From: Flavobacteriales bacterium
GTDB taxonomy: Bacteria; Bacteroidota; Bacteroidia; Flavobacteriales_F; PHOS-HE28
Length of the DNA: 64,000 nt
Direction: 5' to 3'
Assembly (NCBI GenBank): GCA_016704485.1
Contig: JADJAA010000001.1
Coordinates: 1,554,824-1,618,823 of the forward strand
In this document: one piece after another, positions 1 through 64,000 of the stretch
How positions within the stretch are numbered: the first letter of the stretch is position 1
Layout of the letters: the number at the start of each line of letters is the position of its first letter
Notes under the pieces: model-generated
Seen by the model: the letters and a program-made list of their open reading frames with translations, nothing else
Database searches by the model: none
Told to the model about the DNA's origin: nothing
Program-made: the position numbers and the translations under genes

Positions 1-1266
1 TACTGCAAACGCATAGTCGGTGCCATCGTTCGCGTATCCGGCCACAATGATGTTGCCGTCCGGTTGAAGCGCACTCGAATTGGCCATGTCATCGAAACCG
101 TTAAAGTCGGTGATCACGATACCGACCGAGCCAAGATCTGGATCAGGCGTTCCATCCGCGTTGTATCGGACCAATGCAAAATCGGTACTTGCAGCATTAT
201 AGGAAGTCCCTGCCAACAACACTTTCCCGTCCGGCTGCAAGATGACAGAATTGCCCGTATCATCGAATCCGCCCGCGATGTCAGTTGTAATATGGCCGTC
301 CGTTCCGAAATCCGTGTCAGGCGTGCCATCGGTGTTATAGCGGATCAAAACAAAATCACTTGCTGAACCAGAACCGATGCTTCCGGCCAACAGGATCTTC
401 CCGTCCGGCTGGATCACTACTGAATTGCCGTTTCCCTGATCATAACCCAGATCGGTGGTCAATTTTCCATCATCACTAAAGCTGTTGTCCAAGCTGCCAT
501 CAACGTTGTATCTGGCCAGTGCGATGTCAAAGGTCGGAGACCAGTGTGAAACGCCCACCGCTACGATCTTCCCGTCCGGCTGAATGGCGACTGATCGAAT
601 GCGGGCAAAATTATAACCGAACTCCGTTGTCGATCTACCGTCAACACCGAAGTCGGTATCGAGCGTTCCATCCGGGTTGTAACGTACCAGGGCGAAAACC
701 CCGCTTACAATTTGTGACACATCTTCGTACGCACCCCCTGCAGCTATGATCTTCCCATCCGACTGGATCGCCAGTGATCCGACCTCAGCAGGCCCTCCAC
801 TTCCAACGGCAGTTGTCACTTTACCGTCCGTACCAAAACTGGTGTCAAGGGTGCCATCCGGGTTATACCGTGCCAACGCAAAGACGTACGTAGAGCCAAT
901 GTAAGCACCTCCGGCCATGATGATCTTTCCATCCGATTGTACCGCTACTGCATATACGGAGGCATTATTCAGTCCCATGTTGGTAGCCACCTTCCCATTG
1001 GTCCCAAAATCAGTGTCGAGGCTACCATCAACGTTGTAACCGACCGCACCGAAAGCGAAAAGCGAATTGTTCGTTACTGTTCCGACTACGACCAGCTTTC
1101 CGTCCGGCCTAATTGCAACAGATGCTCCTTGAGCATTCATGGATCCAAAATCGGTAGTCACCTTTCCATCTCCATCAAAACTGGCATCCAAGCTACCGGG
1201 TTGTGCGAATGTTGTTGGGCCAAGTGCGAGGAACAATGCGCAAAGGGTTGTTGCTGCGTAGTTCAT
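1..1266 (-). CDS. Secreted delta-60-repeat (beta-propeller type) protein; N-terminal 422 aa, 3' end lies left of the window
   Basis: Missing from the ORF track because no stop codon falls inside the window. The complement of 1264-1266 is ATG. Hand translation gives MNYAATTLCALFLALGPTTFAQ (signal peptide), then PGSLDASFDGDGKVTTDFGS. Periodic units follow (PDGKI..AG ... ALARYNPDG(S/T)LDT(S/D)FG.DG) and stay open to position 1. Plus-strand track ORFs 64-366 and 937-1311 are antisense shadows. Confidence 0.8.
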   Translation of the reverse strand, partial: MNYAATTLCALFLALGPTTFAQPGSLDASFDGDGKVTTDFGSMNAQGASVAIRPDGKLVVVGTVTNNSLFAFGAVGYNVDGSLDTDFGTNGKVATNMGLNNASVYAVAVQSDGKIIMAGGAYIGSTYVFALARYNPDGTLDTSFGTDGKVTTAVGSGGPAEVGSLAIQSDGKIIAAGGAYEDVSQIVSGVFALVRYNPDGTLDTDFGVDGRSTTEFGYNFARIRSVAIQPDGKIVAVGVSHWSPTFDIALARYNVDGSLDNSFSDDGKLTTDLGYDQGNGNSVVIQPDGKILLAGSIGSGSASDFVLIRYNTDGTPDTDFGTDGHITTDIAGGFDDTGNSVILQPDGKVLLAGTSYNAASTDFALVRYNADGTPDPDLGSVGIVITDFNGFDDMANSSALQPDGNIIVAGYANDGTDYAFAV

Positions 1267-1395
1267 GGTGTGTGGGTTTTGCTTGGGAATATAAAAAGCT
1301 TTCGTAAGTAAATTGGTAACAGTTCGGCTCTATGCGCGAGTATGGGCTGCATCGGATGTGTTCATGGGAACATTCGATCTGCTAACGGGTTTTCC

Positions 1396-1797
1396 TCAAT
1401 GCCAATATCGTTTAGCGTTATAACAGATATTCGTTCCGGGATCTTCTTTTACAATGATAGCATTTACTGCTGGCTCTTGGTTCGTAACAAAGTACATCTC
1501 CATTTCACCCTTGCCCTTCGCTTGAACTTTGCCTCTTGGAGTGAAGGTAAGTCCAGGCTCGCTCTTTACCAACGCATAGGTCGCCTCACTGATGTTGACT
1601 TGGCCAACCTCACCGCTGCTCTCCATACGACTTGCCGTGTTCACCGTATCGCCCCAGATGTCGTACTGGAATTTCTTCACGCCTACGAGCCCGCAGTGGG
1701 CGGCTGCCGCGCGGATACCGGATCGCCACGCACAGTTGCCTGCCGAGCTGCTGTGACGCACATAAAAGAACTGGATCATCACTGCACCGCTACCTGC
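1396..1797 (-). pseudogene. 3' remnant of a class III adenylate/guanylate cyclase gene (about the last 130 codons only)
   Basis: Track ORF 1396-1782 reads GVKKFQYDIWGDTVNTASRMESSGEVGQVNISEATYALV...KGKGEMEMYFV. This is colinear with the C-terminus of the cyclase at 21999-23375. There is an in-frame stop at 1798-1800. No sensor, TM region or N-terminal half of the catalytic domain lies upstream; the stop of the next gene sits at 1820. Confidence 0.7.
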
Positions 1798-1819
1798 CTA
1801 ACTGCTGCGCCGCGAAGAA

Positions 1820-3292
1820 TTAAAGCACTACTTGCTGAAGAACCCCTAACACCTCCACCATCGCAAGCGTATCCATCTTGCAATAGGCCAACAGGTCGGT
1901 CCGCAGTTGGGGTACGTTGCCGGTGTAGGTGCCGCTGGCGAGTTGCGTGAAGCGCAGACTGGCGGTGCCGCCTTCCTGCACGTTGAGGGTCTTGTAACTG
2001 AGTGTTGGCACTAAGGCAGGGAGTACCGTCTTGATGCCGTACTTGCCGTTCATTTGCGGGGCGTAGTACCAACCGTGTCTGAAGGCATCCATCAGGTCCT
2101 TGATGCGCGGTAGTAGTTGCTGGATGGCTGGTGCATGGTGTGGAAGGTCGCGCGCTAGATCGCGCAGCACCATGCGTTCGAAGGTTGCGTTGTACGCGAG
2201 GATGTCGCCCGTTGGACCAATGTCCTTGAGCAATTGCTGCACGAGTGCTTCGCGTGGATCGCTGGTGCCATCCGCTAGGAACTCATGGTGCGTTGCCGGT
2301 GCACTTGGTGCGGACTGCACATGCAAGCTGTATTGGAAGGGCATCTGCTGGAACGGACGTGTGCCGTCATAGAGCGGTATGCTCGGCATCATTGTCTCGA
2401 AATCGAAATGATGCACCGGGTATTCCAGCGCCGCCAACCACTGGTGTAGCGGTTCGTGCTGGATGTGTCCTTCGCCACTTTTCCATGCATTCACTTGCCG
2501 ACGTTGTGCAGCGCTGAGCTTTTCATTTTCCGGAATGTCCACCAGCTTCAGGATGCCCCGTTGGTACAACGACCATTTCTGTTCAGTAGCACCTGTTAGC
2601 TCGAATACCGACCGCTCCGGAATGTGCAACCAACAGTGTGGTTTGAAGTCGCACGGGTAGGGTGCATCGCATTGCGGACCAATGTCGACAACGGGTGCTT
2701 GCTCTTGTTGCACCACCTGTTTCAGCGCTTCGATGCGCGCGGGTATCGCCGCTTGCTCACGCAGTACCTCCGCAAGTACGGAGGTGCGGTTGAAGAGCTG
2801 CTGCACATCCACCGCGCCCTGTTTCACATAGCTGTTGTTCAAGTACACAATGCTGACATCCGCCAACGCGATGCTGCCCGAGATGACATAGTACTGCAAC
2901 GCAGCATCCTGCACATACACATCCTTCACGCCTGTGCTGCCTTTCACTTCAAATGCTTTCCATCCCTCGGCCGTATGCACCAGCAGGTCCAACGCGGCCA
3001 ACACACCGTCGCGCATGAACGCCGCTTCGTAGATCACCCGCTCACCGCGCGCAATGGCCGCTGCGGTATCCACCACGCTCTGCGCGAACTCGAACGGCGA
3101 AGGCGGCGCACAGTCCACTCCTCCTGGAAAAAGCTGCTGCGCCATCAACCCTACCGACGTGCCCGAATCAAAGATGGCCTGCTGCTGCGCACCGATGGGT
3201 GGCAACAGATCGCGCCGGTGCTTGTACAACCACAACGCCTTGGGACATTGCTTGCCCCGCATGTACGTGCTTTTGGAGAGTAGGTGGGACAT
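1820..3292 (-). CDS. DUF2779-type protein: Cas4/RecB-like PD-(D/E)XK nuclease with Cys cluster plus C-terminal DEDD-exonuclease-like half
   Basis: 490-aa ORF starting at ATG 3292. Nuclease core LDLLVHTAEGWKAFEVKGS. Cysteines at QCPKALW and CDAPYPCDFKPHCW. C-terminal HHFDFET...AYNATFE motifs. Confidence 0.75.
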   Translation of the reverse strand: MSHLLSKSTYMRGKQCPKALWLYKHRRDLLPPIGAQQQAIFDSGTSVGLMAQQLFPGGVDCAPPSPFEFAQSVVDTAAAIARGERVIYEAAFMRDGVLAALDLLVHTAEGWKAFEVKGSTGVKDVYVQDAALQYYVISGSIALADVSIVYLNNSYVKQGAVDVQQLFNRTSVLAEVLREQAAIPARIEALKQVVQQEQAPVVDIGPQCDAPYPCDFKPHCWLHIPERSVFELTGATEQKWSLYQRGILKLVDIPENEKLSAAQRRQVNAWKSGEGHIQHEPLHQWLAALEYPVHHFDFETMMPSIPLYDGTRPFQQMPFQYSLHVQSAPSAPATHHEFLADGTSDPREALVQQLLKDIGPTGDILAYNATFERMVLRDLARDLPHHAPAIQQLLPRIKDLMDAFRHGWYYAPQMNGKYGIKTVLPALVPTLSYKTLNVQEGGTASLRFTQLASGTYTGNVPQLRTDLLAYCKMDTLAMVEVLGVLQQVVL

Positions 3293-3469
3293 GGGGGAGA
3301 ACTGATAGCACGCTCTCCGGGTCGGGGCCCGGAGTGACAGAGTTTAAAGGTGGGATAAACGCAGATAGAAATAGTGAAGGAGAGACCGCGTTCGCTGTCT
3401 TTTGCGAGGCAAGGAGGCTAGGCTCGAAAGCACGTTGTGAATGGTGAACGCACTTGTAGTCCCTCTGCG

Positions 3470-3814
3470 CTACTCGGTATCGATCTTCTTTGGTTCCTTC
3501 ACCGGTTCAGCGGTGCCGGTACCGGTCTCCTTATGCTCGAAGATGAAGTTCAACGGACTCAGTTGCTCTGCTGCAACTGCCACTTCCTTTTGTTGCACCA
3601 CAGCTTTTTCGCCGGTGCCATAGGTTACGTGTACCATGTGATCGCCAACGGGTGCATTGTGCATGAAGGGCGTGCCGGCCACTACTTCACCAACGGCGGT
3701 GCTGTCCACCATCACCTGGGCGTTCACGTTGGACATGACCAGGATCTTGCCGGTGGTCTGCGCTTGGATGAGCGAAGAAAGGAAAACGGTAATGATGATA
3801 ATGGAAGTGCGCAT
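3470..3814 (-). CDS. Small secreted protein, PEGA-like beta-sandwich
   Basis: Track ORF 3470-3859. The internal ATG at 3814 gives the signal peptide MRTSIIIITVFLSSLIQAQ. The mature part reads VMVDSTAVGEVVAGTPFMHNAPVGDHMVHV. Confidence 0.55.
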   Translation of the reverse strand: MRTSIIIITVFLSSLIQAQTTGKILVMSNVNAQVMVDSTAVGEVVAGTPFMHNAPVGDHMVHVTYGTGEKAVVQQKEVAVAAEQLSPLNFIFEHKETGTGTAEPVKEPKKIDTE

Positions 3815-3928
3815 CGGTTGAAATTTTGCGTGGTTTGGTTCCGGTATTTCGGTTGGCATGTCCGAACTTATCGGAATGCGGAGGTGAAGGTATAGTGTAT
3901 GATCACCATCTGCGGTTGGGAGATCGTG

Positions 3929-5674
3929 TTACTGCACCACCACGCTCAAGGTCCGCACGCGTTCACCTGCACGCACCACCACTAGGTAGCGACCTGCTGC
4001 GGCATCGGGCAACTGGATGGCTTGGCTCGGCGTGTTGCGCTGCTGTCCGCTCCAACACACCTTGCCACTTGCATCGAATACGTTGATGCTCGCTTGGTGC
4101 ATGTCCGATGGAAGCACCAAGTTGAAGCGCCCGGTGTTCGGATTCGGAAAGGCGATGATCATCTCCGCATCGACTTCCTCGTTGAGTGCAGTGATGACCA
4201 ACATGTAATCAGTAGTGAGCGTGCAGCCCGTTGCGGTGGTGACGGTAACACTGTATTGCCCACCTGTTGCAGCCACCACGAAAGGGGCGTCCGAGCCGGG
4301 CAAGGGTACGCCGTTCAGGCTCCACGCGTAGCTCTCGAAATCGCCTTGAACCAACAGCACTTGTCCGCTTGCTTCAATGGTGACCGATGGACACACCACG
4401 ATGGTATCGCTGTTAGCAGTACAGCCGAATGCATTCGTTGCAACACCCCACCACAAGCCGGTGCTATCCGTGGGAACGCAAGGGCCGTTCACGTTGGGCA
4501 CCGTGTCGCCGTTGTTGTACCAGACGTAGGTCAACGGAATGGTATCCGTGGCGCAGAGCAATGCTGCGGCGGTGTCATAGCTCGTGGAAAGTTGGGGTAC
4601 AGGGAACACACGGACCGTATCCGTATCGGTGAAGACCAATTGCGGTACCACGGAAATGGTGAGGCTGCCGAAGGTGCCGTTGCCCAACGCGAAAGGTACT
4701 ACGCCATTGCTGCCGGTCGGGATGTTGAACGTGCCGAGGTCATCGTCCTGGCTCACGGGATCTTCATCGAAGAAGGCGATCGAATACGGTGGGTTCGCTA
4801 AGAGGTGGCCCACATCGTTCCAGGTCATGCTCGTGCTGTTGTCTCCAGTGCCACTCGTGGTGCTGTTGCCGTTGCCATCGGTGAGCACGTAGTACAGATC
4901 CGGATCGCCCGTGCACGCACCGAAGAGCGATGGTTCCTCTACATCGCCGCACCAATTGTCGCTCACGCCGCCCAGCACTACATCGTTAAGTACGAAGCCG
5001 CCGATCGTTGTGGTGAGCGCTACCACATGATCGCCCGGCGTATCAAAACTTGCGCTCGGCGTGGCACTGTTGCTCGTGTTCCCGTTGCCAAGGTCCCACG
5101 CATAACTTGTGGGTGCCGGAGCGCCATCGAGCAACGCGGTGAACTGCACATCGGCACTTCCGCATCCGCTGCTGGGTGTGAATGTGAAACTTGCATTTCC
5201 ACCACTGCCCGCTTGCACTACCAACGTGACACCAAACGTCTGCGACACGTTCAACGTGAAACCGCTCGCTTCCACCTGTGCAATGATGTTGATCGCGATG
5301 GTGTACGTGCCACTTCCAATGGGTGTGCCGCACAGCCGCGCGCAACCATACTGGTTCACCTGCGGATAGTAGATGCCCAACGGTTCGTTCGACGTAAGCT
5401 CCATGCCGAAGGGCACCCCCGTGACACTGGTGATCGTCATCTGCAAAAAGTTGACGTTCATTCCCGTTCCCGGATCGGTGAAGTTGGCCGGTAACCAAAA
5501 GGTGATGTCGCTTGCATACGCTTCACCTGCCGTAGCATCGGGTGGTTGCAACGGACACAGGGTAGGGTAGGCCGGCGTGGCAAAACAAGTGGCATCGATC
5601 GCGCAGCTGATGCATTGCGCGTGTACGCTGCCCAACGCGAGCAGCGCAATAGTGAGGAGGAGTGTTCGGATCAT
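3929..5674 (-). CDS. T9SS-secreted surface protein with PKD-like domain and C-terminal type A sorting domain
   Basis: ATG at 5674 gives MIRTLLLTIALLALGSVHAQ. PKD-like segment: FTFTPSSGCGSADVQFTA...YAWDLGNGNTS. The C-terminus IIAFPNPNTGRFNLVL...GRYLVVVRAGERVRTLSVVVQ is typical of Por_Secre_tail. Confidence 0.8.
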   Translation of the reverse strand: MIRTLLLTIALLALGSVHAQCISCAIDATCFATPAYPTLCPLQPPDATAGEAYASDITFWLPANFTDPGTGMNVNFLQMTITSVTGVPFGMELTSNEPLGIYYPQVNQYGCARLCGTPIGSGTYTIAINIIAQVEASGFTLNVSQTFGVTLVVQAGSGGNASFTFTPSSGCGSADVQFTALLDGAPAPTSYAWDLGNGNTSNSATPSASFDTPGDHVVALTTTIGGFVLNDVVLGGVSDNWCGDVEEPSLFGACTGDPDLYYVLTDGNGNSTTSGTGDNSTSMTWNDVGHLLANPPYSIAFFDEDPVSQDDDLGTFNIPTGSNGVVPFALGNGTFGSLTISVVPQLVFTDTDTVRVFPVPQLSTSYDTAAALLCATDTIPLTYVWYNNGDTVPNVNGPCVPTDSTGLWWGVATNAFGCTANSDTIVVCPSVTIEASGQVLLVQGDFESYAWSLNGVPLPGSDAPFVVAATGGQYSVTVTTATGCTLTTDYMLVITALNEEVDAEMIIAFPNPNTGRFNLVLPSDMHQASINVFDASGKVCWSGQQRNTPSQAIQLPDAAAGRYLVVVRAGERVRTLSVVVQ

Positions 5675-5739
5675 GGTGCAATGGCCTGCCCGAAGATCGG
5701 GTTCGGCGGGGGAAGATACTAGGATACAGCGCCCTTCGT

Positions 5740-6642
5740 TCATCGTGTTCTCCGGAGCCGAGAAGGCTCTTCAGACGTTGGCTCTTCGCCCCCGCGCAGA
5801 CCGTGCGCATCGCGCTCATCCAGAGTCCATTTGGGTTTGGCGGTCTTCAATCGCTTTTCCACTTTCTTAATGTGTTCGGCAGGTGGAATGTTCTCCGGTA
5901 GTGTGCCACCAATACGACGGATGGCATCACGCACCTCCTTGCCTACTGACTCGTGTGTGCGTATTGCCTGCTGATCCCCATGCACACCTTCCCGGGCCAA
6001 TTTGTCACGGGTCTGCGTCATGCGGAATTGGTTCGCAGCGAGTTCGGTTGCGTTCATGCGGTCCAGCAATTGCTCTTTGCCAGGGATGCCCTTGCGCTGT
6101 TTGATCTGTGCGTTACCAATACCTCCGTAGAGCCCTTTGTAACCAGCATCGTGGAATACACCGAACATGCGCCCGTTCACCCCAGCCTGTTGTGCAGCAC
6201 CGCTCAATGCTTTGAATTCTTCGGCTGTTTGCTTGCGAATTTGCAGCCGTTCTTTGTCTGCGGCCAATTGGTCATTCACTTCTTGGCGTCTCGCTTGCAC
6301 AACAAAATACTGCTGCGCTAAGGCGATCTCCGGCTTGCGAGGGTCGCCGTTGATGGCGATTAGATAGCAGGCGAATCGGGAGAGGTGGAAATCGGCCAAC
6401 TGGCGCTCACTGCCCGATCCAAGAGGGACCATTTTGCCGGCGCCGGCAAAATGGTCGGTCGGCTCATTCCCTGACTCTCTACACGCATCTTGTGCCCGTT
6501 TGATGGCCTGTTCAAATCGCCGCCATTGGTCATAACCTAACAACGGTTGCAGCGCTCTGGCACTCCAGAACTCGGCACCATGTGAATTGACCTGCTTCAG
6601 TTCTTCGAAGCTGGGCGGGGTAGGGTTCGGTAACTCACTCAT
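5740..6642 (-). CDS. dinD: DNA damage-inducible protein D family
   Basis: 300 aa. The N-terminus GAEFWSARALQPLLGYDQWRRFEQAIKRAQDACRESG...LSRFACYLIAINGDPRKPEIALAQQYFVVQ matches the conserved DinD layout as I remember it. Confidence 0.75.
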   Translation of the reverse strand: MSELPNPTPPSFEELKQVNSHGAEFWSARALQPLLGYDQWRRFEQAIKRAQDACRESGNEPTDHFAGAGKMVPLGSGSERQLADFHLSRFACYLIAINGDPRKPEIALAQQYFVVQARRQEVNDQLAADKERLQIRKQTAEEFKALSGAAQQAGVNGRMFGVFHDAGYKGLYGGIGNAQIKQRKGIPGKEQLLDRMNATELAANQFRMTQTRDKLAREGVHGDQQAIRTHESVGKEVRDAIRRIGGTLPENIPPAEHIKKVEKRLKTAKPKWTLDERDAHGLRGGEEPTSEEPSRLRRTR

Positions 6643-6849
6643 TCTGCTGACCGCTTTCTCGTCAACGCGGTTTGCACAATATACAGGCTTTGGACCAACA
6701 AATGAAGCTAACTACAATCCTCTAAAACCTTAATTCAGGAGCCGACCGCTTCGGCGTCTCCACAATCACAATGATCTCACAAATTGCCTACCTTTCATAG
6801 CGGTGTATTTGTAGATGAGGGTGGCATGGTGCAACCAAGATGAGGGAAC

Positions 6850-9003
6850 TTGAACGATCTTCGACCCGAACTAGCGCCCAATGTTACTAGCGCCCCACAA
6901 ACCCATGGATCCTGTCCTATGCGCACCTTAGAGGAAGATGCCTTGCGCTTGTTGCGGAGTTCGGTAGGGGATACCAAGGCCACCTTCAGGGAAGGTCAAC
7001 TGGAAGCCATCGTCGCCCTGGTCCGTGAGCGAAAGCGCTTGCTGGTGGTGCAATGTACCGGCTGGGGCAAGAGCAATGTGTATTTCATCAGTGCGAAGTT
7101 GCTGCGCGAAAAAGGGCATGGACCCACCGTTATCGTTAGTCCGCTATTGGCTTTGATGCGCAACCAATTGCAGGCCGCAGCGCGCATGGAGCTGAAGGCT
7201 ATCACCATCAACAGTGCCAACACGGATGAATGGGAGACGCTGCAAGAGCAGGTGGTATCCGGTGAAGCCGATGTGCTCCTGATCAGTCCGGAACGACTGG
7301 CCAACGAACGTTTTATCGCCGAGGTGCTGTTGCCCATCGCTGGACGCATCGGCATGCTCGTGGTGGACGAAGCGCATTGCATCAGCGATTGGGGGCACGA
7401 TTTCCGGCCCGACTATCGGCGCATCATCGCGATCCTGAAACAACTGCCTGCCAACCTACCGGTACTGGGTACAACCGCCACTGCCAACCAACGCGTGGTG
7501 GACGATCTGAAGGTGCAACTTGGCGACCTCACCATACAACGTGGGACCTTAGTGCGTGACAGTTTGATGCTCGATGCTGTGCAACTCCCCGACCAAGCCG
7601 CACGCCTCGCTTGGCGGACGCACTACCTGCCCCTGCTCCCCGGATCCGGTATCGTGTACACCCTTACCGTGCGCGATGCGGAGCGCGTTGCCGAATGGTT
7701 GCAACAGAACGGGATCGAAGCAAGGGCCTACCATGCCTCCGTCGTTGATACCGAAGATGGCGATCTGCGCGAGCGCTTGGAGCAGCAACTGCTCGATGGA
7801 AGCATCAAGGCCTTAGTTGCCACCACGGCACTCGGCATGGGCTACGACAAGCCCGACCTGGGTTTCGTGATCCACTTCCAAGCTCCCGGCTCCATCATCG
7901 GCTACTACCAACAAGTGGGGCGCGCCGGAAGGGCGATCGAGAAGGCCTACGGGATACTCCTACATGGCGAAGAAGATGCTGAGATCCATGCCTACTTTCA
8001 AGAGAACGCTTTCCCGAACGAGTCGAATGTGCTGCAGATACTGAAGACTTTAGAAGGTGGCAACGGTCTTTCCATCCGGCAACTGGAGCCGACCATGAAC
8101 CTGCGCTACGGGCAGTTGGAACAGGCCTTGAAATTCCTGAGCATGGAGGACCCTGCGCCGGTGGTGTTGCAGGACCATCTGTGGAAGCGCACACCGGTGG
8201 CCTACACCTTGGACCATGCGCACATCCAGCGCCTCATGGAACTACGAGAGCGCGAACGTGAGCAAGTTGTGGCCTACGTGCAACACACTGGCTGCCGCAT
8301 GGAATTCCTTCAACAGGCCTTGGATGATGTCGTGCATGCACCCTGTGGACATTGCGCCAATTGCTTGGACAAGCACTTCAAGGCGGACATGCCCCCAGCG
8401 GAAGTGGCCCGCGCGGCTACCTTTCTGCGCAGCGCGGAGATGGTACTCACCTGTCCGAAGGCACTACCCGCAGGTGGCTTGGATGCGCTCGACATTAAGG
8501 GCAACATACCGCTGGAGTTGCGCCCGCAGCCCGGAAGGATCCTCTGCCGTTGGGGCGACTCCGGTTGGGGCAAGTTGGTGGCGCAACAGAAGCACGACGG
8601 ACACTTCAAAGACGAACTCGTCCACGCCCTTGCCGAAATGGTGAACGAGCGCTGGTGTCCGGATCCGCCCCCAATGTGGGTGACCTGTGTGCCCTCCCTT
8701 CGCCATCCGGAATTGGTTCCCGATCTTGCACGCCGATTGGCCGCCAAGTTGGAACTTCCGTTCCACAACGTGGTGGAAAAGACCCGCCAGAACGAGGCGC
8801 AGAAAGCCATGCAGAACCGCTACCACCAGTGCCATAACCTCGATGGCGCCTTCGCCATCGGTACGGTGCCCGAAGGGCCTGTGCTATTGGTGGACGATGT
8901 GGTGGATTCCGGCTGGACCATTGCCATTCTTTCGGCACAACTGCTACAGGCCGGTTGTACCTTGGTGTACCCTATCGCACTAGCAAGCACCTCCCATACC
9001 TGA
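6850..9003 (+). CDS. RecQ-family helicase fused to a C-terminal ComFC-like phosphoribosyltransferase domain
   Basis: Walker A VVQCTGWGKSNVYF. RecQ DEAH box VVDEAHCISDWGHDFRPDY. Motif VI QQVGRAGR. Zn-Cys cluster CRMEF...CGHCANC. C-terminal RYHQCHNLDGAFAI...VLLVDDVVDSGWTIA (ComF/PRPP-binding signature). Start is TTG 6850 or ATG 6919. Confidence 0.85.
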   Translation: MNDLRPELAPNVTSAPQTHGSCPMRTLEEDALRLLRSSVGDTKATFREGQLEAIVALVRERKRLLVVQCTGWGKSNVYFISAKLLREKGHGPTVIVSPLLALMRNQLQAAARMELKAITINSANTDEWETLQEQVVSGEADVLLISPERLANERFIAEVLLPIAGRIGMLVVDEAHCISDWGHDFRPDYRRIIAILKQLPANLPVLGTTATANQRVVDDLKVQLGDLTIQRGTLVRDSLMLDAVQLPDQAARLAWRTHYLPLLPGSGIVYTLTVRDAERVAEWLQQNGIEARAYHASVVDTEDGDLRERLEQQLLDGSIKALVATTALGMGYDKPDLGFVIHFQAPGSIIGYYQQVGRAGRAIEKAYGILLHGEEDAEIHAYFQENAFPNESNVLQILKTLEGGNGLSIRQLEPTMNLRYGQLEQALKFLSMEDPAPVVLQDHLWKRTPVAYTLDHAHIQRLMELREREREQVVAYVQHTGCRMEFLQQALDDVVHAPCGHCANCLDKHFKADMPPAEVARAATFLRSAEMVLTCPKALPAGGLDALDIKGNIPLELRPQPGRILCRWGDSGWGKLVAQQKHDGHFKDELVHALAEMVNERWCPDPPPMWVTCVPSLRHPELVPDLARRLAAKLELPFHNVVEKTRQNEAQKAMQNRYHQCHNLDGAFAIGTVPEGPVLLVDDVVDSGWTIAILSAQLLQAGCTLVYPIALASTSHT

Positions 9004-10223
9004 TGGACCTAAGACCGGACGACCAAGCCACCTTGCTGCTTACCGCGCACCTGCCCGGAGGCAACGCCGTGCAGCCGCTCTCCACCGGCGAATGGTCACG
9101 GTTCAGTGCGTGGTTGCTTGCACATGAGCACACACCGGGCGACCTGTTCATTGGCGATCCGAAGCACACGCTGGCCACCTTTCAGGACAAGACCATCACC
9201 CTGGAGCGTATCGCACCGTTGCTGGATCGCGGTTTCCAAGTTGCCTTGTTGCTGGAGAAGTGGCAACGTGCAGGGCTCTGGGTGATCACGCGCTCCTCGC
9301 CGGATTATCCGCAACGGCTCACCACCATGCTCGGCGACCAAGCGCCGCCCTTGTTCCATGGTGCAGGCGACCGCCGCAAGCTGGAGACCAAGGCACTTGC
9401 TGTGATCGGATCGCGCAACGCCGCCGAGGCCGATCTGCACTTCGCCCGCCAACTGGGCCACGCCGCCGCACAACAGGGCTGGTCCATCGTAAGCGGTGGT
9501 GCGCGCGGTGTGGACGAAGCCTCCATGCGCGGTGCCATCGAAGCCAGTGGTACCGTGATCGGGGTGGTGGCCGATAGCCTGCTGAAGATGGCCACCAGTC
9601 ACAAGTACCGCGATGCCATCCAACGCAGTGACATCGTCCTGCTCTGTGCCTCGCACCCCGAAGTGGGTTTCTCCGGGGCCAATGCCATGGCGCGCAACAA
9701 GTATGTGTACTGCCTAAGCCGTGCGGCCGTGGTGGTGTGCTCCGATGCCAACAAGGGAGGTACCTGGGCCGGCGCCACTGAGGACCTGAAGAAGAAGTGG
9801 GTGCCCGTGTGGGTGAAGCACCATCCCGATCCACGCAGCGGCAACCGCGCACTGGTGGATCGTGGCGCACAGCCTTTGCCCGATTCCGATCCGCATGCCT
9901 TGGACATGGAGGACCTCGCCAAGGGTAAACTCTCCAGCGCTCAACTCTTCGAACTGCCCATTGCCTCCGACGTTGCCGCCGTATACCAAGCCTCCGGAAC
10001 CACGGCCCCGAAAGAGCTCACCGAAGCGGATGAGATGGAAGCCATCCTCAAGGCACTTGCCACTCCCATGACCGTGAAGGCCCTTGCCAAACATATCGCC
10101 ATGGACGAGGCCCGCATCAGCCACCTGCTGGACCAATTGGTACACCTGCACAAAGTGGAACCACCAACTGGCCGATCACGCAGCTACGCCCTAGCGGGTC
10201 CGGATCTTTTTAGTGGGGAGTGA
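9003..10223 (+). CDS. DprA/Smf-like (SLOG Rossmann) protein with C-terminal winged-helix
   Basis: ATG 9003-9005 overlaps the upstream TGA (9001-9003) as TGATG. DprA core LAVIGSRNAAEADLHFARQLG...GWSIVSGGARGVDEASMRGAIEASGTVIGVVADSL...ARNKYVY. C-terminal MTVKALAKHIAMDEARISHLLDQLVHLHKV. Confidence 0.8.
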   Translation: MDLRPDDQATLLLTAHLPGGNAVQPLSTGEWSRFSAWLLAHEHTPGDLFIGDPKHTLATFQDKTITLERIAPLLDRGFQVALLLEKWQRAGLWVITRSSPDYPQRLTTMLGDQAPPLFHGAGDRRKLETKALAVIGSRNAAEADLHFARQLGHAAAQQGWSIVSGGARGVDEASMRGAIEASGTVIGVVADSLLKMATSHKYRDAIQRSDIVLLCASHPEVGFSGANAMARNKYVYCLSRAAVVVCSDANKGGTWAGATEDLKKKWVPVWVKHHPDPRSGNRALVDRGAQPLPDSDPHALDMEDLAKGKLSSAQLFELPIASDVAAVYQASGTTAPKELTEADEMEAILKALATPMTVKALAKHIAMDEARISHLLDQLVHLHKVEPPTGRSRSYALAGPDLFSGE

Positions 10224-10435
10224 GTCGTGTCGCTCAGTACAGCTGGATCATGCTCTTCCCGGTTGAATTGGTAGTACGGTGTTTCTGGCATCGTGGCGTT
10301 CGTTCAAGTATGAACTTGCCGTATCTCGAATGATCGTTCCGGCCACGCGGCCTTTGATAGTGTTCTTTGAGAAAGTTAGCTAAGAGCTCTACTGCGTCGT
10401 TTTTCTATTGGTAGTGTTCAGCTCTCACCCCGCCA

Positions 10436-10633
10436 TCAATAGTCATTATGTTCCAAGATCACCTCCGGCGATAGATCCCATACCATGCTCCCCACGTGGT
10501 AACTGAACCATGCGTTAAAGACTTTCCAGCTCCGGTCCACAGGCCAAGTATCCTCATCCGGGCAAGTGCCGAACAGTTCCATCTCGAAAATGAACGGAGC
10601 ATACGGCTTCACCACATCGGCAATGTCCTTCAC
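10436..10633 (-). CDS. Small hypothetical protein (65 aa) directly downstream of the giant helicase gene
   Basis: Same strand, 30 nt after the stop of 10664-15496. Acidic and Trp-rich, with no recognisable family. Confidence 0.4.
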   Translation of the reverse strand: MKDIADVVKPYAPFIFEMELFGTCPDEDTWPVDRSWKVFNAWFSYHVGSMVWDLSPEVILEHNDY

Positions 10634-10663
10634 GGTATTTGATGTTGACCAGCCTTTACCCTG

Positions 10664-13600
10664 TCAACCCAACGTGAACTGCACGCGAGGCAATACCACT
10701 TCATAGCTCTTATCCTTCTCCTTATCGTACCAATGCACAATGTATTCTGCCGTAGCGCCTGAAACACGATATCCCTCATTTGCGAAACGGGGTAGTGTCG
10801 AGTCAATGAACTTGCGCGCGTAGAGCAGCACATTGCCGTTCCCGGTGCCAAGACCAAGTGCACTTCCGTTCGTGAATTGTTTCTCATCCGGCACCATATT
10901 GGAGCCCGCAGAAAGGGATGTGATCCGGTCGGAGTTATATGAACACGATCCCAGGTTCACCTCCTTCATACCAAGCACGTATTCAAGTTTATTGGGCCGA
11001 GGGTATACCACCTCATTCGTTTCTCTGATCAACGAGGCATGTTTGTAGGTGGGAAGGAACTGATCATTCGTGTGGATCACTAATTGGTCCATTGATCTTG
11101 TGCAGGCCACATAGAGTAGGCGGAGGTCTTTGTCCTCCTCCATCGGGTAGTTCTTCTGGTATACGAACACGTTATTGAACTCCTTGCCCTTGCTCTTGTG
11201 CATGGTAGATACATGCACCACTCCTTTCTGTGGTTTCACGGCGTCGCTGATCCTGATCTCACGCACGAAAGCATCCCATTCTGATAGGTCATGTCGCCCT
11301 TGGTTCCCTTTCTTGAAGAGCGCAAGTAGGTCTTTCATGTCCGCCCGCAATGGATTCCCCTTGAGCCCTTCTATATATTCCTTAACGGCATTGTCCCAGA
11401 CCTCCTTGGGAATAACACCAATTCCTGGATGGCGTTCACGAACGAATTGGCCGAACGCTCGGACCTCGCGCAAGCGACCTACGGGGAAGTCATCCGAGCC
11501 ACCGATGTAGCGCGCCTTGACGCCATGTTGCTCCAGCATGGCCGTTGCCATGATCGCCTCATTGTTCGTGCGGGTCAATACACTTGTCGTGCCGGTGAGC
11601 GTCGACCGTGCGACGTCCTTTACCAGTCCTGTCAAATGATAGCCGCCGGAATATCGGACCACACGTTGCACTCCCGGCCGATCGTCATTTGCTACAAGTT
11701 CCTCACCATCTTTTATCCGGACTTTGATCTTGGAGGCAATATGATTCGTCAATCGAACGATCGTCTCCTTGCTCCGGTAATTCACAAGTAGGCTATGCGA
11801 TCGCGCCTTGAAGCGGGTTCGGAATTCCGACATGAATCTTGGCGATGCACCGCGCCATTCATAGATGTTCTGGTCGTCATCACCCACTGCGATGATGCGT
11901 GGTTTCTCTGCGGTCTCAGCAAGCATCTGGATCAGTTGCCATTGCTCCTGATCAACATCTTGGAATTCATCCAATACGATCACGCTTTTGTTCGCAATGG
12001 AGGTGACATCCACTTCGCCGGCATGGATAGCCGCCATGGTGCGGCTGATCACAGTTTCCGACCGGTCCAGATCGCCGAGCTGACCCATCAGTTCAAAACA
12101 CAAGCCATGGAATGTCGTGATCCGGATAAGGCCTCGATACTCCGGAACCATGGCATGGACGCGGTCGCGGAACTCCATTGCCGCAGCCTTCGAGAACGTG
12201 AGCATAAGGAATTGCTCAGGCTTCACATCCTCAATGAGCAGAAGGCTCGCCACCTTATGGACAAGGACCCGGGTCTTACCGCTCCCCGGACCCGCAGCAA
12301 CAAGGATCTGGTCCGTACTATCATTGACCACTCCCAATTGCTTCGTATCCAGATCCCCGAAAAGCTCAGTGAATCTGCTTCGGGTGATAGGCCGTGTGAT
12401 ATCGGTGCTGCGCTTCGGAAAGTATTTCTGCACGAAGACATCGTGCTCGAAGCGGAAATAGTCATCTACGAAAGATAACGCGGCCTGAACGCTTTCCATA
12501 CGGCGTGCTGCATACTCTCCCACCATATGGATCTGTTCCACCCTGTTCTGGTAATGATGCCTCAGGTTACCGTAATCCTCTTGGGTGTATTGCTTCCGTA
12601 CGTTCTGCTCCACGCGCTCCACATTCATCCGTTGGTACATGACCATGAACCCGTCCTGCAGGCTCAGTACATTCATGCCGTGTAGGAACAGCAATGCATC
12701 GGCAATGGCTTTCAGGTCATGCTCTTTGCCGAACATCCCTTCGGCCATTGCCGCTCTCAGCCCCAACAAGGAGAATTTCACACGCAATTCCTGCTTGGCA
12801 TCGTCAGCGAGCTTCGACGTATCGGGTACTAGTTTCTCAAGTTGTTCGAAACAAGCCAAGGCAAGTGCTTGGCGCGCTTCCACCTCCTTCCGTAGTTCTT
12901 CCGGGTCCTTCAATAGTGTTATCCTGTAGCTATCTGCTTGCCGGTCCAGGCGCTTGATCCCTACCAGTCTTCGTTTCTTCCAGATCAGGAACAGTGGCTT
13001 CAGATCCTCTATCCTGCTGTCCACCCCCTGGTCAAGAATGCCTTGGTTCAGCGCGCGATAGGTCACGGTCATTTCCTGTTCGGCCAGGAGCCCTACCAAT
13101 GCCTTTTCGGTATTCAGGATGCGTTGCAACCGTGCTTTGGAACCCGCACGTGGTCGACCATCCACATAGGCGGTCAGGTCCTGCTCATCGTTCAAGACCG
13201 CGATGTTCCGCAACAGTTGTACGGTCTCGATCACATCACGCAACTTCATTCCGAGATGACCCGCGACCACATCGACTTGCGATACACCCACTCCATCCTC
13301 ATCCGGTTTCACTAGTCGCTGCAATACCCGTATGCAATTCTCCTTCTGTTTTTCTGTTAATCCGGTATTGTCCCGTACTATCCGTAAGGCATCCTCCAGT
13401 CCTTTGACCATTAGACCGGTAGCGAAAACCTGCGGGGAGTTCAGCGTGCGCTTTATGTAGCCTCGGTCCTCTAGGGCTGCAAGGGATGCGGCCACGCGGT
13501 TCTGGATATCACGCATCTCTTCATCCCATCCCGCGGCTTTGGCAAGCTCCGAAGCCGAACGACTGATCTTGTCCCGGATCTTGGTCATGCCTTTTACCGC

Positions 13601-15496
13601 ACGCCATACCTGCTGTATCTCCTTTTGATTGAGCTTGGTCCGTTGAAGCAAGTGGAAATGGCCGCCCAGGTCATTCTCATTGTATAGGATGTAGCACTTG
13701 GCATCAATGTCTTTGTTGCGGCCAGCGCGACCGGCTTCCTGTACGTAGCTCTCCAGCGAACTGGAGATGTTGTAGTGGATGACGGATCGCACATCCTCCT
13801 TGTCCACACCCATACCGAAAGCCGAGGTTGCCACCATGACATCCACCTCACCATCCATGAAGCTCTCCTGATTGAGCTGCTTCTCTTCGCGCTCCATCTT
13901 GCCATGAAATCCGCGGACCGATATCCCGATCGCCTTGATGCGATCTACAAGCTCATCAACGCGTTTGGTCCGGCTTGCATACACGATCGCGGGTTTCTCA
14001 CAGGTGTTCAGCAGGCCCAATAACACACGTTGACGGGCTTCGGCAGTGGTGTCCTCCACAGGAAGGACCTCGTACTCCAGGTTCTCCCGCCGCGCTTGGC
14101 TTATATAGGGAATAAGGTCCAGACCAAGGCCATTCTTGAAATAGTTCCGGATGTCTTCCACCACTTGCGGCTTGGCGGTGGCAGTAAAACAGGATACGGG
14201 TATGGGCTTCTCGCGCCCAAGGTCGATCTGAAGCTGTTTCAGATAGGGCGCGATGTACAAGTAGTCCACCCTGAAATCATGCCCCCAACTGGAAAAGCAA
14301 TGGGCCTCATCTATAACGAACCGCGAGATCTGTCTCTTCTGCAGCAGACGGGAAAGCGTGGGAGAACGAAGCGTTTCCGGAGCGATATACAACAGGTGGA
14401 TCCCGCCATCCTCTACTTGCTTCAGGACTTCTTGCCGCTCCAATGGGGAAAGTAGTCCGCTCAGATGGGCCGCACGCACTATCTGGTGCCGATGTTCCAG
14501 CACCTCCACCTGATCTTTCATCAGCGAAACCAACGGCGAGATGACCACGGTGAGCGAACGGGTAAGCGCACCTTCCATTAGAGCAGGCAGCTGGAACGTG
14601 AGCGACTTGCCTCCGCCAGTGGGGAAGACGGTCAGGACCGACTCTCCGGCCAACGCTGAACCGACGGCCTTTTCCTGCACTCCAGCCTGGCTTTCACCGT
14701 CGAACAATCGGAAGTGATCATACCCGAAATACTCCTTCAGTCCGCGCTTTGCATCCATCCAGGTCGCACAGTACTCGCAGCCCGCATCATTACACTGTGC
14801 GAACCGCAGGTTATGCAGTACCTGTTGGGTAAAAGGCAAGCTATGTACGACCCAAGGGGGTAGGATGGATGCTTCATCGGTCGTGTCGATCAGGGCCAGC
14901 GCATGCGCGAGCTCTACAGGTCTATCAGTAGTAAAGCGTTGCAGCGGAGCAGAAGCGCAAATGAGGCCTGAGTAACGCGAGGTGATCAAGTCGGCTACGT
15001 CTGTCTTGTCCTGCTCATGTGCCGCAAGCTCGATCATGCCATCGTACCCTTCCTGTCCGGAAAGCAAACCGGCATAGACCGAACGCATGACAACAGGCAA
15101 ACAATTGAATGTACCTAAAAGTTCTTCCAATAGTTCGCGACACAGTTTTGCGTCACTGAGCGGATCGTTGTCGCCGTCCTCGTTGCGGATCTTGTAGCCC
15201 TTCACCAACTTGTGATAGGGCTTATTGGCGTACAGCAATGCACTCCAACACAAAGTATCCAAGAGCACCTTACCCTTTAATACATTCTGCCCCATGTGCT
15301 TCCGAAGCACAGGCGCATCATGGCCAACAAGGTTGTGCCCGGCGACAATGGTTGCCCTGTCTATCAGCTTCTTAAGTCCATCCAGCTTACGCTTGTGGAA
15401 TTCGCTGCTCCCGAGCACAGCTCCTACGTCCAGGAGTTTTTTACTCCGCTGATCTAACTCGAGATCCAGAATGAGGACCTTGTCCAGTGCGTTCAT
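10664..15496 (-). CDS. 1610-aa fusion: DnaQ-like 3'-5' exonuclease + RecQ helicase core + UvrD/PcrA-type SF1 helicase
   Basis: Exonuclease: LILDLELD...AGHNLVGHDAPVL. RecQ: FPTGGGKSLTFQLPAL, VIDEAHCFSSWGHDFRVDY, QEAGRAGR. UvrD: VAAGPGSGKTRVLVHKVASL, VLDEFQDVDQEQW, AVGDDDQNIYEWRGA, VSTMHKSKGKEFNNVFV, LLYVACTRS. The 4.8-kb frame is uninterrupted. Confidence 0.85.
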   Translation of the reverse strand: MNALDKVLILDLELDQRSKKLLDVGAVLGSSEFHKRKLDGLKKLIDRATIVAGHNLVGHDAPVLRKHMGQNVLKGKVLLDTLCWSALLYANKPYHKLVKGYKIRNEDGDNDPLSDAKLCRELLEELLGTFNCLPVVMRSVYAGLLSGQEGYDGMIELAAHEQDKTDVADLITSRYSGLICASAPLQRFTTDRPVELAHALALIDTTDEASILPPWVVHSLPFTQQVLHNLRFAQCNDAGCEYCATWMDAKRGLKEYFGYDHFRLFDGESQAGVQEKAVGSALAGESVLTVFPTGGGKSLTFQLPALMEGALTRSLTVVISPLVSLMKDQVEVLEHRHQIVRAAHLSGLLSPLERQEVLKQVEDGGIHLLYIAPETLRSPTLSRLLQKRQISRFVIDEAHCFSSWGHDFRVDYLYIAPYLKQLQIDLGREKPIPVSCFTATAKPQVVEDIRNYFKNGLGLDLIPYISQARRENLEYEVLPVEDTTAEARQRVLLGLLNTCEKPAIVYASRTKRVDELVDRIKAIGISVRGFHGKMEREEKQLNQESFMDGEVDVMVATSAFGMGVDKEDVRSVIHYNISSSLESYVQEAGRAGRNKDIDAKCYILYNENDLGGHFHLLQRTKLNQKEIQQVWRAVKGMTKIRDKISRSASELAKAAGWDEEMRDIQNRVAASLAALEDRGYIKRTLNSPQVFATGLMVKGLEDALRIVRDNTGLTEKQKENCIRVLQRLVKPDEDGVGVSQVDVVAGHLGMKLRDVIETVQLLRNIAVLNDEQDLTAYVDGRPRAGSKARLQRILNTEKALVGLLAEQEMTVTYRALNQGILDQGVDSRIEDLKPLFLIWKKRRLVGIKRLDRQADSYRITLLKDPEELRKEVEARQALALACFEQLEKLVPDTSKLADDAKQELRVKFSLLGLRAAMAEGMFGKEHDLKAIADALLFLHGMNVLSLQDGFMVMYQRMNVERVEQNVRKQYTQEDYGNLRHHYQNRVEQIHMVGEYAARRMESVQAALSFVDDYFRFEHDVFVQKYFPKRSTDITRPITRSRFTELFGDLDTKQLGVVNDSTDQILVAAGPGSGKTRVLVHKVASLLLIEDVKPEQFLMLTFSKAAAMEFRDRVHAMVPEYRGLIRITTFHGLCFELMGQLGDLDRSETVISRTMAAIHAGEVDVTSIANKSVIVLDEFQDVDQEQWQLIQMLAETAEKPRIIAVGDDDQNIYEWRGASPRFMSEFRTRFKARSHSLLVNYRSKETIVRLTNHIASKIKVRIKDGEELVANDDRPGVQRVVRYSGGYHLTGLVKDVARSTLTGTTSVLTRTNNEAIMATAMLEQHGVKARYIGGSDDFPVGRLREVRAFGQFVRERHPGIGVIPKEVWDNAVKEYIEGLKGNPLRADMKDLLALFKKGNQGRHDLSEWDAFVREIRISDAVKPQKGVVHVSTMHKSKGKEFNNVFVYQKNYPMEEDKDLRLLYVACTRSMDQLVIHTNDQFLPTYKHASLIRETNEVVYPRPNKLEYVLGMKEVNLGSCSYNSDRITSLSAGSNMVPDEKQFTNGSALGLGTGNGNVLLYARKFIDSTLPRFANEGYRVSGATAEYIVHWYDKEKDKSYEVVLPRVQFTLG

Positions 15497-15552
15497 TAGC
15501 TGGGCGCAATGGCGTGGTGGATGAAACGGGCTGCGGAAGAGCTATGCATGGA

Positions 15553-15696
15553 TCACAAATTCAACACTCCTTCAATAACCCGAAAACTCTCCAACCCACT
15601 TTCTAGATCTTCCACGACCTCGGTGGTGCATTCCGTGGTCTGCGCTTGAACCAGCGTAGAAAGAATTACAGTTAGGAAGAGTAGGAGAGTTCGCAT
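15553..15696 (-). CDS. Possible 47-aa secreted peptide (below the ORF-track size cut-off)
   Basis: Hand translation: MRTLLLFLTVILSTLVQAQTTECTTEVVEDLESGLESFRVIEGVLNL*. It has a signal-peptide-like N-terminus. It lies between the GmrSD-like gene and the giant helicase gene on the same strand. Confidence 0.3.
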   Translation of the reverse strand: MRTLLLFLTVILSTLVQAQTTECTTEVVEDLESGLESFRVIEGVLNL

Positions 15697-15719
15697 GGGG
15701 TGGTGCTGGTTGTTGAAAT

Positions 15720-17519
15720 TTACAAGCCTTCGTAATAGCCCTTGATCTTTTGTGCCATCAGGTGTTTGCGTTCCTCCAAAAAGGTCTGGTAGCTTTTTAC
15801 ATCATAGTCGAAGATAGCTGTTGGGATGCAGTTCTCGCGCATGTTCTTGCGCAGGTCGGCCATGTTACGCAGACCACCGATGTCACCTTTGCCTTGCTCA
15901 AGCTTGTCCGCAACGGTCGTAAAGTATACCGCTGGCGTTTTGTCACCGATCTTGATGTTTCCGGGTTGGTCCATGTACACCAGATTGCTCACGCGATTGT
16001 ACAGACTGCGACCCAAGCCATTCTTCTTCAACAAGCTGCGGGGGAAGATGTGGTGTACATCTCCGCGTGTAAGCAACATGTCGTTCACGGTGAGGTGCCG
16101 ACTGAACAGACCATGGTCGTTCGCGTTGGCTTGGGCAGCTAGGAATACGCCGAAGAACGGACTGCTCATCACTGGGCTTTCCAAATGCCCTGGAAGTACA
16201 GAATTCCAGAACGCATCACTCAGGTCACCTGCTTCGATCTCGGCTAAGTAGTCGGAAGCATTGCGTTCGTTCAGCCGTTTGATGTCAAAGTCGAATTGGC
16301 TTTCGAAGCTGCCCGTTGCACGTTCGGTCAAGATGCTCATAACGTACCAACGGCGCACCAAGCTTTGTAATTCATTGCCTCGGTCCATTCCTTGACGACG
16401 CAAATGCAGGTACAAGAAATAGGCGAAGTTGATCGCGTTCTTACTGCGCATCAACTTGCTGCGCACGAAGCCTGCCGACCGAAGGATCAACGTGAAGAAC
16501 TTGAAGTCAGTCTCATTCATGAAGCGGGCCACACCAGCGTCCAACTGCTTGAAAGAATTTTCCATAATGGTCTCCTCGAACGTGCGGTTCACGAAATCGC
16601 GTCCACTAAGTAGGCTGACCAGGTCGCTCATTTTACCACGACCGAATTCCACACCGCTGGCAACACGCAACATATCCGTGTAGGCCGGGTCATAGAGATC
16701 TTCGGTTTCGCTGCGTAGCCACTTCATGTTCTTGAAGTGCTCCGTGGCTGCGAACTCGGGGTCGTTCTCCTTGATGTGCTCGTAGTACTGCGGCTCTTTG
16801 CTCAGGTGGCAGAAGTAATCGATGGCCTTGCGCAGAACCGGACCACCATGGTGCTCGTTGCTGGCGATCTTGCTCATGGCAAAGTCCGCTTGGCTCAATA
16901 CGACTCCTTTGCTGTTGATGCGGATGAAGATCTCCGTTACCGTCTCTATGTCCAGTTCGTGGTTCAGTTCGATCACGCCGATCTGCCGCTTGGCTAAATT
17001 GGCCAATTGCCCAAGGCTGCTCTCCACAAGCTCGGCATCTGCATCCGGGTTTGCTGCGGTGTATGCTTTGTTCAATTTGATCAAGCTGAAACCACTCCCA
17101 AAGAACACCGCGATATCCGGCAACCACGCCTTGTCCTTTTGGATGATGGGCGTTTGCACCTCGAACTTCTGGGTGATGGGATGGAACGCGATCTTGATCT
17201 TGATCCGCGCATAATCCTTGTCCACCACGTATTCATCCATTAAAGCAGCACGCAATGCTGTTATGCGTTGTTGCCCATCGATCAAGATCTTCTTGCCGCT
17301 GCCAATGCTGCCATCTTTCAAGCGCACATCCGGGTTCTTCCATGTAATAATGTAGCCCACTGGAAAACCTTGGTAGATGCTATCCATCAGATCGCGGACT
17401 TTGCTCTTATCCCAAACGAATGGGCGCTGGATCTCGGGTATCGCGATCTCTTTCTCTTTCACCCACGACAATAAACTTTCGATAAGCGGCTGTTGGATAC
17501 TGTATTTCTGTGTTTGCAT
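15720..17519 (-). CDS. GmrSD/BrxU-like DUF262-DUF1524 modification-dependent (type IV) restriction enzyme
   Basis: DUF262 N-terminus IPEIQRPFVWDKSKVRDLMDSIYQGFPVGYII and LIDGQQRITAL. C-terminal His-Me finger GDVHHIFPRSLL. Start is ATG 17519 (MQTQKY) or TTG 17534. Confidence 0.8.
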   Translation of the reverse strand: MQTQKYSIQQPLIESLLSWVKEKEIAIPEIQRPFVWDKSKVRDLMDSIYQGFPVGYIITWKNPDVRLKDGSIGSGKKILIDGQQRITALRAALMDEYVVDKDYARIKIKIAFHPITQKFEVQTPIIQKDKAWLPDIAVFFGSGFSLIKLNKAYTAANPDADAELVESSLGQLANLAKRQIGVIELNHELDIETVTEIFIRINSKGVVLSQADFAMSKIASNEHHGGPVLRKAIDYFCHLSKEPQYYEHIKENDPEFAATEHFKNMKWLRSETEDLYDPAYTDMLRVASGVEFGRGKMSDLVSLLSGRDFVNRTFEETIMENSFKQLDAGVARFMNETDFKFFTLILRSAGFVRSKLMRSKNAINFAYFLYLHLRRQGMDRGNELQSLVRRWYVMSILTERATGSFESQFDFDIKRLNERNASDYLAEIEAGDLSDAFWNSVLPGHLESPVMSSPFFGVFLAAQANANDHGLFSRHLTVNDMLLTRGDVHHIFPRSLLKKNGLGRSLYNRVSNLVYMDQPGNIKIGDKTPAVYFTTVADKLEQGKGDIGGLRNMADLRKNMRENCIPTAIFDYDVKSYQTFLEERKHLMAQKIKGYYEGL

Positions 17520-17620
17520 GATCGTGTTGAACAACCTATGTATTGTCCTTCGTGTGATTATTGTTCAGCGCTGTATCAGTTAGCTGCGTGGCGAAGATGC
17601 GCCTAAAGTATTTGTTCAGA

Positions 17621-20600
17621 TCAAGCACTGCGCTCACCCGGCTGTGCGTTCCCTTGCACCCACTCCACTACCGAGATGATCTTATCCTGATCATTCTCAT
17701 TCGGGAATAGGCCGAAGATCCCTTCTTGGTGTAGGTCCGTGAACGTTGAACCCGGCTCTGCGAGCATGCGTTTGTCGATCACGCCGTTCACCGTGAGGTG
17801 CCGAATGATGGAATCGATGAAGTGGATCTGCGTAGCACTGAAGATGGAGCCGGACAAGAATTCGCCGAAGGCTGCTTTTGCTGCGCCTTCATCAAGGCCG
17901 ATGATGCTGCGAATGAAATAGCCTAGTGGCCGTTCCTCGCCAAGTTCCTTCATCAAAGCCTCCTTCGTGCCGCGTTCGTCTCCATCGAACAGGATGCGTT
18001 CCAGTTCCACTAGCTCAGCGGTCGTGATCGGCTCATTGGTGTATAGTTTGTGAATGGTAAGCTGGTGTTTGTGCGAGCGGATGAACTCCTCTACACGCAT
18101 CCGATAGCTACGCATGGTGTAGCTACCTGGCATGGAGATGATATCCTCACCCTCGCTCACCAACTCATCTCTCAGGTCCGAGTATACCACTTTGCGTTCC
18201 TCGCGCGGTATCAAGCGCACTAGATCGCGCAATTGTTTTCGTGTGAATTCCAAGGCTTCCAGACCGAACACAGCGGCTCGTTGTTGTTGATCATTTGCGA
18301 CATCAAGAACTGCTTTGATCGCTGGATACCGCTCCTGCACTACGGGAATGTTGGAGAGCCGGGCAAGCTGTGTGGCGGTTGAGGCCAACGTGCGGAACAG
18401 GCGATCTACTGACGGCGCCTCTTGGGCCACAGCAATTTCCAGATCGAGCATAAGTAGGTCAAATCGTTTGGCCAGCTCGTCCTTGTCCGGTAGTTCGATC
18501 AAGTGACCAACGGTCTCGAACAGATCACTGATCCCGCTTTTTGATAACGCATTCCATGCGGTACGTTCACGGTAGTGATCGAGCACACGTTGCGCAGGAC
18601 GAATGCGCACGGTGTGCCGCAATTCCCAAAGTGCCTGGACCCAACTATGCGCACTATTCAAAAGCTCAACGCGTAGTGCTTGATCTTTTGGTACCTGATG
18701 GGCTGGTTCACGCAGTTGTTCACTAAGTAGGATAGTTGCTTCAAAGATCCGTTGCGATAGGCTGGGGGAGCGCACAGGTTCAATGCCTTCCGGCCGCAGG
18801 TTGAAGAAGCTGTAGTTGCCACAGAGATCGAAGATCCTGAAGTTCTCCTTGTGCTGGCCGGGACCGAACAGATCCGGGCATAAGCGTGTGCCGCGGCCAA
18901 CCATTTGCCAGAACTTGGACTTGCTATAGACCGGTTTAAAGAACACCAAGTTCACGATCTCAGGAATATCAATACCCGTATCCAACATATCCACACTCAC
19001 GGCGATCTGTGGATACCGGTCCTTATCACTGAAATTATCTATGATGCTCTGGGAGTATTGCTCCTTACTGTGTACCACCGACATGAAATGCCCACCGTAC
19101 TGCGGGAACTGATCTTCAAAACGGTTCTGTATGGCCCGGGCATGGTCTATGTTCCTTGCAAAGACAACGGTCTTGCCCAGCTTCTCACCACCTTCCACTT
19201 TGATCCCGTTCTCCATCACATAGGCCAACACCTGATCGATGGTGTTCGAGTTGAAGAGCCAGTTATTGATCGCGGGCGCTCCGATCTCTTCGGGTATATT
19301 CCCTTGGTCGTCCCGGAAGGTCTCTTCGTAATGTGTCCTATCGCTCTCACTCAGGTCATCGTAGCGGATACCGCGTTGCAGAAAGCCGAAGTCCACTGCT
19401 TTGCCAATGGGCGGCACCAGAAAACGATCGGCTACGGCCTGCCCTAATTCATAGAACGATGTCGGGTTATGCTCTTCGCAATCGAACAAGGCATAGGTAT
19501 CCCGATCCCCTTGGTCGTGTGGTGTTGCAGTAAGGCCGACCAACAAGGAATCGAAATAGGTGAAAATAGCACCGTACCGATCGTACACTGAGCGATGCGC
19601 CTCATCCACAATGATCAGATCGAAGTGACCGACACCGAAGGTCTTCACATCATCACTCCGCACTTGGTCCACGCGGTTCATTACCGTGGGGTAGGTGCTG
19701 AAGACCACCCGTGCGCTTTCATCATAGCGCTGTTTGGTGAGATCCAATGTGGTAACATTCGGCAGGTTCTTCTCAAAGGCCCGTTTTGCCTGTGTGACCA
19801 AGGCATTGCGATCAGCGAGAAAGAGCACACGCTTCGCCCAATTCGCTTTCAGTAGAAGGTCCACTAACGCGGCAACGGTACGCGTCTTGCCAGCCCCAGT
19901 GGCCATTACGATCAATGCTTTTCGCTTAAGACCGCGCATGCCATCTTCATCCACCCAACTTTCTGCAACCCGCTTGATCGCTTGATGTTGGTAATAGCGT
20001 TCCACGATCTGCTCATCGATCGGCACATGCCGAATGTTCACACGACCGATACGCCGATCAACGACCCGTTGCAATTCGTCCCGCGTGTAAATGCCCTGTA
20101 CAGCGCGTGGACCATAAAAGGTGTCATCCCAGATCCACGTATCGAAACCGTTGCTATAGAATATCACCGGGCGCTGTCCGGTCATGCGTTCCAGGCAATC
20201 AGCGTAAAGGCTTGCTTGCACACGGCCTTGTTGGGCATCGTGGGTGGTGCGCTTGGCCTCTACTACGGCCAGCGGTTTACCATCTGCACCCCAGAGCACG
20301 TAATCTACCTTGCCGTTGCCGTTGGGATTGGTGCTCAATGGCATCCCTGTTACCGGGTATTCGATCACGTTGGATGCGGCAGGGTCCCAGCCTGCTTCGC
20401 GCAACAGTTCATCAATGAAGAGTAACCGTGTATCCGCCTCCGAATATTCAGAAGCAGGTATGGGTATGTTCTCATGGCGCTCCTTGCGCTCCTGGATCGC
20501 TGCCAGGCGTTCTGCCAATATCTGCTTTTCTCCTTCTAATTTCAACCGTTGCTCGCGCTCGGTCTCCATCGCTACACGTTGCGCTTCATAACGCTCCTGT

Positions 20601-21079
20601 AACTGTTGAAGCTCCGCGCTGTTCGGAACTTCCTTCACTTTCACTTGTACTATGAGTGCCTCCTCTTGGAATGTTCCTACCTCGATGTCGAATGCGCTGT
20701 ACGTACGACCCATCCATTTCAAGAACCGGAACAAGAGGCGCAATGAGGCTACGCTCTGGCTCTCCACCACCTTCTTATCATGCGCAGCGGCATTGCCGGT
20801 ACGCCGGATGTACTGCAGGTCGATGTAGATGGGTGGTGGTATCAGTACCCGGAAGGACCGTTCATCCATCAACGCGCTCAACTGGCTGTTGTAAGGGCGC
20901 TGTAGGTCACTGTCGTTATCATACAGCCAGTGCACGGTACGTTCCAACGCACGGCGGGCATACACGGCAGAGGCGATCGGTGCGGCCAAGGCATACCGCT
21001 CCGCGTCCATGGCCTCCTTCGCAATGGAGGGCCACTCTTCAACGAGGAAGCGGAAGTTGCTCGGGGTGCTCAACGACAT
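17621..21079 (-). CDS. hsdR: Type I restriction enzyme R subunit with N-terminal DUF4145/HEPN-like domain and EcoEI_R_C-type C-terminus
   Basis: N-terminus YARRALERTVHWLY...YIRRTGNAAAHDK. Nuclease VDYVLWGADGKPLAVVEAKRT. Helicase MATGAGKTRT, IIVDEAHRS, LTATP. C-terminal FIRSIIGLDEGAAKAAFGEFL... Confidence 0.9.
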   Translation of the reverse strand: MSLSTPSNFRFLVEEWPSIAKEAMDAERYALAAPIASAVYARRALERTVHWLYDNDSDLQRPYNSQLSALMDERSFRVLIPPPIYIDLQYIRRTGNAAAHDKKVVESQSVASLRLLFRFLKWMGRTYSAFDIEVGTFQEEALIVQVKVKEVPNSAELQQLQERYEAQRVAMETEREQRLKLEGEKQILAERLAAIQERKERHENIPIPASEYSEADTRLLFIDELLREAGWDPAASNVIEYPVTGMPLSTNPNGNGKVDYVLWGADGKPLAVVEAKRTTHDAQQGRVQASLYADCLERMTGQRPVIFYSNGFDTWIWDDTFYGPRAVQGIYTRDELQRVVDRRIGRVNIRHVPIDEQIVERYYQHQAIKRVAESWVDEDGMRGLKRKALIVMATGAGKTRTVAALVDLLLKANWAKRVLFLADRNALVTQAKRAFEKNLPNVTTLDLTKQRYDESARVVFSTYPTVMNRVDQVRSDDVKTFGVGHFDLIIVDEAHRSVYDRYGAIFTYFDSLLVGLTATPHDQGDRDTYALFDCEEHNPTSFYELGQAVADRFLVPPIGKAVDFGFLQRGIRYDDLSESDRTHYEETFRDDQGNIPEEIGAPAINNWLFNSNTIDQVLAYVMENGIKVEGGEKLGKTVVFARNIDHARAIQNRFEDQFPQYGGHFMSVVHSKEQYSQSIIDNFSDKDRYPQIAVSVDMLDTGIDIPEIVNLVFFKPVYSKSKFWQMVGRGTRLCPDLFGPGQHKENFRIFDLCGNYSFFNLRPEGIEPVRSPSLSQRIFEATILLSEQLREPAHQVPKDQALRVELLNSAHSWVQALWELRHTVRIRPAQRVLDHYRERTAWNALSKSGISDLFETVGHLIELPDKDELAKRFDLLMLDLEIAVAQEAPSVDRLFRTLASTATQLARLSNIPVVQERYPAIKAVLDVANDQQQRAAVFGLEALEFTRKQLRDLVRLIPREERKVVYSDLRDELVSEGEDIISMPGSYTMRSYRMRVEEFIRSHKHQLTIHKLYTNEPITTAELVELERILFDGDERGTKEALMKELGEERPLGYFIRSIIGLDEGAAKAAFGEFLSGSIFSATQIHFIDSIIRHLTVNGVIDKRMLAEPGSTFTDLHQEGIFGLFPNENDQDKIISVVEWVQGNAQPGERSA

Positions 21080-21273
21080 GGAGGCGCAATTGACGATATT
21101 CTAAGCACTTGTACAATTACAAGATGCGAATAAGTCGAGCCTATGATGTGCGGCTTGTGATGGTAACTGCCGCGTGTGGCCCTTTACGGCTCTAAAATAC
21201 ATGTGGATACTTCAGAACCGGTCTTCTTGCTGCTAAGAGAATGCTAATTCCTCTGAAGCACTACATTGCGGAC

Positions 21274-23375
21274 ATGTGCACCCACACACGCCTGCTATTA
21301 GTTGCGATCGCCATTTTTGGTCGTAGGGCTATGCACGGCGCAACAAGATGGACCAACCGAGGAGGAGCAGCCAACAATTATCACGGCGGAACAACTGCAG
21401 GACTTTAATTCGGTAGTGCCCGGCATGGGTCGACAGATCCCGGGAATATACTTGTCCAACTACGGGCTTCTGTGTTACCACTTTGGGGATGATGGCACAT
21501 TCGCATCGCGCGACTTGAATGATTCCGGTTGGGTCGCAGCCGGTTCATGGTATGCGCCCATCACGTTGCCAAAGGAACAATTGGACACTGCGCAAGCCCT
21601 GTGGGTGCGGTACCATCTTCTCTGCGACAGTTCCCTGCGCGGTAGCCCATTGACACTAAGTTTGGGATCCATTGCCGGTATTGAGATCTTTTTGAACGGC
21701 CATCGGTTGGTGCACGTCCGGGAATTGCCGCCGGTTGTTCATGATCTTGATCAACCAATTTGGGACACGCTGCGGCGCTTTACCCTACCGATCACATTCG
21801 CGTGCCAAGGCGAACCAGAAGTGCTCGCTATTCGGATAGATCCGGCAAGGAATGGAATTCCCTACCCCACTTTGCACTATACGAACTTCGCCTACAACGT
21901 ACAGCTGTCCGCGATGCACTATGGTGTCTTCATCGGGGTCAACGCCATCATCTTTTGCTCGCCTTGGTCCTCTGGTCTTTGGACCGGAATGATAAGCAGT
22001 GGTGGCTACTGGCCCTGCTGGCCTTCGTTACAGGATCAGGGTATGCGCCAAGTTGACCAGTGAGATGGGCTTGTTGGGTTTGCCGTGGCCCACCATCCAG
22101 GTCATTGGCATTATTGACAAGATCCTCCTTCTATGGCCTATGTATGTGCTTATCATGGTCTTGTGGCGCATGCTAGGTGGGTTATCAAGTCGGCGCGCCT
22201 TTTGGCTCACCTTCGGTGTCTTGTTCGTTTCGGCAACCAGCGCTGGCCGCTTGTACTTTTTCGGGAAGATCTCCTGGTCATTTTCGGAGATCACGGGGGA
22301 ATACAGCATAGATGCAGGTTTGTCCGATGATCAGTGGCCACTTTTGGTCGCACTGGTGGTTGGTGCGGTACTGCGCTATTCCATAGCGCTCTGGTTCGCG
22401 ATCGAATTGATCCGACTTGGCATTCGCCTGGTGCGTAAGAAGGGTTTCGGACGTTGGATCGGGGCAGGGGCGCTTGTGTCCAGTCTGTTGAGTTTCCTCT
22501 TGACGTGCTTCGGCCTGGTCACTGAAATACCATCTACGACATGGCTCACACTTTCCGATTATCTCGCCTATGTTGCTGTGCCGGTTTCAGTCGTCATTTA
22601 TCTGGCCGTCACTGCCGCTCAAAACAACAAGCTGGTAGCGCGTCAACGGGATGATCTTGATCGCGAGGTGGACGACCGTACCGCCGAACTTGTAGCGGAG
22701 AAACAAGCGGTGTTGCGCGAGAAAGAACGCAGCGATGAACTACTCCTCAACATCCTGCCATCCGAAGTGGCGGAAGAACTAAAAGCCAACGGTTCGGCAA
22801 AGGCGCGGGACTTCGATCCCGCCACCATCCTGTTCACCGACTTCAAAGGCTTCACGGAGCTATCCGTGCAATTAAGTGCTCAGGATCTGGTGGCCGAGAT
22901 CAATACGTGTTTCGAGGCGTTCGATGGGATAATTTCCCGGTACGGTGTGGAGAAGATCAAGACCATTGGCGATGCTTACATGGCGGCAGGTGGCGTGCCT
23001 GATCCTCTGCGCGGATCACCGGCAGGTGTTGTAGAGGCCGCGTTGGAGATGCAGGAATTCATGGTCAGGTACAAAGCGCAACGAACAGCCTTGAACAAAC
23101 CGGCCTTCGAGATGCGTCTCGGTGTTCACACCGGCCCAGTGGTGGCGGGCATCGTGGGTGTGAAGAAGTTCCAGTACGATATCTGGGGCGACACCGTGAA
23201 CACGGCCAGCCGCATGGAGAGCAATAGCGAAGTGGGCCAAGTAAACATCTCGCAGAGCACCTATGAACTGGTGAAGAACGTGCCGGGACTTGCCTTCACA
23301 TCGCGAGGCAAAATACCAGTGAAAGGGAAAGGAGAGCTGGAAATGTACTTCGTAAAGAGAGGGCCGGTCGCATAG
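21274..23375 (+). pseudogene. 7TMR-DISM-type class III adenylate/guanylate cyclase with a broken reading frame (at least 3 shifts)
   Basis: Track ORFs 21302-22063 (extracellular 7TMR-DISMED2-like domain), 21760-22056 and 21999-23375 (TM helices plus cyclase domain IKTIGDAYMAAGG...GVKKFQYDIWGDTVNTASRME) occupy three frames. The sensible protein path is: signal peptide MCTHTRLLLVAIAIF (ATG 21274, frame 1); LVVGLCTAQQ... (frame 2, shift at a T5 run near 21313); ...GVFIGVNAIIF then LLALVLWSLDRNDKQWWLLALLAFVTG (shift near 21950); then KLTSEMGLLGLPWP... (shift near 22045). Confidence 0.6.
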
Positions 23376-23388
23376 CCATTTCCGATCC

Positions 23389-23460
23389 CTACTCCCCCCA
23401 AAACGCCCCCTGCAGCAAAAGCCCGAACAAGTCCTCGCTCCGGCGTAGGTTCGCAGTGGA
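23389..23460 (-). pseudogene. Orphan 3' end of an hsdS gene (about 23 codons plus stop)
   Basis: Hand translation STANLRRSEDLFGLLLQGAFWGE*. The intact hsdS C-terminus is AASLHQSEGLFGSLLQGAFRGELGN*. 52 of 63 nt are identical to 24315-24377 in a hand alignment. Confidence 0.7.
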
Positions 23461-23476
23461 ACACCGGTAGTGCTGT

Positions 23477-24274
23477 CTATCCACTCCACTTCACGATATC
23501 CGCCACTACCGTCTTGTAGCTCAAGCCACGCAGCCGTTTCACCACCACGATGCGGGTATCTCCGTACTGCTCTGCGCGTTCGACCGACGAGTCAGTTGGT
23601 CTACTTTCCTTGATCCCCAGCCCCGTGCGAAAATGCGACCACCACGTATCGTTGGTGAGCACCACACAGAGTTTCGGCTGTAATTCCTCCAGTTCCATGC
23701 GCACCAGATCCACGCATTCGGGTCGTTGCAGGATGCGCTCGTCCACATCCGGATTGGCCACTTCGCCACGGTTCTGCGGTGCGATCTTGTAGAGGTTGGA
23801 CCATACCAGTTGACGGTTCCATTCCCACGCGTCCTCATTTGTGATGCCGTGCCGAACCTGCATCAGCTTGACCGTGGCCTGCCAGAAGAACGATGACCAA
23901 GCGCGGTAGTTCTTCTCCCGTTCGGTATACCAGGCTTGTTCTTCCGGGCTACACTTGTTCAAGGTAGTGTTCGTCCACAACACGTTCACCCAATCCAACG
24001 GGGAGTGGTCTTTGAAGGGTTCGTTGGAGTAGCGCTTGCTCTCTTCTATGCGGCCCCTCGGTACTGCCTTCGTGAAGTCCCACTCCGGGTGCCAACCACC
24101 CACGGCCTGGCCGTAGACCAGCACATCAACCGGTTCATTCGTTCGCGTACCGATGCTCGGATAGAAGTCTGTGAAGTGGGTGCGTTGCGGAAAGGTGCGC
24201 GCCAGTCGACGTTGAAAGGCTTCCAAGTGTTGCTGGTAGGCGGCGTTATAGGTTGGTGAGAGGGTGCGATACAT
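23477..24274 (-). CDS. Hypothetical 266-aa protein lodged between hsdS and the hsdS remnant
   Basis: ATG at 24274 (MYRTLSPTYNAAYQQHLEAF...). The longer track ORF to 24451 runs out of frame through the hsdS 3' end. There is no confident family. VDVLVYGQAVGGW faintly resembles UDG-superfamily motif 1, but this is unverified. Confidence 0.6.
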   Translation of the reverse strand: MYRTLSPTYNAAYQQHLEAFQRRLARTFPQRTHFTDFYPSIGTRTNEPVDVLVYGQAVGGWHPEWDFTKAVPRGRIEESKRYSNEPFKDHSPLDWVNVLWTNTTLNKCSPEEQAWYTEREKNYRAWSSFFWQATVKLMQVRHGITNEDAWEWNRQLVWSNLYKIAPQNRGEVANPDVDERILQRPECVDLVRMELEELQPKLCVVLTNDTWWSHFRTGLGIKESRPTDSSVERAEQYGDTRIVVVKRLRGLSYKTVVADIVKWSG

Positions 24275-24302
24275 TATGTCCGTGCTGCGTGATCCTCTTC
24301 CG

Positions 24303-25448
24303 TTAGTTCCCCAACTCCCCCCGGAACGCCCCCTGCAACAAACTCCCGAACAAGCCCTCGCTCTGGTGTAAGCTTGCTGCAATGCAGGTGCGCTGCTTTT
24401 GGATGTTATGGAGTAATGTTCCGAACCGTTCCTGCGCTTTGAGTGGAACAAGTGGAATACGCATTCTTCGGATCTCTTCTGTTGTGATATTCTTGAAGAT
24501 GGCTCCCACCGACTTATCGCTGACCCCTACGGCGAGCATATTCAGATAATGGTAAATGAACCTCAGGTCAAAGCCTTTGTCAAAGTCACGAAATCCTGCA
24601 AATCCATCGTGTATGCAACAGTCGACCATCAGGATCGCTGGCAGGCCTGGCTTCCCACTTACAGCCATCACCAAGTCACCACGTTTCATTGGACGACTGC
24701 GCTGTGAGCCTTCAATCGTGAGTGAATCGATCTGAGGTGTCACATACATCCCATCACGGGTCAAGTCTGCAACCATTAGGCGAGGCACGGGACCTCCAAA
24801 GTATCGCGCATCACCCTGTGGTCTTGGACTGCTCCCACGGACGACCTCACACAACGAACCCAAGTCTACAGTTTCCCACCCCCTCTCATTCCGCACCGGA
24901 TCCCCGAACAGCTCCAAGAACAGGCTCTTGGCAAGTTGGTCGTAAACCGCCAAGGTTCGCCGGTCGTTGGCCACCAGCGCCTGCGCCTTGTCCAAGATCG
25001 CCGCGATGCGACGCTGCGTGGGGAGGGCGGGCGGAGCAAAAGGTAAGCTGCGGATATCTTCTATCTTGAAGCCTTTCACCGTCGCTCCGTTTCCACGCGA
25101 AATGAAGTAATTCTCTTTCGCAAATAGAAAGTAATAGAGATAGGTCTGGTCAACCTTGCCATTTATAACAAGCGCCTTCAGATCCTGATTGAATGCCATC
25201 GGCACGTTCGTGATCGACATGCGCCCAAGAGCCATGCGTGTTGCAATCAATAACGTTCCGGCTGGAACTATCTGTGTCGCACAATTATCTACACCGCGTT
25301 CAGTGATCGACTCGTACGTCTCCGAAATATGCTTTGATGTAAGATCCTTCACCGTAGCCCATGGGACATCACCTTCCCAATAGCCCTCGATATCGCGATT
25401 AGGAGTACCACCACCAAGTATCTGGATATAATTGCCCAGCACGCTCAT
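24303..25448 (-). CDS. hsdS: Type I R-M specificity subunit
   Basis: 381 aa with two TRD halves, each followed by a conserved helical spacer (...LPTQRRIAAILDKAQALV... and ...LKAQERFGTLLHNIQKQR...). 4-nt ATGA overlap with hsdM. Confidence 0.9.
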   Translation of the reverse strand: MSVLGNYIQILGGGTPNRDIEGYWEGDVPWATVKDLTSKHISETYESITERGVDNCATQIVPAGTLLIATRMALGRMSITNVPMAFNQDLKALVINGKVDQTYLYYFLFAKENYFISRGNGATVKGFKIEDIRSLPFAPPALPTQRRIAAILDKAQALVANDRRTLAVYDQLAKSLFLELFGDPVRNERGWETVDLGSLCEVVRGSSPRPQGDARYFGGPVPRLMVADLTRDGMYVTPQIDSLTIEGSQRSRPMKRGDLVMAVSGKPGLPAILMVDCCIHDGFAGFRDFDKGFDLRFIYHYLNMLAVGVSDKSVGAIFKNITTEEIRRMRIPLVPLKAQERFGTLLHNIQKQRTCIAASLHQSEGLFGSLLQGAFRGELGN

Positions 25449-27004
25449 TTCAACAACGCCTCCAATTCGTCCAACAATTTCACACGGTCGGCGGCCAATT
25501 GGCGCAGGCCGGGTTCTCCCTTTTTGCCGTTGATCAGCTCGGCGGGCGTGGCATACTTCACTTGCTCGTACACCACCTCCTTGTAGCGGTTTATGCTGAG
25601 GTCCCAGTTGTTGGCCTTCAAGTCCGCAAAGGGCACCAGAAAGCTCTGGTCGGTTCGTGCACGTTTGCTTTCACCTTTCGCACCGAAGCGCGCTAGGATG
25701 TCGGCGATGTTGCTTTTCTCGTGCAGCGTTTTCGCTCCCTTGGTGGGCTCGGTGTATTGGAGTTCAAGCTGTTCTTCGGTGAGTTGCGGTGTGCGCTTAT
25801 CATCCAACGAGAAACCGTCGGCACGCATGTCGTAGAACCACACGTTGTCGGTACCGCCGCTATCGGTCTTGGTAAAGATCAGCACCGCGGTGCTCACCCC
25901 TGCATAGGGTTTGAATACGCCGCCGGGCATGCTGATCACCGCTTGCAATTGCTGGCGTTCGATCAGTTCCTGCCGCAGTTGCTTGTGCGCCTTGCTGCTG
26001 CCGAAGAGCACACCATCGGGCACGATCACAGCTGCGCGGCCACCTGTGCGGAGCATGCGCAGGATCAGACCTAGGAAGAGCAACTCGGTCTTCTTGCTGC
26101 TCACTGTGCGCAAGATCGCAGGGTCCACAGCGTCGTGGTCCAAGCTGCCTTTGAACGGCGGGTTCGCTAACACCAGCGAGAAGCGCTCACTGATGTGGCC
26201 TTGCTCTTTGCTAAGCGCATCCTGCCCGATCAGTTGCGGGTGCTCAATGCCGTGCAACATCATGTTCATGGCACCAATGCGCAACATGCTGGAGTCGAAC
26301 TCGACCCCGGTGAAGAGGTTGGTGTTGTAATGCTCGCGGAACTTCTTCTCGTGGAAGCTGTCCGGGTGCGTGCGCCGTATCTCTTCGCTTGCCGCCACCA
26401 AGAAACCGCACGTGCCGGCACTGGGATCGCAGATGGTATCGGTGGGTTGCGGAACCATCAGTTGCACCATCATGCGGATGATGTGGCGCGGTGTGCGGAA
26501 CTGGCCGTTGCGTCCTGCCGTAGCGATCTTGCCCAGCAGGTATTCATAGAGGTCGCCCTTGGTGTCGCGGTCGGCCATGTCCAGCGCGGCGATCATTTGC
26601 ACGGCGCGGTCCAGCAACCGCGCGGAGGGGATCATGAACGTAGCACCCTTCATGTGCTCACTGAACACGCTGCCCTCGCGCCCCATCTGCTTCATGAAAT
26701 CGAAGACCGTGAGGTTATCGTTCTTCGCATCAGGCCGCGTAAAGAGCGCGAACAATGTATCCGGGTCCTTGTCCTTGAAACTGCTCCACCGCAACGCCTT
26801 GTACTTGGGCGGGTAAATGGGATCCTTGATGGGCCCACCGAGCTTGGCGCTCTGCTTCTCTTTGGTGGTCTGGATCTCATCCATCCGGCGCAAAAAGAGC
26901 AAGTAGGTGATCTGTTCGATAACCGTGAGCGGATTGGCGATGCCGCCAGTCCAGAAGGCCTCCCAGAGGCGGTCGACGTCGGAGCGGAGTGTTCCGTTTA
27001 TCAT
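25445..27004 (-). CDS. hsdM: Type I R-M DNA methyltransferase subunit
   Basis: HsdM N-terminal domain. FRTPRHIIRMMVQLM, motif I ICDPSAGTCGFLV and motif IV VLANPPFKGS are all intact. Confidence 0.92.
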   Translation of the reverse strand: MINGTLRSDVDRLWEAFWTGGIANPLTVIEQITYLLFLRRMDEIQTTKEKQSAKLGGPIKDPIYPPKYKALRWSSFKDKDPDTLFALFTRPDAKNDNLTVFDFMKQMGREGSVFSEHMKGATFMIPSARLLDRAVQMIAALDMADRDTKGDLYEYLLGKIATAGRNGQFRTPRHIIRMMVQLMVPQPTDTICDPSAGTCGFLVAASEEIRRTHPDSFHEKKFREHYNTNLFTGVEFDSSMLRIGAMNMMLHGIEHPQLIGQDALSKEQGHISERFSLVLANPPFKGSLDHDAVDPAILRTVSSKKTELLFLGLILRMLRTGGRAAVIVPDGVLFGSSKAHKQLRQELIERQQLQAVISMPGGVFKPYAGVSTAVLIFTKTDSGGTDNVWFYDMRADGFSLDDKRTPQLTEEQLELQYTEPTKGAKTLHEKSNIADILARFGAKGESKRARTDQSFLVPFADLKANNWDLSINRYKEVVYEQVKYATPAELINGKKGEPGLRQLAADRVKLLDELEALLK

Positions 27005-27017
27005 GGGGTGAAGATGG

Positions 27018-28226
27018 TCAATGTTTGGTGATGGTGGTAAATTCCCATTTAGACTGTCCGTTCAGTTCGACTTGTTTGACTTGGCCGGAAACGAGGTCGC
27101 CATCCACAAGGCTGTGTAGTTTTATCAGATCCTTGTTGATGTAGGCATCGCCAGCATGGGCGTAGGTGTTATCGTTGCGTTTCTTGACCACGACGCGGCC
27201 CAGTTCTTTGGTATCACCGTCGAGTAGGGGAACTCCGTCGCTGCCTACCGCTTCCTCGTGTAGCCAGGTTCGGTTCGCCTTGGGGTCTGGATACTTTGCT
27301 GCGAACTTCTTGAACCAGACCAACACGTCCATGAGCTGGAACACGATGGTGCTCAAGAGGTAAGGCGTTACACCATGCTCGTGTAGTGCTTCGAGATTGT
27401 CCAAGCTGTAATTGGAATCCTCAGCGGTCTCGTCCGCATGCGAGCTTTCGCTGGTTACCCGCAGAATATTGTCCAGTGCATCGGCAACGATCCGGGGCAT
27501 CATCGGGCGGTCACACTTCAAGGCCACCGTGGCCGAAGAACGGCTCGGATAAAGCACGCGCTCGCCCCGCAGGAACAGTGCTGACAAGCGTTGGTTGACC
27601 CTCGGCTTTACAAGGACATCGGGTAGTAACCCGTGCCGATGCGCGGCATAGAAGAAGTGCTCCACTACCTGACGCAAAGGATTCATGAATAAGCGATCAC
27701 TACCGGACTTGTCCCCGCGATCCACAAAGCGCAATGCGTCCATGAACATAGGGTCGGCAACGGCATCCAAATAAGGAACTTGGAGCACTGCGAACACATC
27801 GGCATACCTATCACGAAGCGCTTGCTCGTTGCTTCGATCAACAAGGCTCTGTAGTTCCGCGTATAGGTCCTTCTCGTTCCCTTTCAAGTACCGCCGCTCA
27901 TCACGACGGTTCTTTGTTGCACCTTCGTCAAAGCCGGTATTGATCACATACGGAATATGAATGTTCGCTCCTTTCCATTGGTCCAGATCCCTGCGGGCTT
28001 CATGCAGGTGGTCGATGTCCTCGGTGGGTGAATGTTCATCCACCTGCCCTCTGGCATCGAGGATCAAGGCTTTGAAACGCTTTTCTCGGATCGGTTCCTT
28101 AGCCTCGGCCCAGGTCTTGAACCAAGTCACTTCGAAACCGTGCGCGACCGCCTTAGCAATTTGGGCTTTGGCGTATGCTTCATCGTCATCTACTAAGGCG
28201 ATCGGAACCAGGTCAAACAGTGTCAT
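27018..28226 (-). CDS. Receiver (REC)-domain protein with DUF4145/HEPN-like middle domain and C-terminal beta-rich domain
   Basis: ATG 28226 gives MTLFDLVPIALVDDDEAY...FKALILDARG...IPYVINTGF, a REC-like acidic pocket, Asp and Thr. The middle region NPLRQVVEHFFYAAHRHG ... LDNILRVTSESSHAD parallels RRALERTVHWLY ... YIRRTGNAAAHDK in the HsdR N-terminus (Rx4-6H). 14-nt overlap with the upstream kinase gene. Confidence 0.6.
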   Translation of the reverse strand: MTLFDLVPIALVDDDEAYAKAQIAKAVAHGFEVTWFKTWAEAKEPIREKRFKALILDARGQVDEHSPTEDIDHLHEARRDLDQWKGANIHIPYVINTGFDEGATKNRRDERRYLKGNEKDLYAELQSLVDRSNEQALRDRYADVFAVLQVPYLDAVADPMFMDALRFVDRGDKSGSDRLFMNPLRQVVEHFFYAAHRHGLLPDVLVKPRVNQRLSALFLRGERVLYPSRSSATVALKCDRPMMPRIVADALDNILRVTSESSHADETAEDSNYSLDNLEALHEHGVTPYLLSTIVFQLMDVLVWFKKFAAKYPDPKANRTWLHEEAVGSDGVPLLDGDTKELGRVVVKKRNDNTYAHAGDAYINKDLIKLHSLVDGDLVSGQVKQVELNGQSKWEFTTITKH

Positions 28227-30909
28227 GCGAAATGGGAAGGTCAATGGTGAAGTGGACAAACATTTGAGTGGATACAGCTTCCCGGTCAAATGGTATCCAA
28301 TGATTCTCGTCTATACGTTGATCGCGTTCAAAACTCGATCGGTACTTGTCATCGCTCACTGGCAGGTTACCCGACACGAACTTTCCGCCGTGGTTGGCAA
28401 TGATCCGATCGATCAGATAGCCGCCTATGCCATTGCCCTTTTTCATGTCCAGACGCTTGCCAAAGGTGATGAAGTGCTCATGGGTAAAACCTTCCGGAAA
28501 GGGTTTGCCGTTGTTCTCGATGGTGATAACCAATCGCGTTCGTTGAGGTTCAATACGCGTTGATACCCTCACCCGTACGACCAATTGTTCCTGATCCGAT
28601 CGAAGGCCGTGTTTGGCCATATTGATGAACAAGTTCTGGATGACAAGTGCGAACTGTTGTTGATCGACATGTGCGATCACTCCTTCAGTGGTTTCTAGTC
28701 CAGCTTCACATTCGAAAATGACCATAAGCGCTTTCACCTGGTCGGCAAGTCCGCGCAATTCCGTTCGGAACAGTCGACGAAGGTCGATGGGCACTGGTCT
28801 TAGACTCTCCTTATCTGATCGGATCACCGCATTGATCAATTGAAAGAGACCGCGCATGCGATCCAATCCACTATTCATTGTATCTAGGGCGGTGGTGATC
28901 GTAGACTTTTCAACTGGGCCCAAACTGTTGAGTACTGCATGGATCTCGGCCATGGGTTGCTCCAGAAGCGCCACCACCGGGCGGAAGCTGTGCTCCACTG
29001 CACCAAGGATCTGCCACTCATCAGTGGAGAGGCCATGCTGTTTTTCCTGCCTAGCGATCTCCTCCTTCTTCGCCAATAGAATGGATTCCTTCCGTTCGCG
29101 AACAATGCGCAGTTGATCCTTGAGTTCGGGTAAGCGAACCCGAATTCTCAGAACGTCTGCTTTGGCTATGAAAGCGATCGTACTTCCTTGGTGGTATGCG
29201 TCGAGCTGATCTTGGATCGTGGGCGTTCTTAGTTCTGTTGCGAGGTATTCGGTATTAGCACGAGCCGCATCCACACGGAACATGAATACATTGCTTCCCA
29301 CGGCGATCGGTCCATCTACCGGGTCGAATAAGGTCGGCTTCAACTTTCCGCCCACCCGTGCAAGTAGCAGTGCTGGCACATCCAATCTCTTCAGTCCCTT
29401 CTTGACAGAACCGGTTTCATGTTGCCCATCACGCGCCGTGCGCCTCATGTCGAGGACATCCGTTGAAAGCTCGGAGACCTGGAAGAGCGGCAGACCGGCG
29501 AGGTCGCCCATGGAGAGGATATCGTCCGAAAGCACGGTGCCGAGTTCAACCACGTCCACACCATCCGCTTCGGCCACGATATGGGCTTGTTGAAGCAGGC
29601 TGGCAAACCGACTCATGCTCCAAGACACATGCTCGTCGGAACGGATGTCAGAAACCTTCACGTCCAAAACACCTTGTAAGGTATAAGTGCTATCCAACGC
29701 CTGCAGCACGCTGCTAACATCGAGTGTTATTTCGGATCGCGTCTTGTATGTGACATGCAAACCCGCATCCACGAATCGGACAGGCGCATTCGTTGGCCGT
29801 GATCCATTCAAAACAATGATCGAGGTCTTTATCCCTGAGTAGGGTGTGAAGGATCCTGCTGGCAACGAGATCACTGCTTCGAGCAACCCTAGGTCAAGAA
29901 TCTGTTTGCGTAGATGCGCTCTGTTGATGCCGAACAACATACTCTCGGGCACAAGGATCACCGCCTTCCCCTCGGGTGCAAGCCGCTTGAGGATCTGGTT
30001 GATCGCTATCTCATAGGGTTCTATCGCGCGTAGCCTTCCTTCCTCTTTCACTCGACCACCGAAAGGTGGTGCACTAATGCAATGCGTATACTTCTTGTTG
30101 GAAGCACCGGGTGCTGATGGTTCGTTCAAGGCGGCGTTCAGGTCTGCCCCGAGAATACGTGCTTGCAGCGTATTGAAGAAGAATGCGAATTGGTTGAAGA
30201 ATACCGCGTCGAGCTTTACAGAATGTGGCGCACGCGCTGCGAGCACTGCTGGCAATACGCTCGCATCCGCAGCTGGGTCGAATACCTCTTCCACGTCTCC
30301 GAGCAGCCGCGCCATAAGCATTGCAACGGACCATGGCGTACAGAACTGGCCCATGTGACTATCGCGCAAGAGGAGGCTACGCATTTCTTCCACATACTCG
30401 ATCGGTTCCAAACCCGCTGATGCCATGAGAAAAAGCTCAGTTTGTACTGGGCTTGTTGCCAGTGCGCCGCCATTTTTAAGAAGATACGAATGCTGCTCCC
30501 CAAAGTCCTTAAACTCCTCTGCCAATTCATTCAAGGTGGACCATAATCCTTCTCCTCTTTGAGCGATCGTAGGCAACACTCCTGCTGGGCGCACGGCCAA
30601 GGCATAAATGAGTGCCAGCTCCAAGCCAACGGTCTGCGCGAAGGGCATGGATCGTAGCGCATTGCGCAATTCCCATGCGTGGGCCTGAAAAAAACGGACC
30701 CGGTTCAACATACGTTCTGGATCCAACTGTAAACTACCGTCATCGGATATACTAACACGCCCACCAGACAACTCCACCTCAGCAAGCAAGCTCGATGGCT
30801 CAACGTCCTTCTGGCTCAATAAGACCTTGACGATATTACAGACACCCTCCAAAGTATCCGAGCCGTTCTTCAGGCGAAGGGCACATATTATGGCGTCTAT
30901 CAGTTTCAT
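28213..30909 (-). CDS. Chimeric sensor histidine kinase: HsdM-like N6-MTase fold (degenerate motifs) + HsdS-like TRD + DHp/HATPase_c
   Basis: MTase-like: GQFCTPWSVAMLMARLL, VFDPAADASVLP (motif I lacks GxG), HCISAPPFGG (Ala where N/D/S is expected), KAVILVPESMLFG...LLEAVISLPAGSFTPYSGIKTSIIVLN. TRD-like: VELGTVLSD...LLLARVGGKLKPTLFD...VGSNVFMFRV...YLATELRT. Kinase: H-box GAVEHSFRPVVALL, N-box VIQNLFINMAKHG, ITIENNGKPF, GNGIGGYLIDRII. Confidence 0.7.
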   Translation of the reverse strand: MKLIDAIICALRLKNGSDTLEGVCNIVKVLLSQKDVEPSSLLAEVELSGGRVSISDDGSLQLDPERMLNRVRFFQAHAWELRNALRSMPFAQTVGLELALIYALAVRPAGVLPTIAQRGEGLWSTLNELAEEFKDFGEQHSYLLKNGGALATSPVQTELFLMASAGLEPIEYVEEMRSLLLRDSHMGQFCTPWSVAMLMARLLGDVEEVFDPAADASVLPAVLAARAPHSVKLDAVFFNQFAFFFNTLQARILGADLNAALNEPSAPGASNKKYTHCISAPPFGGRVKEEGRLRAIEPYEIAINQILKRLAPEGKAVILVPESMLFGINRAHLRKQILDLGLLEAVISLPAGSFTPYSGIKTSIIVLNGSRPTNAPVRFVDAGLHVTYKTRSEITLDVSSVLQALDSTYTLQGVLDVKVSDIRSDEHVSWSMSRFASLLQQAHIVAEADGVDVVELGTVLSDDILSMGDLAGLPLFQVSELSTDVLDMRRTARDGQHETGSVKKGLKRLDVPALLLARVGGKLKPTLFDPVDGPIAVGSNVFMFRVDAARANTEYLATELRTPTIQDQLDAYHQGSTIAFIAKADVLRIRVRLPELKDQLRIVRERKESILLAKKEEIARQEKQHGLSTDEWQILGAVEHSFRPVVALLEQPMAEIHAVLNSLGPVEKSTITTALDTMNSGLDRMRGLFQLINAVIRSDKESLRPVPIDLRRLFRTELRGLADQVKALMVIFECEAGLETTEGVIAHVDQQQFALVIQNLFINMAKHGLRSDQEQLVVRVRVSTRIEPQRTRLVITIENNGKPFPEGFTHEHFITFGKRLDMKKGNGIGGYLIDRIIANHGGKFVSGNLPVSDDKYRSSFERDQRIDENHWIPFDREAVSTQMFVHFTIDLPISHDTV

Positions 30910-30971
30910 GCAACGGGGGTCAAAGTAAGCGGTGGAGGGTTATGGTGTAGATGTGTTTGCAGGTTATGATC

Positions 30972-32234
30972 TCAAGCGACTTTCTCCAGTCGGTTTGTCG
31001 GCAGAAGTTGGGCAGCCATACGATCCATGACCTCCCATTCCGGACGTGTGTACGAGTTGCTCTCCGTGACCACCGGGATCCTGAATTCGCCCATGGCATC
31101 CTCGCGCATAGCCCATTGATCCTTCTGGTCGTAGAGCTTTGTTCCGGGCAAAAGCATCAGCGGCCAAGCCTTAACGTCCCTGCAGCCTTTGGATAAGAGG
31201 TGGTCGATACTACGCTGGAAACTTTCCAAGGTCTGTCCGGGCAACCCGTAGATCAAACTCACTTCGAAAGGAATCTCGCGCTCCACAAGCTGTTCAATAG
31301 CAGCATCGACAAGATCCATCCGATTGGCGCGGTCAATTTTCTTGGACACTGCATGGTCCGTGGTCTGCAACCCGAACTCCAAGTGGAAGTTGGCTTGCGT
31401 ACAAAGGTCCAGGAATGCATTAACCTGTTGGCCTCGGATATTCTCAAAGCGCGATTGCAGGGTGAAGGTGGAGCGCGTACGGAGTTGAACGATCTCTTGC
31501 ATTATATCCAGGCACTCCTTCCCAGCGTTGAAGATGGGGTCGAGTATGTTCACGCGTTGCACACGATGTTCAGTGAGAAATGCTAACTCTTTAAAGACTT
31601 TATCCAGTGGGTGCTTATGCACGCGGTGAGTGGCGAGGTCGCGGTGTGCGCAAAATGAACACCGGTAGGGGCAGCCGCGTTTGGTCTCCAACCGTACCAT
31701 ACCGGCTCCCATTGGTACAGGCAATTCGCCAGTGAGATACGGTGAGGCCAGTTGTGTGAAGTCCACTGGTACGTTCACGAACACGGGTTCGTCGGCATCG
31801 AGATGGTCCGTCAATTCGGCAAAGGCTTGTTCGGCTTGTCCGGAGATGAAGACCTGGCAATCCGGATACCGACGCAGCAATTCTGCTCGGTTCCCGTAGG
31901 TGACTTGATACCCTCCGAGGACCACCTTGCCAAGGAACCCAAGACGACGAAGCAATGCGATGATGCCATTGGTGAGGTACTCGTTCCAGATGTAAGCCGA
32001 GAGCGCGATGGCGTTAAAGCGGCTCACATCAAGCGCCGCGAGTTGCACTTCGAATTGCTCGGGTGTGGCCGTGCCGCCGTGTTCGAGCATGTTGATCGAG
32101 AGGTGTTCCACGTGCATCTGTCCACGCAGCCGTTCATTACTCCGTTGGTGTGCCAAGAGAGATGCGATCGCCAAGGGCTTGGTGATCTCACCGTGCCGGA
32201 TCAGGTCGAAGGATATGATGAGCGTGTTCGTCAT
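30972..32234 (-). CDS. Radical SAM enzyme with N-terminal B12-binding-like domain
   Basis: ATG 32234 (MTNTLIISFDL...). Rossmann-like N-terminal domain VVLGGYQVTY. CxxxCxxC cluster in ETKRGCPYRCSFCAHRD. Confidence 0.8.
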   Translation of the reverse strand: MTNTLIISFDLIRHGEITKPLAIASLLAHQRSNERLRGQMHVEHLSINMLEHGGTATPEQFEVQLAALDVSRFNAIALSAYIWNEYLTNGIIALLRRLGFLGKVVLGGYQVTYGNRAELLRRYPDCQVFISGQAEQAFAELTDHLDADEPVFVNVPVDFTQLASPYLTGELPVPMGAGMVRLETKRGCPYRCSFCAHRDLATHRVHKHPLDKVFKELAFLTEHRVQRVNILDPIFNAGKECLDIMQEIVQLRTRSTFTLQSRFENIRGQQVNAFLDLCTQANFHLEFGLQTTDHAVSKKIDRANRMDLVDAAIEQLVEREIPFEVSLIYGLPGQTLESFQRSIDHLLSKGCRDVKAWPLMLLPGTKLYDQKDQWAMREDAMGEFRIPVVTESNSYTRPEWEVMDRMAAQLLPTNRLEKVA

Positions 32235-32343
32235 TGGTCCTCGCCACCAAGGGTCTATATGGTTGGATAATCGCTCAACCAACGAACTTCCCTATGGCAA
32301 CGGACCAAAAGTCCCGGTCACCTGTGCAGTCTATCTGCACAGT

Positions 32344-33354
32344 TCATTTCGCGTAGTTCTTCTTCATTTCCATCACCCGCAAAAGCAGCGCTTGGCGTAG
32401 TTCTTCCGGCGCAATAACCTGTAGCCCTTCTCCATAAGATAACAACAAGGCTTGTAGCTCGTAGTTCAGCTTCACTTCTAAACGAATAGTCGCGCCGCCG
32501 TCTTTTCTCTTCACTACTTTCTGCGAACCGTGTATAGGCTTTGACTCCAAATAAGGCCAAAGTCTATCCGTGACTTGGATCTTGACAACAACAGCTTCTT
32601 GATCCGCAGGTACACTTACACCAACAACATCCTCAAAATACTCCGTGAAATCCACCTCATCGTTCGGTATGTATTTCACCTTACTGGGTACAATATCCCG
32701 GATCCGGTCCAAGGCCATATTGACAATACGCCCCTCTTCCTCAAGACCAAAAACAAACCAACGGTTGTTATACTGTTTCAAGTAATACGGATGGAGCAAC
32801 ACAATGCTAGGCGCATTTTGCTTGAAGCCTTGGTAAGATATTTCCAAGGCTTGCTCATTGATGATCGAATGAAATAATGTGGTAATGTGCTCGGCACCTT
32901 TCAAATACGGGTTCTGCTCAAACTCGATGACCTGAGCAGCCCCTTGTTTCAGCCCGAAACCAGCTTCCAACCGAGCAACTAATTCATCTACCCATTCAAA
33001 CTGCGGCATGCCCTTAAATCGGCTCAGCGTTAAGAGCGCCTCCTTCAATTGTTCCGCTTCGCTCTCGTTCAGCGGTCGCTTGTTGATAGAGAATTCAAGG
33101 TCACTGTACCGGTAAAAAGTACGCTTTCCGTCTTTGTGTTTCTCCAGCGGGATAGCCCATCCTTGTTCGCTCTCCATGTACTTGATGTCCTCGAAAACTT
33201 GGCGGCGGCTGATGCTTGCACCTGCTCCGGTGAACTCCTCCAACGCCATGTTGCAAGCTTCCATCAGGTCTTCGATGAAATACTCGCGCCCACGGTTCGC
33301 AAAGCAACGGTCCATTGTCTGATAGCGAATAAGGGCATTCTTATTTACGGGCAT
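32344..33354 (-). CDS. WYL-domain transcriptional regulator (BrxR/CapW-like layout: wHTH + WYL + C-terminal domain)
   Basis: N-terminus MPVNKNALIRYQTMDRCFANRGREYFIEDLMEACN. WYL core VLLHPYYLKQYNNRWFVFG...NMALDRIRDIV. It is the first gene of the minus-strand operon. Confidence 0.8.
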   Translation of the reverse strand: MPVNKNALIRYQTMDRCFANRGREYFIEDLMEACNMALEEFTGAGASISRRQVFEDIKYMESEQGWAIPLEKHKDGKRTFYRYSDLEFSINKRPLNESEAEQLKEALLTLSRFKGMPQFEWVDELVARLEAGFGLKQGAAQVIEFEQNPYLKGAEHITTLFHSIINEQALEISYQGFKQNAPSIVLLHPYYLKQYNNRWFVFGLEEEGRIVNMALDRIRDIVPSKVKYIPNDEVDFTEYFEDVVGVSVPADQEAVVVKIQVTDRLWPYLESKPIHGSQKVVKRKDGGATIRLEVKLNYELQALLLSYGEGLQVIAPEELRQALLLRVMEMKKNYAK

Positions 33355-33489
33355 CTCGGGTGGCTGAAATTAGGGCTGAACGGTGTTACCAGCCTCGTCT
33401 TTTATGGTCCTTCAGAAATACAAAAAACGGACTAATGCTTCTGCGCTCACTTTTCAAAAATCAATTGCATAGAGCAAATTAATCTTCCG

Positions 33490-33904
33490 CTGCCAGCTGG
33501 GTGGTAACCTGCACCAAGCTTGATGGTACCACACACCAAGCTTAGTGGTACCCTGTGCCAAGCTTAGTGGTACCTTGCACTAAGCTTGATGGTACCCTGC
33601 ACTAAGCTTAGTGGTACCCTGCACTAAGCTTAGTGGTACTCTGCACTAAGCTTAATGGTACCCTGCACCCAGTTGGGTGGTACCCTCCACCCAGCAGGGT
33701 GGTACCCTGCACCCAGTTGGGTGGTACCCTGCACTAAGCTTAGTGGTACCCTGCACTAAGCTTAGTGGTACTCTGCACTAAGCTTAATGGTACCCTGCAC
33801 CCAGTTGGGTGGTACCCTGCACCCAGTTGGGTGGTACCCTGCACCCAGTTGGGTGGTACCCCGCACTAAACTTAATGGTACCCGACACCAAGCTCAATAG
33901 TGCA
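33490..33904. repeat. Tandem array 1: about 19 contiguous 22-bp units, each carrying a 14-bp palindrome plus GGTACC
   Basis: The units are CTGCACTAAGCTTAGTGGTACC (core CACTAAGCTTAGTG) or CTGCACCCAGTTGGGTGGTACC (core CACCCAGTTGGGTG). Units at 33597-33728 are repeated at 33729-33860 as a 132-bp (6-unit) higher-order repeat. Edge units are degenerate. Confidence 0.95.
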
Positions 33905-33993
33905 TTCCATTGATCTTGAGGGAGTTCACCTGAACCAGCATTGCGCTTGTGCCTCGGGAACTTGAGGAAGTAAAAGGTGAAATGGTCCGCTAT

Positions 33994-34202
33994 CTATACC
34001 ATACTACTATAGGGCACATTGAACCTTAGTCTGGACTTCCGCCTTCGGAACTGCATTCGCTGCCAGATGATCATTGGGGTGCAATTATCCCAAACCTATA
34101 CCATATTACTATAGGGGGCATAAGCCTCCATCTCCGGCTCGTGAACTTTGGAGGTAAAGATGGTGTGATTTGACCTACTACCTATACCATATTACTATAT
34201 GG
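33994..34202 (+). promoter_or_regulatory. Three dispersed copies of a 21-bp element CTATACCATA(T/C)TACTATA(G/T)GG
   Basis: Copies at 33994-34014, 34096-34116 and 34182-34202, with starts 102 and 86 bp apart, all in the same orientation. Two copies end in ACTATAGGG, identical to positions -6 to +3 of the T7 promoter consensus. Function is unknown. Confidence 0.5.
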
Positions 34203-34291
34203 TGCTTTGCACCGTGCGCCTCGTGGTGCACACTTGTGGTTCAGAACTGCTTCATGTAGGCCTGGTGCAAGAGGCTGTATTTGTTCCATTG

Positions 34292-34753
34292 GTACATGGC
34301 CTTGTCCCGTAAGTACATGTACTTGTGCCTTTGGTACATGTACTTGTCCCGTGAGTACATGTACTTGTCCCGTAAGTGCATGTACTTGTCCCGTGAGTAC
34401 ATGTACTTGTCCCGTGAGTACATGTACTTGTCCCGTAAGTACATGTACTTGTCCCGTAAGTACATGTACTTGTGCCGTTGGTACATGTACTTGTCCCGTA
34501 AGTACATGTACTTGTGCCGTTGGTACATGTACTTGTGCCGTTGGTACATGTACTTGTGCCGTGAGTACATGTACTTGTGCCGTGAGTACATGTACTTGTC
34601 CCGTAAGTACATGTACTTGTGCCGTTGGTACATGTACTTGTCCCGTAAGTACATGTACTTGTCCCGTAAGTACATGTACTTGTCCCGTAAGTACATGTAC
34701 TTGTCCCGTAAGTACATGTACTTGTGCCGTGAGTATGTGTACCTGTACCATGT
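34292..34753. repeat. Tandem array 2: about 22 contiguous 21-bp units built on the palindrome GTACATGTAC
   Basis: Units are GTACATGTACTTGTCCCGTAA, with variants ending ..GTGCCGTTG, ..GTCCCGTGA and ..GTGCCGTGA. Adjacent units form GTACATGTACTT-GTCCCGT-AAGTACATGTAC, a 12-bp stem with a 7-nt loop. The period is a multiple of 3, so all six frames appear open. Confidence 0.95.
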
Positions 34754-35042
34754 GTAACGATACTTCAAGTTACAGTACACTTACTTGATACAGAGGTGCT
34801 TATGCCATTGCGTGGGGTATGCCTGCTTGTAACACGGGGACTGATAACCCACTCAGCGTCAGGCGTAAAGAGTGATCCGAACGTTGCCCGTGCTGCATAA
34901 CCCATCCTCGAGCGGCCGCGTGCGGGCTACAGTAAATGAAAAGAACCCCGGCCAGTTGTGCTAGGATTCTTCCGTTCGGGGATGGTGTATGAGTGGCAGG
35001 GTCGTCTGCTATGCGGCAGACTGACCCTGAGCGGGTTTAAAA

Positions 35043-35327
35043 ATGCGCCGCTGCACTACGCAATGGGTAGCGGATGCGCAGTTCGCTTACCTGGTGGACC
35101 CCGCATCGCCCGAAGCGGAACTTCCGCACAAAGCAACCCTCTTGGTGCACTGCCCGGAACGCGGCGAGATCCGGCTGAATATATTGTCCAACGGTTCCAT
35201 CGCCGAACTACAGTTCACGGACTGCTATGAACCGATGTCCAGAACCACCAGCATAGCAGAAGAATCCGATCCGATGTCTCCTTTTACCGTGGTACATCGG
35301 CATTGGGATCACGGCAGTGAGGTGTAG
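35043..35327 (+). CDS. Possible 94-aa hypothetical protein
   Basis: It is the only ORF in the 2.1-kb gap with ordinary amino-acid composition (…DAQFAYLVDPASPEAELPHKATLLVHCPERGEIRLNILSNGSIAELQFTDCYE…). A strong plus-strand terminator follows 22 nt later. It has no homolog I recognise. Confidence 0.3.
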   Translation: MRRCTTQWVADAQFAYLVDPASPEAELPHKATLLVHCPERGEIRLNILSNGSIAELQFTDCYEPMSRTTSIAEESDPMSPFTVVHRHWDHGSEV

Positions 35328-35348
35328 GTGTGCCCCTCATTTGAATGG

Positions 35349-35384
35349 AACGACCCCGCTGTTTTTGCTGGGTCGTTTTTTTTG
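35349..35384 (+). terminator. Rho-independent terminator
   Basis: AACGACCC (35349-35356), 13-nt loop, GGGTCGTT (35370-35377), followed by a T run. Confidence 0.7.
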
Positions 35385-35457
35385 CTGGGGGGCGCGAGAG
35401 ACGAGCTTCCATTCTTGCAGACCATGGATCAATGGGCATTGGATGGAATGTAAATTG

Positions 35458-36426
35458 TCAAGCCTTTATGAACTCGTTCACAAAAGCTTGTACAAATTGC
35501 TTGGCTAAAGCAGAGTAAGGCTTGGTCGGCTCTGTCAGTTGCATCAGCAATTCCACCTCTTGCTCGATCATCGCCTCAATTGTTCCTGTGGTCTTTTTTA
35601 CAAGTTTGTTCAATGTACGTGTTGGTACTTTATCCTTGAATGATCTGATATCCTTACCGATCTCGTTCGATAGGTCGATCAATTTCAAGATCATCTCAAA
35701 ACGCATTTTTAATCGCAGAATGTATTCTCTGCGCATATCGACCAACCCCTTTCTATTCAAGCCGTAGATCTCAATGGAACGGATCGCTTTTTGCCAATGG
35801 ATCTCCCTTTTTATCACGTTCTCTGATGAGGGCAAAGCAATGGCCTTCATTACTCCTGAGTCATCGTATTCCAAGTATTTGCTAGGTTCGTCCGTACAAG
35901 GGTTCAACAACAAACATTGTTCGCCTGAAATATCGAACAGCGGCGCACTCGCACGCATTGTTTCATCAAACAATGGAAAAGAGTTTGCCTTTCCTTGTTT
36001 TAGCTTTTTCCATTGATAGGACCCATCTATGGGGTTCTTTCGATACACATATTGATAGCGCGCTCTATTGCAGTCTATGCATGAAGGGAGTAGATTATCC
36101 CATTCCATTGCGAGCTTAGCATATACACCTACTTTAGTTTCGGTCTTGTTCGTCAATTCTACGAGCACTTCGGATTTGGGTCTGAAATGCTCAATATCCA
36201 GCGGTTGTGTGCGCGTGTAAGGTGATTCGCAATATGCACATTTACCATGGAACATAAGCTCCAACAACTCAGGCACTTTTTCGTGCTTGTAAAGCTTGAA
36301 ATCGGGCTTTAGGTCCTTGTGGAAATCGCTTCGAAGCCATGCTTCCACCTCTTCCTTTTCTTTGTTGAAGGCATCCGAGGTTATGGTAAGTGCCTGCGGG
36401 GCATTTACGCGTTTTCGTTTGATCAT
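35458..36426 (-). CDS. PtuB-like HNH endonuclease (TIGR02646-type)
   Basis: HGKCAYCESPYTRTQPLDIEHFRPKSE...WDNLLPSCIDCNRARY, followed by LLLNPCTDEPSKYLEYDDSG. It starts 8 nt downstream of the ATPase gene. Confidence 0.75.
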   Translation of the reverse strand: MIKRKRVNAPQALTITSDAFNKEKEEVEAWLRSDFHKDLKPDFKLYKHEKVPELLELMFHGKCAYCESPYTRTQPLDIEHFRPKSEVLVELTNKTETKVGVYAKLAMEWDNLLPSCIDCNRARYQYVYRKNPIDGSYQWKKLKQGKANSFPLFDETMRASAPLFDISGEQCLLLNPCTDEPSKYLEYDDSGVMKAIALPSSENVIKREIHWQKAIRSIEIYGLNRKGLVDMRREYILRLKMRFEMILKLIDLSNEIGKDIRSFKDKVPTRTLNKLVKKTTGTIEAMIEQEVELLMQLTEPTKPYSALAKQFVQAFVNEFIKA

Positions 36427-36434
36427 TGAAGAGC

Positions 36435-38822
36435 TCAGTTGTTCAGGCGCCAGGAAGCATCCGTTAAAGCCTCTATTATCTTCTTAGTGGGTTTGGGAAA
36501 TCGTACGTTGGTCGGTGACTTCATCAAGTGCTCATCGATCAGCCTCAACAAGTACATATCACGCCGACTACTACCGAGAATGCTCTTTCTGTTGAGTCGT
36601 TCATGTAGATCCTTCAGTTGTGCCTTACCCGAATCATCTAACGCCGATGCCTTCGCTATGAGGTTGTAATAGCGGTCAAAGAATTCAGCTGTGCGCGGGT
36701 CCAGGGTTGTACTTAATCCGAATAATTCTGAGGTAAGGAGCTGGTCGGAACGTAAGCCAGCCGGCGAATCCATGTCGTCGTGTACTGTAGCCATGGAAGG
36801 GTCGTCCACATTTCTCTTGACCAATGCTACTTCACCAGCACCCAGCCCATGCAGGCATAGTGGCTCATGGGTGCTCGCGATGAATTGGATAAGCGGAAAT
36901 GTCTGTTCCAATCTTCTTAAGATGCTCATGCGCCAACTCGGGTGCAGATGTGCACCGATCTCATCAATTAGTACCACGCCTCTAATTTGATGCGTATCCG
37001 TTGGATTGCCTGCCATTATATCACAGGCTAGACCAACCATGGTCTTGTAACCCGCACTAAAATGCTTTAAGCGGGTGAATGACCCGTTCACGAAAAGCCC
37101 GAATTGTGTTGGCTTGTTGTTTTCAAATTGAAAGTCGAGACGTGTAGAATTATCTGTAAGATCCAGCAGGTCCTTCAAGGCCACACAAACATCGAAGAAC
37201 TGCTGTTGATTCTTTACCACTATGGTACGTAACCACTCTTCGGCATCTACCATGGGATAGAACGGGTCAAAGAGGTTCTGGATGTTCTTATTCACTCCCC
37301 TTTTCTCTAACAGATCAGAACTCTTGCCTTTTTGCGGCAGCAATCGAACAGGCCCGTATGCACGAAGAAATATATTCGGGACCTCACCTTGCTCCCATTT
37401 TAATCCGCTATTCGTGATGTTCACTACGATAGGATCTGTTCGCTGATGAAAGTAGACTTCAATTCTACCTGACGTAGCTCCACGCCTCAAGCTAGTGCTG
37501 AAATGCTCCTTCATCTTACTCAAGGCTTTCTTGCCGCTGAGTATCAATGCAAGTGCTTCGAGCAGCGAACTTTTTCCTGACCCGTTCTCACCCAGCAGCA
37601 TTTTCCAACCGCTGTGTCGAAAGGTTTCCTGTTGTGGAGATTCGGAGCCGTTTTCGTCGATCGTCTTCCGGCGTTCCTCTTGATTGCCTCCCGCTGTTTC
37701 CGTGTTCAAGTCTAAGTTCAGTTCACGTTCTGTGTCTACTAGGTCTTTCGGGCGTTCTTGGGGGATCAAGAATACAGCCTTCTCGAAGATCCTGTAATTC
37801 TCAACTATTAATTTGCTAATGGTCAGCGCTTGATGCGCGACTTTCTCCTTGGACGGCGCATTCTCTGTGGCGGTTTTCGGAGGAGTTCTTTGCGCCTCGG
37901 AACTCGTCTTCTTTGGAGACTCCTTATTAGCGCGTGTTGATCCCGGTTTCGTACGCGCTCCGGTCTCAGCTTCTAATAAGGACCCAGGCTTATTGAGCCC
38001 TTTGCTTATTGTTTCGACGTGCAGGCCGTCGCCTTGAATGAGGATTTTTAGTCCGAAGTCCTCCTTAAGAACATGGTTACTCAGATTCCGCATTGGACTT
38101 TGCGGGTCTATCAGTCCTTTCAAGAAGTGATCTTCTTCTACGGTTCGAGGTAGTTTCTCACCCTTTTTTTTAAGAACCAGAGACTTTGTCAAGTCGCGAA
38201 CTCGGTGAACCATATCACTCCTTCTATTGATGGCGGATTTCCGGTTCAGGTCCAGAGTTTCAATGGTCACCTCGGCTCGTCGCTTCTGCATGTGCCCTAA
38301 AGTGGAACGAGGCTTTATCATTCCATTAGATGAATAGTCGAAGTACTCCTCCGGATCGTCTTCATAAGGATTCAGCAAATACGGTTCTTCTTTCTCGAGC
38401 GCACTCCCCCGAGGCTGGTCATCAGCATGCTTGATAGGAACACGTTTTCCGGCGATGGGAAACTGTGCTCCCTTTGCAAAACTGCACTCATTGCATATGG
38501 GTAGCATGTTCTGCCAATCAAACAATAGCCACCAATAGTGGTCGCCAACCTGCTCATTTGGTTCCACTTTTACCGGTCGGTACAGGTCGATGTGTACCGT
38601 CTTTTCATTCAAGGGTGCTTCGCAATACGCACATGCATTATTGGAGGTTTCCAGAAGATCTCGGTTTACATCACGAGAATACTGTGGAGCCTTGTGTCTT
38701 ATCTGGCTTCGCTTCTCTAAAGGTTGCGCATAAAACTTCCGAAGTTCATTGAACGTCTTCTCTCCTTCCGTACTGTACTGTAGGTCTGGTGGAGATACTT
38801 TACTTCGGTTCAGTTTTCTCAT
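36435..38822 (-). CDS. Fusion of a PtuB-like (HNH-derived) N-terminal domain to a PtuA/AAA_15-type ABC-like ATPase
   Basis: N-terminus NNACAYCEAPLNEKTVHIDLYRPVKV...WQNMLPICNECSFAKG. Low-complexity linker (KPGSTRANKESPKKTSSEAQRTPPKTATENAPSKEK). Walker A LLGENGSGKSSLLEAL. Walker B VVLIDEIGAHLHPSW. FIASTHEP. Confidence 0.75.
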   Translation of the reverse strand: MRKLNRSKVSPPDLQYSTEGEKTFNELRKFYAQPLEKRSQIRHKAPQYSRDVNRDLLETSNNACAYCEAPLNEKTVHIDLYRPVKVEPNEQVGDHYWWLLFDWQNMLPICNECSFAKGAQFPIAGKRVPIKHADDQPRGSALEKEEPYLLNPYEDDPEEYFDYSSNGMIKPRSTLGHMQKRRAEVTIETLDLNRKSAINRRSDMVHRVRDLTKSLVLKKKGEKLPRTVEEDHFLKGLIDPQSPMRNLSNHVLKEDFGLKILIQGDGLHVETISKGLNKPGSLLEAETGARTKPGSTRANKESPKKTSSEAQRTPPKTATENAPSKEKVAHQALTISKLIVENYRIFEKAVFLIPQERPKDLVDTERELNLDLNTETAGGNQEERRKTIDENGSESPQQETFRHSGWKMLLGENGSGKSSLLEALALILSGKKALSKMKEHFSTSLRRGATSGRIEVYFHQRTDPIVVNITNSGLKWEQGEVPNIFLRAYGPVRLLPQKGKSSDLLEKRGVNKNIQNLFDPFYPMVDAEEWLRTIVVKNQQQFFDVCVALKDLLDLTDNSTRLDFQFENNKPTQFGLFVNGSFTRLKHFSAGYKTMVGLACDIMAGNPTDTHQIRGVVLIDEIGAHLHPSWRMSILRRLEQTFPLIQFIASTHEPLCLHGLGAGEVALVKRNVDDPSMATVHDDMDSPAGLRSDQLLTSELFGLSTTLDPRTAEFFDRYYNLIAKASALDDSGKAQLKDLHERLNRKSILGSSRRDMYLLRLIDEHLMKSPTNVRFPKPTKKIIEALTDASWRLNN

Positions 38823-38823
38823 C

Positions 38824-40638
38824 TTAACTATGTGCTATTCTGTGGAACGTGTTCGCCAAATAGTGCTTCGGGTTAGTCCTGGCGATCAGGTCGAATTGTG
38901 CTTCGCTCAGGCCGGCCAGCATATTGGCATAGAGCTCCTTTTCTGATAGGTGGTTCCTCACGACAAAAAAGTCTGTACCGAACAGGACCCGTTCACCGAG
39001 TTTCTTCACTGAATGGTCGATCGTCTTTTTCAGTAACGGTTGTATCCACGGATCGTGCAATATGTAACTGATATCTGCATAAACGTTCTCATAGCGCAAC
39101 ATCATACTGCAAATGATCGTGTACCAGTCAGCTTCCATCCAGTGAGCGTAGACACGTGTCCATTGGATGCGCTTGTGTTCGTTGTCATAATACGATCGAT
39201 GAAATAATCCGCTTTCAGCATGCAGGTTCAGATCTTGGTTGTACTGGTCATTATCGGCTTCTAAATGTCGTTTCCATTCATCAACACCACCAAAATGTGC
39301 CAAGCAGATCTTCAATTGAGAAAGTGATCGGAATTTTTCATCGGGACCTTTTTCGAACAACGTTTGAATTCGGGGTTGGCAGCTCACGAGGTGCTCCCTC
39401 AAGAGGTCATCATCCAGCAGGCAGAGGTAGTTCAATGGATGTGTGTAGTTCTTTTGAAAGTCGATTCCGCGAAGTTCCAACAGGTCAATGGGTGCGATCA
39501 CCGTATCGTCATGTGCGTCCTCTATTCCGGTTGAACGCTTGAAGACAGGATGCTTTGCCATTTCATCAGTGATCTTGTCTCGGGAATATATTGTGCCATG
39601 CACGCAATGGGTCATGATCGGTAAACCTTCCTGAGCTGCATACGCCCACACGGGCAATAGGTCTTCATCGAAAGGATAATAACCTAAAGCCGGGTAGATC
39701 TTGAATCCGCAGCAACCATTGCTTAGATACTTCTGGACTTTACATTCAAGCAAGACTACTTTACCGTATTCTACTTTCCACTTGAAGAAGTCATCCTCTT
39801 CACGAATTCGGCGTGGATCAATGAAGATGAAAGGCAGTATTTGATGTCCATGATCTTCACCTTTGGTAAGTTTTACAAGCCCTTCCATTTGTTTGTGGAA
39901 ATCACCTAATCGGTGGACCTTCCCCGCACCCATGTATTTCATATCCATTGGTAGAACAATGAATTTGGTTTCGGCTGGGTACTGGGCCCGGAGTTTTTGA
40001 AAGAGTAGACTTAGTCGCCTTTGGTCATCACCGGTTTTCGCACTTTTCGTCTCGTAACCATAAGAGCTGAAGCGTGCGATAAGTACGTATCGCTCCAAAA
40101 GGTCCATGTACTCCGTAGCAGGAAAGCTCTTGATCATTGGAACAAACTTTTGTAGAAGGAACCAGATCTGTCTTCGAACGGCTGGGATGAATGCAATAAT
40201 TGCTGCTACGAATATGGTCTTGATCGCCCAGTGTAATTCATGAAAGTATAATTTATACTTTACAAGTAACGCCAAGAACGCCGCGATATATTTCGACCCG
40301 CCATAGAAGGTGCTTTCAACCAAAACTTCATAAAGGAATAATAACACATAGATCGTAACGATCAAATTAAACGCACCTCGTACAAACTTCAAGAAGCTGT
40401 TTCGTTGGATCCTGTTCTGCGCCTTTACCTTGTTTATGCGTATGGTTTCTTGTGCCGGTTCATACCGCTCGGCATACTTCCGTCGGTTGCACTTCACGTA
40501 AAGTTTCATGAAGTAATCCATTCGCGCCCACTTGTACAACGGCCACGGAAGAATACCCTTTGCATGCTCTGGAGGCACGTGATAGTTGTTGAACAAGTGC
40601 ACGTGGCAGTTCACTATGGGGTCCTTCACTTTACTCAT
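38824..40638 (-). CDS. Amidohydrolase-superfamily (Amidohydro_2-like TIM barrel) protein with an inserted block of about 3 TM helices
   Basis: Metal ligand candidates: VNCHVHLF, GFKIYPALGY, IMTHCVHG, CLAHFGG, LFGTDFFV. A hydrophobic insert at about aa 85-165 (FLKFVRGAFNLIVTIYVLLFLY, YIAAFLALLV, IKTIFVAAIIAFIPAV). Its stop is 1 nt from the ATPase start. Confidence 0.7.
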   Translation of the reverse strand: MSKVKDPIVNCHVHLFNNYHVPPEHAKGILPWPLYKWARMDYFMKLYVKCNRRKYAERYEPAQETIRINKVKAQNRIQRNSFLKFVRGAFNLIVTIYVLLFLYEVLVESTFYGGSKYIAAFLALLVKYKLYFHELHWAIKTIFVAAIIAFIPAVRRQIWFLLQKFVPMIKSFPATEYMDLLERYVLIARFSSYGYETKSAKTGDDQRRLSLLFQKLRAQYPAETKFIVLPMDMKYMGAGKVHRLGDFHKQMEGLVKLTKGEDHGHQILPFIFIDPRRIREEDDFFKWKVEYGKVVLLECKVQKYLSNGCCGFKIYPALGYYPFDEDLLPVWAYAAQEGLPIMTHCVHGTIYSRDKITDEMAKHPVFKRSTGIEDAHDDTVIAPIDLLELRGIDFQKNYTHPLNYLCLLDDDLLREHLVSCQPRIQTLFEKGPDEKFRSLSQLKICLAHFGGVDEWKRHLEADNDQYNQDLNLHAESGLFHRSYYDNEHKRIQWTRVYAHWMEADWYTIICSMMLRYENVYADISYILHDPWIQPLLKKTIDHSVKKLGERVLFGTDFFVVRNHLSEKELYANMLAGLSEAQFDLIARTNPKHYLANTFHRIAHS

Positions 40639-40766
40639 TTTTGATCCAGTGCGTACTGATCACTTATAGAGATCTTATGATGCCAGTACTATCGGTCAGA
40701 AATGCATTGACTTGCCACCACATTATTGTGATGGCTCATGGTCGAATGGAACGTAAATCTGTGGAG

Positions 40767-41864
40767 TTAAGAATTAGGTACTATCTGCACACCAAACCGG
40801 AACTGGAAATTCTTCTTCACGAAATCATCTCCGGAATACCAATTAGCCACTATTCGAACGACGCTATTCAATGCTAAACCTGCGCTGAATTGCCAAAGAT
40901 CGATACCTCCCTCTGACGTACGATCAAGATTATGCCAAAAAACAGCATTTCCACTTATGTGAGAATAGCGCACTTGACCAAAAAGAGCCATGCGATCCTT
41001 AATCCCAGTAAGTGAAAATACCATTTCTGCACCATTATCAAAGTTTTGGCCAACGACATTTGTGTCTACCCCGATCTTAGGAAGATCGAAGGATAATCGA
41101 GGTGCATAATGCAAGCGAATGGACAATCGACGGTTCAGTGAGGTAAATCCGACAATTGGCACACCGAAATTCAAAACCCCGTTTCCGCCACCGCCAAGAA
41201 TACGTTGCACCTGATCTTGGAAAGTGGCGCTGGAGTCTGAAACTGGCACTGTATCTGGCTCACTCGTCTTGTTGCTGATCAGCGCACCAAAACCCATTCG
41301 CACTGGTCCGAAATAATCATAAACAACCTCCGAGTATAGAGATGCTTTCTGTGCTTGCCCACTATACGTGAGGAGATTATTCTTTAGGAGTTTTCCCCGT
41401 TCCTCTTCAGAACTGAAACCATCGTAGAAATATTCCGTCGCAATTCGCCGGACCGCCAAGCCATAAAGCCCTTCTGTTACATCCGGATCGAACCGGATGC
41501 GCAACAATTCTTCTCTGTACGACTGGAAATCCTGCCTTCGCTGTCGATATGCGGCTTTCAGTGAATCGATCAGTTCTTTTGAATCGGCGGAGCGGTCATT
41601 ATCCAGTGCTTGGAACGAAGCTCTTCGGAATGCTTGTTTGTGTTTCTTGTTTTCGGCTCGATCGTCTTTCAAAAATGCATATACACTCTTTACTTGTATT
41701 GACGAATCAGACGGTTCAAGGAATTTATTCAGTTCAACTTTTGTTAAGTCTATGTTGCTTTTCCGAGACTCACTGTTTGGAAAAACAAATGGCCCCGTTT
41801 GTGCGAACATTGTGCATGAGGTTGAAAGCAGGAATATCGCAATTGTTGTTCGTCTCATTGTCAT
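40767..41864 (-). CDS. Secreted/outer-membrane protein of unknown function (beta-barrel-like C-terminal half)
   Basis: Signal peptide MTMRRTTIAIFLLSTSCTMFAQ. The C-terminal region has alternating hydrophobic residues and ends FQFRFGVQIVPNS. Confidence 0.6.
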   Translation of the reverse strand: MTMRRTTIAIFLLSTSCTMFAQTGPFVFPNSESRKSNIDLTKVELNKFLEPSDSSIQVKSVYAFLKDDRAENKKHKQAFRRASFQALDNDRSADSKELIDSLKAAYRQRRQDFQSYREELLRIRFDPDVTEGLYGLAVRRIATEYFYDGFSSEEERGKLLKNNLLTYSGQAQKASLYSEVVYDYFGPVRMGFGALISNKTSEPDTVPVSDSSATFQDQVQRILGGGGNGVLNFGVPIVGFTSLNRRLSIRLHYAPRLSFDLPKIGVDTNVVGQNFDNGAEMVFSLTGIKDRMALFGQVRYSHISGNAVFWHNLDRTSEGGIDLWQFSAGLALNSVVRIVANWYSGDDFVKKNFQFRFGVQIVPNS

Positions 41865-41884
41865 ATACTTTTCAGTTCAATTAT

Positions 41885-42676
41885 TTAGACTTCTACACCA
41901 TAAGATTCCGTGAACGCCGCTTCAGCGTATGATTTGCTGGCGTAAGCAAACCCTTTGTCTCCCCACAGAGTGGTTCCCCAACTGTTTCGCACGATGAAAT
42001 GATCAGGCGTGTATCCGACAATAGAGACAGCGTGGCCACCTAGGTTGTCGCTGGCACGGTAGCGCGCTAGTTTGCCCCGTGTCTCTTTCGCATCCATAAA
42101 GGCGTTGTCACAGTTCAGCCGGGTGAGAATGGGGCCTTTGTTGGCGATCCAGCGCCGCCATTCATTCAGGTCTTGGCCTAATGAGAAGTAGCGCATCACC
42201 TTCAACTGCGCAGCAATCGCGTAGAACACATCGGTCTCATCCGGATAGAGTATTCCGCGACCGAAAGGCAACACGCTATCCAGCACTGCGCCGTATTTGC
42301 GCGATACATCGAGTGCTGCTTTCAGACTGGTTCCATCGCTTTCAATGAATGAGGTTGGTTTGTCGGTGAATTCATCGATCTCCTTTGCGGCCATCCATGT
42401 AAAGCGCGTGCTAAGCCTACGGTTGGTGGCGATCCTTCCGGCTTTTGCGAAATGCCAACGCAGCACACCTTCGGCGCAAGCCCAGCCAACGCACGAGCCG
42501 GTACTTCCTTGGTCGCCAATGGTCCACCAATCTTCTCGCAAGTCTTTTTTAGGCGGAGGTGGTGCTGGTGCGCGTAGTGCGCCAGCGGCACGTGCTGTGT
42601 GCAAGTTCCAATCGTTTGCGGTGTTCAATGAAGGAAGGCAATTGAGGACGCGGGGAGGTGATTTCTTTGTTGCCAT
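41885..42676 (-). CDS. Papain-like C1-family cysteine peptidase (no signal peptide seen)
   Basis: Catalytic motifs DQGSTGSCVGWA (Cys), GGHAVSIVGY (His) and VRNSWGTTLWGDKGF (Asn). Confidence 0.8.
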   Translation of the reverse strand: MATKKSPPRVLNCLPSLNTANDWNLHTARAAGALRAPAPPPPKKDLREDWWTIGDQGSTGSCVGWACAEGVLRWHFAKAGRIATNRRLSTRFTWMAAKEIDEFTDKPTSFIESDGTSLKAALDVSRKYGAVLDSVLPFGRGILYPDETDVFYAIAAQLKVMRYFSLGQDLNEWRRWIANKGPILTRLNCDNAFMDAKETRGKLARYRASDNLGGHAVSIVGYTPDHFIVRNSWGTTLWGDKGFAYASKSYAEAAFTESYGVEV

Positions 42677-42708
42677 TTTTTTGAGGAATTTGTTGACTTA
42701 AGCTTCGT

Positions 42709-43362
42709 TCATGCGCTCCACCGCCACCCCAACACATCACTCGCCGGGTAACTACTTACACAAACACTATTACTCTGATTACCGCCTAACACCATGATGC
42801 CGGTACCGCGCGTTTCGAGGTAGAAGGCCACATGGCCACTGGTGGTGCTGTTGCCGCGTTTGAAGACTGCGATGCATCCGGGAACGGGCTCGTTAATTTT
42901 TTTGCCCCATTGCAACCAGCTGCGAGCGGCGGCGGAGTTGGTGCCGCGCAAGTTTGCTTTGGTGATGCACCAGTTAACGAATGACGAGCACCATGCCACC
43001 TCATCGGTGGTTGCTTTGAGACCTGTAGTACTGTGGTATTCAATTATGCGCTGGTTATGCTCAGGACCTGGATATTCCTTAACACCGATCTCTGCACGGG
43101 CGATCTTCAACCAAGCAGGCTCATCTATCGGTGGAGCGGTGGCAACCGGTTCGATGTAGGTGGTGCTTACCCAACCGGTAAGTGTGCCATCGCGCAATTT
43201 TGCGCTCACTTGCGCCCAACCATTCCGCGGTCCTTGCAAGAGGTCCAATGCGGTATGCTGCGGTAGGCGACCGATGATGGATCGATTGGTACTTGGGCCT
43301 TCGCGAAGGCGAAGTACAGAGGCGGTGGTGCGGTGAGTTGGCATGGTGTTTCGTTCGAACAA
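42709..43362 (-). CDS. SH3b domain + TIGR02594/CHAP-like cell-wall amidase
   Basis: N-terminal SH3_3-like LRLREGPSTNRSIIGRLPQHTALDLL...GWAQV. C-terminal EVAWCSSFVNWC (Cys) and TSGHVAFY (His). Alternative start ATG 43344. Confidence 0.75.
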   Translation of the reverse strand: MFERNTMPTHRTTASVLRLREGPSTNRSIIGRLPQHTALDLLQGPRNGWAQVSAKLRDGTLTGWVSTTYIEPVATAPPIDEPAWLKIARAEIGVKEYPGPEHNQRIIEYHSTTGLKATTDEVAWCSSFVNWCITKANLRGTNSAAARSWLQWGKKINEPVPGCIAVFKRGNSTTSGHVAFYLETRGTGIMVLGGNQSNSVCVSSYPASDVLGWRWSA

Positions 43363-44091
43363 AAGTCACGAGAGGATGATCTGCTCACAATACCCAGTTA
43401 CAGGTATTCTGATATTACAGCTGGATATGTTTATAGTAGAAACCAAGTTGAAGCCGACGTTAAGCAGTGCAAATGGTACGCATGCGCATTCGGGCTTTAA
43501 TACCTCCCGCCCATTCCCATCCAAGAAACTTCTATCGATCCATTGTGCATTCATGTGGTACTTCTTGTTGGTGTTACACAAGTACTTCTTCCACCACGTC
43601 GCAGGATCATGTGCGGGTTCTTCTGTCAGCAGGCCAGGAACCCATGATCGGTGTGATCAACTTCTTTGCAAAGGCGAAATAAGCGCATTGTTGAATGCGC
43701 CTACTCCCGAAAAACCCTAGGGTACTACTCCCGAAAAATCATAGGGGTGGAGACCTATACTAACAGTGCGGATTGTCGCGGAAAATGTGTATTGCGTTCT
43801 GCGCGTTGCGATGAATTCGTTGTGCTTTTGTGCAGGATACGATCAGGTACATAGAGGGGAATATCCAAGTACAGCAATGGTTATCGGTGGTCGGTCGGTT
43901 ACGGCTTGGCGTTGTGCAGGAGGTTGCATGGTGCATTACGCGCTTTCGTTGGGTTGCATTTTGTCGGGAGATCCGTAACATAATTTCTGGAATAGCACTG
44001 CGTGTTTTTCGGGAGTACCCCCCTATGAAAAACACGCAGTGCCACCTCGAACGGGGCCGGTACTTTGGCCGCCAGAATAGAACCACATTCC

Positions 44092-44865
44092 ATGACCCAG
44101 TTCCGGTACGTCCCCAAGAAAGAATTCACGTGTATCTCGCGTGATTTTTCCCTTCATATTCAACGCGGTCCGGTTGCTTCTCCCCAACCGATCGTGGTGC
44201 CCCAGCTGCGCTTTTCGGTCGACGATGTCAGTAGAGCGCTGGATTCGTTGGCTACTTGCGCGGCTGGGCAAGGGAACCTGCGCGGCATCACCGTTCACTT
44301 CGGGTTGGATAGGAATGGCGCGCTGGATCTGGTATTGCAGTTCGTCTGCATGTACCCGGTAAACGGCACGGCCGATACCTACACCTATACGCCTACCGCT
44401 ACCTACTATGTTATTGTTGGTGGTCATTTGGTGCGTGCACCTGATGCCATAACGAATTGGTTGGCGGATAGCGGCGACCGGTATACGAAGGAGGTGGTGA
44501 AACGCCGCACGGACGGCCCAACGTGGGAGCCTTTCCGGTCGGGTGTGGATGTTACGAGCATCACGTTCCTCTACGAGGGTGAGTTGGATCTGTTGATCGC
44601 CGAGAACGGATTGACCGGGAGCGACCTGCTGGAACTGGTGCCTGCTGCGGAGCCGGCAACATGGAAAGAGGATGGTCACGGTGGCATTGAGGAGAAGGAC
44701 TTTTACCAGAGCCTCTGTTGGGTTGGTGTAGGGGTGGAATTGGATGATGTGGATCACACTGAGAAGTTCAAGAACAAGGGGGCGGATCTGGGTTCGCTCT
44801 GCCCGCCGAATTGTGCATTGCTTTATTTACCGGAAAGAGGGCAACCCCGCAGGCCTGGCTGTTGA
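44092..44865 (+). CDS. Hypothetical protein
   Basis: Track ORF 44065-44865 (TTG); the first ATG is at 44092 (MTQFRYVPKKE). Its composition is ordinary, unlike the Arg-rich antisense ORF 44023-44757. No family recognised. Confidence 0.55.
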   Translation: MTQFRYVPKKEFTCISRDFSLHIQRGPVASPQPIVVPQLRFSVDDVSRALDSLATCAAGQGNLRGITVHFGLDRNGALDLVLQFVCMYPVNGTADTYTYTPTATYYVIVGGHLVRAPDAITNWLADSGDRYTKEVVKRRTDGPTWEPFRSGVDVTSITFLYEGELDLLIAENGLTGSDLLELVPAAEPATWKEDGHGGIEEKDFYQSLCWVGVGVELDDVDHTEKFKNKGADLGSLCPPNCALLYLPERGQPRRPGC

Positions 44866-44886
44866 ACGCATGCGGTTCCTGCACAT

Positions 44887-45546
44887 GTGGTATACTTGGG
44901 CATGGGCGCAGCCGATATCAATAGGATACTCCTCTTAGTGAGCATGAGCATAGCGCTGGGTTTTTGGTTACGGATACCGGTACCTCGCCAACCGGCGTTC
45001 CGGGTGGTGGGTCTGCTGATCGGTGCCGGGCTGCTCATGGAACTAATGGGTGCTGCACTGGCATGGCGAAGCGTGAATAACACCGCGTTCTACAATGGTT
45101 ACGCATTGGTCGATTGCTTGATCGCGCTATGGATCTGCTACCTGATGGTGCCTGCACGGATCCTGGTGGTAGCGATCGGTGCAGCACTCGTGGTCAGTGC
45201 AATGGCATGGGATTTTATGGACCGGGACGCTGACCCGAACGTATTTCTTGGTCGCGGTATCGTGCTTAGCGCGGTAGTACTTACTCTGGTGCTTATGGCC
45301 GTGCTGTGGCAGTTGGCGCAGACCAGTGCTGTGCCGTTGCAGCTCGTGCCAGGGTTCTGGCTCTTCATGGGGCTATTGGTCTACTTCGGTTGCATGTCGC
45401 CGATCCTCACCATCATCGATCGCGTGTACGCGCAGGACCATGCGCTTGCCCAACGGCTCTACCAGATCATGCCGATGCTGTGTGTAACGCGTTATGCCAT
45501 CACTGCATTTGCCTGTAAATTGGAAAGCAGTACCGCACATGGATGA
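44887..45546 (+). CDS. Polytopic membrane protein (about 6 TM) preceding the histidine kinase
   Basis: Hydrophobic segments run throughout. Start is GTG 44887 or ATG 44902. 8-nt overlap with the kinase gene. Confidence 0.65.
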   Translation: MVYLGMGAADINRILLLVSMSIALGFWLRIPVPRQPAFRVVGLLIGAGLLMELMGAALAWRSVNNTAFYNGYALVDCLIALWICYLMVPARILVVAIGAALVVSAMAWDFMDRDADPNVFLGRGIVLSAVVLTLVLMAVLWQLAQTSAVPLQLVPGFWLFMGLLVYFGCMSPILTIIDRVYAQDHALAQRLYQIMPMLCVTRYAITAFACKLESSTAHG

Positions 45547-46321
45547 TCCTTCGCTCATATTCGCTATGCTGATCGGCACGTTGCTGCTGGTGATCATGAT
45601 CAGCATCACGGGACTCTTGCTTGTGGTGAATGCGAACAAGCGCCATAAGCACCGTGCTGAAATGGCCGAGGCGGACCTTCGGCGCAAGCAGGAAGTAGTA
45701 AGTGCGGATCGCGATTCGCGCGAACAGACTTTGAGCATCATCGGTCGCGAGCTGCATGACAGTGTGGGGCAGTTGCTCACCGCTGCGCGCATGGGCTTTT
45801 CCACCGTACCGGAATATACGGATGAGCCACGCATCATGGCCATGGGGGCCTTGAAGGAAGCCATTGACGAAGTGCGGTTGTTGGGGAGGACCTTGAACAA
45901 TGATAAGTGGAAGACCCGCACCTTGGCGATGGCGATCACCGATGAGGCCAACCGCATCATGCGCATCCGTACGGTGCACGTGGAGGTGGAGATAGAAGAT
46001 GATCCGTTGGATCCACCTACGGATACGAAGATCATTCTTTATCGCTCGTTCCAAGAGGCGCTGAACAATGCACTGAAACATGCGGATGCCCAACACATCC
46101 GTGTACGCATGAGCGGCGTTGTACAGCACACGCTATCCATTACGGATGATGGGTGCGGGTTCGATCCGCTCGCGGTAACGGAGGGCACCGGTTTGCTGAA
46201 TATCCGCAACCGCTGCGCACTGATCGGTTACGATGCTACCTTGGTGACCGCCATGGGCACTGGTTGCTCCTGGACATTTAGCCCTCTCCCCAATGGAAAC
46301 ATCCGTAGCGCTGATCGATGA
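45539..46321 (+). CDS. NarL/LuxR-class sensor histidine kinase (HisKA_3 + HATPase_c) with a single N-terminal TM
   Basis: ATG 45539 (MDDPSLIFAMLIGTLLLVIMISITGLLLVV). H-box GRELHDSVGQLLTAARM. ALNNALKHADA. ITDDGCGFD. GTGLLNIRNR. Confidence 0.85.
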   Translation: MDDPSLIFAMLIGTLLLVIMISITGLLLVVNANKRHKHRAEMAEADLRRKQEVVSADRDSREQTLSIIGRELHDSVGQLLTAARMGFSTVPEYTDEPRIMAMGALKEAIDEVRLLGRTLNNDKWKTRTLAMAITDEANRIMRIRTVHVEVEIEDDPLDPPTDTKIILYRSFQEALNNALKHADAQHIRVRMSGVVQHTLSITDDGCGFDPLAVTEGTGLLNIRNRCALIGYDATLVTAMGTGCSWTFSPLPNGNIRSADR

Positions 46322-46961
46322 CCACCACATGGTGCGCAAAGGCCTGGCCAGCATCGTGAACAGTATGGAAGGGTACCGGGTTACCATGGATTTCCCGAAC
46401 GGCAAGGAATTCGTGGACGCGTTGAATGTTACCAACTTGCCGCAGATCGCGATCGTGGACCTGAGCATGCCCGTCATGAACGGGTTCGAGACCATGGATT
46501 GGCTCCGGAAAAATGCGCCTTCGGTGCGTGCGTTGGCCTTGACCTTCGATGCGGCGGAAGATGCCATGGTGCGTGCGATACGCTCCGGTGCACGCGGGTT
46601 CCTATTGAAGGAAGCGCCGCCATCGGAACTAAAGCTCGCACTGGATAGTTTGATGTTGACGGGCTACTACCACACCGAGGATGTGCTGCAGGGCATGATG
46701 AATTCCAATGAAGAGAAGACCGTGTACGAACGCCAAAGCGAAGAACTGGGTGGACTACTGACGGCACGCGAAATGGAGTTCCTGCTATTGGTATGTGCAG
46801 CGGAAGAACATACCTACGAACACGTGGCGGAATTAATGGGCATCCAAGGCCGCACCGTGGATTACTACCGCAAAAGCCTCTTCGAGAAACTCAACGTAAA
46901 GAGTAAGGTGGGCATGGTGCTCTTCGCCGCGCGGCACGGGCTTTTGCCGTTGGACGCGTGA
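46293..46961 (+). CDS. LuxR/NarL-family response regulator
   Basis: REC: VALIDDHHMVRKGL...IVDLSMPVMNG. C-terminal HTH: LTAREMEFLLLVCAAEEHTYEHVAELMGIQGRTVDYYRKSLFEKL. Confidence 0.9.
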   Translation: METSVALIDDHHMVRKGLASIVNSMEGYRVTMDFPNGKEFVDALNVTNLPQIAIVDLSMPVMNGFETMDWLRKNAPSVRALALTFDAAEDAMVRAIRSGARGFLLKEAPPSELKLALDSLMLTGYYHTEDVLQGMMNSNEEKTVYERQSEELGGLLTAREMEFLLLVCAAEEHTYEHVAELMGIQGRTVDYYRKSLFEKLNVKSKVGMVLFAARHGLLPLDA

Positions 46962-47054
46962 ATGGAGTTAGTGTTTCTGACTGCTGTTCACGTGTGAAGA
47001 GCAATTGGATAGCGATGCGGCTCGATGTTTATATTTACATATCCCTTTCGAACA

Positions 47055-47822
47055 ATGAAGACCTCCAGCATCCTTATTCTCTGTACATTCCTACTCAGCA
47101 CCTCCTGTCGGAAGGATATCGCGATCGAAGATGATCCGGGGATCGATCCATCGCCGATGACAAGTATTGCCAACATCGGTGATACGATCGAATTCGGGCT
47201 GGTGGACAATATGCTGATCGATAGCGATTCGATCGTGCTTCAGCCTGGCATAAACCAGTCGCTTACGCATAACATGGATGTGGATGCGGATGGGGTCACG
47301 GACTTTCAGATCTTTATGCAAACCTCTGTTTCCTTGGGTGCCGGTTTCCAGGCTTATTCGTTTATGCGGAGCGTGCATCCGAATGCCACAGTGCGCGGTC
47401 TGCTGCGGCCCGATACGACGTTCGTTCATGATGATACGGTAAGTGTCGATAACATCATCCACCGGGTCTACTCGTGCAGACGGGTGGGACCATTGGATCC
47501 GATCAGTTCCATCGTGCCGGACGTTACGAAGATCCTTCCGTTCCAAAGTGGTGACGAGCTCACCGTAATGGATGCGTTCTACGCGGATACGATCGCTTTG
47601 CGTCGCACGAACTATTCATCGCCCGTTCCGAACTATGAACCACCTTACCAAATACAGACTACAGGCGATAGTGATTGCTTCCTGCTTCCACTTGGCGAGG
47701 TGGTGTACATCGGCTTCGCGATGATGGATGGAAGCGGCAGTGAACGCTTGGGCTGGTGGAAGCTGAACCATGTTACCGCTTCCAGGATCGTGATCTACGA
47801 ACAGGCGATACAAGCGCCGTAG
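47055..47822 (+). CDS. Lipoprotein of unknown function, paralog A
   Basis: MKTSSILILCTFLLSTSC lipobox. About 70% identical by eye to paralog B, including the shared C-terminus SERLGWWKLNHVTASRIVIYEQAIQ. Confidence 0.75.
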   Translation: MKTSSILILCTFLLSTSCRKDIAIEDDPGIDPSPMTSIANIGDTIEFGLVDNMLIDSDSIVLQPGINQSLTHNMDVDADGVTDFQIFMQTSVSLGAGFQAYSFMRSVHPNATVRGLLRPDTTFVHDDTVSVDNIIHRVYSCRRVGPLDPISSIVPDVTKILPFQSGDELTVMDAFYADTIALRRTNYSSPVPNYEPPYQIQTTGDSDCFLLPLGEVVYIGFAMMDGSGSERLGWWKLNHVTASRIVIYEQAIQAP

Positions 47823-48013
47823 GGTAGTGTGAACACGATCGTGTGTGCGTACATCGAAACGTTGGGTATCAGCGGCACCGATGAATATGTCGCAGGGTCC
47901 TGAAGGGGAGAGCCGACGAAGGTTTGGTGCGACGGCGAAGGTTGAATTGATCGTGTAGTTCAACAACGCATTCACAATGCATCAGTGCATACATTTACAT
48001 ATTCTCCCATGCC

Positions 48014-48778
48014 ATGAAGAACTCCAGCATTCTAATTTTCTGTGCGATCATTCTCAGCACTTCATGCCGAAAGGAACATGGAATTGAGGATCCTGCGGGT
48101 AGCGGTCCCTCGCCGGTGCAGACAACGATCAACGTGGGTGATACGATCACCTTCGGGTTGGTGGACAATATGCTGATCAACGGAGATTCCGTCGTTCTGG
48201 AACCGATGATCAACCAATCGGTCACGCATGACATGGACGTGGATGCGGATGGGATCACGGACTTTCAGATCTTTCTGCAAACGAACTTTTCCATGGGTGG
48301 CGGTTTCCAGGCCTATTCCGTCCTGACGAGCCAACATGCGAATGCTACCCTGCGCAGTTTTCAACGTTCTGATACGTCATTCGTTCATGACGATACGGTC
48401 AGTGTATCCATGATCCACCGTGTCTATTCCTGTCGGCGCTTGGCACTGGTTGATCAGATCAGCTCCATAGTACCGAACGTTACGAAGATCCTGTGGTTCC
48501 ACACTGACTACATGCTCACCAGTGAGGATGCATTCTACGCGGATGCAATACAATTAAGGCGCACCAATTCAGGAGTATCAACTCCGAACTATGAACCTCC
48601 TTATCAGATCGTGTCGGAAACAATTAATGATTGCTTCCTGTTACCACTTGGTGAGGTGCTGTATATAGGCTTCGCGATGGTGGATGGTAACGGCAGTGAG
48701 CGCTTGGGCTGGTGGAAGCTGAACCATGTGACTGCTTCCAGGATCGTCATCTACGAACAGGCGATACAAGTACCTTAG
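48014..48778 (+). CDS. Lipoprotein of unknown function, paralog B
   Basis: MKNSSILIFCAIILSTSC lipobox; tandem duplicate of 47055-47822. Confidence 0.75.
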   Translation: MKNSSILIFCAIILSTSCRKEHGIEDPAGSGPSPVQTTINVGDTITFGLVDNMLINGDSVVLEPMINQSVTHDMDVDADGITDFQIFLQTNFSMGGGFQAYSVLTSQHANATLRSFQRSDTSFVHDDTVSVSMIHRVYSCRRLALVDQISSIVPNVTKILWFHTDYMLTSEDAFYADAIQLRRTNSGVSTPNYEPPYQIVSETINDCFLLPLGEVLYIGFAMVDGNGSERLGWWKLNHVTASRIVIYEQAIQVP

Positions 48779-49019
48779 ATAGGGAGTTGGAGGTCAGTTC
48801 GCGTGCGACCTCAAACCGCTGCTTCAAGCTTTTGCTGGGTATCTCAAAGAGGACCCCGCAGTTGCTGTTCATTGCGCCAATGAGAAACTGGGTCGCTGCC
48901 GGAAGGAAGAAGCCCAGGCAAAGGTTTGATGAGTCGCAGGGTCCTGAAGCGGAGACCAGGCGAAGGTATGAGATCCGGTGAAGGTTTGATGCGAACGTGA
49001 CGATCCAGCGATAGCAGAT

Positions 49020-49253
49020 TCACCCCTTTTTCGGTGGGAAGGGCTTGATCCGCTCCGATATGTATTCGGAGGTCTCTTCCAAGTTGCCGGGTTGTTCGCC
49101 GGTGCCGGAATCCACTCGTCCTAATTCCACTTCATCGTCATCCATTTTCATGCTCGCCATGTAGTAGCCGCCGGGCCCTTTTACGTGGTGGAATCCTGGT
49201 ACACCTTCCGCAGCAACGTTCGGATTAACGGGTGTGTGCTTCTGCTTTTTCAT
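49020..49253 (-). CDS. Small hypothetical protein (77 aa)
   Basis: ATG at 49253 and ordinary composition (MKKQKHTPVNPNVAAEGVPGFHHVKGPGGYYMASMKMDDDE...). No family recognised. Confidence 0.45.
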   Translation of the reverse strand: MKKQKHTPVNPNVAAEGVPGFHHVKGPGGYYMASMKMDDDEVELGRVDSGTGEQPGNLEETSEYISERIKPFPPKKG

Positions 49254-49437
49254 GGTGATGGTGGTTGGTATTATTTACACGGCATATTCAAAGGTACTAC
49301 TCGCGTGCCATGTTCTTGTGCATAGCTACTGCAAGATCTGTTCCTTTCATTGATTGATCGCTTCTTGACGATCCATTCCTGTTTTAGTTTTTATTTTGTT
49401 CGTTGTGTTTCGCGGGATCATGATGGTGTTGAATGAG

Positions 49438-49469
49438 AATAGGCGGTCTGCTCCCGCAGACCGCCTATT
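49438..49469. terminator. Perfect 13-bp hairpin, probable terminator between the two small minus-strand genes
   Basis: AATAGGCGGTCTG-CTCCCG-CAGACCGCCTATT. Confidence 0.55.
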
Positions 49470-49525
49470 CCTATTTCTTGCTACTTGCTTTGTAGCAAGT
49501 TCATGTACTGAGGTGATCGGCACGA

Positions 49526-49753
49526 TCAGTGCGCCTGTTTTTCTTTGTTGAATGCAGACCGCATATCTTCTACGATATCGCGCACTTGATCTTTGGTCTT
49601 GCCCAACTTCTGCTGCATCTTACCATATAGCTCATCCTCTTTTCCTTCAGCGTAGGTCAGATCATCATCGGTCAACTCGCCGTACTTCTGCTTTAGTTTA
49701 CCTTTCAGTTCGTTCCAGTTGCCTTTCAACTTGTCTTCGGTTGGTGTGCTCAT
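49526..49753 (-). CDS. CsbD-family general stress protein
   Basis: [50 protein letters not shown] is the canonical CsbD pattern. Confidence 0.85.
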
Positions 49754-50082
49754 CTTTATTGGGGTTTTAGTTAATGATTCGTGTTAACACTTTAATGGGT
49801 GCACGTGCCATGCCATGGAGTTCGTAAGGGTGGTCATGCCCACTGTACGCGGGGCTTACGAGGCATTCGGCACCTTGCTCTGGCGTTCCTGAATTGTGGA
49901 ACCAAGCCACACGTTGGGGTGTAGGTTCCACATGATGCGTTCATTCCGGCACGGACCTCGTGATCTTCTTGTTCGTGCTACACGCTTACGTAGATAGGGT
50001 GTGTATGCCGCCGACGCCTATTCGTAAAGGATCGGTACGCGAATGGTAATGAACCCAGCGAACCCTTAAAAACACCAACCAA

Positions 50083-50574
50083 ATGAAAATGTTGAAGAGC
50101 AATTTGATAATGGCCTCGCTAGTAGCCGGGTCTTTTCTTGTAGTGAGCTGCAACAACACGCCAGCAGAGCAGCGCGACGAGATGAATGATAAAGTGGAAA
50201 AGATCGAGGACAAAGCGATCGACGCGACGACCGCACGGGATTGGCAAGCCGAACGCACGGAGATCATGAACGACCTACGCGACCTGCGCACGAAGGTTGA
50301 CAACAAGCTCGCGGAGGTGAATGAGGACCTTGCGAATACGGATATCAAGCCAAGTGTGAAAGCGGACAAGGAGGCAATGAAAGCTGAATTGACCAAGGAG
50401 CTGAACATGTTGGACGAGAAGATCGGTAACGTTGAGAATGCGACCGCCGATGCTTGGGATATGACCAAGTCCGATGCCGAGAACACCTCGAAAGAAGTGA
50501 AGTCCTGGTGGGAGACCCAAAAGGAAAAGGTGGATGCGGAGACCGATGCCGACCATGACAAGGACGGACATTAA
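50083..50574 (+). CDS. Helical lipoprotein of unknown function
   Basis: MKMLKSNLIMASLVAGSFLVVSC lipobox, followed by a charged coiled-coil-like sequence. Confidence 0.65.
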   Translation: MKMLKSNLIMASLVAGSFLVVSCNNTPAEQRDEMNDKVEKIEDKAIDATTARDWQAERTEIMNDLRDLRTKVDNKLAEVNEDLANTDIKPSVKADKEAMKAELTKELNMLDEKIGNVENATADAWDMTKSDAENTSKEVKSWWETQKEKVDAETDADHDKDGH

Positions 50575-50638
50575 TTCGAATATGATGTTGAGGTGAAAGT
50601 TGACATCATCACTCCCGTTGAACGTTCGGGAGAAGATC

Positions 50639-52444
50639 AGAAGGGGCTGTCTCGAAAGGGATGGCCCCTTCTTGTTTTGATGGGGATTGGATGTGGTGCT
50701 GATTCAGAGACCTACCAGATCGGGATTATTTGCGGCCTTGCCCGTGTAAAGGACAGGACCGAACCCAAGGCACTTTTTAGACGTTCCTCAGCCCTTTTTT
50801 GAAGGATCCTGACCAACTTCTTCAGGTTGATCGCAGTTGCAAGTAGTCCGGTTTCCAAGGCGACTTTATCGAGTCCCCTTAGCATGAACCGGGTGAAGCC
50901 TTTGTTCTGCTTGAGGTTACCGAAGGCCGATTCCACTTCCACCGGTCTAGCGCTTCGGTGCATTAGACCTTCTTCGCTGGTGAGCTTTTCTCGGGCTTGG
51001 GCTTTAAGTTCGTTAAGCCGATGGTTCACTTCGATGATCCGGTTACCCTTGGCCTTGTGGCAAACACCATTCATGGGGCATGTGGCGCAGTTGCTTGCTT
51101 GGTAGCGCGATACGGTTTGCACATACCCGGCCTTTGTTGTTGAGCGCTGGTCACCGATATGCCGCATGGGCTGGCCTATGGGGCAGGTATACTCGTTCCT
51201 TGCAGCGTTGTAGTGGAGTCTGTTTTGTACAAAGGGGTGTTTTTCCCAGTAGCTCTTTTGTTGTTCACGGTGGAAGTAGTTGTACTTCACAAAAGCCTCC
51301 ACGCCCTCGCCTTCCAAGTATTCGTAATTCTGCTCCGAGCCATAGCTCCGCCATGCGGCGGACCACAGCCGCTTGGGGCAGTTTGCCCAACTGGGCTTGT
51401 AGTTCCTTGTAGTGGGGATCAGTGTCTTGGTGTCGGTGGTGTCCTGATGTAGGCTGTAGTGTATGATGAACTGGTTCTGGGTGCTCCATTGCACGTTGTA
51501 GCCGGCCTTGAGTTGTCCGTTGCCCATGTGGTCGTCCTTCATGCGCATGAAGGTGGCTCCGCGATCGGTCTTCGAGTAGCTACCGCGCTCGCCCAAGATG
51601 GACTCTTGCATCTTGTACTTGCGCACGTTGTCCGGCCAGTTCCTCTTGGCGTAAGAGAGCTTTTGCTTGGTCTTCGGATCGATCTTCTTGTCCTTGAGCG
51701 CGGCGTTGATCGCATCAATGGTCTGGGCCACTTTCTTCGGGTCGAGTTCTTCCATCTCACCGGGGTCATCGCCCTGTAGTTCTTCAGCGGCTACTCCTTG
51801 GGTGTAGTTCCAGAGCTCCTCCAACTGGGCTTTCATTTTCTTCTTGTTGGTGGCAATGCTCTTGGCCCAAACGAAGGTGTACTTATTGGCATTGGCCTCG
51901 ATCTTGGTGCCATCGGTGTACACTGCTTTGAGATCCACATGACCCGCTTCCATCAACAACAGAACCACTTGGCTGAACACTTCTTTGATGTGGTTCTTGA
52001 GCCGCTGGGCACGGAACCGATTGACCGTGTGGTGATCCGGACGCTTCATCCCGGCAAGCCACATGAAATGGATGTTCTCCTGGATCGCTGCCTCGATCTT
52101 ACGCGAGGAGTAGATGTTGTTCAGGTAAGCATAGACCAATACCTTGAGCAACATACGCGGGTGGTAACTAGAGGTGCCGCCACCCTTGTACGTGTCGGCC
52201 AGCGAACCGATGTCGATCTGGTCGATAACCGAACCAACTACACGTACGGCATGTGTCTTTGAGATGAGTTCTTCCAACGATGGTGGCAAGAGCATCGCTT
52301 GACTCGGGTCGTAGTCCTTGAACACGACTTTTCTTTGTGAAGCCATGCCCGAAGGTCGATCACCCAAAACGAGTTGTCAAGATCAACTTCCAACGGCTTT
52401 TCAACAAAATGAAAAGGGCTGCCTCTTTTGAGACAGCCCCTTCT
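50639..52444. mobile_element. IS1182-family insertion sequence (about 1.8 kb)
   Basis: A 15-bp perfect terminal inverted repeat, AGAAGGGGCTGTCTC, occurs at 50639-50653 and as the reverse complement of 52430-52444. Similarity continues inward. A single transposase ORF lies inside. Confidence 0.65.
50712..52346 (-). CDS. IS1182-family (IS5-like DDE) transposase
   Basis: ATG 52346 (MASQRKVVFKDYDPSQAMLLPPSLEELI...). YHPRMLLKVLVYAYLNNIYSSRKIEAA. C-terminal Cys-rich region and FGNLKQNKGFTRFMLRGL, typical of this family. Confidence 0.85.
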   Translation of the reverse strand: MASQRKVVFKDYDPSQAMLLPPSLEELISKTHAVRVVGSVIDQIDIGSLADTYKGGGTSSYHPRMLLKVLVYAYLNNIYSSRKIEAAIQENIHFMWLAGMKRPDHHTVNRFRAQRLKNHIKEVFSQVVLLLMEAGHVDLKAVYTDGTKIEANANKYTFVWAKSIATNKKKMKAQLEELWNYTQGVAAEELQGDDPGEMEELDPKKVAQTIDAINAALKDKKIDPKTKQKLSYAKRNWPDNVRKYKMQESILGERGSYSKTDRGATFMRMKDDHMGNGQLKAGYNVQWSTQNQFIIHYSLHQDTTDTKTLIPTTRNYKPSWANCPKRLWSAAWRSYGSEQNYEYLEGEGVEAFVKYNYFHREQQKSYWEKHPFVQNRLHYNAARNEYTCPIGQPMRHIGDQRSTTKAGYVQTVSRYQASNCATCPMNGVCHKAKGNRIIEVNHRLNELKAQAREKLTSEEGLMHRSARPVEVESAFGNLKQNKGFTRFMLRGLDKVALETGLLATAINLKKLVRILQKRAEERLKSALGSVLSFTRARPQIIPIW

Positions 52445-52754
52445 TTTTGGTTGAAGGTGTTGCCGGTGTTGCGCATGATCGGGGAATTCTCGCACAGGGT
52501 ATTTTTAAGGAAGTGCCTATGCATGCGGCTTCCACCCTTCGGCATGAACTATGTTCCAGTATAGGCATCATGGAAAAGCCATCAATGAAACCCCAAGAAC
52601 GTGGTGATCGAACGGTTCCGAAGAAAGAGCACACGCCACCAATTAAACCCAGAAAGCAGCCGCGCGCACCACGACCGGACCGCGGCGTTGCACCCGGAAT
52701 TACAGGGTGACGTGAACACGATCAACATACACGAACAGTTAAAGAACACATACA

Positions 52755-53318
52755 ATGAACAACGAATTGAAAGGAAAGAAAGTAGCCATACTGGCAACGA
52801 ACGGATTTGAGGACAGTGAACTACGCAGCCCAAAGGAAGCATTGGAAAAAGCCGGTGCAACCACCCACATCGTATCACTGGAAAGTGGTTCCATCAAAGG
52901 ATGGAAAGATGGTGATTGGCACGGGTCGATCGAAGTGGATACGACCGTGAAAGAGACGACGAGCGATGCGTACGATGCCCTGGTTCTTCCCGGCGGAGTG
53001 ATAAACCCGGACCTATTGCGCGCCAACGCCGATGCCGTGAACTTCGTGAAGGCATTCTTCAAACAGAAAAAGCCCGTGGCCGCAATTTGTCATGGTCCGT
53101 GGATGCTTGCAGAAGCAGGCGTACTGGAAGGTAGAGGCATAACCAGTTACAAGAGCATAAAAACCGATATGGTAAATGCCGGCGCGATCTGGGTGGATGA
53201 TGAAGTAGTGGTGGATGAAGGTCTTGTGACCAGCCGCTCGCCCAAGGATCTCCCTGCATTCAATGCCAGATTGGTAGAAGAAGTTGCAGAAGGCAAGCAC
53301 GCGAAACAAACGGCGTAG
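52755..53318 (+). CDS. DJ-1/PfpI-family protein (YhbO/PfpI-type)
   Basis: KKVAILATNGFEDSEL...YDALVLPGG...PVAAICHGPWML, with the nucleophile-elbow Cys. Confidence 0.85.
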   Translation: MNNELKGKKVAILATNGFEDSELRSPKEALEKAGATTHIVSLESGSIKGWKDGDWHGSIEVDTTVKETTSDAYDALVLPGGVINPDLLRANADAVNFVKAFFKQKKPVAAICHGPWMLAEAGVLEGRGITSYKSIKTDMVNAGAIWVDDEVVVDEGLVTSRSPKDLPAFNARLVEEVAEGKHAKQTA

Positions 53319-53338
53319 TGCTGGGATATTAAAAAGAT

Positions 53339-53373
53339 AAAGGCGCCATTCGGATCCGGGTGGCGCCTTTTTG
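53339..53373 (+). terminator. Rho-independent terminator after the DJ-1/PfpI gene
   Basis: AGGCGCCA-ttcggatccggg-TGGCGCCT followed by TTTTG. Confidence 0.7.
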
Positions 53374-53548
53374 TGATCTCGTAATGGAGTGATTTCCGCG
53401 TAAATCGTATGGCTAACACTGTTCTAGTTGAGCGCGTGTTGAAAACGGGTAAAGCAAGAAGCACAATGGGGAACATTTGCCGCGTTGATAGAGCATCCGA
53501 ACAGGGCATACTAAGAAATATGCGGGGCATAGCATTTGCTTGAGTACC

Positions 53549-54169
53549 ATGAATAAAATTCCTCACATGCGCTATTCCATTAAACTTCTCGCTTTTGCTT
53601 CGTTTCTCATGGGTACTTCCGCCGCTGCACAGAATTGGGGCATCGGTTTCCGGCTAGGCGATCCGAGCGGATTGACCTTGAAACACTACTGGAACAACAA
53701 AGCCCTTGAAGTGAGCGTCGGACGCGCCCAGTTCTTTACAGGGAACAGTTTCTACAACAGGCAATATCAGCGGTGGTATGATCGCCGTGGCTATAACTAC
53801 GATAAGCACGAGTTCCTGGGGTACGGTACTTCGGTGCCGATCGGGGTGCAGGTCCATTACCTTATTCAGAACCCTATTGGTAATGTAAATGGTCTGAGTT
53901 GGTATTTCGGTTTCGGAGGGCAAGCACATGTTGCGAGCTATCGGTTCAGCTACCGCTACAAATTACCGAACGACAATGACTGGATCTATGTGAGCGATGA
54001 GCGTGTGAGCAGTGTCGACTTGGGAATTGATGCCGTTCTTGGTATAGAATACACCTTCCCGAAAGCGCCGGTATCCCTCTTTGCGGATGGAACAGTGTAC
54101 ATGGAACTGTTCGATGATCCGTTCGTTTTCTTTTTGCAACCGGGTACTGGGGTGCGGTTCCGGTTCTGA
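53549..54169 (+). CDS. Small outer-membrane beta-barrel protein
   Basis: MNKIPHMRYSIKLLAFASFLMGTSAAAQ signal peptide. Alternating beta-strand pattern, ending GTGVRFRF. Confidence 0.65.
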   Translation: MNKIPHMRYSIKLLAFASFLMGTSAAAQNWGIGFRLGDPSGLTLKHYWNNKALEVSVGRAQFFTGNSFYNRQYQRWYDRRGYNYDKHEFLGYGTSVPIGVQVHYLIQNPIGNVNGLSWYFGFGGQAHVASYRFSYRYKLPNDNDWIYVSDERVSSVDLGIDAVLGIEYTFPKAPVSLFADGTVYMELFDDPFVFFLQPGTGVRFRF

Positions 54170-54239
54170 GGATATGTGATACTATTGACTACAGCGAAAC
54201 GTATATCGTGTAAAACGTGAGAATAGTAATTGGTTGGTT

Positions 54240-55724
54240 CTAATGCGCTACGACCAAACGGCCAACAAGCAGCTCCTTAACGGTTCTCACTATCACTGTA
54301 TAATTTCCGTTTGAAAGGTCGCTAACATACAGCACGTGTTCACGCGCACCGGACATTATCTGCTCTTGGTGTGACATTTTCCCAGTGGCATCGATCACCT
54401 CTATGTGAATTGGACCTGCAAGTGGTGGTATTTGTACGCGCACCTGTTGGTCAGCGGGTACCGGGTAGATTAGAAGTAATTCGTTGTTCAGTTGGTACTC
54501 GGCAATTCCGACGGTGCTGCTTAATGTGTCCCATGTCAAGAATAGACGGGGCGGTACAGAACCCGAATACATATCCTTCGTCCCGAACGCCACGAAACCA
54601 TCATTGGTCACCAGCATGCTCGTTCCCCGGTCACGGAGCGAGTCGCCATAAACCCGTGACCAAATGGAATCGCCATTGGCCGCTACAGCAGTAACACAGA
54701 GTTGATTCATGTCCGGTGTCACAAAGCTTCCGCTTGTTCCAACGAGCAAGTACGTACCGTCCGACAAGGACAGCGCTTGTTGAAACCGGGTGGCATACTG
54801 GCGATCCCATAAGGTGGCACCAAGTGTATCCGTATGGATCAGTCGACTAGTTGAGTATTCGTTGCTCAGCGTCATCAACAGACCATTATCCACCGTAGTT
54901 ATAATGTCCACGACCGTTCTGATCGAGGAATCGGTTACCGTTACAAAACCCAGCGGAACTCCATCATCGTCCAGCTTTCCAAGTCTTACGTAGCTGTTAT
55001 TCTGGCCCACCGTGTCCAACGCTGTGGCCAGTAAATAACGCCCTGCCCGGTGACCCGCACTACCTATGCAGGCCCCAAAGAAAGGATCGGACTCCTGGAT
55101 CATAGCCATGTTAATGGTATTACCCTGTGTATCCAACGTGTAATTCTCGAACCACGTCGGTTGAATATAACCGACCACGATGTTCGGCTCTTGGGTATCC
55201 AGAGCAAGCAGGTGTATTTCCTGATCGTCCGTTTCCCATGCGTCGGCCAATATTCTGGCGCAGGGTAGGTCGTACACATGCCTCCAGAGAATAGTTCCTT
55301 GCTGATCGATCTTCATGGCGAAAACTTGGGGCATAGGGATGGTCGAGTACGCAAAACCACAATAGGTCCAATTCATGCTTGCCGTTCCGGCGATCAGGGT
55401 ATTCCCATCGAATAGATCAACAACATGTGAAATAGTGTAGGGCACCAACGAATCGATCCGTTGGGTCCACAGGGTATCGCCATTGGGCTGTGTTTTCAGT
55501 AAGTACGTAGCGAGGGGTGGGTCCTCGAAAGGAATCCCGCTTCCGGTTGTCCAACCACCATGAATACTGGCGCATAGCAATAAGTTCCCATCGCTGGTAC
55601 GGTGCATGGTATGCGCATAGACACGTCTTCCCGCGTATGGGTATTGATTACTCCAGTCGACCCATTGCGTGCTGGCTGAAATGAACAAAAGGCAACCCAG
55701 TCCAGCTAATACGATCCGTACCAT
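54240..55724 (-). CDS. T9SS-secreted protein with C-terminal sorting domain
   Basis: Signal peptide MVRIVLAGLGCLLFISASTQ. C-terminal LLIYPVPADQQVRVQIP...GNYTVIVRTVKELLVGRLVVAH. Confidence 0.75.
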   Translation of the reverse strand: MVRIVLAGLGCLLFISASTQWVDWSNQYPYAGRRVYAHTMHRTSDGNLLLCASIHGGWTTGSGIPFEDPPLATYLLKTQPNGDTLWTQRIDSLVPYTISHVVDLFDGNTLIAGTASMNWTYCGFAYSTIPMPQVFAMKIDQQGTILWRHVYDLPCARILADAWETDDQEIHLLALDTQEPNIVVGYIQPTWFENYTLDTQGNTINMAMIQESDPFFGACIGSAGHRAGRYLLATALDTVGQNNSYVRLGKLDDDGVPLGFVTVTDSSIRTVVDIITTVDNGLLMTLSNEYSTSRLIHTDTLGATLWDRQYATRFQQALSLSDGTYLLVGTSGSFVTPDMNQLCVTAVAANGDSIWSRVYGDSLRDRGTSMLVTNDGFVAFGTKDMYSGSVPPRLFLTWDTLSSTVGIAEYQLNNELLLIYPVPADQQVRVQIPPLAGPIHIEVIDATGKMSHQEQIMSGAREHVLYVSDLSNGNYTVIVRTVKELLVGRLVVAH

Positions 55725-55899
55725 GTATTGTGTCCTTTACACGAATGTAGTCGCTTTATTGTAGTGCAAGATCACCGCGGCTATATTAACTCTATGCTAA
55801 GATCATGCACCCGGTTATTAAGGCTGGCGGCAACCCACCCCGTTGCAACGATACTCCTTGGTATCATAATCTCCAAATAATATCAACAGCAACAATCTC

Positions 55900-56727
55900 C
55901 TACCCACCCAACTCCAACACCTCATCCCCATCTCCCCAAACAGCCCCGCGAACTTCCATCTGCTCCAACCCAAGTAGTGGCAACAACGCCGTGAACTGTT
56001 CCGTAGCGCCACTTGTGTAAGCAACCAAGCCACCAACTTGCTTCGCGGGTGCGTTCAGGTCGCGCTGTTCAAGGATCCGGTCGACCTGTTTTGCAACGGC
56101 AGGTGCCGGGTCGATGATGCGGACACTAGGGCCAAGGATGCGTTCGATCAACGGGCGTACGAACGGGTAGTGCGTGCAGCCCAATACCAATGCGTCGATG
56201 TTCTTGGCCAGCATCGGTTCCAGCCAACCGCGCAGCATTTTTTCTGTATGATCGGTCTCTAACTCGCCGGCTTCTATTTGTTGCACCAGGCCGGGGCAAG
56301 GTTGGTGGATCACTTCAACATCCTTCGCAAAGCGACCGACCACACTGGCATAGACAGCGCTTTGGAAAGTGGCCGTGGTGGCGATAACGCCCACGACACC
56401 GCTGAGCGTTTGTTCCACGGCCGGTTTTACTGCTGGCTCCATGCCGACGAACGCGACGGTAGGGAAGTGTGCGCGCAAGTGGGCGAGTGCTGCGGCAGAA
56501 GCGGTGTTGCACGCTATCACAATGAGTTTGCAATCCGCTGCGATCAATACCCGGGTTATGGCGGTGCTGAATTGACGTACTTCCTCCAACGAACGCTGTC
56601 CGTAGGGAATGTGTACCGTATCCGCGAAATAGAGCAGGCGCTCCGTAGGGAGCGCCTGCTGCATTGCATTGGTCACTGTTAACCCACCGATCCCGCTGTC
56701 GAAGATACCGATGGGACGTGGGTCCAT
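55900..56727 (-). CDS. murI: Glutamate racemase
   Basis: IGIFDSGIGGLTV, VIACNTASA, LGCTHYP. Confidence 0.9.
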   Translation of the reverse strand: MDPRPIGIFDSGIGGLTVTNAMQQALPTERLLYFADTVHIPYGQRSLEEVRQFSTAITRVLIAADCKLIVIACNTASAAALAHLRAHFPTVAFVGMEPAVKPAVEQTLSGVVGVIATTATFQSAVYASVVGRFAKDVEVIHQPCPGLVQQIEAGELETDHTEKMLRGWLEPMLAKNIDALVLGCTHYPFVRPLIERILGPSVRIIDPAPAVAKQVDRILEQRDLNAPAKQVGGLVAYTSGATEQFTALLPLLGLEQMEVRGAVWGDGDEVLELGG

Positions 56728-56731
56728 CTGA

Positions 56732-57247
56732 TCAAGGGATCTTCAATTCGGCTTTTACCAACGGTAGAATGTCCTCACCTTTATCGTAGTACAGGACAAA
56801 GCCCGTGCTTACATCGAAGATGTAGACGAAGTTGTTCGCTTCAGCTACTTTCTTGATCGCCGCGTTGGTCTCCGTTACCATAGGACGCAACAATTCCTCT
56901 TCCTGCTTGGCTAGGTCCTCCTGTGCTTTTTCCTGCGCTGCTTGGATGCGTTGCTCCAGATCTTGGATCTCCGTCACAACCATATCTTTTTGTGTCTGGG
57001 TCATGTCCGGGGCATCTTTTTGTGCATCGGCAACTTTTTGCTGGTACTCGGCACCCATCGCTTTCAAGCGATCATCCAAGGTCTTGGCAAAGTCCTGCAT
57101 TTTCGTTTCAGCTGCTTTGCGGCCAGGTAGCAAGAGCATCAATTGCTGGCGATCGATGTGACCGAGCTTCTGTGCGGTGGCCATCGGTACGGTGCTCAGC
57201 AATAAGCCGAGTGCGAGAAATACAGTTTTCATTGTTCGTTTGTTCAT
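56732..57247 (-). CDS. OmpH/Skp-family periplasmic chaperone
   Basis: Signal peptide, then a helical Q/K/E-rich core. It sits at the conserved position downstream of bamA. Confidence 0.85.
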   Translation of the reverse strand: MNKRTMKTVFLALGLLLSTVPMATAQKLGHIDRQQLMLLLPGRKAAETKMQDFAKTLDDRLKAMGAEYQQKVADAQKDAPDMTQTQKDMVVTEIQDLEQRIQAAQEKAQEDLAKQEEELLRPMVTETNAAIKKVAEANNFVYIFDVSTGFVLYYDKGEDILPLVKAELKIP

Positions 57248-57897
57248 CGTGGTTTTACTTCGTCCTTGCCGCCTCTAGGGTCAATTCCGCCCTTTCCGGG
57301 ATCAGGCTTTTCTTCTTCCGGCGGGTCTTCGCCGAATTTCTCATCGTCGTTCGCGCCATCGGTCCCTTCCTTTCCCGGACGGATACCAAGCTTGCGCAGA
57401 ACAGTATCGCTCTTATCGTATTTCTCACTGGCGAACAACAGATTGCTGCTGCTTCCGCCCAGGTCGAACACAGCGATATAGCTGGTTCCTGCTATTTCCT
57501 TGATCGCATCGTATACGCGGTCCTGGATCGGCTTGATGAGTTCTTCGCGCTTCTTGAAGAGATCACCACCAGGGCCGAATCTGCGTTTCTGCAGGTCACG
57601 TGCTTCGCGTTCGCGACGATCGATCTCCTCCATGCGACTGCGCTTCATCTCTTCCGTAAGGAGGATCGCTTCCGCATTGTACGACTCACGCATCCGTTTG
57701 ATCCCCAGATGCCGTTCATCGATCTCCTCCTGCCACTGCGCACTCGAGCGATCGAGCTCTTTCTGTGCCGTACTGTATTCCGGCATATTATCCATGATGT
57801 ACTTGGTGTTCACGAATGCGATCCGTTGTGCATCCATCTTTGGGGCGAATGCAAAAGCAGCTAGCAGAGCGATCGTATATATGAGGTTGTTCTTCAT
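57244..57897 (-). CDS. OmpH/Skp-family periplasmic chaperone (second copy, with a charged C-terminal tail)
   Basis: MKNNLIYTIALLAAFAFAPKMDAQRIAFVNTKYIMDNMPEY... 4-nt overlap with the downstream skp copy. Confidence 0.85.
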   Translation of the reverse strand: MKNNLIYTIALLAAFAFAPKMDAQRIAFVNTKYIMDNMPEYSTAQKELDRSSAQWQEEIDERHLGIKRMRESYNAEAILLTEEMKRSRMEEIDRREREARDLQKRRFGPGGDLFKKREELIKPIQDRVYDAIKEIAGTSYIAVFDLGGSSSNLLFASEKYDKSDTVLRKLGIRPGKEGTDGANDDEKFGEDPPEEEKPDPGKGGIDPRGGKDEVKPR

Positions 57898-57926
57898 GCG
57901 GAGCCGTCGAAAATAGGTGATCCGGT

Positions 57927-60467
57927 CTATAACTCGCCAAGATCTATGCCGATCGTGAAATGGAACTGACTTTTGGCCATGCTCGGAAGATTCGGTACAT
58001 CATCCAAACGCCACCCGTAATCCAAGCCCATGGGGCCGAACATCGGGAGGTTCAATCGCAATCCTATACCAGCTGAACGGTATAGTTTGAAGGGGTCGAA
58101 ATCATTGAAACTGCCGTAGCTGTTACCGGCTTCCAGGAACGCAAGGGTGAAAATGGTGGCCGATGGGTTCAAGGAGATCGGGTAGCGCAATTCCGCGGTG
58201 TATTTGGCCACTACGAAATTCCCGGTGTTCGGTGCGAGCGAGAAATCATCATAGCCGCGTAAGCCCAATATCTCACGACCATCCAACTGGAAGCCCGTTA
58301 ACGCACTTCCACCCAAATAGAACCGCTCGAACGGCGAATCGCCCAACGAACTGTTGTACCTTCCCAAGAAGCCGAATCCGGCACGGGTCATCAACACCAA
58401 ACTGCGACCGCTTTTCGGGTTGGTGAGCTTATTGAACCACTGCGTACTGAATTTCCATTTGTGGAACTCCGCCCATTCGTAACGCTGCTCCGGTTCCAGA
58501 TCCGCCCAATCGCGCTCCGGTTGGAAGAGCGAATAGGGTGGGGTGGCCTTCACGGATATCGTGGTGTTCGATCCTGTTCTGGAGAAGAACGGTTGGTCGA
58601 TGGAGCTACGCGATAACTGGAGCGTGTAGGAAAGCACATTGCTGACACCGTTCGTGAACGAGAAGACCACGGCTCCGCTCGAATAGTTCTTCAGATCGTA
58701 CAATTGATAGCCCAAGGTCTGGCGGAGGATGAAATAGTTGTCCGGCCACTGCAGACGCTTGCCGATGCCTAGGGTTACACCTGTAATGATCAAGGATTGG
58801 CGCAATGGGTTTGCTATGCGGCCATCTTCGGTGTCTATGAACCTGTTCTCGCCATTGGTCTGTACACTGCGATACGCGGATATGCTGAGCGCATTCGGTT
58901 TCCGGCCACCCAACCAAGGTTCCACGAAGGATAAGCTGTACGATTGGAAGAACCGTCCGTTGGTCTGTGCTCTAAGGTTCAACGTCTGGCCATCTCCGCT
59001 AGGCAAAGGTGTCCATGCCGAACCTTTGAACAGATTCCGCATGCTGAAGTTGGTGAACGATAGGCCCAATGAGAGCACTACGCGCCCTGCGCCCCAACCA
59101 CCGCTCAATTCCAATCGGTCACTTGGTTTTTCCTCTACGGTGTACTCCAGATCCACGGTGCCGGTACGTGCATCCTGGATCGGATTCACACCCATAGATT
59201 CCGGATTGAAGTAACCCAAGGTGGAGAGCTCCCGCTGTGTACGGATCACATCACTGCGGTTGAACAATTGTCCCGGCTTTGTGTAGATCTCTCTGCGGAT
59301 CACATGTTCCGTGGTCTTCGTATTGCCTTTTATGATCACGTTCCGGATGCGGTATTGTTTGCCCTCGCGGATCCGGATATCGATATCGATGCTATCGCCA
59401 GGTACAAGTAGCTCAATGGGGTCCGGATAGAACGCCAGGTAACCATCATCCATGTACAACGAGCTGATGTCGCGGCCTGCTTGGTTCATGTACAATCTGC
59501 TGTCCAGCAATTTCTTGTTGTAGATATCGCCTTTGTTGATGTTCATGATCTCCGCCAACTGCGCATCCGAGTGCTTGCTGTTGCCGGTGTAGGTGATGTT
59601 GCGGAAACGGAATTCAGGACCTTCATCCATGGCGATCTCCACCCTTACCCGTTTCTCCCTCACGAAATACATGGTATCCGACACGATGGCCGCGTTGCGA
59701 TAGCCTTTTTCATTGTACAGGTCCAACACGCTGTTCTTGTCGTTCCTGTACTCGCTCCATAGGAATTTGCTGCTGCCGAAGAAATTCCACCAGCGCTTCT
59801 GGCGGGTCTTCTTCATCGCCTTGCGCAGCTTTCTCGATTTGATATTGTTGTTCCCGGTGAACACCACATCCTTGATCTTCACTTTCTTGTTCTTCTCCAC
59901 CTCAAGGATCAACAGTACACTATTCTCCGGTGCGGTCTTTACCGTGTCATTGATCTGGATGATGTTCACGCTGGCCTTCAGGAATCCTTTATCGATGTAA
60001 TAGCGTTCGATCGCATTCGAGGCATTGGCGATCAGGGCATCATTCACTTGTTGCCCGCGGACCAATTGGATCTCTTCGCGCAATTTATCAGCTTCGCTCT
60101 TGTTCGGGCCCTTGAACTTGAAACGCGATAGGCGAGGCTTTTCGACCACAATGATGTTCAGGAAGATGACTCGCCCACGGATCTCCGCTGCATCGATGCG
60201 GACATCGCTGAACAACTGCTGGTCCCACAATTGGCGGATCGCGTTGGTGATCCGTTCGCCGGGCACCGTGACCTTATCACCTACTTGCAGCCCTGTGAAC
60301 AGTTTTACGGCGTTAGGATCCGTAGTAACGGTGCCGCTAACGGTGATCCCACCGATCTCATATTCCGATGCATGCGCCGGATCCATGGTAGGCCCGCTGG
60401 TCTGTGCGAAAGCTGAACCGCCGATGAACACTAGAAGAAGTACGATATACCAACGCATTGCTTTCAA
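57927..60467 (-). CDS. bamA: Outer membrane protein assembly factor BamA
   Basis: 846 aa with POTRA repeats and an Omp85 barrel, ending FHFTIGIDLGEL. Start is TTG 60467 or ATG 60458 (MRWYIVLLLVFIGGSAFAQ). Confidence 0.92.
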   Translation of the reverse strand: MKAMRWYIVLLLVFIGGSAFAQTSGPTMDPAHASEYEIGGITVSGTVTTDPNAVKLFTGLQVGDKVTVPGERITNAIRQLWDQQLFSDVRIDAAEIRGRVIFLNIIVVEKPRLSRFKFKGPNKSEADKLREEIQLVRGQQVNDALIANASNAIERYYIDKGFLKASVNIIQINDTVKTAPENSVLLILEVEKNKKVKIKDVVFTGNNNIKSRKLRKAMKKTRQKRWWNFFGSSKFLWSEYRNDKNSVLDLYNEKGYRNAAIVSDTMYFVREKRVRVEIAMDEGPEFRFRNITYTGNSKHSDAQLAEIMNINKGDIYNKKLLDSRLYMNQAGRDISSLYMDDGYLAFYPDPIELLVPGDSIDIDIRIREGKQYRIRNVIIKGNTKTTEHVIRREIYTKPGQLFNRSDVIRTQRELSTLGYFNPESMGVNPIQDARTGTVDLEYTVEEKPSDRLELSGGWGAGRVVLSLGLSFTNFSMRNLFKGSAWTPLPSGDGQTLNLRAQTNGRFFQSYSLSFVEPWLGGRKPNALSISAYRSVQTNGENRFIDTEDGRIANPLRQSLIITGVTLGIGKRLQWPDNYFILRQTLGYQLYDLKNYSSGAVVFSFTNGVSNVLSYTLQLSRSSIDQPFFSRTGSNTTISVKATPPYSLFQPERDWADLEPEQRYEWAEFHKWKFSTQWFNKLTNPKSGRSLVLMTRAGFGFLGRYNSSLGDSPFERFYLGGSALTGFQLDGREILGLRGYDDFSLAPNTGNFVVAKYTAELRYPISLNPSATIFTLAFLEAGNSYGSFNDFDPFKLYRSAGIGLRLNLPMFGPMGLDYGWRLDDVPNLPSMAKSQFHFTIGIDLGEL

Positions 60468-61219
60468 CCCGGGGTCACTTGTTCACTGATAAGGCCGAAG
60501 CGACGCTCACGGTTCTGATAATCGAGTATGGCACTGTAGAGATGCTCTTTCTTGAAATCCGGCCACAGTACAGGCGTGAACCAGAGTTCCGCATAGGCGA
60601 TCTGCCACAGCAGGAAATTGCTGATCCGTTGCTCTCCACTGGTGCGGATCAATAGTTCCGGATCGGGGATACCGGCGGTGGTGAGTTCGTTGCCGATCAT
60701 TTGCTCATCGATCTCTTCCGGATCGATCTCGCCGTTCTTGGCAGCCCTTGCAAGGTTGCGGGCCATGCGCAGGATCTCCCAACGTGAACTGTAGCTCAGG
60801 GCCAGTACCAAGGTTATCCGATCGTTCTTGGCGGTATTGTCGATCGCATTGCGCAGGGTATCCCGGCATGTAGCAGGAAGGCTTTCAACATCGCCGATCG
60901 CTTGCAGCCGAACGCCGTTCTTGTTCAATTCCTCCAGCTCACCCGCTATGGTCTGCACCAAGAGGTCCATCAATGCAGCGACTTCATTCGCTGGTCGGTT
61001 CCAGTTCTCCGTGCTGAATGCGTAGAGCGTTAAGTATTCCACGCCCACCTCCGTAGCAGCAACCAAGGCTTCGCGTACACTGCGTACACCGGTGGCGTGG
61101 CCCACTACGCGGTGCTCGCCGTTCGCCTTGGCCCAACGCCCATTGCCATCCATAATGATAGCAATATGCTTCGGCACCTTGGTGGTGTCGATGCGGCCAA
61201 GTATTTCTTCGGTGGTCAA
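60464..61219 (-). CDS. uppS: Undecaprenyl-diphosphate synthase (isoprenyl transferase)
   Basis: PKHIAIIMDGNGRWAK, TLYAFSTENWNRP, IRTSGEQRISNFLLWQIAYAEL. The start appears to be TTG. Confidence 0.92.
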   Translation of the reverse strand: MTTEEILGRIDTTKVPKHIAIIMDGNGRWAKANGEHRVVGHATGVRSVREALVAATEVGVEYLTLYAFSTENWNRPANEVAALMDLLVQTIAGELEELNKNGVRLQAIGDVESLPATCRDTLRNAIDNTAKNDRITLVLALSYSSRWEILRMARNLARAAKNGEIDPEEIDEQMIGNELTTAGIPDPELLIRTSGEQRISNFLLWQIAYAELWFTPVLWPDFKKEHLYSAILDYQNRERRFGLISEQVTPG

Positions 61220-61262
61220 GGGCGTATTAAAATGGGGTGCAAAGGTCGCGAAATTCGCGGTA

Positions 61263-62105
61263 TCAATTTCTTCGACGCATCCAGTTGTACTGTTCGTCGC
61301 AATCGGAGAATCTGCTCAGGATGTAAGTGATCGAAAATCCGGTGTACTGGTACCAATCGCGTGTGTTCGTATCGCCCCGTGCACGGCCTGCATTGGAGAT
61401 GCCCGCCTGGGGCAGTCCACTGCGGTCCGCGTAGATCGCAGCGATGGGTCCGTTCTCGAACTCTAGCAATCCATTATCCACGTATTTCCCGCTCACATCG
61501 TCGATATAATCCGTCCAGGTGCGACGTAGTCCCCATTCCAACTGGAAGTCGAACCGGCCCACATTGGCCTTCAACCCGGCACCGAACGGAATGGCGATCT
61601 GATCGATCTTGTAGATGTCCCTATCTGCTACCGTTGTGCCTTGGCCCTCTGTTCCTAATGGTTGTAACCGGATCCAGGTATCACCCAGTTGCGCTTGCGG
61701 GTCGGCCCTGAAATAAGCAAGCCCACCAAAAATGAACGGTGTCCAGAATTTGCCTTCTTTGCCTTTGTCGCGGTATTTGAAGAAATTGATCTCAAATAGA
61801 ACGGCAGCCTCGAACAAGCGGGAACGGAAGCTCAGGTTGCGTAGCTGTTGTAGGCTATCCGGACTATTGCTGTCCGAAGCCTGTAAAGTTCCGTAAAGCC
61901 CTTGAAGGCGAATGGCATAGCGATCGTTGATGTTATGCCGGAACACAATGCCGACCGCTGGTTTAGTGCCTTTTGGATAGTGCCGCGTAGGATTCAGGTC
62001 ACCGATGTAGTACATAAGGCCACCGGTGATGCCGATCTCATTCACTTGGGCGTGAACCTGTATCAGCGAGCCGATCACAATGAGTAGGCAGATCTTGCGT
62101 AGCAT
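61263..62105 (-). CDS. Outer-membrane beta-barrel protein (DUF6089-like position between uppS and nadK)
   Basis: ATG 62105 gives MLRKICLLIVIGSLIQVHAQ. Beta-barrel pattern throughout. Confidence 0.7.
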   Translation of the reverse strand: MLRKICLLIVIGSLIQVHAQVNEIGITGGLMYYIGDLNPTRHYPKGTKPAVGIVFRHNINDRYAIRLQGLYGTLQASDSNSPDSLQQLRNLSFRSRLFEAAVLFEINFFKYRDKGKEGKFWTPFIFGGLAYFRADPQAQLGDTWIRLQPLGTEGQGTTVADRDIYKIDQIAIPFGAGLKANVGRFDFQLEWGLRRTWTDYIDDVSGKYVDNGLLEFENGPIAAIYADRSGLPQAGISNAGRARGDTNTRDWYQYTGFSITYILSRFSDCDEQYNWMRRRN

Positions 62106-62206
62106 CCCGGTACCAACGTTCGTAGCCCGGAATTGGTATGTCCTAGCTAGCGAGCGCGAAGGTAATCTGGATCCGCAACCTCTGAGTCCTTCTACTGACC
62201 TACATA

Positions 62207-63109
62207 TCAACGTTTAGCGTTCTTTTCCACTTTCGGACTCCGGATATCCAAGCCCCAATTGAGCTTTGCCCGTAACGTGGGTAGGAATTCCCCTTCTTCG
62301 ATCTGGATCATCTTTACCACAAAATCGGCCTTGCGCACGGTGACCATGCTTTGTCCGTGGATCGCATGGCTGCGCGAATCGAGATTCAATAGGCACTTGG
62401 CCGAACGCGCCTCCAGTTGAAGGTGGAGCGTTAAATGATTGGGGACCACAAAGGGCCGCACATTGAGGTTATGCGGACTGATGGGTGTGATGATCAGCGC
62501 ATTGTTCGATGGGTCCAGCACAGGGCCGCCACAACTGAGTGAATAGGCGGTGGATCCAGTGGGTGTGGCAATGATCAATCCATCGGCCCAATACGTGTTC
62601 AGGTAGGTCTCGCCCAAGTGTACATGCACGGCAAGCATGCTCGCACTGTCCCGTTTGTGAAGGGTTACCTCGTTCAGCGCGAAATTCTGCGTGCTCAGTA
62701 TATCCGCATGGTTCGTAACTTCTACCAACGAGCGGTCCAATATGGTGTGCTTGCCTTGTTTGATCACCGCGAGTGCTTCGTCCACTTCCTCTAAGCGAAC
62801 ATTGGATAAGAAGCCCAACCGGCCCAAGTTGATCCCTACTACGGGTACTTCGGATCGGCCTACCATGGCCACGGTATCCAGCAAGCTGCCATCGCCACCA
62901 AGGCTGATCATCATATCCAACCCCTGTGCCTCGAGCGGCGCTTCAGTGAGGACCTTCCACGGAATTGATCCCGCAGTCTCATTGAGCCAAGTGGCCATAT
63001 CGGGAGTCAATGCCAACTCAAGCCCAGCTGCATGGATCTGTTCCAATACACGGATAACAGCAGGTGTGCCGCTAATATCCTTTGCTCTACCATTTACACC
63101 TACGCGCAT
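62207..63109 (-). CDS. nadK: NAD kinase
   Basis: MMISLGGDGSLL, GINLGRLGFL, ATPTGSTAYSLSCGGP. Confidence 0.9.
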   Translation of the reverse strand: MRVGVNGRAKDISGTPAVIRVLEQIHAAGLELALTPDMATWLNETAGSIPWKVLTEAPLEAQGLDMMISLGGDGSLLDTVAMVGRSEVPVVGINLGRLGFLSNVRLEEVDEALAVIKQGKHTILDRSLVEVTNHADILSTQNFALNEVTLHKRDSASMLAVHVHLGETYLNTYWADGLIIATPTGSTAYSLSCGGPVLDPSNNALIITPISPHNLNVRPFVVPNHLTLHLQLEARSAKCLLNLDSRSHAIHGQSMVTVRKADFVVKMIQIEEGEFLPTLRAKLNWGLDIRSPKVEKNAKR

Positions 63110-63211
63110 CCGTTGGTCGTTGGGTTCCGTCCAAAGATATTGCAGTTGGGTGTATTCCCATTTCGCGTGTTGCGAACATGCTTACATCCAAGAATAAGTT
63201 CAAGGTGCGTG

Positions 63212-64000
63212 CTAGAATGGATGCGTAAAATGCAAAAAGAAACCGCTCTCGCCCAAGGCATTGAAGGTGTATTCCAACCGTGCTACCTGATCATAACTGG
63301 TAACTAGGTCCAGACCAAGGCCATAGCCGGACATGGGTGAATTCGCCAGAAAGTTCTGATCGGCATAGCGGCTATCCCATACGTAACCCGCATCCACGAA
63401 TGCATCCAAGTACAACGCGAAATACACGGTGCGGAAACTCTCAATGGGAATGAACTCCACCCGGAAGGTCTTCGGTTTGAACAACGCGAACAGGAAGTTG
63501 GCCTTGCCCAATGCATAATGATCACCGTCGATCACATAGTACTCATAGCCTCGCACTGAATTGCGGTATCCCAATCCTTGTTGCACATAATAAGGCTGCC
63601 TACCGAAGGTGCGTTTGCCGCGTGCGCCCAGAGCGAAGGTGAAGCGTTCGTTCAATTTGAACCAACGGGTAGCTTCCAGGTAGGCCGTGGTAACTTCCGG
63701 TGCATTCTTGTCCAATAGCCCTAATCCGTAACGGTCCAGTCTTAGCTCAGCAAAATGACCTTTCGTCGGGAACGATCGGAGGTTCCGTTTATCCCAGGTC
63801 ACGGAATAAGTGAGGCTCAGGTAACGGGTGGTGTTGGAGTTGCCGTTGAAATAATCCTCAGCCACGTGTACGATCGTATCCGCCACTTCGGCCTGTGTGA
63901 AGCCCAATCGCCAGCTATGTCGGAAATCATGGGTCTTGCGCAAGGTTGCGCCGATGTCGGCGCTCCACACATCCCTGTTGCTCCCATCCGGGTTCCGGAT
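63212..64000 (-). CDS. Omp85/BamA-like outer-membrane barrel protein, 5' end outside window
   Basis: The frame stays open from the GTG at 63970 to the window edge (…IRNPDGSNRDVWSADIG…). The C-terminus LEYTFNALGESGFFLHFTHPF is a typical barrel terminus. Confidence 0.7.
   Translation of the reverse strand: MRNPDGSNRDVWSADIGATLRKTHDFRHSWRLGFTQAEVADTIVHVAEDYFNGNSNTTRYLSLTYSVTWDKRNLRSFPTKGHFAELRLDRYGLGLLDKNAPEVTTAYLEATRWFKLNERFTFALGARGKRTFGRQPYYVQQGLGYRNSVRGYEYYVIDGDHYALGKANFLFALFKPKTFRVEFIPIESFRTVYFALYLDAFVDAGYVWDSRYADQNFLANSPMSGYGLGLDLVTSYDQVARLEYTFNALGESGFFLHFTHPF

What the first reader, a model, noticed from the sequence alone, without database searches (positions are those of the whole stretch)
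33994..34202. Three same-strand copies of a 21-bp element ending ACTATAGGG, like the core of T7-group phage RNA polymerase promoters, all aimed at array 2
CTATACCATA(T/C)TACTATA(G/T)GG occurs at 33994, 34096 and 34182. Two copies match the T7 consensus TAATACGACTCACTATAGGGAGA exactly over -6 to +3 (ACTATAGGG). The upstream specificity region differs, as it does among T7, T3, SP6 and K11. No single-subunit RNAP gene is in the window. One speculative reading is that these are trap promoters. They would fire only when an infecting phage supplies its RNAP, transcribing the hairpin array and the 94-aa ORF downstream. They could equally be binding sites for a host protein.
Basis: inference. Interest (0 to 1): 0.55.

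Follow-up and report, generated by a model that had tools for sequence, protein, structure and literature searches.

The report
Conserved head box of repeat arrays
The three 21-base copies are real and are the conserved "head box" found in front of long tandem-repeat arrays in a group of uncultured wastewater Flavobacteriales. Their likeness to T7 phage promoters is only partial and no phage carrying them was found, so they are more likely a host regulatory or promoter site than a phage trap.

Summary
CTATACCATAYTACTATAKGG occurs three times on the + strand (33994, 34096, 34182), against zero expected by chance. All three copies face the 21-bp x 22 array.

The same 19-20-nt box occurs in at least six other locus types from related Flavobacteriales MAGs. 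There are 1-4 copies per locus, each 42-109 nt upstream of a 21/42-bp-period palindrome-bearing array and pointing at it. The usual arrangement is regulator gene, box, array, then a conserved 210-aa Fn3 gene. The window genome appears to carry such a locus elsewhere. Homology between the two copies starts exactly at the box and ends at the array end, so the window copy is an orphan paralogue. Its downstream 94-aa ORF is a 5'-truncated gene fragment.

The T7 likeness is 12/20 identities with 9 contiguous, in register -17..+3. About 0.2% of random 20-mers reach such a run. Several facts weigh against the T7 reading:
- No single-subunit RNAP is in the window.
- No IMG/VR or INPHARED phage carries the box.
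- More distant relatives have indels or have lost the T7-like half.
- One relative has the box reversed.

Best reading: a host cis-acting head box, probably a promoter or operator, of a new minisatellite module family. The trap-promoter idea is not supported but not excluded.

The parts
33994..34014 (+). Head box copy 1 (CTATACCATACTACTATAGGG). It is embedded in a 49-nt duplicated unit, 33977-34025.
34096..34116 (+). Head box copy 2 (CTATACCATATTACTATAGGG). It is embedded in the duplicated unit 34079-34127.
34182..34202 (+). Head box copy 3 (CTATACCATATTACTATATGG). This is the array-proximal copy, and homology to the paralogous module (L053) begins exactly here.
34203..34291 (+). Leader of 89 nt between box 3 and the array. 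It is homologous to the leaders of L028 and L053, with conserved ...GTGGTYCAGAAC...TGTTCCAKTGGTAC.
34292..34746 (+). Array 2: 21-bp unit x 21.7 (GTACATGTACTTGTCCCGTAA). Each unit has the 10-bp palindrome GTACATGTAC. Variation is confined to unit positions 15 and 19-21. The assembled copy number differs between strains.
33501..33894 (.). Array 1: 22-bp unit x 17.9 (GGTACC plus a 14-bp palindrome, CACTAAGCTTAGTG or CACCCAGTTGGGTG). It lies between the boxes and the WYL gene. All six frames contain stops. No counterpart was seen in the related loci examined.
34747..35042 (+). Tail, a non-conserved sequence between array 2 and ORF94. It shows no significant similarity to the tails or 5'UTR motif of the Fn3-gene loci.
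35043..35327 (+). 94-aa ORF. It is a 5'-truncated member of a small family of 125-185-aa proteins and aligns only with their C-terminal ~90 residues. No N-terminal part is found in any frame upstream.
32344..33354 (-). Neighbour gene: WYL/WCX-domain regulator (BrxR/CapW-like). It is the first gene of a candidate defence operon and is transcribed away from the boxes.

Best explanation
The three 21-mers are a local triplication of the 'head box' of a head-box/leader/minisatellite module. This module family is specific to a clade of uncultured activated-sludge Flavobacteriales. The box is a cis-acting DNA site read by a host factor with long, contiguous sequence specificity. It marks the upstream edge of the module and, in all well-preserved members, faces the array. 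The most likely role is a promoter, or a promoter-proximal operator, from which the leader and the palindrome-bearing repeat array are transcribed toward the downstream gene. The native arrangement is regulator gene, head box(es), ~40-110-nt leader, 21-bp-phased array, hairpin, then a 210-aa Fn3 gene. The window holds an orphan paralogue of that module, wedged between a WYL-led candidate defence operon and a Septu system, with no intact gene downstream. Shown: the family, its anatomy, orientation, boundaries and paralogy. Inferred: that the box acts in transcription and that the factor is host-encoded.
For: 1. An identical or near-identical box (17 or more of 20 nt) occurs in seven locus types: the window, L053-type, L028, L071, L070, L051 and L008-type. 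Each has 1-4 copies, always on the array-facing strand, with the last copy 42-109 nt from a 21- or 42-bp-period array. Flanks are unrelated.
2. The other ~38 metagenome hits are single copies without arrays. That number is about what chance would give by my own rough estimate.
3. The window module and the L053 module are paralogues. The L053 Fn3 protein (P0006) is on record on a contig of 2,152,179 bp, the length of the contig that carries the window locus. Homology runs from the first base of box 3 (34182) to the end of the array (34729) and nowhere else.
4. The Fn3 gene follows the array in L051, L053, L058, L060, L062, L063, L064, L067, L070 and L071.
5. A regulator-type neighbour is common. 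A NarL-type response regulator is present in L028, L053, L062, L067/68 and L070. A divergent 184-aa protein is present in L008 and L051.
6. The box is an AT-rich, TATA-containing island in a genome where TATA occurs at 0.43 of expectation.
7. No known RNA family covers the region.
8. BrickBuilt, a leader/23-nt-repeat/tail element of Porphyromonas gingivalis, has measured promoter activity (PMC4596501).
Against: There are no transcript 5'-end data. No Bacteroidota-type -33 TTTG / -7 TAnnTTTG promoter (consensus from my own knowledge) was recognised by eye in or next to the box, and the sigma-70-type scan gave one weak hit. Nineteen contiguous conserved bases is unusual for a sigma-dependent promoter. 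In L068 a diverged box lies in reverse orientation. L064 has only an AT-rich island, and L062 and L189 have arrays but no box. The box is therefore dispensable for the array-gene arrangement. Array unit orientation flips between species, and sense versus antisense folding energies show no consistent bias. This argues that the arrays act as DNA rather than RNA. The window copy has no intact downstream gene to regulate.
Confidence: 0.5

Rival explanations
1. The boxes are promoters for a T7-type single-subunit RNA polymerase. The polymerase is supplied either by an infecting phage (the trap promoter idea) or by a resident gene elsewhere in the genome, and it transcribes the hairpin array.
For: The box aligns with the T7 consensus in register -17..+3. 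It has 12/20 identities and 9 contiguous (ACTATAGGG), a run that 0.2% of random 20-mers reach against T7/T3/SP6/K11. The conserved block is contiguous, about 20 nt long, and ends in GG(G). Orientation is toward the array in seven locus types. Module homology starts at the box. In L008 four boxes are tandem at 23-24 bp, the length of a complete T7 promoter. The window copy sits in a defence island.
Against: No ssRNAP is in the window. No IMG/VR contig has the 21-mer or the 19-mer. The 5' 15-mer gave 117 single hits and the 3' 15-mer 42, all single. The 5' count is close to my rough chance estimate of about 110. In the stored stretch of a few kb around each of the loci I could read (159), the matched 23-mer did not recur, apart from three AT-rich, low-complexity cases. 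INPHARED has nothing beyond a 17-nt chance match. Relatives have indels between the 'specificity' and 'TATA' parts (L070, L060), loss of the TATAGGG half (L058) or reversal (L068). The box usually precedes a conserved chromosomal Fn3 gene. ORF94 is a truncated fragment.
Confidence: 0.07
2. The boxes are binding sites for a DNA-binding protein with a non-transcriptional role. They could be iteron-like sites, or boundary or recombination sites, that define and duplicate or maintain the minisatellite module. The phased palindromic arrays would act as a DNA-level nucleoprotein scaffold.
For: L008 has four head-to-tail boxes at a 23-24-bp period, like plasmid iterons. The module boundary lies exactly at the box. 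Array periods of 21/22/42/63 bp correspond to whole helical turns, while unit sequences turn over. Palindromes change symmetrically, for example GTACATGTAC / GTATATATAC / GTATGCATAC and CACTAAGCTTAGTG / CACCCAGTTGGGTG. Array orientation is not fixed and there is no strand bias in folding. A reversed box in L068 is tolerated. Copy number varies between strains.
Against: No rep, par, transposase or recombinase gene is consistently adjacent. Only two modules are known in the window genome and one hit in the species-representative genome scan, so it is not a multicopy mobile element. No inverted copy of the box or TIR was found. Strict orientation in the seven well-conserved loci is not needed for a simple binding site.
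Confidence: 0.2
3. The box is part of a transcript rather than a DNA site. It would be the 5' segment of a repeat-containing non-coding RNA, for example an antitoxin-like or sponge RNA processed into 21-nt hairpin units.
For: Array 2 units can fold as consecutive 7-8-bp hairpins (TGTACTT-GTCCCGT-AAGTACA, -5.7 kcal/mol each). The sense strand of array 2 folds 45 kcal/mol better than the antisense strand because of G-U pairs. Hairpins that look like terminators follow the arrays in the Fn3 loci; this is my reading of the sequence, and no terminator scan was run there. The layout of promoter region, repeats, hairpin and gene resembles type III toxin-antitoxin loci (own knowledge).
Against: The strand bias is not consistent across loci. 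L064 favours the antisense strand by 36 kcal/mol, and six further arrays (window array 1, L051, L008, L058, L070, L071) favour it by 4-8 kcal/mol. The stem extension is not conserved in L053; only the palindrome is. The box itself has no conserved fold. Position -18 varies, which breaks the only hairpin. There is no Rfam match. The downstream genes are an Fn3 protein or a truncated ORF, not an endoribonuclease.
Confidence: 0.1
4. The boxes are operators of the adjacent WYL (BrxR/CapW-like) regulator and control the neighbouring defence operon.
For: A WYL/WCX regulator gene starts at 33354, divergent from the boxes, at the head of a candidate defence operon. WYL regulators typically bind upstream of their own operon (own knowledge).
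Against: The boxes lie 640-850 bp from the WYL start, with the whole of array 1 in between. The same box occurs in L008, L028, L051, L053, L070 and L071, none of which has a WYL gene nearby. The box is not a palindrome.
Confidence: 0.05

Closest known systems
T7-group (Autographiviridae) single-subunit RNAP promoters
   Same: A contiguous conserved block of about 20 nt. It is AT-rich at the 5' end and has ACTATAGGG at the 3' end, in the same register (-17..+3). It is directional, sits at the head of what could be a transcription unit, and can occur in tandem.
   Different: Only 12/20 identical. No cognate polymerase and no phage with the motif were found. Homologous boxes tolerate indels, loss of the TATAGGG half and reversal. 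The location is chromosomal, in front of a conserved host gene.
BrickBuilt MITE of Porphyromonas gingivalis (PMC4596501)
   Same: It is from Bacteroidota and always intergenic. It has a leader, spacer-less tandem repeats of 23 nt (1 to 22.8 copies) and a tail. The repeats are imperfect, and segments have promoter activity.
   Different: BrickBuilt has 19 copies per genome, small terminal inverted repeats and conserved leader and tail. Here only two modules are known in the genome, no TIR was found, and the tail is not conserved. The array unit sequence differs between species while the 21-bp phase and a palindrome are kept. A 20-nt head box is the most conserved part.
BOX elements of Streptococcus pneumoniae (boxA-boxB(n)-boxC); own knowledge
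   Same: A modular intergenic element with a conserved head module followed by a tandemly repeated middle module, and it affects neighbouring gene expression.
   Different: BOX is high-copy and has 45-nt repeats in few copies and a conserved boxC. There is no sequence relation.
Plasmid iterons and type II partition centromeres (for example R6K and pPS10 22-bp iterons, and R1 parC, two iteron clusters flanking a promoter); own knowledge
   Same: Direct repeats of 21-23 bp phased with the helix. L008 has four tandem boxes. In the window two arrays flank a central region.
   Different: There is no rep or par gene nearby. There are 14-22 array units instead of 3-10. The locus is chromosomal and conserved next to an Fn3 gene.
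Type III toxin-antitoxin loci (ToxIN: promoter, 36-nt repeat array, terminator, toxin); own knowledge
   Same: The order is upstream element, tandem repeats, hairpin, gene, and the setting is a defence island.
   Different: The unit is 21 nt, not 36. There are 14-22 copies. The array orientation is not fixed. The downstream gene is an Fn3 protein or a truncated ORF, not a ToxN/AbiQ-type RNase.

Membership tests
T7-group ssRNAP promoter | Match to the ~23-bp consensus (-17 to +6), including the -12..-8 specificity block and the -4..-1 TATA, with +1 GGG | tested here: inconclusive
   12/20 identical in register, with 9 contiguous (-6..+3). The -15..-7 region differs at 7 of 9 positions, as it does between phages of the group. 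P is about 0.002 for such a run in a random 20-mer (consensus sequences from own knowledge).
T7-group ssRNAP promoter | A cognate single-subunit RNAP gene in the same replicon or in an infecting phage | tested here: not met
   All six window ORFs of 700 aa or more have other Pfam assignments. The rest of the genome could not be searched.
T7-group ssRNAP promoter | The same promoter recurs several times in a phage genome | tested here: not met
   IMG/VR gave 0 hits for the 21-mer and the 19-mer. The 15-mer halves gave single hits only, and their 23-mers do not recur in the stored stretch around each hit. INPHARED gave nothing.
T7-group ssRNAP promoter | Fixed spacing between the specificity region and the initiation site across functional homologues | tested here: not met
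   L070 has a 1-nt deletion and L060 a 3-nt deletion. L058 has the 3' half replaced and L068 has the box reversed.
T7-group ssRNAP promoter | Transcription initiates at the +1 G | not testable with these tools
   No transcript data are available.
BrickBuilt/BOX-type minisatellite MITE | A conserved leader followed by spacer-less tandem repeats, located intergenically | tested here: met
   Box plus leader plus array is found in seven locus types, and the leader is conserved among the window, L028 and L053.
BrickBuilt/BOX-type minisatellite MITE | Terminal inverted repeats and a conserved tail | tested here: not met
   No inverted copy of the box within 33355-35460 at up to 6 edits. The tails do not align.
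BrickBuilt/BOX-type minisatellite MITE | Many dispersed copies per genome | tested here: not met
   Two modules are known in the window genome. The scan of 185,579 species-representative genomes returned one stretch. Whole genomes were not scanned with degenerate models.
Plasmid iteron origin / partition centromere | An adjacent rep or par gene whose product binds the repeats | tested here: not met
   The neighbours are a WYL regulator, Septu, a response regulator, a 184-aa unknown protein and an Fn3 gene. There are no Rep or Par families.
Type III toxin-antitoxin | A repeat array directly upstream of a ToxN/AbiQ-like endoribonuclease gene | tested here: not met
   The downstream genes are Fn3 proteins or a truncated ORF with no family match.
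CRISPR array | Repeats separated by unique spacers | tested here: not met
   The units are contiguous, with no spacers.

The most novel reading that the evidence does not exclude
The head box is a genuine promoter for a highly sequence-specific, non-sigma RNA polymerase. That polymerase would be T7-like or otherwise single-subunit, carried by a still unsampled phage of this Flavobacteriales clade or domesticated in the host. The phased palindromic arrays would be transcribed into hairpin-concatemer RNA. In the defence-island copy, this RNA would act as an infection-triggered signal or decoy.
Probability: 0.06. Interest if true: 0.85.

Novelty: new variant of a known kind. Interest (0 to 1): 0.4.

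Why it matters
Non-coding minisatellites are rare in bacteria (PMC6749651) and their function is mostly unknown. Here a whole clade keeps a 21-bp-phased, palindrome-bearing array at the same place, in front of one conserved gene. The unit sequence turns over and the palindromes change symmetrically. In a sub-clade, a 20-nt box conserved base for base heads the module. That combination points to a sequence-specific factor and a structural, helical-phase role for the repeats. Both can be tested directly with the defined 21-mer as bait or as a reporter element. If the box were a single-subunit-RNAP promoter it would be the first host-encoded phage-polymerase sensor, but the present evidence makes that unlikely. 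In practice these arrays break short-read assemblies of abundant wastewater Flavobacteriales. Many contigs in this study end inside them.

Tried and rejected
1. Coding repeats. Array 2 is open in four frames, for example (S/G)TCTC(P/A)V heptads, but the peptides are not conserved between homologous arrays. Array 1 has a 22-bp period and stops in all frames. Rejected.
2. Known RNA families. Rfam gave only sub-threshold miRNA noise over the window region and nothing in ten related loci.
3. Phage origin. Five IMG/VR scans and one INPHARED BLAST were all negative or at chance level.
4. Box as hairpin or palindrome. CCTATA-N9-TATAGG exists only in copy 2. Position -18 varies between loci. Rejected.
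5. Sigma-70, sigma-54, ECF or Bacteroidota -33/-7 motifs. There was one weak sigma-70-like hit at copy 3. GGAAC upstream occurs only in the L028/L053 group. Nothing was consistent.
6. GTAC-specific restriction avoidance. GTAC is not depleted in the window, 255 observed against 242 expected.
7. A remnant of the Fn3 gene or its 5'UTR motif in the window tail. The alignment scores are no better than shuffles, and tblastn was negative. Rejected.
8. Function of the Fn3 gene. The AF2 model is good (pLDDT 89), but Foldseek matched only the Fn3 half.
9. The 184-aa divergent protein of L008 and L051. It has no Pfam, NCBIfam, PHROG or PDB match and only two clusters in the protein collection.
10. Strand asymmetry of array folding as a test for RNA function. 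The result was inconsistent between loci.

Full report
**1. Observation**

The 21-mer CTATACCATAYTACTATAKGG occurs exactly three times, at 33994, 34096 and 34182, all on the + strand. There are no other matches at up to 3 mismatches in the 64-kb window, and none in 100 dinucleotide shuffles. The copies are really about 49-nt units at 69-73% identity, spaced 102 and 86 nt, each carrying a piece of the downstream leader. They lie in a 1.7-kb intergenic region. To the left is a WYL/WCX regulator gene (32344-33354, minus strand). To the right is a 94-aa ORF (35043-35327). Two tandem arrays flank the copies. Array 1 is 22 bp x 17.9 (33501-33894) and array 2 is 21 bp x 21.7 (34292-34746). All three copies point at array 2.

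**2. Setting**

The window comes from a Bacteroidota chromosome. It has T9SS sorting domains, and identical proteins are named 'MAG: Flavobacteriales bacterium'. The element lies in a defence island. The island contains:
- a DEAD/UvrD helicase, GmrSD, and type I hsdR/S/M;
- an MTase-HATPase fusion, and a PDC-M51A radical-SAM protein (E = 6.6e-117) headed by the WYL gene;
- on the other side, a convergent Septu pair, PtuB and PtuA.

No ORF of 700 aa or more is an RNA polymerase.

Seven near-identical assemblies from activated sludge carry the same locus with the three 21-mers unchanged. The assembled array copy numbers differ between them.

**3. The box is a family**

A scan of species-representative genomes found one other genome, a Flavobacteriales MAG (L008). 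It has four head-to-tail copies of GTATACCATACTACTATAGGG at a 23-24-bp period, followed 42 nt later by an unrelated 42-bp-period array.

A metagenome scan for the 19-nt core gave 49 loci. About 38 are single hits in AT-rich or coding DNA without arrays, roughly the number I expect by chance. The remaining 11, representing four locus types, all have the box 42-90 nt upstream of, and pointing at, a 21- or 42-bp-period array. Two more types, L070 and L071, came from protein-guided retrieval.

The flanks are unrelated between types. The leaders of window copy 3, L028 and L053 are homologous.

**4. Native context and paralogy**

Downstream of the array, in the same orientation, lies a conserved ~210-aa protein with a three-helix N-terminal domain and a C-terminal Fn3 domain. 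It is seen in L051, L053, L058, L060, L062, L063, L064, L067, L070 and L071. It has 99 clusters in the protein collection, and all named ones are Flavobacteriales MAGs.

Every locus retrieved with DNA has a 21/42/63-bp-period array in front of this gene. The unit sequences differ, but each unit carries a short palindrome.

Neighbours are often a NarL-type response regulator or, in L008 and L051, a divergent 184-aa protein of unknown family. Restriction-modification genes are very often alongside.

The Fn3 protein of L053 is on record on a contig of the same length (2,152,179 bp) as the one that carries the window locus. The window genome therefore appears to have two modules. Their homology (76%) starts at the first base of box 3 and ends at the array end, with nothing outside.

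The window has no Fn3 gene. Its 94-aa ORF aligns only with the C-terminal ~90 residues of a 125-185-aa family, and no N-terminal part is found upstream. The window module is an orphan paralogue with a triplicated head.

**5. Testing the T7 reading**

The box aligns with the T7 consensus in register -17..+3 with 12/20 identities, 9 of them contiguous. About 0.2% of random or shuffled 20-mers reach such a run against T7, T3, SP6 or K11. The contiguity, the length and the GG(G) end fit a single-subunit-RNAP promoter better than a sigma promoter.

The specific predictions fail, however:
- No polymerase is in the window.
- IMG/VR has no 21-mer, 19-mer or array hit.
- The 5' and 3' 15-mers hit only single sites. 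The 5' 15-mer gave 117 hits, close to my rough chance estimate. The surrounding 23-mers do not recur within the stored stretch around each hit.
- INPHARED has no match.
- Across more distant Fn3 loci the 5' part, TATACCATACTA, is the better conserved half.
- The T7-like 3' half carries a T-to-G change in L071, a 1-nt deletion in L070 and a 3-nt deletion in L060. It is replaced in L058.
- The whole box is reversed in L068, reduced to an AT-rich island in L064, and absent in L062 and L189.

A polymerase with T7-like geometry would not tolerate these changes if those sites still work.

**6. What the arrays say**

The periods are whole helical turns: 21, 22, 42 and 63 bp. The palindromes change symmetrically. 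Examples are GTACATGTAC, GTATATATAC and GTATGCATAC, and in array 1 CACTAAGCTTAGTG versus CACCCAGTTGGGTG.

Array 2 can fold into consecutive 21-nt hairpins, and its sense strand folds better than the antisense strand. However, unit orientation relative to the box and the gene flips in L058 and L064. The strand bias is also inconsistent across 14 arrays. A DNA-level, orientation-free role is therefore at least as likely as an RNA role.

The arrays are not coding. The peptides are not conserved, and array 1 has a 22-bp period with stops in all frames. No Rfam family matches.

**7. Interpretation**

The best-supported reading is a host cis-acting head box of a minisatellite module. It is most likely a promoter or promoter-proximal operator that faces the array and the downstream gene. 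The window copy is a stranded paralogue. I put this at about 0.5, and the promoter sub-claim alone at about 0.35.

The rivals are:
- a non-transcriptional protein-binding, iteron-like or boundary site (0.2);
- an RNA-level element (0.1);
- a T7-type promoter (0.07);
- a WYL operator (0.05). The same box occurs in six locus types without WYL, and it is 640-850 bp from the WYL start.

**8. Comparison and novelty**

The closest published analogue is BrickBuilt of P. gingivalis. It has a leader, 23-nt spacer-less repeats and a tail, is intergenic, and has promoter activity (PMC4596501). The present module differs in several ways. It lacks TIRs and a conserved tail, is low-copy, is tied to one conserved gene, and keeps phase and palindromy rather than unit sequence. 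It is not a member of the T7-promoter, iteron, type III TA or CRISPR classes by the tests listed above.

I rate it a new variant of a known kind, an intergenic minisatellite module with a conserved head. It is of moderate interest.

Noticed in passing
window 35458-38822 (minus strand): A Septu system. PtuB is an HNH protein of 322 aa. PtuA is 795 aa and itself has an N-terminal PtuB-like HNH region (PADLOC E = 1.6e-157 for PtuA and 1.2e-68 for PtuB). The pair converges on the repeat module.
   Followed up: partly
window 27018-33354 (minus strand): A WYL/WCX regulator heads an operon. The operon has a B12-binding radical-SAM protein (PADLOC candidate PDC-M51A, E = 6.6e-117), an 898-aa N6-MTase/specificity/HATPase_c fusion with weak MADS mad2 similarity, and a 423-aa unknown protein. 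This is possibly an uncharacterised methylation-associated defence system. In two sister assemblies (L003, L004) the 898-aa gene is split, by frameshift or assembly error.
   Followed up: partly
window 10664-27004: The rest of the defence island. It has a 1610-aa DEAD plus UvrD double helicase, GmrSD, and type I HsdR/HsdS/HsdM. A class III adenylate/guanylate cyclase (21999-23375, + strand) is inserted between hsdR and hsdS.
   Followed up: no
window 35043-35327: The 94-aa ORF is the C-terminal two-thirds of a small, unannotated protein family of 125-185 aa with a conserved FDPxP...WP.LA..L..CT.QW motif. The window copy starts at the MRRCTTQW motif and lacks the N-terminus, so it is a gene fragment created at the edge of the module.
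   Followed up: yes
L053 11893-12528; L060 4001-4633; L062 4001-4651; L064 3001-3633 and others: A conserved ~35-nt motif, ATAACCAACGCTTTTGTGGGTACAGCATGAYAGGCCC, ends about 8 nt before the start codon of the Fn3 gene in every species. A strong hairpin precedes it. This is a candidate 5'UTR regulatory element with no Rfam match.
   Followed up: partly
L060, L062, L064, L067, L028/L033, P0019 contig: The array/Fn3-gene/GNAT locus lies next to restriction-modification genes (HsdM/S, MmeI-type, N6_N4 MTase) in most species examined. It may mark a defence-island hotspot.
   Followed up: partly
L008 397-993; L051 2571-2899; L189 232-831: A 184-199-aa protein starting MCLK..G.EL is divergently adjacent to the boxes or arrays in three species. 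It has no Pfam, NCBIfam, PHROG or PDB match and only two clusters in 5.8 billion proteins. An inverted repeat, AATACCCA-N4-6-(T)GGGTATT, lies in its upstream region.
   Followed up: partly
window 12704-12731; L008 2783, 3358, 4134, 4722, 5734, 7435: A ~28-nt sequence inside the window's helicase ORF matches (86-89%) a short element that recurs six times between small genes in the unrelated Flavobacteriales contig L008. This may be a REP-like or terminator repeat, or chance.
   Followed up: no
L062 2811-3200 and 4789-5931; L070 1-348; L058 1080-1200: Genomes of this clade carry many other intergenic tandem arrays, with periods of 8, 16, 17, 57 and 150 bp, close to the same locus. Non-coding satellites seem unusually common in these organisms.
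   Followed up: no
window 50712-52367; window 43701-43746: An IS with a DDE_Tnp_1_6/DUF772 transposase of 551 aa. Separately, a short 24-bp x 1.9 direct repeat.
   Followed up: no

What the first reader, a model, noticed from the sequence alone, without database searches (positions are those of the whole stretch)
34292..34753. Array of about 22 contiguous 21-bp units (GTACATGTAC core) able to fold into a train of 12-bp-stem hairpins
The unit GTACATGTACTTGTCCCGTAA has three variant tails. Because GTACATGTAC is its own reverse complement, adjacent units give GTACATGTACTT-GTCCCGT-AAGTACATGTAC, a 12-bp stem with a 7-nt loop repeated along 460 bp. The exact 21-bp period (two helical turns) also phases the palindromes on one DNA face. 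The units are contiguous with no spacers, so this is not a CRISPR array. Tandem-repeat RNAs placed before a terminator recall type III toxin-antitoxin antitoxins (ToxI-like). However, this array is much longer and the units are shorter, so the resemblance is loose.
Basis: partly seen in the sequence, partly recalled or inferred. Interest (0 to 1): 0.6.

Follow-up and report, generated by a model that had tools for sequence, protein, structure and literature searches.

The report
Orphaned 21-bp palindromic repeat cassette
The 21-bp repeat array is real and belongs to a conserved non-coding cassette that in related Flavobacteriales sits between a response-regulator gene and a small fibronectin-type gene; here it is a stranded copy in a defence island, and similar two-helical-turn palindromic arrays turn out to be widespread in Bacteroidota with no known function.

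Summary
Window 34292-34753 is a contiguous 21-bp x ~22 array, with 19 perfect GTACATGTAC cores against 0.05 expected by chance.

The ToxI-like reading does not hold. There is no toxin gene, no terminator after the array and no Rfam match. The RNA fold is strong but degenerate.

The array is the body of a conserved cassette: a 24-nt "D4" box, a ~110-nt leader, then the 21-bp array. In related activated-sludge Flavobacteriales this cassette lies between an orphan NarL-type response-regulator gene and a ~205-aa fn3-domain gene, all co-oriented. In this window both genes are missing. The D4 box is triplicated, a second 22-bp array lies upstream, and the cassette ends at a recombination junction that truncates a neighbouring gene. 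The whole region sits inside a defence island.

A metagenome scan found about 18 sequence-unrelated groups of contigs. About 14 of them are convincing prokaryotic arrays with the same core at the same 21-bp period but different spacers.

My best guess, at moderate confidence, is a double-stranded DNA element that presents about 20 in-phase palindromic binding sites for a dimeric regulator. A transcribed hairpin RNA and a functionless minisatellite both remain live alternatives. The closest published analogue is the BrickBuilt minisatellite of Porphyromonas gingivalis.

The parts
34292..34753 (.). Array 2, the finding: 22 contiguous 21-bp units made of the GTACATGTAC core plus an 11-nt tail with four variants.
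   Evidence: The core varies about 5-fold less per site than the tail.
33501..33894 (.). Array 1: 22-bp x 17.9 units, GTGGTACCCTGCAC plus TAAGCTTA or CCAGTTGG, with a 132-bp higher-order period. It carries two alternative 14-bp palindromes, CACTAAGCTTAGTG and CACCCAGTTGGGTG.
   Evidence: This unit occurs only at this locus among all 140 loci held at that point and in no viral contig.
33966..34027 (+). D4 box copy 1 (core 33994-34014, CTATACCATACTACTATAGGG) with the upstream GGTG block. A partial leader follows.
34068..34129 (+). D4 box copy 2 (core 34096-34116, CTATACCATATTACTATAGGG) with the upstream GGGGTGC block.
34154..34215 (+). D4 box copy 3 (core 34182-34202, CTATACCATATTACTATATGG). This is the copy that heads the full leader.
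   Evidence: A sigma-70-like TTGACC-17-TACTAT match occurs here only.
34203..34291 (+). Leader between D4 copy 3 and array 2. Conserved blocks are GTGGTyCAGAAC, CATGTAG and TTTGTTCCAkTGGTAC.
   Evidence: 71-76% identical to the leader of loci L122, L124, L125, L132 and L138. Alignment. The distance from D4 to the array is 109-110 nt in the window, L138 and L122.
34754..35042 (+). Tail, unique to this genome and moderately structured. It ends in a strong hairpin at about 34997-35035.
   Evidence: RNA fold z = -2.66. No homology to the tails of related cassettes. No inverted terminal repeats.
35043..35327 (+). ORF94: the 5'-truncated remnant of a 138-160-aa protein family. Position 35043 is a recombination junction.
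   Evidence: Homologues P0122-P0126 carry about 45-65 extra N-terminal residues. DNA and protein homology to L010 and L013 starts exactly at 35043-35044.
32344..33354 (-). Left neighbour: a WYL/WCX transcription regulator that heads an operon with a radical-SAM protein (PDC-M51A) and an N6-methylase/HATPase fusion. Its promoter region abuts array 1.
   Evidence: Almost none of 80 homologous loci carry an array next to this gene, so the arrays are not a trait of this family.
35458..38822 (-). Right neighbour: Septu defence genes PtuB (35458-36426) and PtuA (36435-38822), convergent with the cassette.
   Evidence: PtuB E = 1e-68, PtuA E = 2e-157.

Best explanation
**What it is**
Array 2 is the repeat body of a conserved non-coding cassette of activated-sludge Flavobacteriales. 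The cassette runs: a GGGGTGC block, a 24-nt D4 box (TAyACCATAyTACTATAGGGyGCA), a ~110-nt leader, then a 21-bp tandem array. In intact relatives it fills the gap between an orphan NarL/LuxR-family response-regulator gene and a ~205-aa gene with a C-terminal fn3 domain ("gene X"). All three are co-oriented.

In this genome both genes are gone. The cassette is an orphaned, partly duplicated copy, with three D4 boxes and an extra 22-bp array. It is stranded at a recombination junction (35043) inside a defence island.

**How it works (inferred, not shown)**
The array acts as double-stranded DNA. About 20 copies of a 10-12-bp palindrome lie exactly two helical turns apart. This puts identical dimer-binding sites on one face of the helix, allowing cooperative coating by a dimeric helix-turn-helix protein. 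In intact modules the adjacent response regulator is the best candidate. The coating would gate transcription from the D4/leader region into the downstream gene. In this window the cis target is lost, so the array is probably a relic, or is bound only in trans.
For: **Shown**
- The D4 box and leader are homologous between the window and loci L122, L124, L125, L132 and L138. The D4-to-array distance is the same, 109-110 nt.
- In those loci the order is regulator stop codon, 36 nt, D4, leader, array, hairpins, gene X.
- The same regulator / array / gene X order occurs in L013 and L146 (with a D4-like box), in L016, and in L110, L134 and L137. Gene X identity falls as low as 34-41%. An array has therefore persisted at this position while its sequence turned over.
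- The regulator is a full-length NarL/UvrY/FixJ-family match.
- The regulator and gene X are absent from the window.

**Supporting a DNA-level role**
- Among long arrays found without ascertainment on period, 21-22 bp dominates: L013, L016, L048, L136 (two further arrays) and array 1.
- Periods of 22 bp rule out coding as a general explanation.
- Within arrays the palindromic core varies 2-4% per site against 5-24% for spacers. Core changes fall mostly in the central CATG, as expected for two half-sites.
- About 18 sequence-unrelated groups of metagenome contigs (GC 23-64%) carry GTACATGTAC at the 21-bp period with unrelated spacers. About 14 are convincing prokaryotic arrays.
- Array lengths cluster at 15-23 units.
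Against: - No binding protein is identified. The regulator link rests on gene neighbourhood only.
- Arrays in low-GC Bacteroidota (L109, L119, L112, L136) have no regulator gene within the sequence available.
- The L013 array is mostly non-palindromic.
- Array 1 carries two different palindromes in one array. Across arrays the -1/+1 flank covaries through all four base pairs (11 of 17, p = 6e-4). Both points fit selection for base pairing (RNA or cruciform) at least as well as protein recognition.
- The core and the 21-bp period of the metagenome hits were imposed by the search pattern.
- The D4 box upstream and the hairpins downstream look like a transcription unit.
- In the window the presumed target gene and regulator are missing, yet the array is intact.
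Confidence: 0.38

Rival explanations
1. Transcribed structured RNA. The D4 box is a promoter or start region, and the leader plus array are transcribed into a ~0.6-kb RNA. Its self-complementary cores pair within or between units to give many short helices. The RNA acts as a non-coding RNA or as a structured 5' leader of the downstream gene.
For: - D4 is strongly conserved and always lies upstream of and co-oriented with the array, at a fixed distance.
- Hairpin-rich tails separate the array from gene X in L134, L137 and L138.
- In L112 and L119 the array ends only 50-90 nt before a start codon, so it must be close to or inside the 5' UTR.
- The outer base pair of the palindrome covaries across arrays, and array 1 shows compensatory palindrome variants.
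- The fold is very stable.
- 42-bp super-periods in L016 and L134 would fit two-unit hairpins.
Against: - No Rfam family matches.
- D4 does not match the Bacteroidota -33/-7 promoter consensus (TTTG / TAnnTTTG; this consensus is from my own knowledge). Only one of the three copies gives a sigma-70-like match, and the number of such matches is below the shuffle expectation.
- No terminator follows the array in the window.
- The predicted fold is degenerate, with no defined structure.
- An intra-unit hairpin would have only 4-5 bp.
- The leader shows little covariation.
- 63-bp super-periods and the non-palindromic L013 units do not fit hairpin pairs.
- A strict 21-22-nt period has no obvious RNA rationale.
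Confidence: 0.25
2. Functionless minisatellite. A palindromic unit prone to hairpin-mediated replication slippage expanded in a gene-poor junction of a recombining defence island and persists neutrally.
For: - The array lies at a recombination junction with a truncated gene.
- Its presumed partners are absent.
- Copy number differs among assemblies of the same locus (9, 14, 16 and 27 against 21).
- L010 has the regulator and gene X but no array.
- Array unit sequences turn over completely between relatives.
- Non-coding satellites without known function exist in prokaryotes (PMC6749651).
Against: - An array of 15-23 units persists at the same position in modules whose proteins are only 34-41% identical.
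- D4, the leader and the D4-to-array distance are conserved.
- The core is under stronger constraint than the spacers.
- The preferred 21-22-bp period recurs in unrelated arrays.
- Three independent long-read MAGs agree exactly on the 21-core arrangement. The deviant copy numbers come from short-read assemblies and may be artefacts.
Confidence: 0.22
3. BrickBuilt-like mobile element. The leader, array and tail form a non-autonomous transposable element (MITE) that carries an internal minisatellite, moved by an IS transposase.
For: - BrickBuilt of Porphyromonas gingivalis (also Bacteroidota) has contiguous 23-nt repeats, up to 22.8 copies, a conserved leader and tail, predicted long stem-loops and no Rfam match (PMC4596501).
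- The window cassette is found in a different gene context from its relatives.
Against: - No terminal inverted repeats or target duplications flank the window cassette.
- The tail has no homologue.
- All other copies of the D4-leader cassette lie in the same regulator / gene X context, so the pattern is synteny rather than dispersal.
- Only one cassette occurs in the 64-kb window.
- The different context here is explained by deletion or recombination at 35043.
Confidence: 0.06
4. Type III toxin-antitoxin antitoxin (ToxI-like) repeat RNA, processed by and neutralising an adjacent endoribonuclease toxin.
For: Tandem direct repeats lie in a defence island, with a co-oriented ORF about 300 nt downstream.
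Against: - The downstream ORF is a truncated remnant with no nuclease, Pfam or PADLOC match.
- Units are 21 nt and number 22, against about 36 nt and 2-6 copies for ToxI (from my own knowledge).
- Rfam gives no match.
- No terminator follows the array.
- Homologous cassettes precede an fn3-domain gene.
Confidence: 0.02
5. Plasmid-type iterons or a partition centromere, that is, tandem binding sites for a Rep or ParR/ParB-like protein.
For: The array consists of contiguous direct repeats of about two helical turns with a dyad core. This resembles R6K 22-bp iterons, F sopC, and pSK41 or R1 parC (from my own knowledge).
Against: - No rep or par gene lies within about 10 kb on either side.
- The locus lies on chromosome-sized contigs of 0.8-2.2 Mb.
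- Homologous cassettes sit between a response regulator and an fn3 gene.
- Gene X has no match in plasmid or phage collections.
Confidence: 0.03

Closest known systems
BrickBuilt minisatellite/MITE of Porphyromonas gingivalis (Klein et al. 2015, PMC4596501)
   Same: - Bacteroidota host and intergenic location.
- Contiguous tandem units of about two helical turns (23 nt against 21-22).
- Up to about 22 copies.
- A conserved non-repetitive leader before the array.
- Dyad symmetry that gives predicted long stem-loops.
- No Rfam match and unknown function.
   Different: - BrickBuilt has IS5-type terminal inverted repeats, a conserved tail and 19 dispersed copies per genome.
- Here no inverted termini were found.
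- The tail is not conserved.
- All homologous cassettes occupy one syntenic position, between the regulator and gene X.
- There is no sequence similarity to BrickBuilt.
Tandem operator, iteron or centromere arrays (R6K 22-bp iterons, F sopC, pSK41 and R1 parC)
   Same: Contiguous direct repeats phased at one or two helical turns, each with a dyad element. In those systems dimers coat the array cooperatively. This is the mechanism I propose here.
   Different: Those arrays belong to plasmid replication or partition modules with adjacent rep or par genes. Here the setting is chromosomal, no such genes are present, and the arrays are longer. The comparison rests on my own knowledge of those systems.
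ToxI and other type III antitoxin repeat RNAs
   Same: Tandem direct repeats with no spacers in a phage-defence neighbourhood.
   Different: The unit is 21 nt rather than 34-36 nt. There are 22 copies rather than 2-6. There is no toxin gene, no terminator and no Rfam match.
REP/BIME and other palindromic intergenic repeats
   Same: Short imperfect palindromes in intergenic DNA, capable of forming hairpins and of binding proteins.
   Different: REP elements are dispersed or clustered in alternating orientation with variable spacing. They are not strict head-to-tail arrays at a fixed 21-bp period.

Membership tests
Type III toxin-antitoxin (ToxIN, CptIN, TenpIN) | An endoribonuclease toxin gene lies immediately downstream of the repeats on the same strand. 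| tested here: not met
   The only co-oriented ORF (35043-35327) is a truncated remnant with no Pfam or PADLOC hit.
Type III toxin-antitoxin (ToxIN, CptIN, TenpIN) | Repeat units of about 34-40 nt, few copies, followed by a terminator, and matching the known RNA families. | tested here: not met
   Units are 21 nt and number 22. No terminator follows the array. Rfam gives no match at the gathering threshold or at E <= 10.
CRISPR array | Repeats are separated by unique spacers of similar length, with a cas operon nearby. | tested here: not met
   Units are contiguous. No cas genes occur among the neighbours. The WYL protein matches only accessory-regulator profiles.
Plasmid iterons or partition centromere | An adjacent rep or par gene whose product binds the repeats, and a location on a plasmid or phage replicon. 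| tested here: not met
   No Rep or Par domains occur in the flanking genes. The contigs are 0.8-2.2 Mb.
BrickBuilt-type MITE with internal minisatellite | Contiguous tandem units of about 23 nt with a conserved non-repetitive leader. | tested here: met
   Units are 21 nt. The leader plus D4 box is conserved in L122, L124, L125, L132, L138 and L013.
BrickBuilt-type MITE with internal minisatellite | Terminal inverted repeats matching an IS family, and a conserved tail. | tested here: not met
   No inverted repeats link the left and right ends. Tail alignment scores are at shuffle level.
BrickBuilt-type MITE with internal minisatellite | Many dispersed copies per genome in unrelated contexts. 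| not testable with these tools
   Only the 64-kb window and ~21-kb loci of the source genome are available. All cassette homologues seen are syntenic.
Response-regulator / cassette / fn3-gene module (defined here) | D4 box, then leader, then 21-bp array, in that order and orientation, with a D4-to-array distance of about 110 nt. | tested here: met
Response-regulator / cassette / fn3-gene module (defined here) | A NarL-type response-regulator gene upstream and the fn3 gene X downstream. | tested here: not met
   tblastn finds neither near the arrays. The window copy is therefore an orphaned cassette, not an intact module.
Protein-coding heptad repeat | One conserved open frame with a start signal, substitutions biased to synonymous sites, and a period that is a multiple of three in all family members. 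| tested here: not met
   Four of six frames are open, and gene callers pick different frames in different assemblies. Variable sites fall at first and second codon positions. The sister array has a 22-bp period. The translated array found no homologues.

The most novel reading that the evidence does not exclude
The D4 boxes are promoters of the T7 class of single-subunit RNA polymerases. D4 is TATACCATAyTACTATAGGG; T7 is TAATACGACTCACTATAGGG, with 9 of 10 positions identical from -7 to +3. On this reading the cassette is silent until a phage polymerase arrives. It then titrates that polymerase on three tandem promoters and produces a long, highly self-complementary RNA (or drives gene X in intact modules). 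That would be a phage-polymerase-triggered sensor or decoy placed at a defence-island hotspot.

The evidence does not exclude this. The cassette abuts restriction or defence genes in the window, L010, L013, L122 and L125. D4 does not resemble a Bacteroidota housekeeping promoter.

The evidence does not support it either. Viral-contig matches to D4 are at the number expected by chance (my own estimate, about 5-10 per pattern). No phage with repeated D4 copies was found.
Probability: 0.05. Interest if true: 0.9.

Novelty: new variant of a known kind. Interest (0 to 1): 0.55.

Why it matters
Long non-coding tandem arrays are rare and unexplained in bacteria. This one is not an isolated oddity.
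- It belongs to a cassette conserved next to a response regulator.
- The same palindrome at the same two-turn period recurs in many unrelated Bacteroidota contigs.
- Other 21-22-bp arrays with different cores occur nearby.

If the arrays are phased binding platforms, they would be a new kind of chromosomal cis-regulatory architecture, with about 20 identical operators on one helical face. They would also give a handle on an orphan regulator family.

If the arrays are neutral, they still mark a recombination hotspot where defence islands are exchanged, and they are a practical cause of assembly breaks. Either way the module gives a concrete, testable system: regulator, D4 box, array and fn3 gene.

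Tried and rejected
1. **Rfam.** I scanned the whole window at gathering thresholds and 33300-35500 at E <= 10. Only chance miRNA-like hairpin hits appeared.
2. **Array tied to the WYL regulator.** 80 homologous loci from GTDB genomes almost never have an array upstream of the gene. Rejected.
3. **ORF94 as a toxin partner.** It is a truncated remnant of a longer protein from another context. Rejected.
4. **Searching the protein database with the array translated in four frames,** to find other arrays miscalled as genes. Nothing scored, probably because of HMMER composition filters, and one capped search was lost.
5. **Viral-contig scans.**
   - Array-2 cores: 3 isolated hits and no arrays.
   - Array-1 unit: 0 hits.
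   - D4 core: 9 and then 5 hits, all single copies, about the number I estimate for chance. Two lie in a T7-like phage replication module, which I keep only as a lead.
6. **Terminal inverted repeats or target duplications** around the cassette: none.
7. **Homology of the window tail** to the tails or gene X promoters of relatives: scores at shuffle level. A similarity I saw by eye (CATAACC, GAACGTT) did not survive this test.
8. **Wobble-asymmetry test for strand-specific RNA selection** in core variants: too few events (2 compatible, 3 incompatible).
9. **Gene X function.** Only the fn3 domain is recognised by Pfam, NCBIfam, PHROGs and PDB sequences. There is no match in the plasmid or phage collections.
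10. **Consensus structure of the leader.** Covariation is weak (-0.75 kcal/mol covariation term) from only 4 sequences.
11. **Literature searches** for the core sequence and for 21-bp Bacteroidetes repeats found nothing specific beyond BrickBuilt and a general survey of prokaryotic satellites.

Full report
**1. The observation**

Window 34292-34753 is a head-to-tail array with a 21-bp period. Tandem Repeats Finder gives 21.7 copies, 91% matches and no indels. The 10-bp palindrome GTACATGTAC occurs 19 times in the 64-kb window, only here and at exact 21-bp steps. Shuffles expect 0.05.

The unit tails fall into four variants, not three. They arise from two polymorphic spots, C/G at unit position 15 and AA/GA/TG at positions 20-21.

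Folded as RNA the array is very stable (-220.5 kcal/mol, z = -16.3). The minimum-energy structure is a set of long nested helices with ensemble frequency near zero, and the centroid is different. No particular structure is defined.

No terminator-like site follows the array. Rfam finds nothing.

**2. What else lies in the gap**

The array sits in a 2.1-kb stretch without credible genes (33355-35457). That stretch also holds two other features.
- A second array of 22 bp x 17.9 at 33501-33894.
- Three direct copies of a 21-nt box, here called D4 (CTATACCATAyTACTATAGGG), at 33994, 34096 and 34182, all on the + strand.

Array 1 carries two alternative 14-bp palindromes in the same array, CACTAAGCTTAGTG and CACCCAGTTGGGTG. 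These differ by changes on both arms.

*Flanking genes:*
- On the left is a WYL/WCX regulator heading an operon with a radical-SAM protein (PADLOC candidate PDC-M51A) and an N6-methylase/HATPase fusion.
- Further left are a type I restriction system, GmrSD and large helicases.
- On the right is Septu (PtuA/PtuB) with an amidohydrolase.

The region is a defence island.

**3. Source and population**

The WYL protein occurs with 100% identity in Flavobacteriales MAGs and metagenomes from wastewater and activated sludge, including contigs of 0.8-2.2 Mb. The locus is therefore chromosomal.

All assemblies share the order WYL, array 1, three D4 boxes, array 2, ORF94, Septu. Three long-read MAGs and most other assemblies have the identical 21-core arrangement. 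A few short-read assemblies show 9, 14, 16 or 27 cores with the same ends. These may be real unequal-exchange variants or assembly artefacts.

**4. A recombination junction**

The ORF after the array (35043-35327, 94 aa) is the C-terminal two-thirds of a 138-160-aa protein family. In two close relatives (L010, L013) the window's right-hand flank from about 43.5 to 49.7 kb is 95-99.7% identical. Homology on the array side starts exactly at 35043-35044, and everything to the left is different. The cassette therefore ends at a junction that truncated this gene.

**5. The cassette and its normal context**

I scanned JGI metagenomes for three GTACATGTAC cores at 21-bp spacing. This returned 35 contigs, nearly all with true 21-bp arrays.

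In one group (L122, L124, L125, L132, L138) the array is preceded by a near-identical D4 box (CTATACCATACTACTATAGGGCGCA). It is also preceded by a leader 71-76% identical to window 34182-34268. The D4-to-array distance is the same, 109-110 nt.

The order there is:
1. The stop codon of a 220-aa NarL/UvrY/FixJ-family response regulator.
2. 36 nt of spacer.
3. D4, the leader and the array.
4. GC-rich hairpins.
5. A ~205-aa protein with an unknown N-terminal half and a C-terminal fn3 domain ("gene X").

All of these are on one strand.

The same regulator / array / gene X order appears in several other loci.
- L110, L134 and L137.
- L013 and L146. These are relatives of the window strain. They have a D4-like box (GGGGTACCATACTACTAAGGGTGCA) 45 nt after the regulator stop, a MITE-like insertion in the leader, and gene X followed by the full-length ORF94 homologue.
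- L016, a Cryomorpha-like MAG with a TATA-rich box.

In L013 and L016 the arrays again have a 21-bp period and 17 copies, but their units are unrelated. L016 has the core TAAGGCCTTA. L013 has a 63-bp super-unit that is largely non-palindromic. L010 has the regulator and gene X with 1.1 kb between them and no array.

Neither the regulator nor gene X is present in the window near the arrays. The window copy is thus an orphaned and partly duplicated cassette. D4 copy 1 carries part of the leader, and copy 3 heads the full leader.

These modules also abut restriction or defence genes in L010, L013, L122 and L125. The site behaves as an island-exchange hotspot.

**6. A wider class**

After grouping by flanks, the 35 metagenome hits fall into about 18 unrelated groups with GC from 23 to 64%. 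Four of these look like eukaryotic or low-complexity satellites. The rest are prokaryote-like, with Bacteroidota-type genes nearby (TonB-dependent receptor, DUF4249, DUF2807, T9SS sorting domains). Spacers are unrelated between groups.

The core and the period were imposed by the search pattern, so their constancy across hits is not evidence. Four observations are free of that bias.
- Within arrays the core varies 2-4% per site against 5-24% for the spacers. Core changes cluster in the central CATG.
- The bases immediately flanking the core are complementary in 11 of 17 arrays (p = 6e-4) and use all four pair types. The next pair out is at chance.
- Long arrays found without any period constraint are mostly 21-22 bp: L013, L016, L048, two further arrays in L136, and array 1.
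- Array lengths cluster at 15-23 units in the higher-GC lineages.

**7. How it probably works**

*Shown:* cassette homology, synteny, the orphan status of this copy, and constraint on the core.

*Inferred:* the mechanism.

I favour a role as double-stranded DNA. Identical dyad sites exactly two helical turns apart lie on one face of the helix. This geometry is used by iteron and centromere arrays that dimers coat cooperatively (this comparison rests on my own knowledge). The helical period is the one property shared by arrays whose sequences differ. A NarL/LuxR-type regulator, which typically binds dyad sites as a dimer, is the constant neighbour in intact modules.

*Against this reading:*
- Covariation of the outer pair.
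- The two palindromes within array 1.
- The D4-upstream and hairpin-downstream layout, which fits a transcribed RNA.
- Low-GC arrays that lack a nearby regulator.
- L013 units that are barely palindromic.

A neutral minisatellite is disfavoured by the persistence of an array at one syntenic position across deep divergence and by the conserved leader. It cannot be excluded for this orphaned copy. My estimates are 0.38 for a DNA binding array, 0.25 for an RNA, 0.22 for a neutral repeat, and small values for the rest.

**8. Comparison with known systems**

The closest published element is BrickBuilt of Porphyromonas gingivalis. It has contiguous 23-nt units, up to 22.8 copies, a leader and a tail, predicted long stem-loops and no Rfam match (PMC4596501). 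The present cassette shares the leader-plus-minisatellite design and the phylum. It lacks the terminal inverted repeats and the conserved tail, and as far as can be seen it is not dispersed.

Type III antitoxin, CRISPR, iteron or centromere, and coding-repeat memberships each fail a defining feature (see the membership table).

D4 resembles T7-class promoters at positions -7 to +3. This is a lead only. Viral matches are at the number I estimate for chance.

**9. Verdict**

The feature is real and the description is largely correct, but the ToxI reading is wrong. It is a new variant of a poorly understood kind, the Bacteroidota non-coding minisatellite with a leader. New here are a syntenic gene context and evidence for a widespread class of arrays phased at two helical turns. 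The function is unproven.

Noticed in passing
window 33501-33894: A second tandem array of 22 bp x 17.9 with a 132-bp higher-order period. Two alternative 14-bp palindromes (CACTAAGCTTAGTG and CACCCAGTTGGGTG) coexist in it. Each unit also contains GGTACC. The unit was found nowhere else among the loci held or in viral contigs.
   Followed up: partly
window 33994-34014, 34096-34116, 34182-34202: A triplicated 21-nt D4 box, conserved in related cassettes directly after a response-regulator gene. Positions -7 to +3 resemble T7-class promoters (ACTATAGGG). Its role is unknown: promoter, operator or something else.
   Followed up: partly
window 35043-35327: ORF94 is a 5'-truncated pseudogene-like remnant. 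Homology to relatives starts exactly at 35043, which marks a recombination junction. L010 carries two paralogous full-length copies.
   Followed up: yes
window ~6850-43400: A large defence island. It holds a RecQ-like helicase with a PRTase-like tail plus a DprA/SLOG protein, a 1610-aa DEAD+UvrD helicase fusion, GmrSD, a type I R-M system (hsdR, hsdM, hsdS), WYL with radical SAM (PDC-M51A) and an N6-methylase/HATPase fusion, Septu, an amidohydrolase, and peptidase C1 with SH3/CHAP proteins. The 795-aa PtuA carries an N-terminal PtuB-like (HNH) region.
   Followed up: partly
window 43701-43746; L146 6723-6768: A 24-bp x 1.9 direct repeat (TACTCCCGAAAAACCATAGGGTAC) lies just inside the point where synteny with relatives resumes (43497 or 43660). 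It is conserved in L146. It may be a boundary or attachment-type site of the variable region.
   Followed up: no
L013 5910-6162: A ~250-bp insertion with perfect 17-bp terminal inverted repeats (GCAGGGCTTTCGCGTCT ... AGACGCGAAAGCCCTGC) inside the leader of the related cassette. It looks like a MITE.
   Followed up: no
L136 1718-1910, 4494-4657, 10430-10664: One 11-kb Bacteroidota contig carries three different 21-bp arrays, with cores GGTACATGTACC, GTCATGAC and TTGCATTGGCAA. They lie around a TonB-dependent receptor / DUF4249 operon, next to a tRNA gene. The same operon type adjoins arrays in L111 and L135.
   Followed up: partly
L119 354-1049; L112 539-1243: In low-GC Bacteroidota the GTACATGTAC arrays end 50-90 nt before the start of ~232-aa proteins with no family match. 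Their C-terminal motifs faintly recall the fn3 end of gene X.
   Followed up: partly
window 34907-34919: The tail contains CTCGAGCGGCCGC, which is adjacent XhoI and NotI palindromes. With GGTACC, AAGCTT and CAGCTG in array 1 and ACATGT and GTAC in array 2, the whole gap is unusually rich in restriction-type palindromes. The sequence is present in all independent assemblies, so it is not vector contamination.
   Followed up: no
L142 and L145 (IMG/VR contigs): A T7-like phage replication module (primase-helicase, family A polymerase) is preceded by TACCATATTACTAAAGGGAG. This matches 17 of 18 bases of D4 copy 2. The number of such hits is about what I estimate for chance.
   Followed up: partly

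What the first reader, a model, noticed from the sequence alone, without database searches (positions are those of the whole stretch)
35458..40638. Low-GC three-gene cassette: membrane-inserted amidohydrolase + PtuB/PtuA fusion ATPase + PtuB-like HNH, a Septu variant with an extra enzymatic partner
The three minus-strand genes are almost contiguous, with 1-nt and 8-nt gaps. The last two resemble Septu (PtuA AAA_15-type ATPase plus PtuB HNH nuclease). The first gene is not part of Septu as described. It is an Amidohydro_2-like TIM-barrel protein (HVH, KIYP, THC, AHFGG, GTDF ligand pattern) carrying about 3 TM helices inserted after the first strand. Composition differs sharply from the surroundings: by hand count, line 39841-39900 has 23/60 G+C against 35/60 for line 26041-26100 in hsdM. 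That points to horizontal acquisition. An amidohydrolase-superfamily enzyme paired with an ATPase recalls RADAR in concept only; the families differ.
Basis: partly seen in the sequence, partly recalled or inferred. Interest (0 to 1): 0.75.

Follow-up and report, generated by a model that had tools for sequence, protein, structure and literature searches.

The report
Septu operon plus membrane-anchored amidohydrolase
A known two-gene anti-phage nuclease system (Septu) sits in one operon with an uncharacterised membrane-anchored metal hydrolase that also turns up beside several other immune modules in Bacteroidota, so the hydrolase looks like a new plug-in immune component and not a fixed third part of Septu.

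Summary
Three contiguous minus-strand genes (gaps of 1 and 8 nt) lie in a low-GC block (0.46 against 0.54) inside a defence island of a Flavobacteriales MAG.

Genes 2 and 3 are an ordinary type I Septu. The PtuB-like/PtuA fusion matches an existing PADLOC PtuA model over its full length (E 1.6e-157), and PtuB matches at 1e-68. The fused HNH-like domain has lost its catalytic His.

The family has about 350 clusters at 50% identity, mostly from Bacteroidota. Members lie next to fused-PtuA/PtuB pairs in about 10 other loci, in both gene orders and once convergently. The link is neither exclusive nor obligatory:
- More members sit beside protease plus MBL-nuclease modules, Endonuclease_NS genes, or alone.
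- Two are fused to STAND NTPases.
- Only 2 of 8 closest PtuA relatives have an adjacent amidohydrolase.
- The amidohydrolase does not co-vary with PtuA (Mantel r 0.08), whereas PtuA and PtuB do.

Best reading: Septu plus a separable, promiscuous, probably immune-related membrane hydrolase of unknown substrate. I found no description of it in PADLOC v2 or the searchable literature.

The parts
38824..40638 (-). Membrane-anchored amidohydrolase-superfamily enzyme (604 aa), first gene of the operon
40165..40386 (-). Two-TM hairpin (TM1 residues 85-108, TM2 residues 138-158) within the roughly 200-residue insertion after barrel strand 1 (residues 20-222, nt 39973-40581)
   Evidence: Two Kyte-Doolittle peaks recur at the same positions in nearly all of 28 homologues. 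K/R-rich segments flank both outer ends, which puts the catalytic domain in the cytoplasm by inference. The model is helical through this region.
36435..38822 (-). PtuA with an N-terminal PtuB-like domain (795 aa), the Septu ATPase
   Evidence: PADLOC PtuA1 PDLC00292 at E 1.6e-157, matching over profile positions up to 694 of 726. The same model also matches stand-alone PtuB at positions 1-209, so the model itself is of the fused type. Pfam hits are AAA_21, SMC_N and AAA_15. PDB sequence relatives are PtuA chains of Septu 8EE4 and retrons Ec78/Ec83.
38163..38822 (-). Degenerate HNH (PtuB-like) domain of the fusion, residues 1-220
   Evidence: Matches PtuB models at 3e-30 and TIGR02646 at 3e-17. 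The zinc CxxC pairs are kept, but the motif D-I-E-H-F-R-P of PtuB reads H-I-D-L-Y-R-P here. The His is lost in 5 of 7 fused lineages and kept in all 6 stand-alone PtuBs examined.
36438..37625 (-). ABC-type ATPase core of PtuA: Walker A GENGSGKS (residues 411-418), signature-like FSAGYK (588-593), Walker B LIDEIG (618-623), H-loop STHEP (650-654)
   Evidence: Motifs read directly from the sequence. Domain hits.
35458..36426 (-). PtuB HNH nuclease (322 aa), catalytically intact
   Evidence: PADLOC PtuB1 PDLC00329 at 1.2e-68, full length. NCBIfam PtuB at 1e-15. Motifs CAYCE, DIEHFRP and NLLPSCIDCN are present.

Best explanation
The cassette is a horizontally acquired operon that combines two separable modules.

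Module 1 (genes 2 and 3) is a complete type I Septu system. From published Septu and retron-Eco7 work, the ABC-type ATPase PtuA holds and gates the HNH nuclease PtuB, and infection releases nuclease activity against DNA and/or tRNA. Here PtuA carries an N-terminal PtuB-like domain that is catalytically dead (His to Leu), so it is probably structural.

Module 2 (gene 1) is a cytoplasm-facing metal-dependent hydrolase of the amidohydrolase superfamily. It is tethered to the inner membrane by a 2-TM hairpin inserted after barrel strand 1, and its ligand set (HxH, Lys on strand 4, His, His, Asp) is of the binuclear type.

This hydrolase belongs to a Bacteroidota-centred family that behaves as a mobile plug-in. 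It occurs alone, beside Septu, beside protease+MBL-nuclease zymogen modules, beside Endonuclease_NS genes, and fused to STAND NTPases.

I infer that it is an immune or conflict module in its own right. Most likely it is a membrane-proximal enzymatic effector, or a conditioning enzyme acting on a small molecule or lipid-linked substrate. I infer that it works in parallel or in synergy with the neighbouring nuclease system, and not as a physically integrated Septu subunit.

Shown here: gene identities, fold, conserved active site, membrane insertion, and the recurrent but non-exclusive neighbourhoods. Inferred: topology, the immune role, parallel action, and anything about the substrate.
For: - Septu identity and completeness.
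- Two-gene fused-PtuA/PtuB modules exist without any amidohydrolase (L088, L091, L093, L095).
- Amidohydrolase fold and intact metal ligands.
- Conserved 2-TM hairpin.
- Recurrent juxtaposition with Septu in about 10 loci, with gaps of -41 to +42 nt in most, in both gene orders.
- Septu-linked amidohydrolases are scattered over at least 7 positions of the family tree.
- Amidohydrolase and PtuA similarities are uncorrelated (Mantel r 0.08, p 0.30), whereas PtuA and PtuB co-vary (rho 0.65, p 0.0015). Near-identical PtuA lineages (L012/L086 and L057/L075) sit beside distant amidohydrolases in opposite orders.
- Other partners are immune-type modules. These are MBL proteins matching LmuA, Avs1a and DRT-associated MBL at up to 3.5e-68, with subtilase, caspase, CHAT or HExxH proteins, and trypsin-Endonuclease_NS. 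They correspond to the published protease-MBL zymogen modules (PMC12642450, PMC12799240).
- Fusions to nSTAND1 and NACHT-like NTPases.
- The window itself is a defence island and the cassette is compositionally foreign.
Against: - No experiment links this hydrolase family to phage defence.
- PADLOC v2 has no model for it, and I found no paper on it.
- 34 of 58 informative loci show no recurrent partner, and many of their neighbours are housekeeping or metabolic genes.
- In one island the amidohydrolase and Septu are 5 genes apart, and in L092 they are convergent. Both fit mere island co-residence.
- The tight 1-nt spacing here would equally fit an integrated three-protein system.
- The substrate is unknown, and the closest solved structures are themselves mostly uncharacterised.
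- No homologue was found in plasmid or phage collections.
Confidence: 0.5

Rival explanations
1. Integrated three-component Septu variant. The membrane amidohydrolase would be a required sensor, regulator or membrane anchor of the PtuAB complex. It might detect envelope perturbation or make or destroy a ligand that gates PtuA, much as the retron RT-msDNA co-opts PtuAB in type I-A retrons.
For: - The spacing is 1 nt here, and genes overlap or nearly abut in L029, L057, L060 and L012.
- The arrangement recurs in about 10 loci.
- The same PtuA lineages are found repeatedly with amidohydrolases.
- There is a precedent for an add-on module re-wiring PtuAB (PMC12819146; PADLOC Septu type II).
- Some family members have lost all metal ligands yet keep the fold and the TM hairpin (P0192, P0157). 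That hints at a non-catalytic, sensor-like or scaffold role.
Against: - There is no co-variation between amidohydrolase and PtuA, while PtuA and PtuB co-vary.
- The arrangements are inconsistent: both gene orders, one convergent case and one separated case.
- Five of the 8 closest PtuA relatives lack it.
- The amidohydrolase has many other partners or none.
- Active-site residues are intact in 77 of 83 copies, so catalysis, not just binding, is under selection.
Confidence: 0.17
2. Coincidental neighbour. The amidohydrolase would be an accessory membrane enzyme with a non-immune job, such as envelope, lipid or secondary-metabolite turnover. It would simply travel in variable genomic regions where defence systems also accumulate.
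For: - More than half of informative loci have no immune-type partner. Their neighbours include ThuA, GH3, FeoB, queuosine and thiamine genes, kynureninase-like enzymes, and two-component systems in L083-L085.
- An M19 dipeptidase-like gene is a recurrent neighbour in 4 loci.
- There is no PADLOC model for the family.
- Soluble relatives of about 365 aa exist.
Against: - 21 of 58 loci have an immediately adjacent, co-directional nuclease or protease immune module of at least three unrelated kinds.
- Two of the 8 closest PtuA relatives have an adjacent amidohydrolase and a third has one in the same island. That is far above chance for a family of about 350 clusters among 1.8 billion representatives.
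- The family is covalently fused to STAND NTPases in two cases.
- In the window, gene 1 shares its low GC with Septu.
Confidence: 0.25
3. Nucleic-acid or nucleotide-directed effector. The barrel would be a TatD-like DNase or a RADAR/Cad1-like nucleotide deaminase that depletes or damages nucleotides during infection.
For: - Amidohydrolase-superfamily deaminases are used in RADAR and Cad1 (my own knowledge, not tested here).
- The invariant DPRR and other basic motifs could bind phosphates.
Against: - Strand 4 carries Lys, not the Glu of TatD (the TatD ligand is from my own knowledge).
- Pfam finds only Amidohydro_2, and PADLOC finds no RdrB-like hit.
Confidence: 0.08

Closest known systems
Septu type I (PtuA ABC-type ATPase + PtuB HNH nuclease; Doron et al. 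2018; structures 8EE4/8EE7)
   Same: Genes 2 and 3 match PADLOC PtuA1 and PtuB1 models over their full length. ATPase motifs and the PtuB HNH site are intact, the genes are adjacent and co-directional, and the locus sits in a defence island.
   Different: PtuA carries an N-terminal PtuB-like domain whose catalytic His is lost. This architecture is already represented in PADLOC model PDLC00292 but is not the experimentally studied form. An extra upstream gene is co-transcribed.
Septu type II / type I-A retrons (RT-msDNA + PtuAB; Ec78/Eco7)
   Same: This is the precedent for a third, unrelated module placed upstream of ptuAB that changes how PtuAB is controlled.
   Different: The add-on here is a membrane metal hydrolase, not a reverse transcriptase with ncRNA. 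Unlike retron-associated PtuA, which forms its own clade, PtuA shows no co-variation with the add-on here.
Amidohydro_2 (PF04909) branch of the amidohydrolase superfamily (LigI lactonase, ACMSD/LigW decarboxylases, many uncharacterised COG2159/COG3618 proteins)
   Different: It has a roughly 200-residue insertion after strand 1 containing a 2-TM hairpin. It has an invariant Lys on strand 4, which is typical of binuclear phosphotriesterase or dihydroorotase-type centres rather than LigI or ACMSD (my own knowledge). The Pfam model aligns only to the C-terminal third, and sequence identity to solved structures is 11-19%.
Protease-MBL nuclease zymogen modules (Evans et al. 2025 preprint, PMC12642450; Science 2025, PMC12799240)
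   Same: These modules are the most frequent partners of the amidohydrolase family elsewhere: MBL proteins matching LmuA, Avs1a or DRT-MBL, with subtilase, caspase/CHAT or HExxH proteins. Like those modules, the amidohydrolase is a cassette that joins unrelated immune systems.
   Different: No protease or MBL gene is in the window cassette. Neither paper mentions an amidohydrolase.
RADAR (RdrA ATPase + RdrB adenosine deaminase)
   Same: Only the concept is shared: an ATPase paired with an amidohydrolase-superfamily enzyme.
   Different: The ATPase here is ABC/PtuA-type, not RdrA. The hydrolase has no PADLOC RdrB hit and is structurally closer to Amidohydro_2 than to deaminases. It is also membrane-anchored.

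Membership tests
Septu type I | PtuA: ABC/AAA_15-type ATPase with Walker A, signature and Walker B motifs | tested here: met
   PADLOC PtuA1 at 1.6e-157. Pfam AAA_21, SMC_N and AAA_15 all above their cutoffs. GENGSGKS, FSAGYK and LIDEIG are present. PDB sequence relatives are PtuA chains.
Septu type I | PtuB: HNH nuclease with catalytic His and zinc-binding cysteines, encoded next to ptuA | tested here: met
   PADLOC PtuB1 at 1.2e-68. DIEHFRP, CAYCE and CIDCN are present. The gap to ptuA is 8 nt.
Septu type I | No reverse transcriptase or ncRNA (this separates type I from type II / retron I-A) | tested here: met
   No RT domain in the three genes or in the flanking genes scanned. An ncRNA was not searched for specifically.
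Septu type I | PtuA-PtuB complex formation and anti-phage protection | not testable with these tools
   This needs biochemistry and phage challenge.
   About 10 further loci, with amidohydrolases only 32-43% identical to the window protein.
   Seven of 58 amidohydrolase loci carry Septu. Two of the 8 closest PtuA relatives have an adjacent amidohydrolase. Mantel r is 0.08 (p 0.30) for amidohydrolase against PtuA, compared with rho 0.65 for PtuA against PtuB. Gene order and orientation vary.
Amidohydrolase superfamily, Amidohydro_2 branch | (beta/alpha)8 barrel with HxH (strand 1), His (strands 5 and 6) and Asp (strand 8) metal ligands | tested here: met
TatD DNase family | TatD-type barrel with Glu on strand 4, and a Pfam TatD_DNase match | tested here: not met
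RADAR | RdrA-type ATPase plus RdrB adenosine deaminase | tested here: not met
Protease-effector (MBL) zymogen modules | An adjacent protease gene and an MBL-fold nuclease gene | tested here: not met
   These are absent from the window cassette. They are present only at homologous loci elsewhere.

The most novel reading that the evidence does not exclude
The 2-TM amidohydrolase family is an undescribed immune module of Bacteroidota. It would be a self-contained, membrane-anchored enzymatic effector or sensor that can act alone. It has been repeatedly recruited next to, or fused with, unrelated defence scaffolds: Septu PtuAB, protease-MBL zymogen pairs, Endonuclease_NS toxins and STAND NTPases. 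This would add a new enzymatic chemistry, an amidohydrolase-superfamily hydrolase acting at the inner membrane, to anti-phage defence.
Probability: 0.4. Interest if true: 0.8.

Novelty: new variant of a known kind. Interest (0 to 1): 0.58.

Why it matters
The Septu part is routine. The value lies in gene 1. It is a conserved, catalytically intact, membrane-tethered amidohydrolase that keeps appearing beside at least three unrelated nuclease or protease immune modules and is fused to STAND NTPases. Even so, it is absent from PADLOC v2 and from the literature I could search.

If it is an immune component, it would define a new effector or accessory class with a chemistry not yet seen in defence systems. 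It would also give a concrete test case for how stand-alone systems such as Septu pick up accessory genes, alongside the retron-PtuAB precedent.

The question is directly testable with two-gene, three-gene and single-gene constructs and metal-site mutants.

Tried and rejected
- **Genome-collection scan.** The metagenome scan with an alignment was far more informative.
- **'Three TM helices'.** Rejected in favour of a 2-TM hairpin.
- **Co-evolution of the amidohydrolase with PtuA.** Tested and not found.
- **Plasmid or phage carriage of the amidohydrolase.** None found.
- **Promoter and terminator scan of the cassette.** Counts were at chance level, and Bacteroidota promoters are not covered by the tool. 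It gives no evidence for or against a single transcript. A 7-bp hairpin without a T-run lies about 80 nt after ptuB.
- **Literature searches** for amidohydrolase with Septu, defence islands, STAND or conflict systems. There were no relevant hits, and one search was wasted on 'septum' matches.
- **The large partner proteins U681 and U760.** No Pfam, PADLOC or PDB sequence match. Their HExxH and CHAT-like motifs were read by eye only.
- **AFDB fold search.** Unavailable.
- **Neighbour gene calls.** Genes at related loci were called with a crude longest-ORF picker, so start sites and small genes are approximate.
Full report
**1. The observation**

Window 35458-40638 holds three minus-strand ORFs:
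- 38824-40638 (604 aa)
- 36435-38822 (795 aa)
- 35458-36426 (322 aa)

They are separated by 1 nt and 8 nt. The cassette has GC 0.461. Same-size windows outside 33-43 kb have mean 0.537, sd 0.019 and minimum 0.504. The low-GC block continues to about 41.9 kb and includes an unrelated 365-aa gene with a signal-peptide-like N-terminus and no Pfam hit.

The exact protein of gene 1 is on record from a Flavobacteriales MAG (P0001). The surroundings are a defence island:
- a DEAD+UvrD helicase fusion
- GmrSD
- a type I RM system
- an N6-MTase/HATPase protein with a radical-SAM partner
- a WYL-WCX regulator

**2. Genes 2 and 3 are Septu**

Gene 2 matches PADLOC PtuA1 model PDLC00292 at E 1.6e-157. Gene 3 matches PtuB1 PDLC00329 at 1.2e-68. 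Pfam (AAA_21, SMC_N, AAA_15), NCBIfam (PtuA, PtuB, TIGR02646) and PDB sequence hits agree; the PDB hits are PtuA of Septu 8EE4 and of retrons Ec78/Ec83, plus PtuB.

Residues 1-220 of gene 2 match PtuB models at 3e-30, so the 'PtuB/PtuA fusion' reading is right. It is not new, however. PDLC00292 is 726 positions long, and its first roughly 209 positions also match stand-alone PtuB. This means PADLOC already files the fused form under Septu type I.

Stand-alone PtuB has D-[IV]-E-H-[FY]-R-P, with the His kept in 6 of 6 examined. The fused domain of the window protein reads H-I-D-L-Y-R-P. The His is replaced in 5 of 7 fused lineages, while the CxxC zinc ligands stay. The fused domain is therefore most likely a structural pseudo-nuclease.

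The ATPase motifs of PtuA and the HNH site of PtuB are intact. According to the literature read here, stand-alone Septu is an ATPase-nuclease pair that nicks DNA and has been linked to tRNA-Tyr cleavage. Retrons of type I-A co-opt the same pair (abstracts listed; PADLOC Septu type II).

**3. Gene 1 is a membrane-anchored amidohydrolase**

- Pfam finds Amidohydro_2 at 3.8e-11, above its cutoff but only over residues 496-590.
- PADLOC finds nothing.
- An alignment of 28 full-length homologues (38-46% identity) shows invariant H12 and H14 (HxH), D232, K313 (GFKIYP), H344 (THC), H448 (AHFGG) and D556 (GTDF).
- All seven residues are intact in 77 of 83 copies collected from related loci. Five of the exceptions are truncated gene calls.
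- An AlphaFold2 model built on that alignment has pLDDT 81 and pTM 0.79.

Between strand 1 (residues 9-13) and the next strand (225-228) lies an all-helical insertion. Hydropathy shows two TM-grade segments, about 85-108 and 138-158, at the same positions in nearly all homologues. K/R-rich stretches lie before the first and after the second. This indicates a 2-TM hairpin with a cytoplasmic catalytic domain. The topology is inferred.

A full scan of 1.84 billion representatives finds 351 clusters at E 1e-30 or better. It also finds a set of soluble relatives of about 365 aa that keep the ligands but lack the hairpin (for example P0232).

**4. Is the hydrolase tied to Septu?**

A metagenome scan seeded with the alignment returned 80 loci. 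tblastn with the window's PtuA and PtuB found fused-PtuA/PtuB pairs next to the amidohydrolase in these loci:
- L012, L029/L079, L032 and L057, in the order hydrolase, PtuA, PtuB
- L060, L075 and L086, in the order PtuA, PtuB, hydrolase

Most gaps range from -41 to +42 nt.

Working from the PtuA side, I looked up the 8 closest relatives (28-39% identity):
- L090 has the same three-gene order as the window.
- L092 has a convergently transcribed amidohydrolase right after ptuB.
- P0122 shares a 21-kb island with amidohydrolase P0002, but 5 genes away.
- L088, L091, L093, L094 and L095 have none.

For such a small family, the association is far from random.

**5. The association is promiscuous and not co-evolving**

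Among 58 non-redundant loci with at least 2.5 kb of flank:

| Partner of the amidohydrolase | Loci |
|---|---|
| Septu (fused PtuA + PtuB) | 7 |
| MBL-fold protein plus a large partner | 12 |
| Endonuclease_NS gene | 2 |
| No recurrent neighbour | 34 |

(The remaining three loci carried a two-component histidine kinase plus response regulator pair (2) or an M19 dipeptidase-like gene (1).)

The MBL proteins match PADLOC LmuA, Avs1a and DRT-associated MBL models at up to 3.5e-68. Their partners are a subtilase, a Peptidase_C14 caspase, or proteins carrying HExxH or CHAT-like motifs. These correspond to the protease-MBL zymogen modules recently shown to be defence effectors recruited by many sensors (PMC12642450, PMC12799240). 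Neither paper mentions an amidohydrolase.

The unlabelled loci mix housekeeping genes with occasional patatin, CHAT, DNase II, Exo_endo_phos and MBL genes and conjugative-transposon genes.

On a neighbour-joining tree of 83 amidohydrolases, the Septu-linked ones fall in at least 7 separate places, interleaved with MBL-linked and solitary ones. Pairwise similarity of amidohydrolases does not track that of their PtuAs (Mantel r 0.08, p 0.30). PtuA and PtuB do co-vary (Spearman 0.65, p 0.0015). Closely related PtuAs (L012/L086 and L057/L075) sit beside distant amidohydrolases in opposite gene orders.

Two representatives are covalent fusions:
- P0206 is an nSTAND1 NTPase followed directly by an intact TM-amidohydrolase.
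- P0192 is a NACHT-like NTPase, a long linker, and a TM-amidohydrolase in which every metal ligand is lost.

**6. Interpretation**

PtuA-PtuB behaves as a co-evolving unit that is complete without gene 1. The amidohydrolase behaves as an independent cassette that repeatedly lands beside, or fuses to, immune scaffolds of unrelated types.

I therefore read the window operon as Septu plus a separable, probably immune-related membrane hydrolase acting in parallel or in synergy (confidence about 0.5). The rivals are:
- an integrated three-protein Septu variant (about 0.17)
- coincidental neighbours, with the hydrolase doing a non-immune membrane job (about 0.25)
- a nuclease- or deaminase-type effector (about 0.08)

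The substrate cannot be inferred. The invariant strand-4 Lys suggests a binuclear, carbamylated-lysine centre of the phosphotriesterase, dihydroorotase or isoaspartyl-dipeptidase type. That point rests on my own knowledge, and the geometry was not checked in the model. Membrane tethering suggests a membrane-proximal or lipid-linked substrate. This is speculation.

**7. Novelty and limits**

Septu, including its fused-PtuA form, is known. A Septu operon with this accessory gene, and the TM-amidohydrolase family as a recurrent partner of defence modules, were not found in PADLOC v2 or in the searchable literature. I cannot exclude a description in unsearched sources or in newer DefenseFinder or PADLOC releases.

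Other limits:
- Neighbour gene calls came from a crude ORF picker.
- The loci sampled are the 80 best of 349 hits.
- No background-corrected defence-association score was computed.
- The promoter and terminator scan was uninformative.

Noticed in passing
window 33501-33894 and 34292-34746: Two long tandem arrays lie in the 2.1-kb gap between the WYL-WCX regulator gene and ptuB. One has a 22-bp unit repeated 17.9 times (with a 132-bp super-period). The other has a 21-bp unit repeated 21.7 times at 91% match. The spurious ORFs at 34182-34788 are artefacts of the second array.
   Followed up: partly
window 10664-33354: This stretch is a defence island upstream of the cassette. It holds a 1610-aa DEAD+UvrD double helicase, GmrSD (DUF262), type I RM genes hsdR/S/M, an 898-aa N6_Mtase+HATPase_c protein followed by a radical-SAM/B12-binding protein, and a WYL-WCX regulator. 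The MTase-HATPase + radical SAM pair was not identified further.
   Followed up: partly
window 21999-23375 (+): An adenylate/guanylate cyclase gene (Guanylate_cyc 7e-56, with an HNOBA-like segment) sits on the opposite strand between hsdR and hsdS of the type I RM system.
   Followed up: no
P0206 and P0192 (representative proteins, not in the window): These are fusions of the TM-amidohydrolase to STAND NTPases. P0206 is nSTAND1 plus an intact hydrolase and is cut by a contig end. P0192 is a NACHT-like NTPase, about 550 residues of linker, and a hydrolase with all seven key residues replaced but the TM hairpin retained. P0157 is another partly degenerate member.
   Followed up: partly
L006 4441-7967; L052 2749-6119; L071 4297-7965; L004 4234-7952: The commonest partners of the amidohydrolase family are two-gene sets: a large protein plus an MBL-fold protein resembling LmuA or Avs1a. 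The large protein is a subtilase, a C14 caspase, a protein with a CHAT-like C-terminus, or a 640-720-aa protein with HExxH...HEGFADL and no Pfam or PDB match. In most cases they lie 5-50 nt from the hydrolase gene.
   Followed up: partly
L072 8430-9878, L073, L078, L026 4866-6416: A 482-516-aa Peptidase_M19 (membrane dipeptidase-like) protein, itself an amidohydrolase-superfamily barrel, is a recurrent immediate neighbour of the TM-amidohydrolase in four loci.
   Followed up: no
L083, L084, L085 (upstream of the hydrolase): One clade of the family is preceded by a TPR histidine kinase plus a LuxR-type response regulator. This suggests regulated expression in that clade. L085 also has a PtuA/PtuB-like pair on the opposite strand about 2 kb downstream.
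   Followed up: no
window 40767-43362 (-): Upstream of the cassette, on the same strand, are a low-GC 365-aa protein with a signal-peptide or lipobox-like N-terminus and no Pfam hit, then a papain-family C1 peptidase, then an SH3_3+CHAP protein. None of them recurs at the other amidohydrolase loci.
   Followed up: partly
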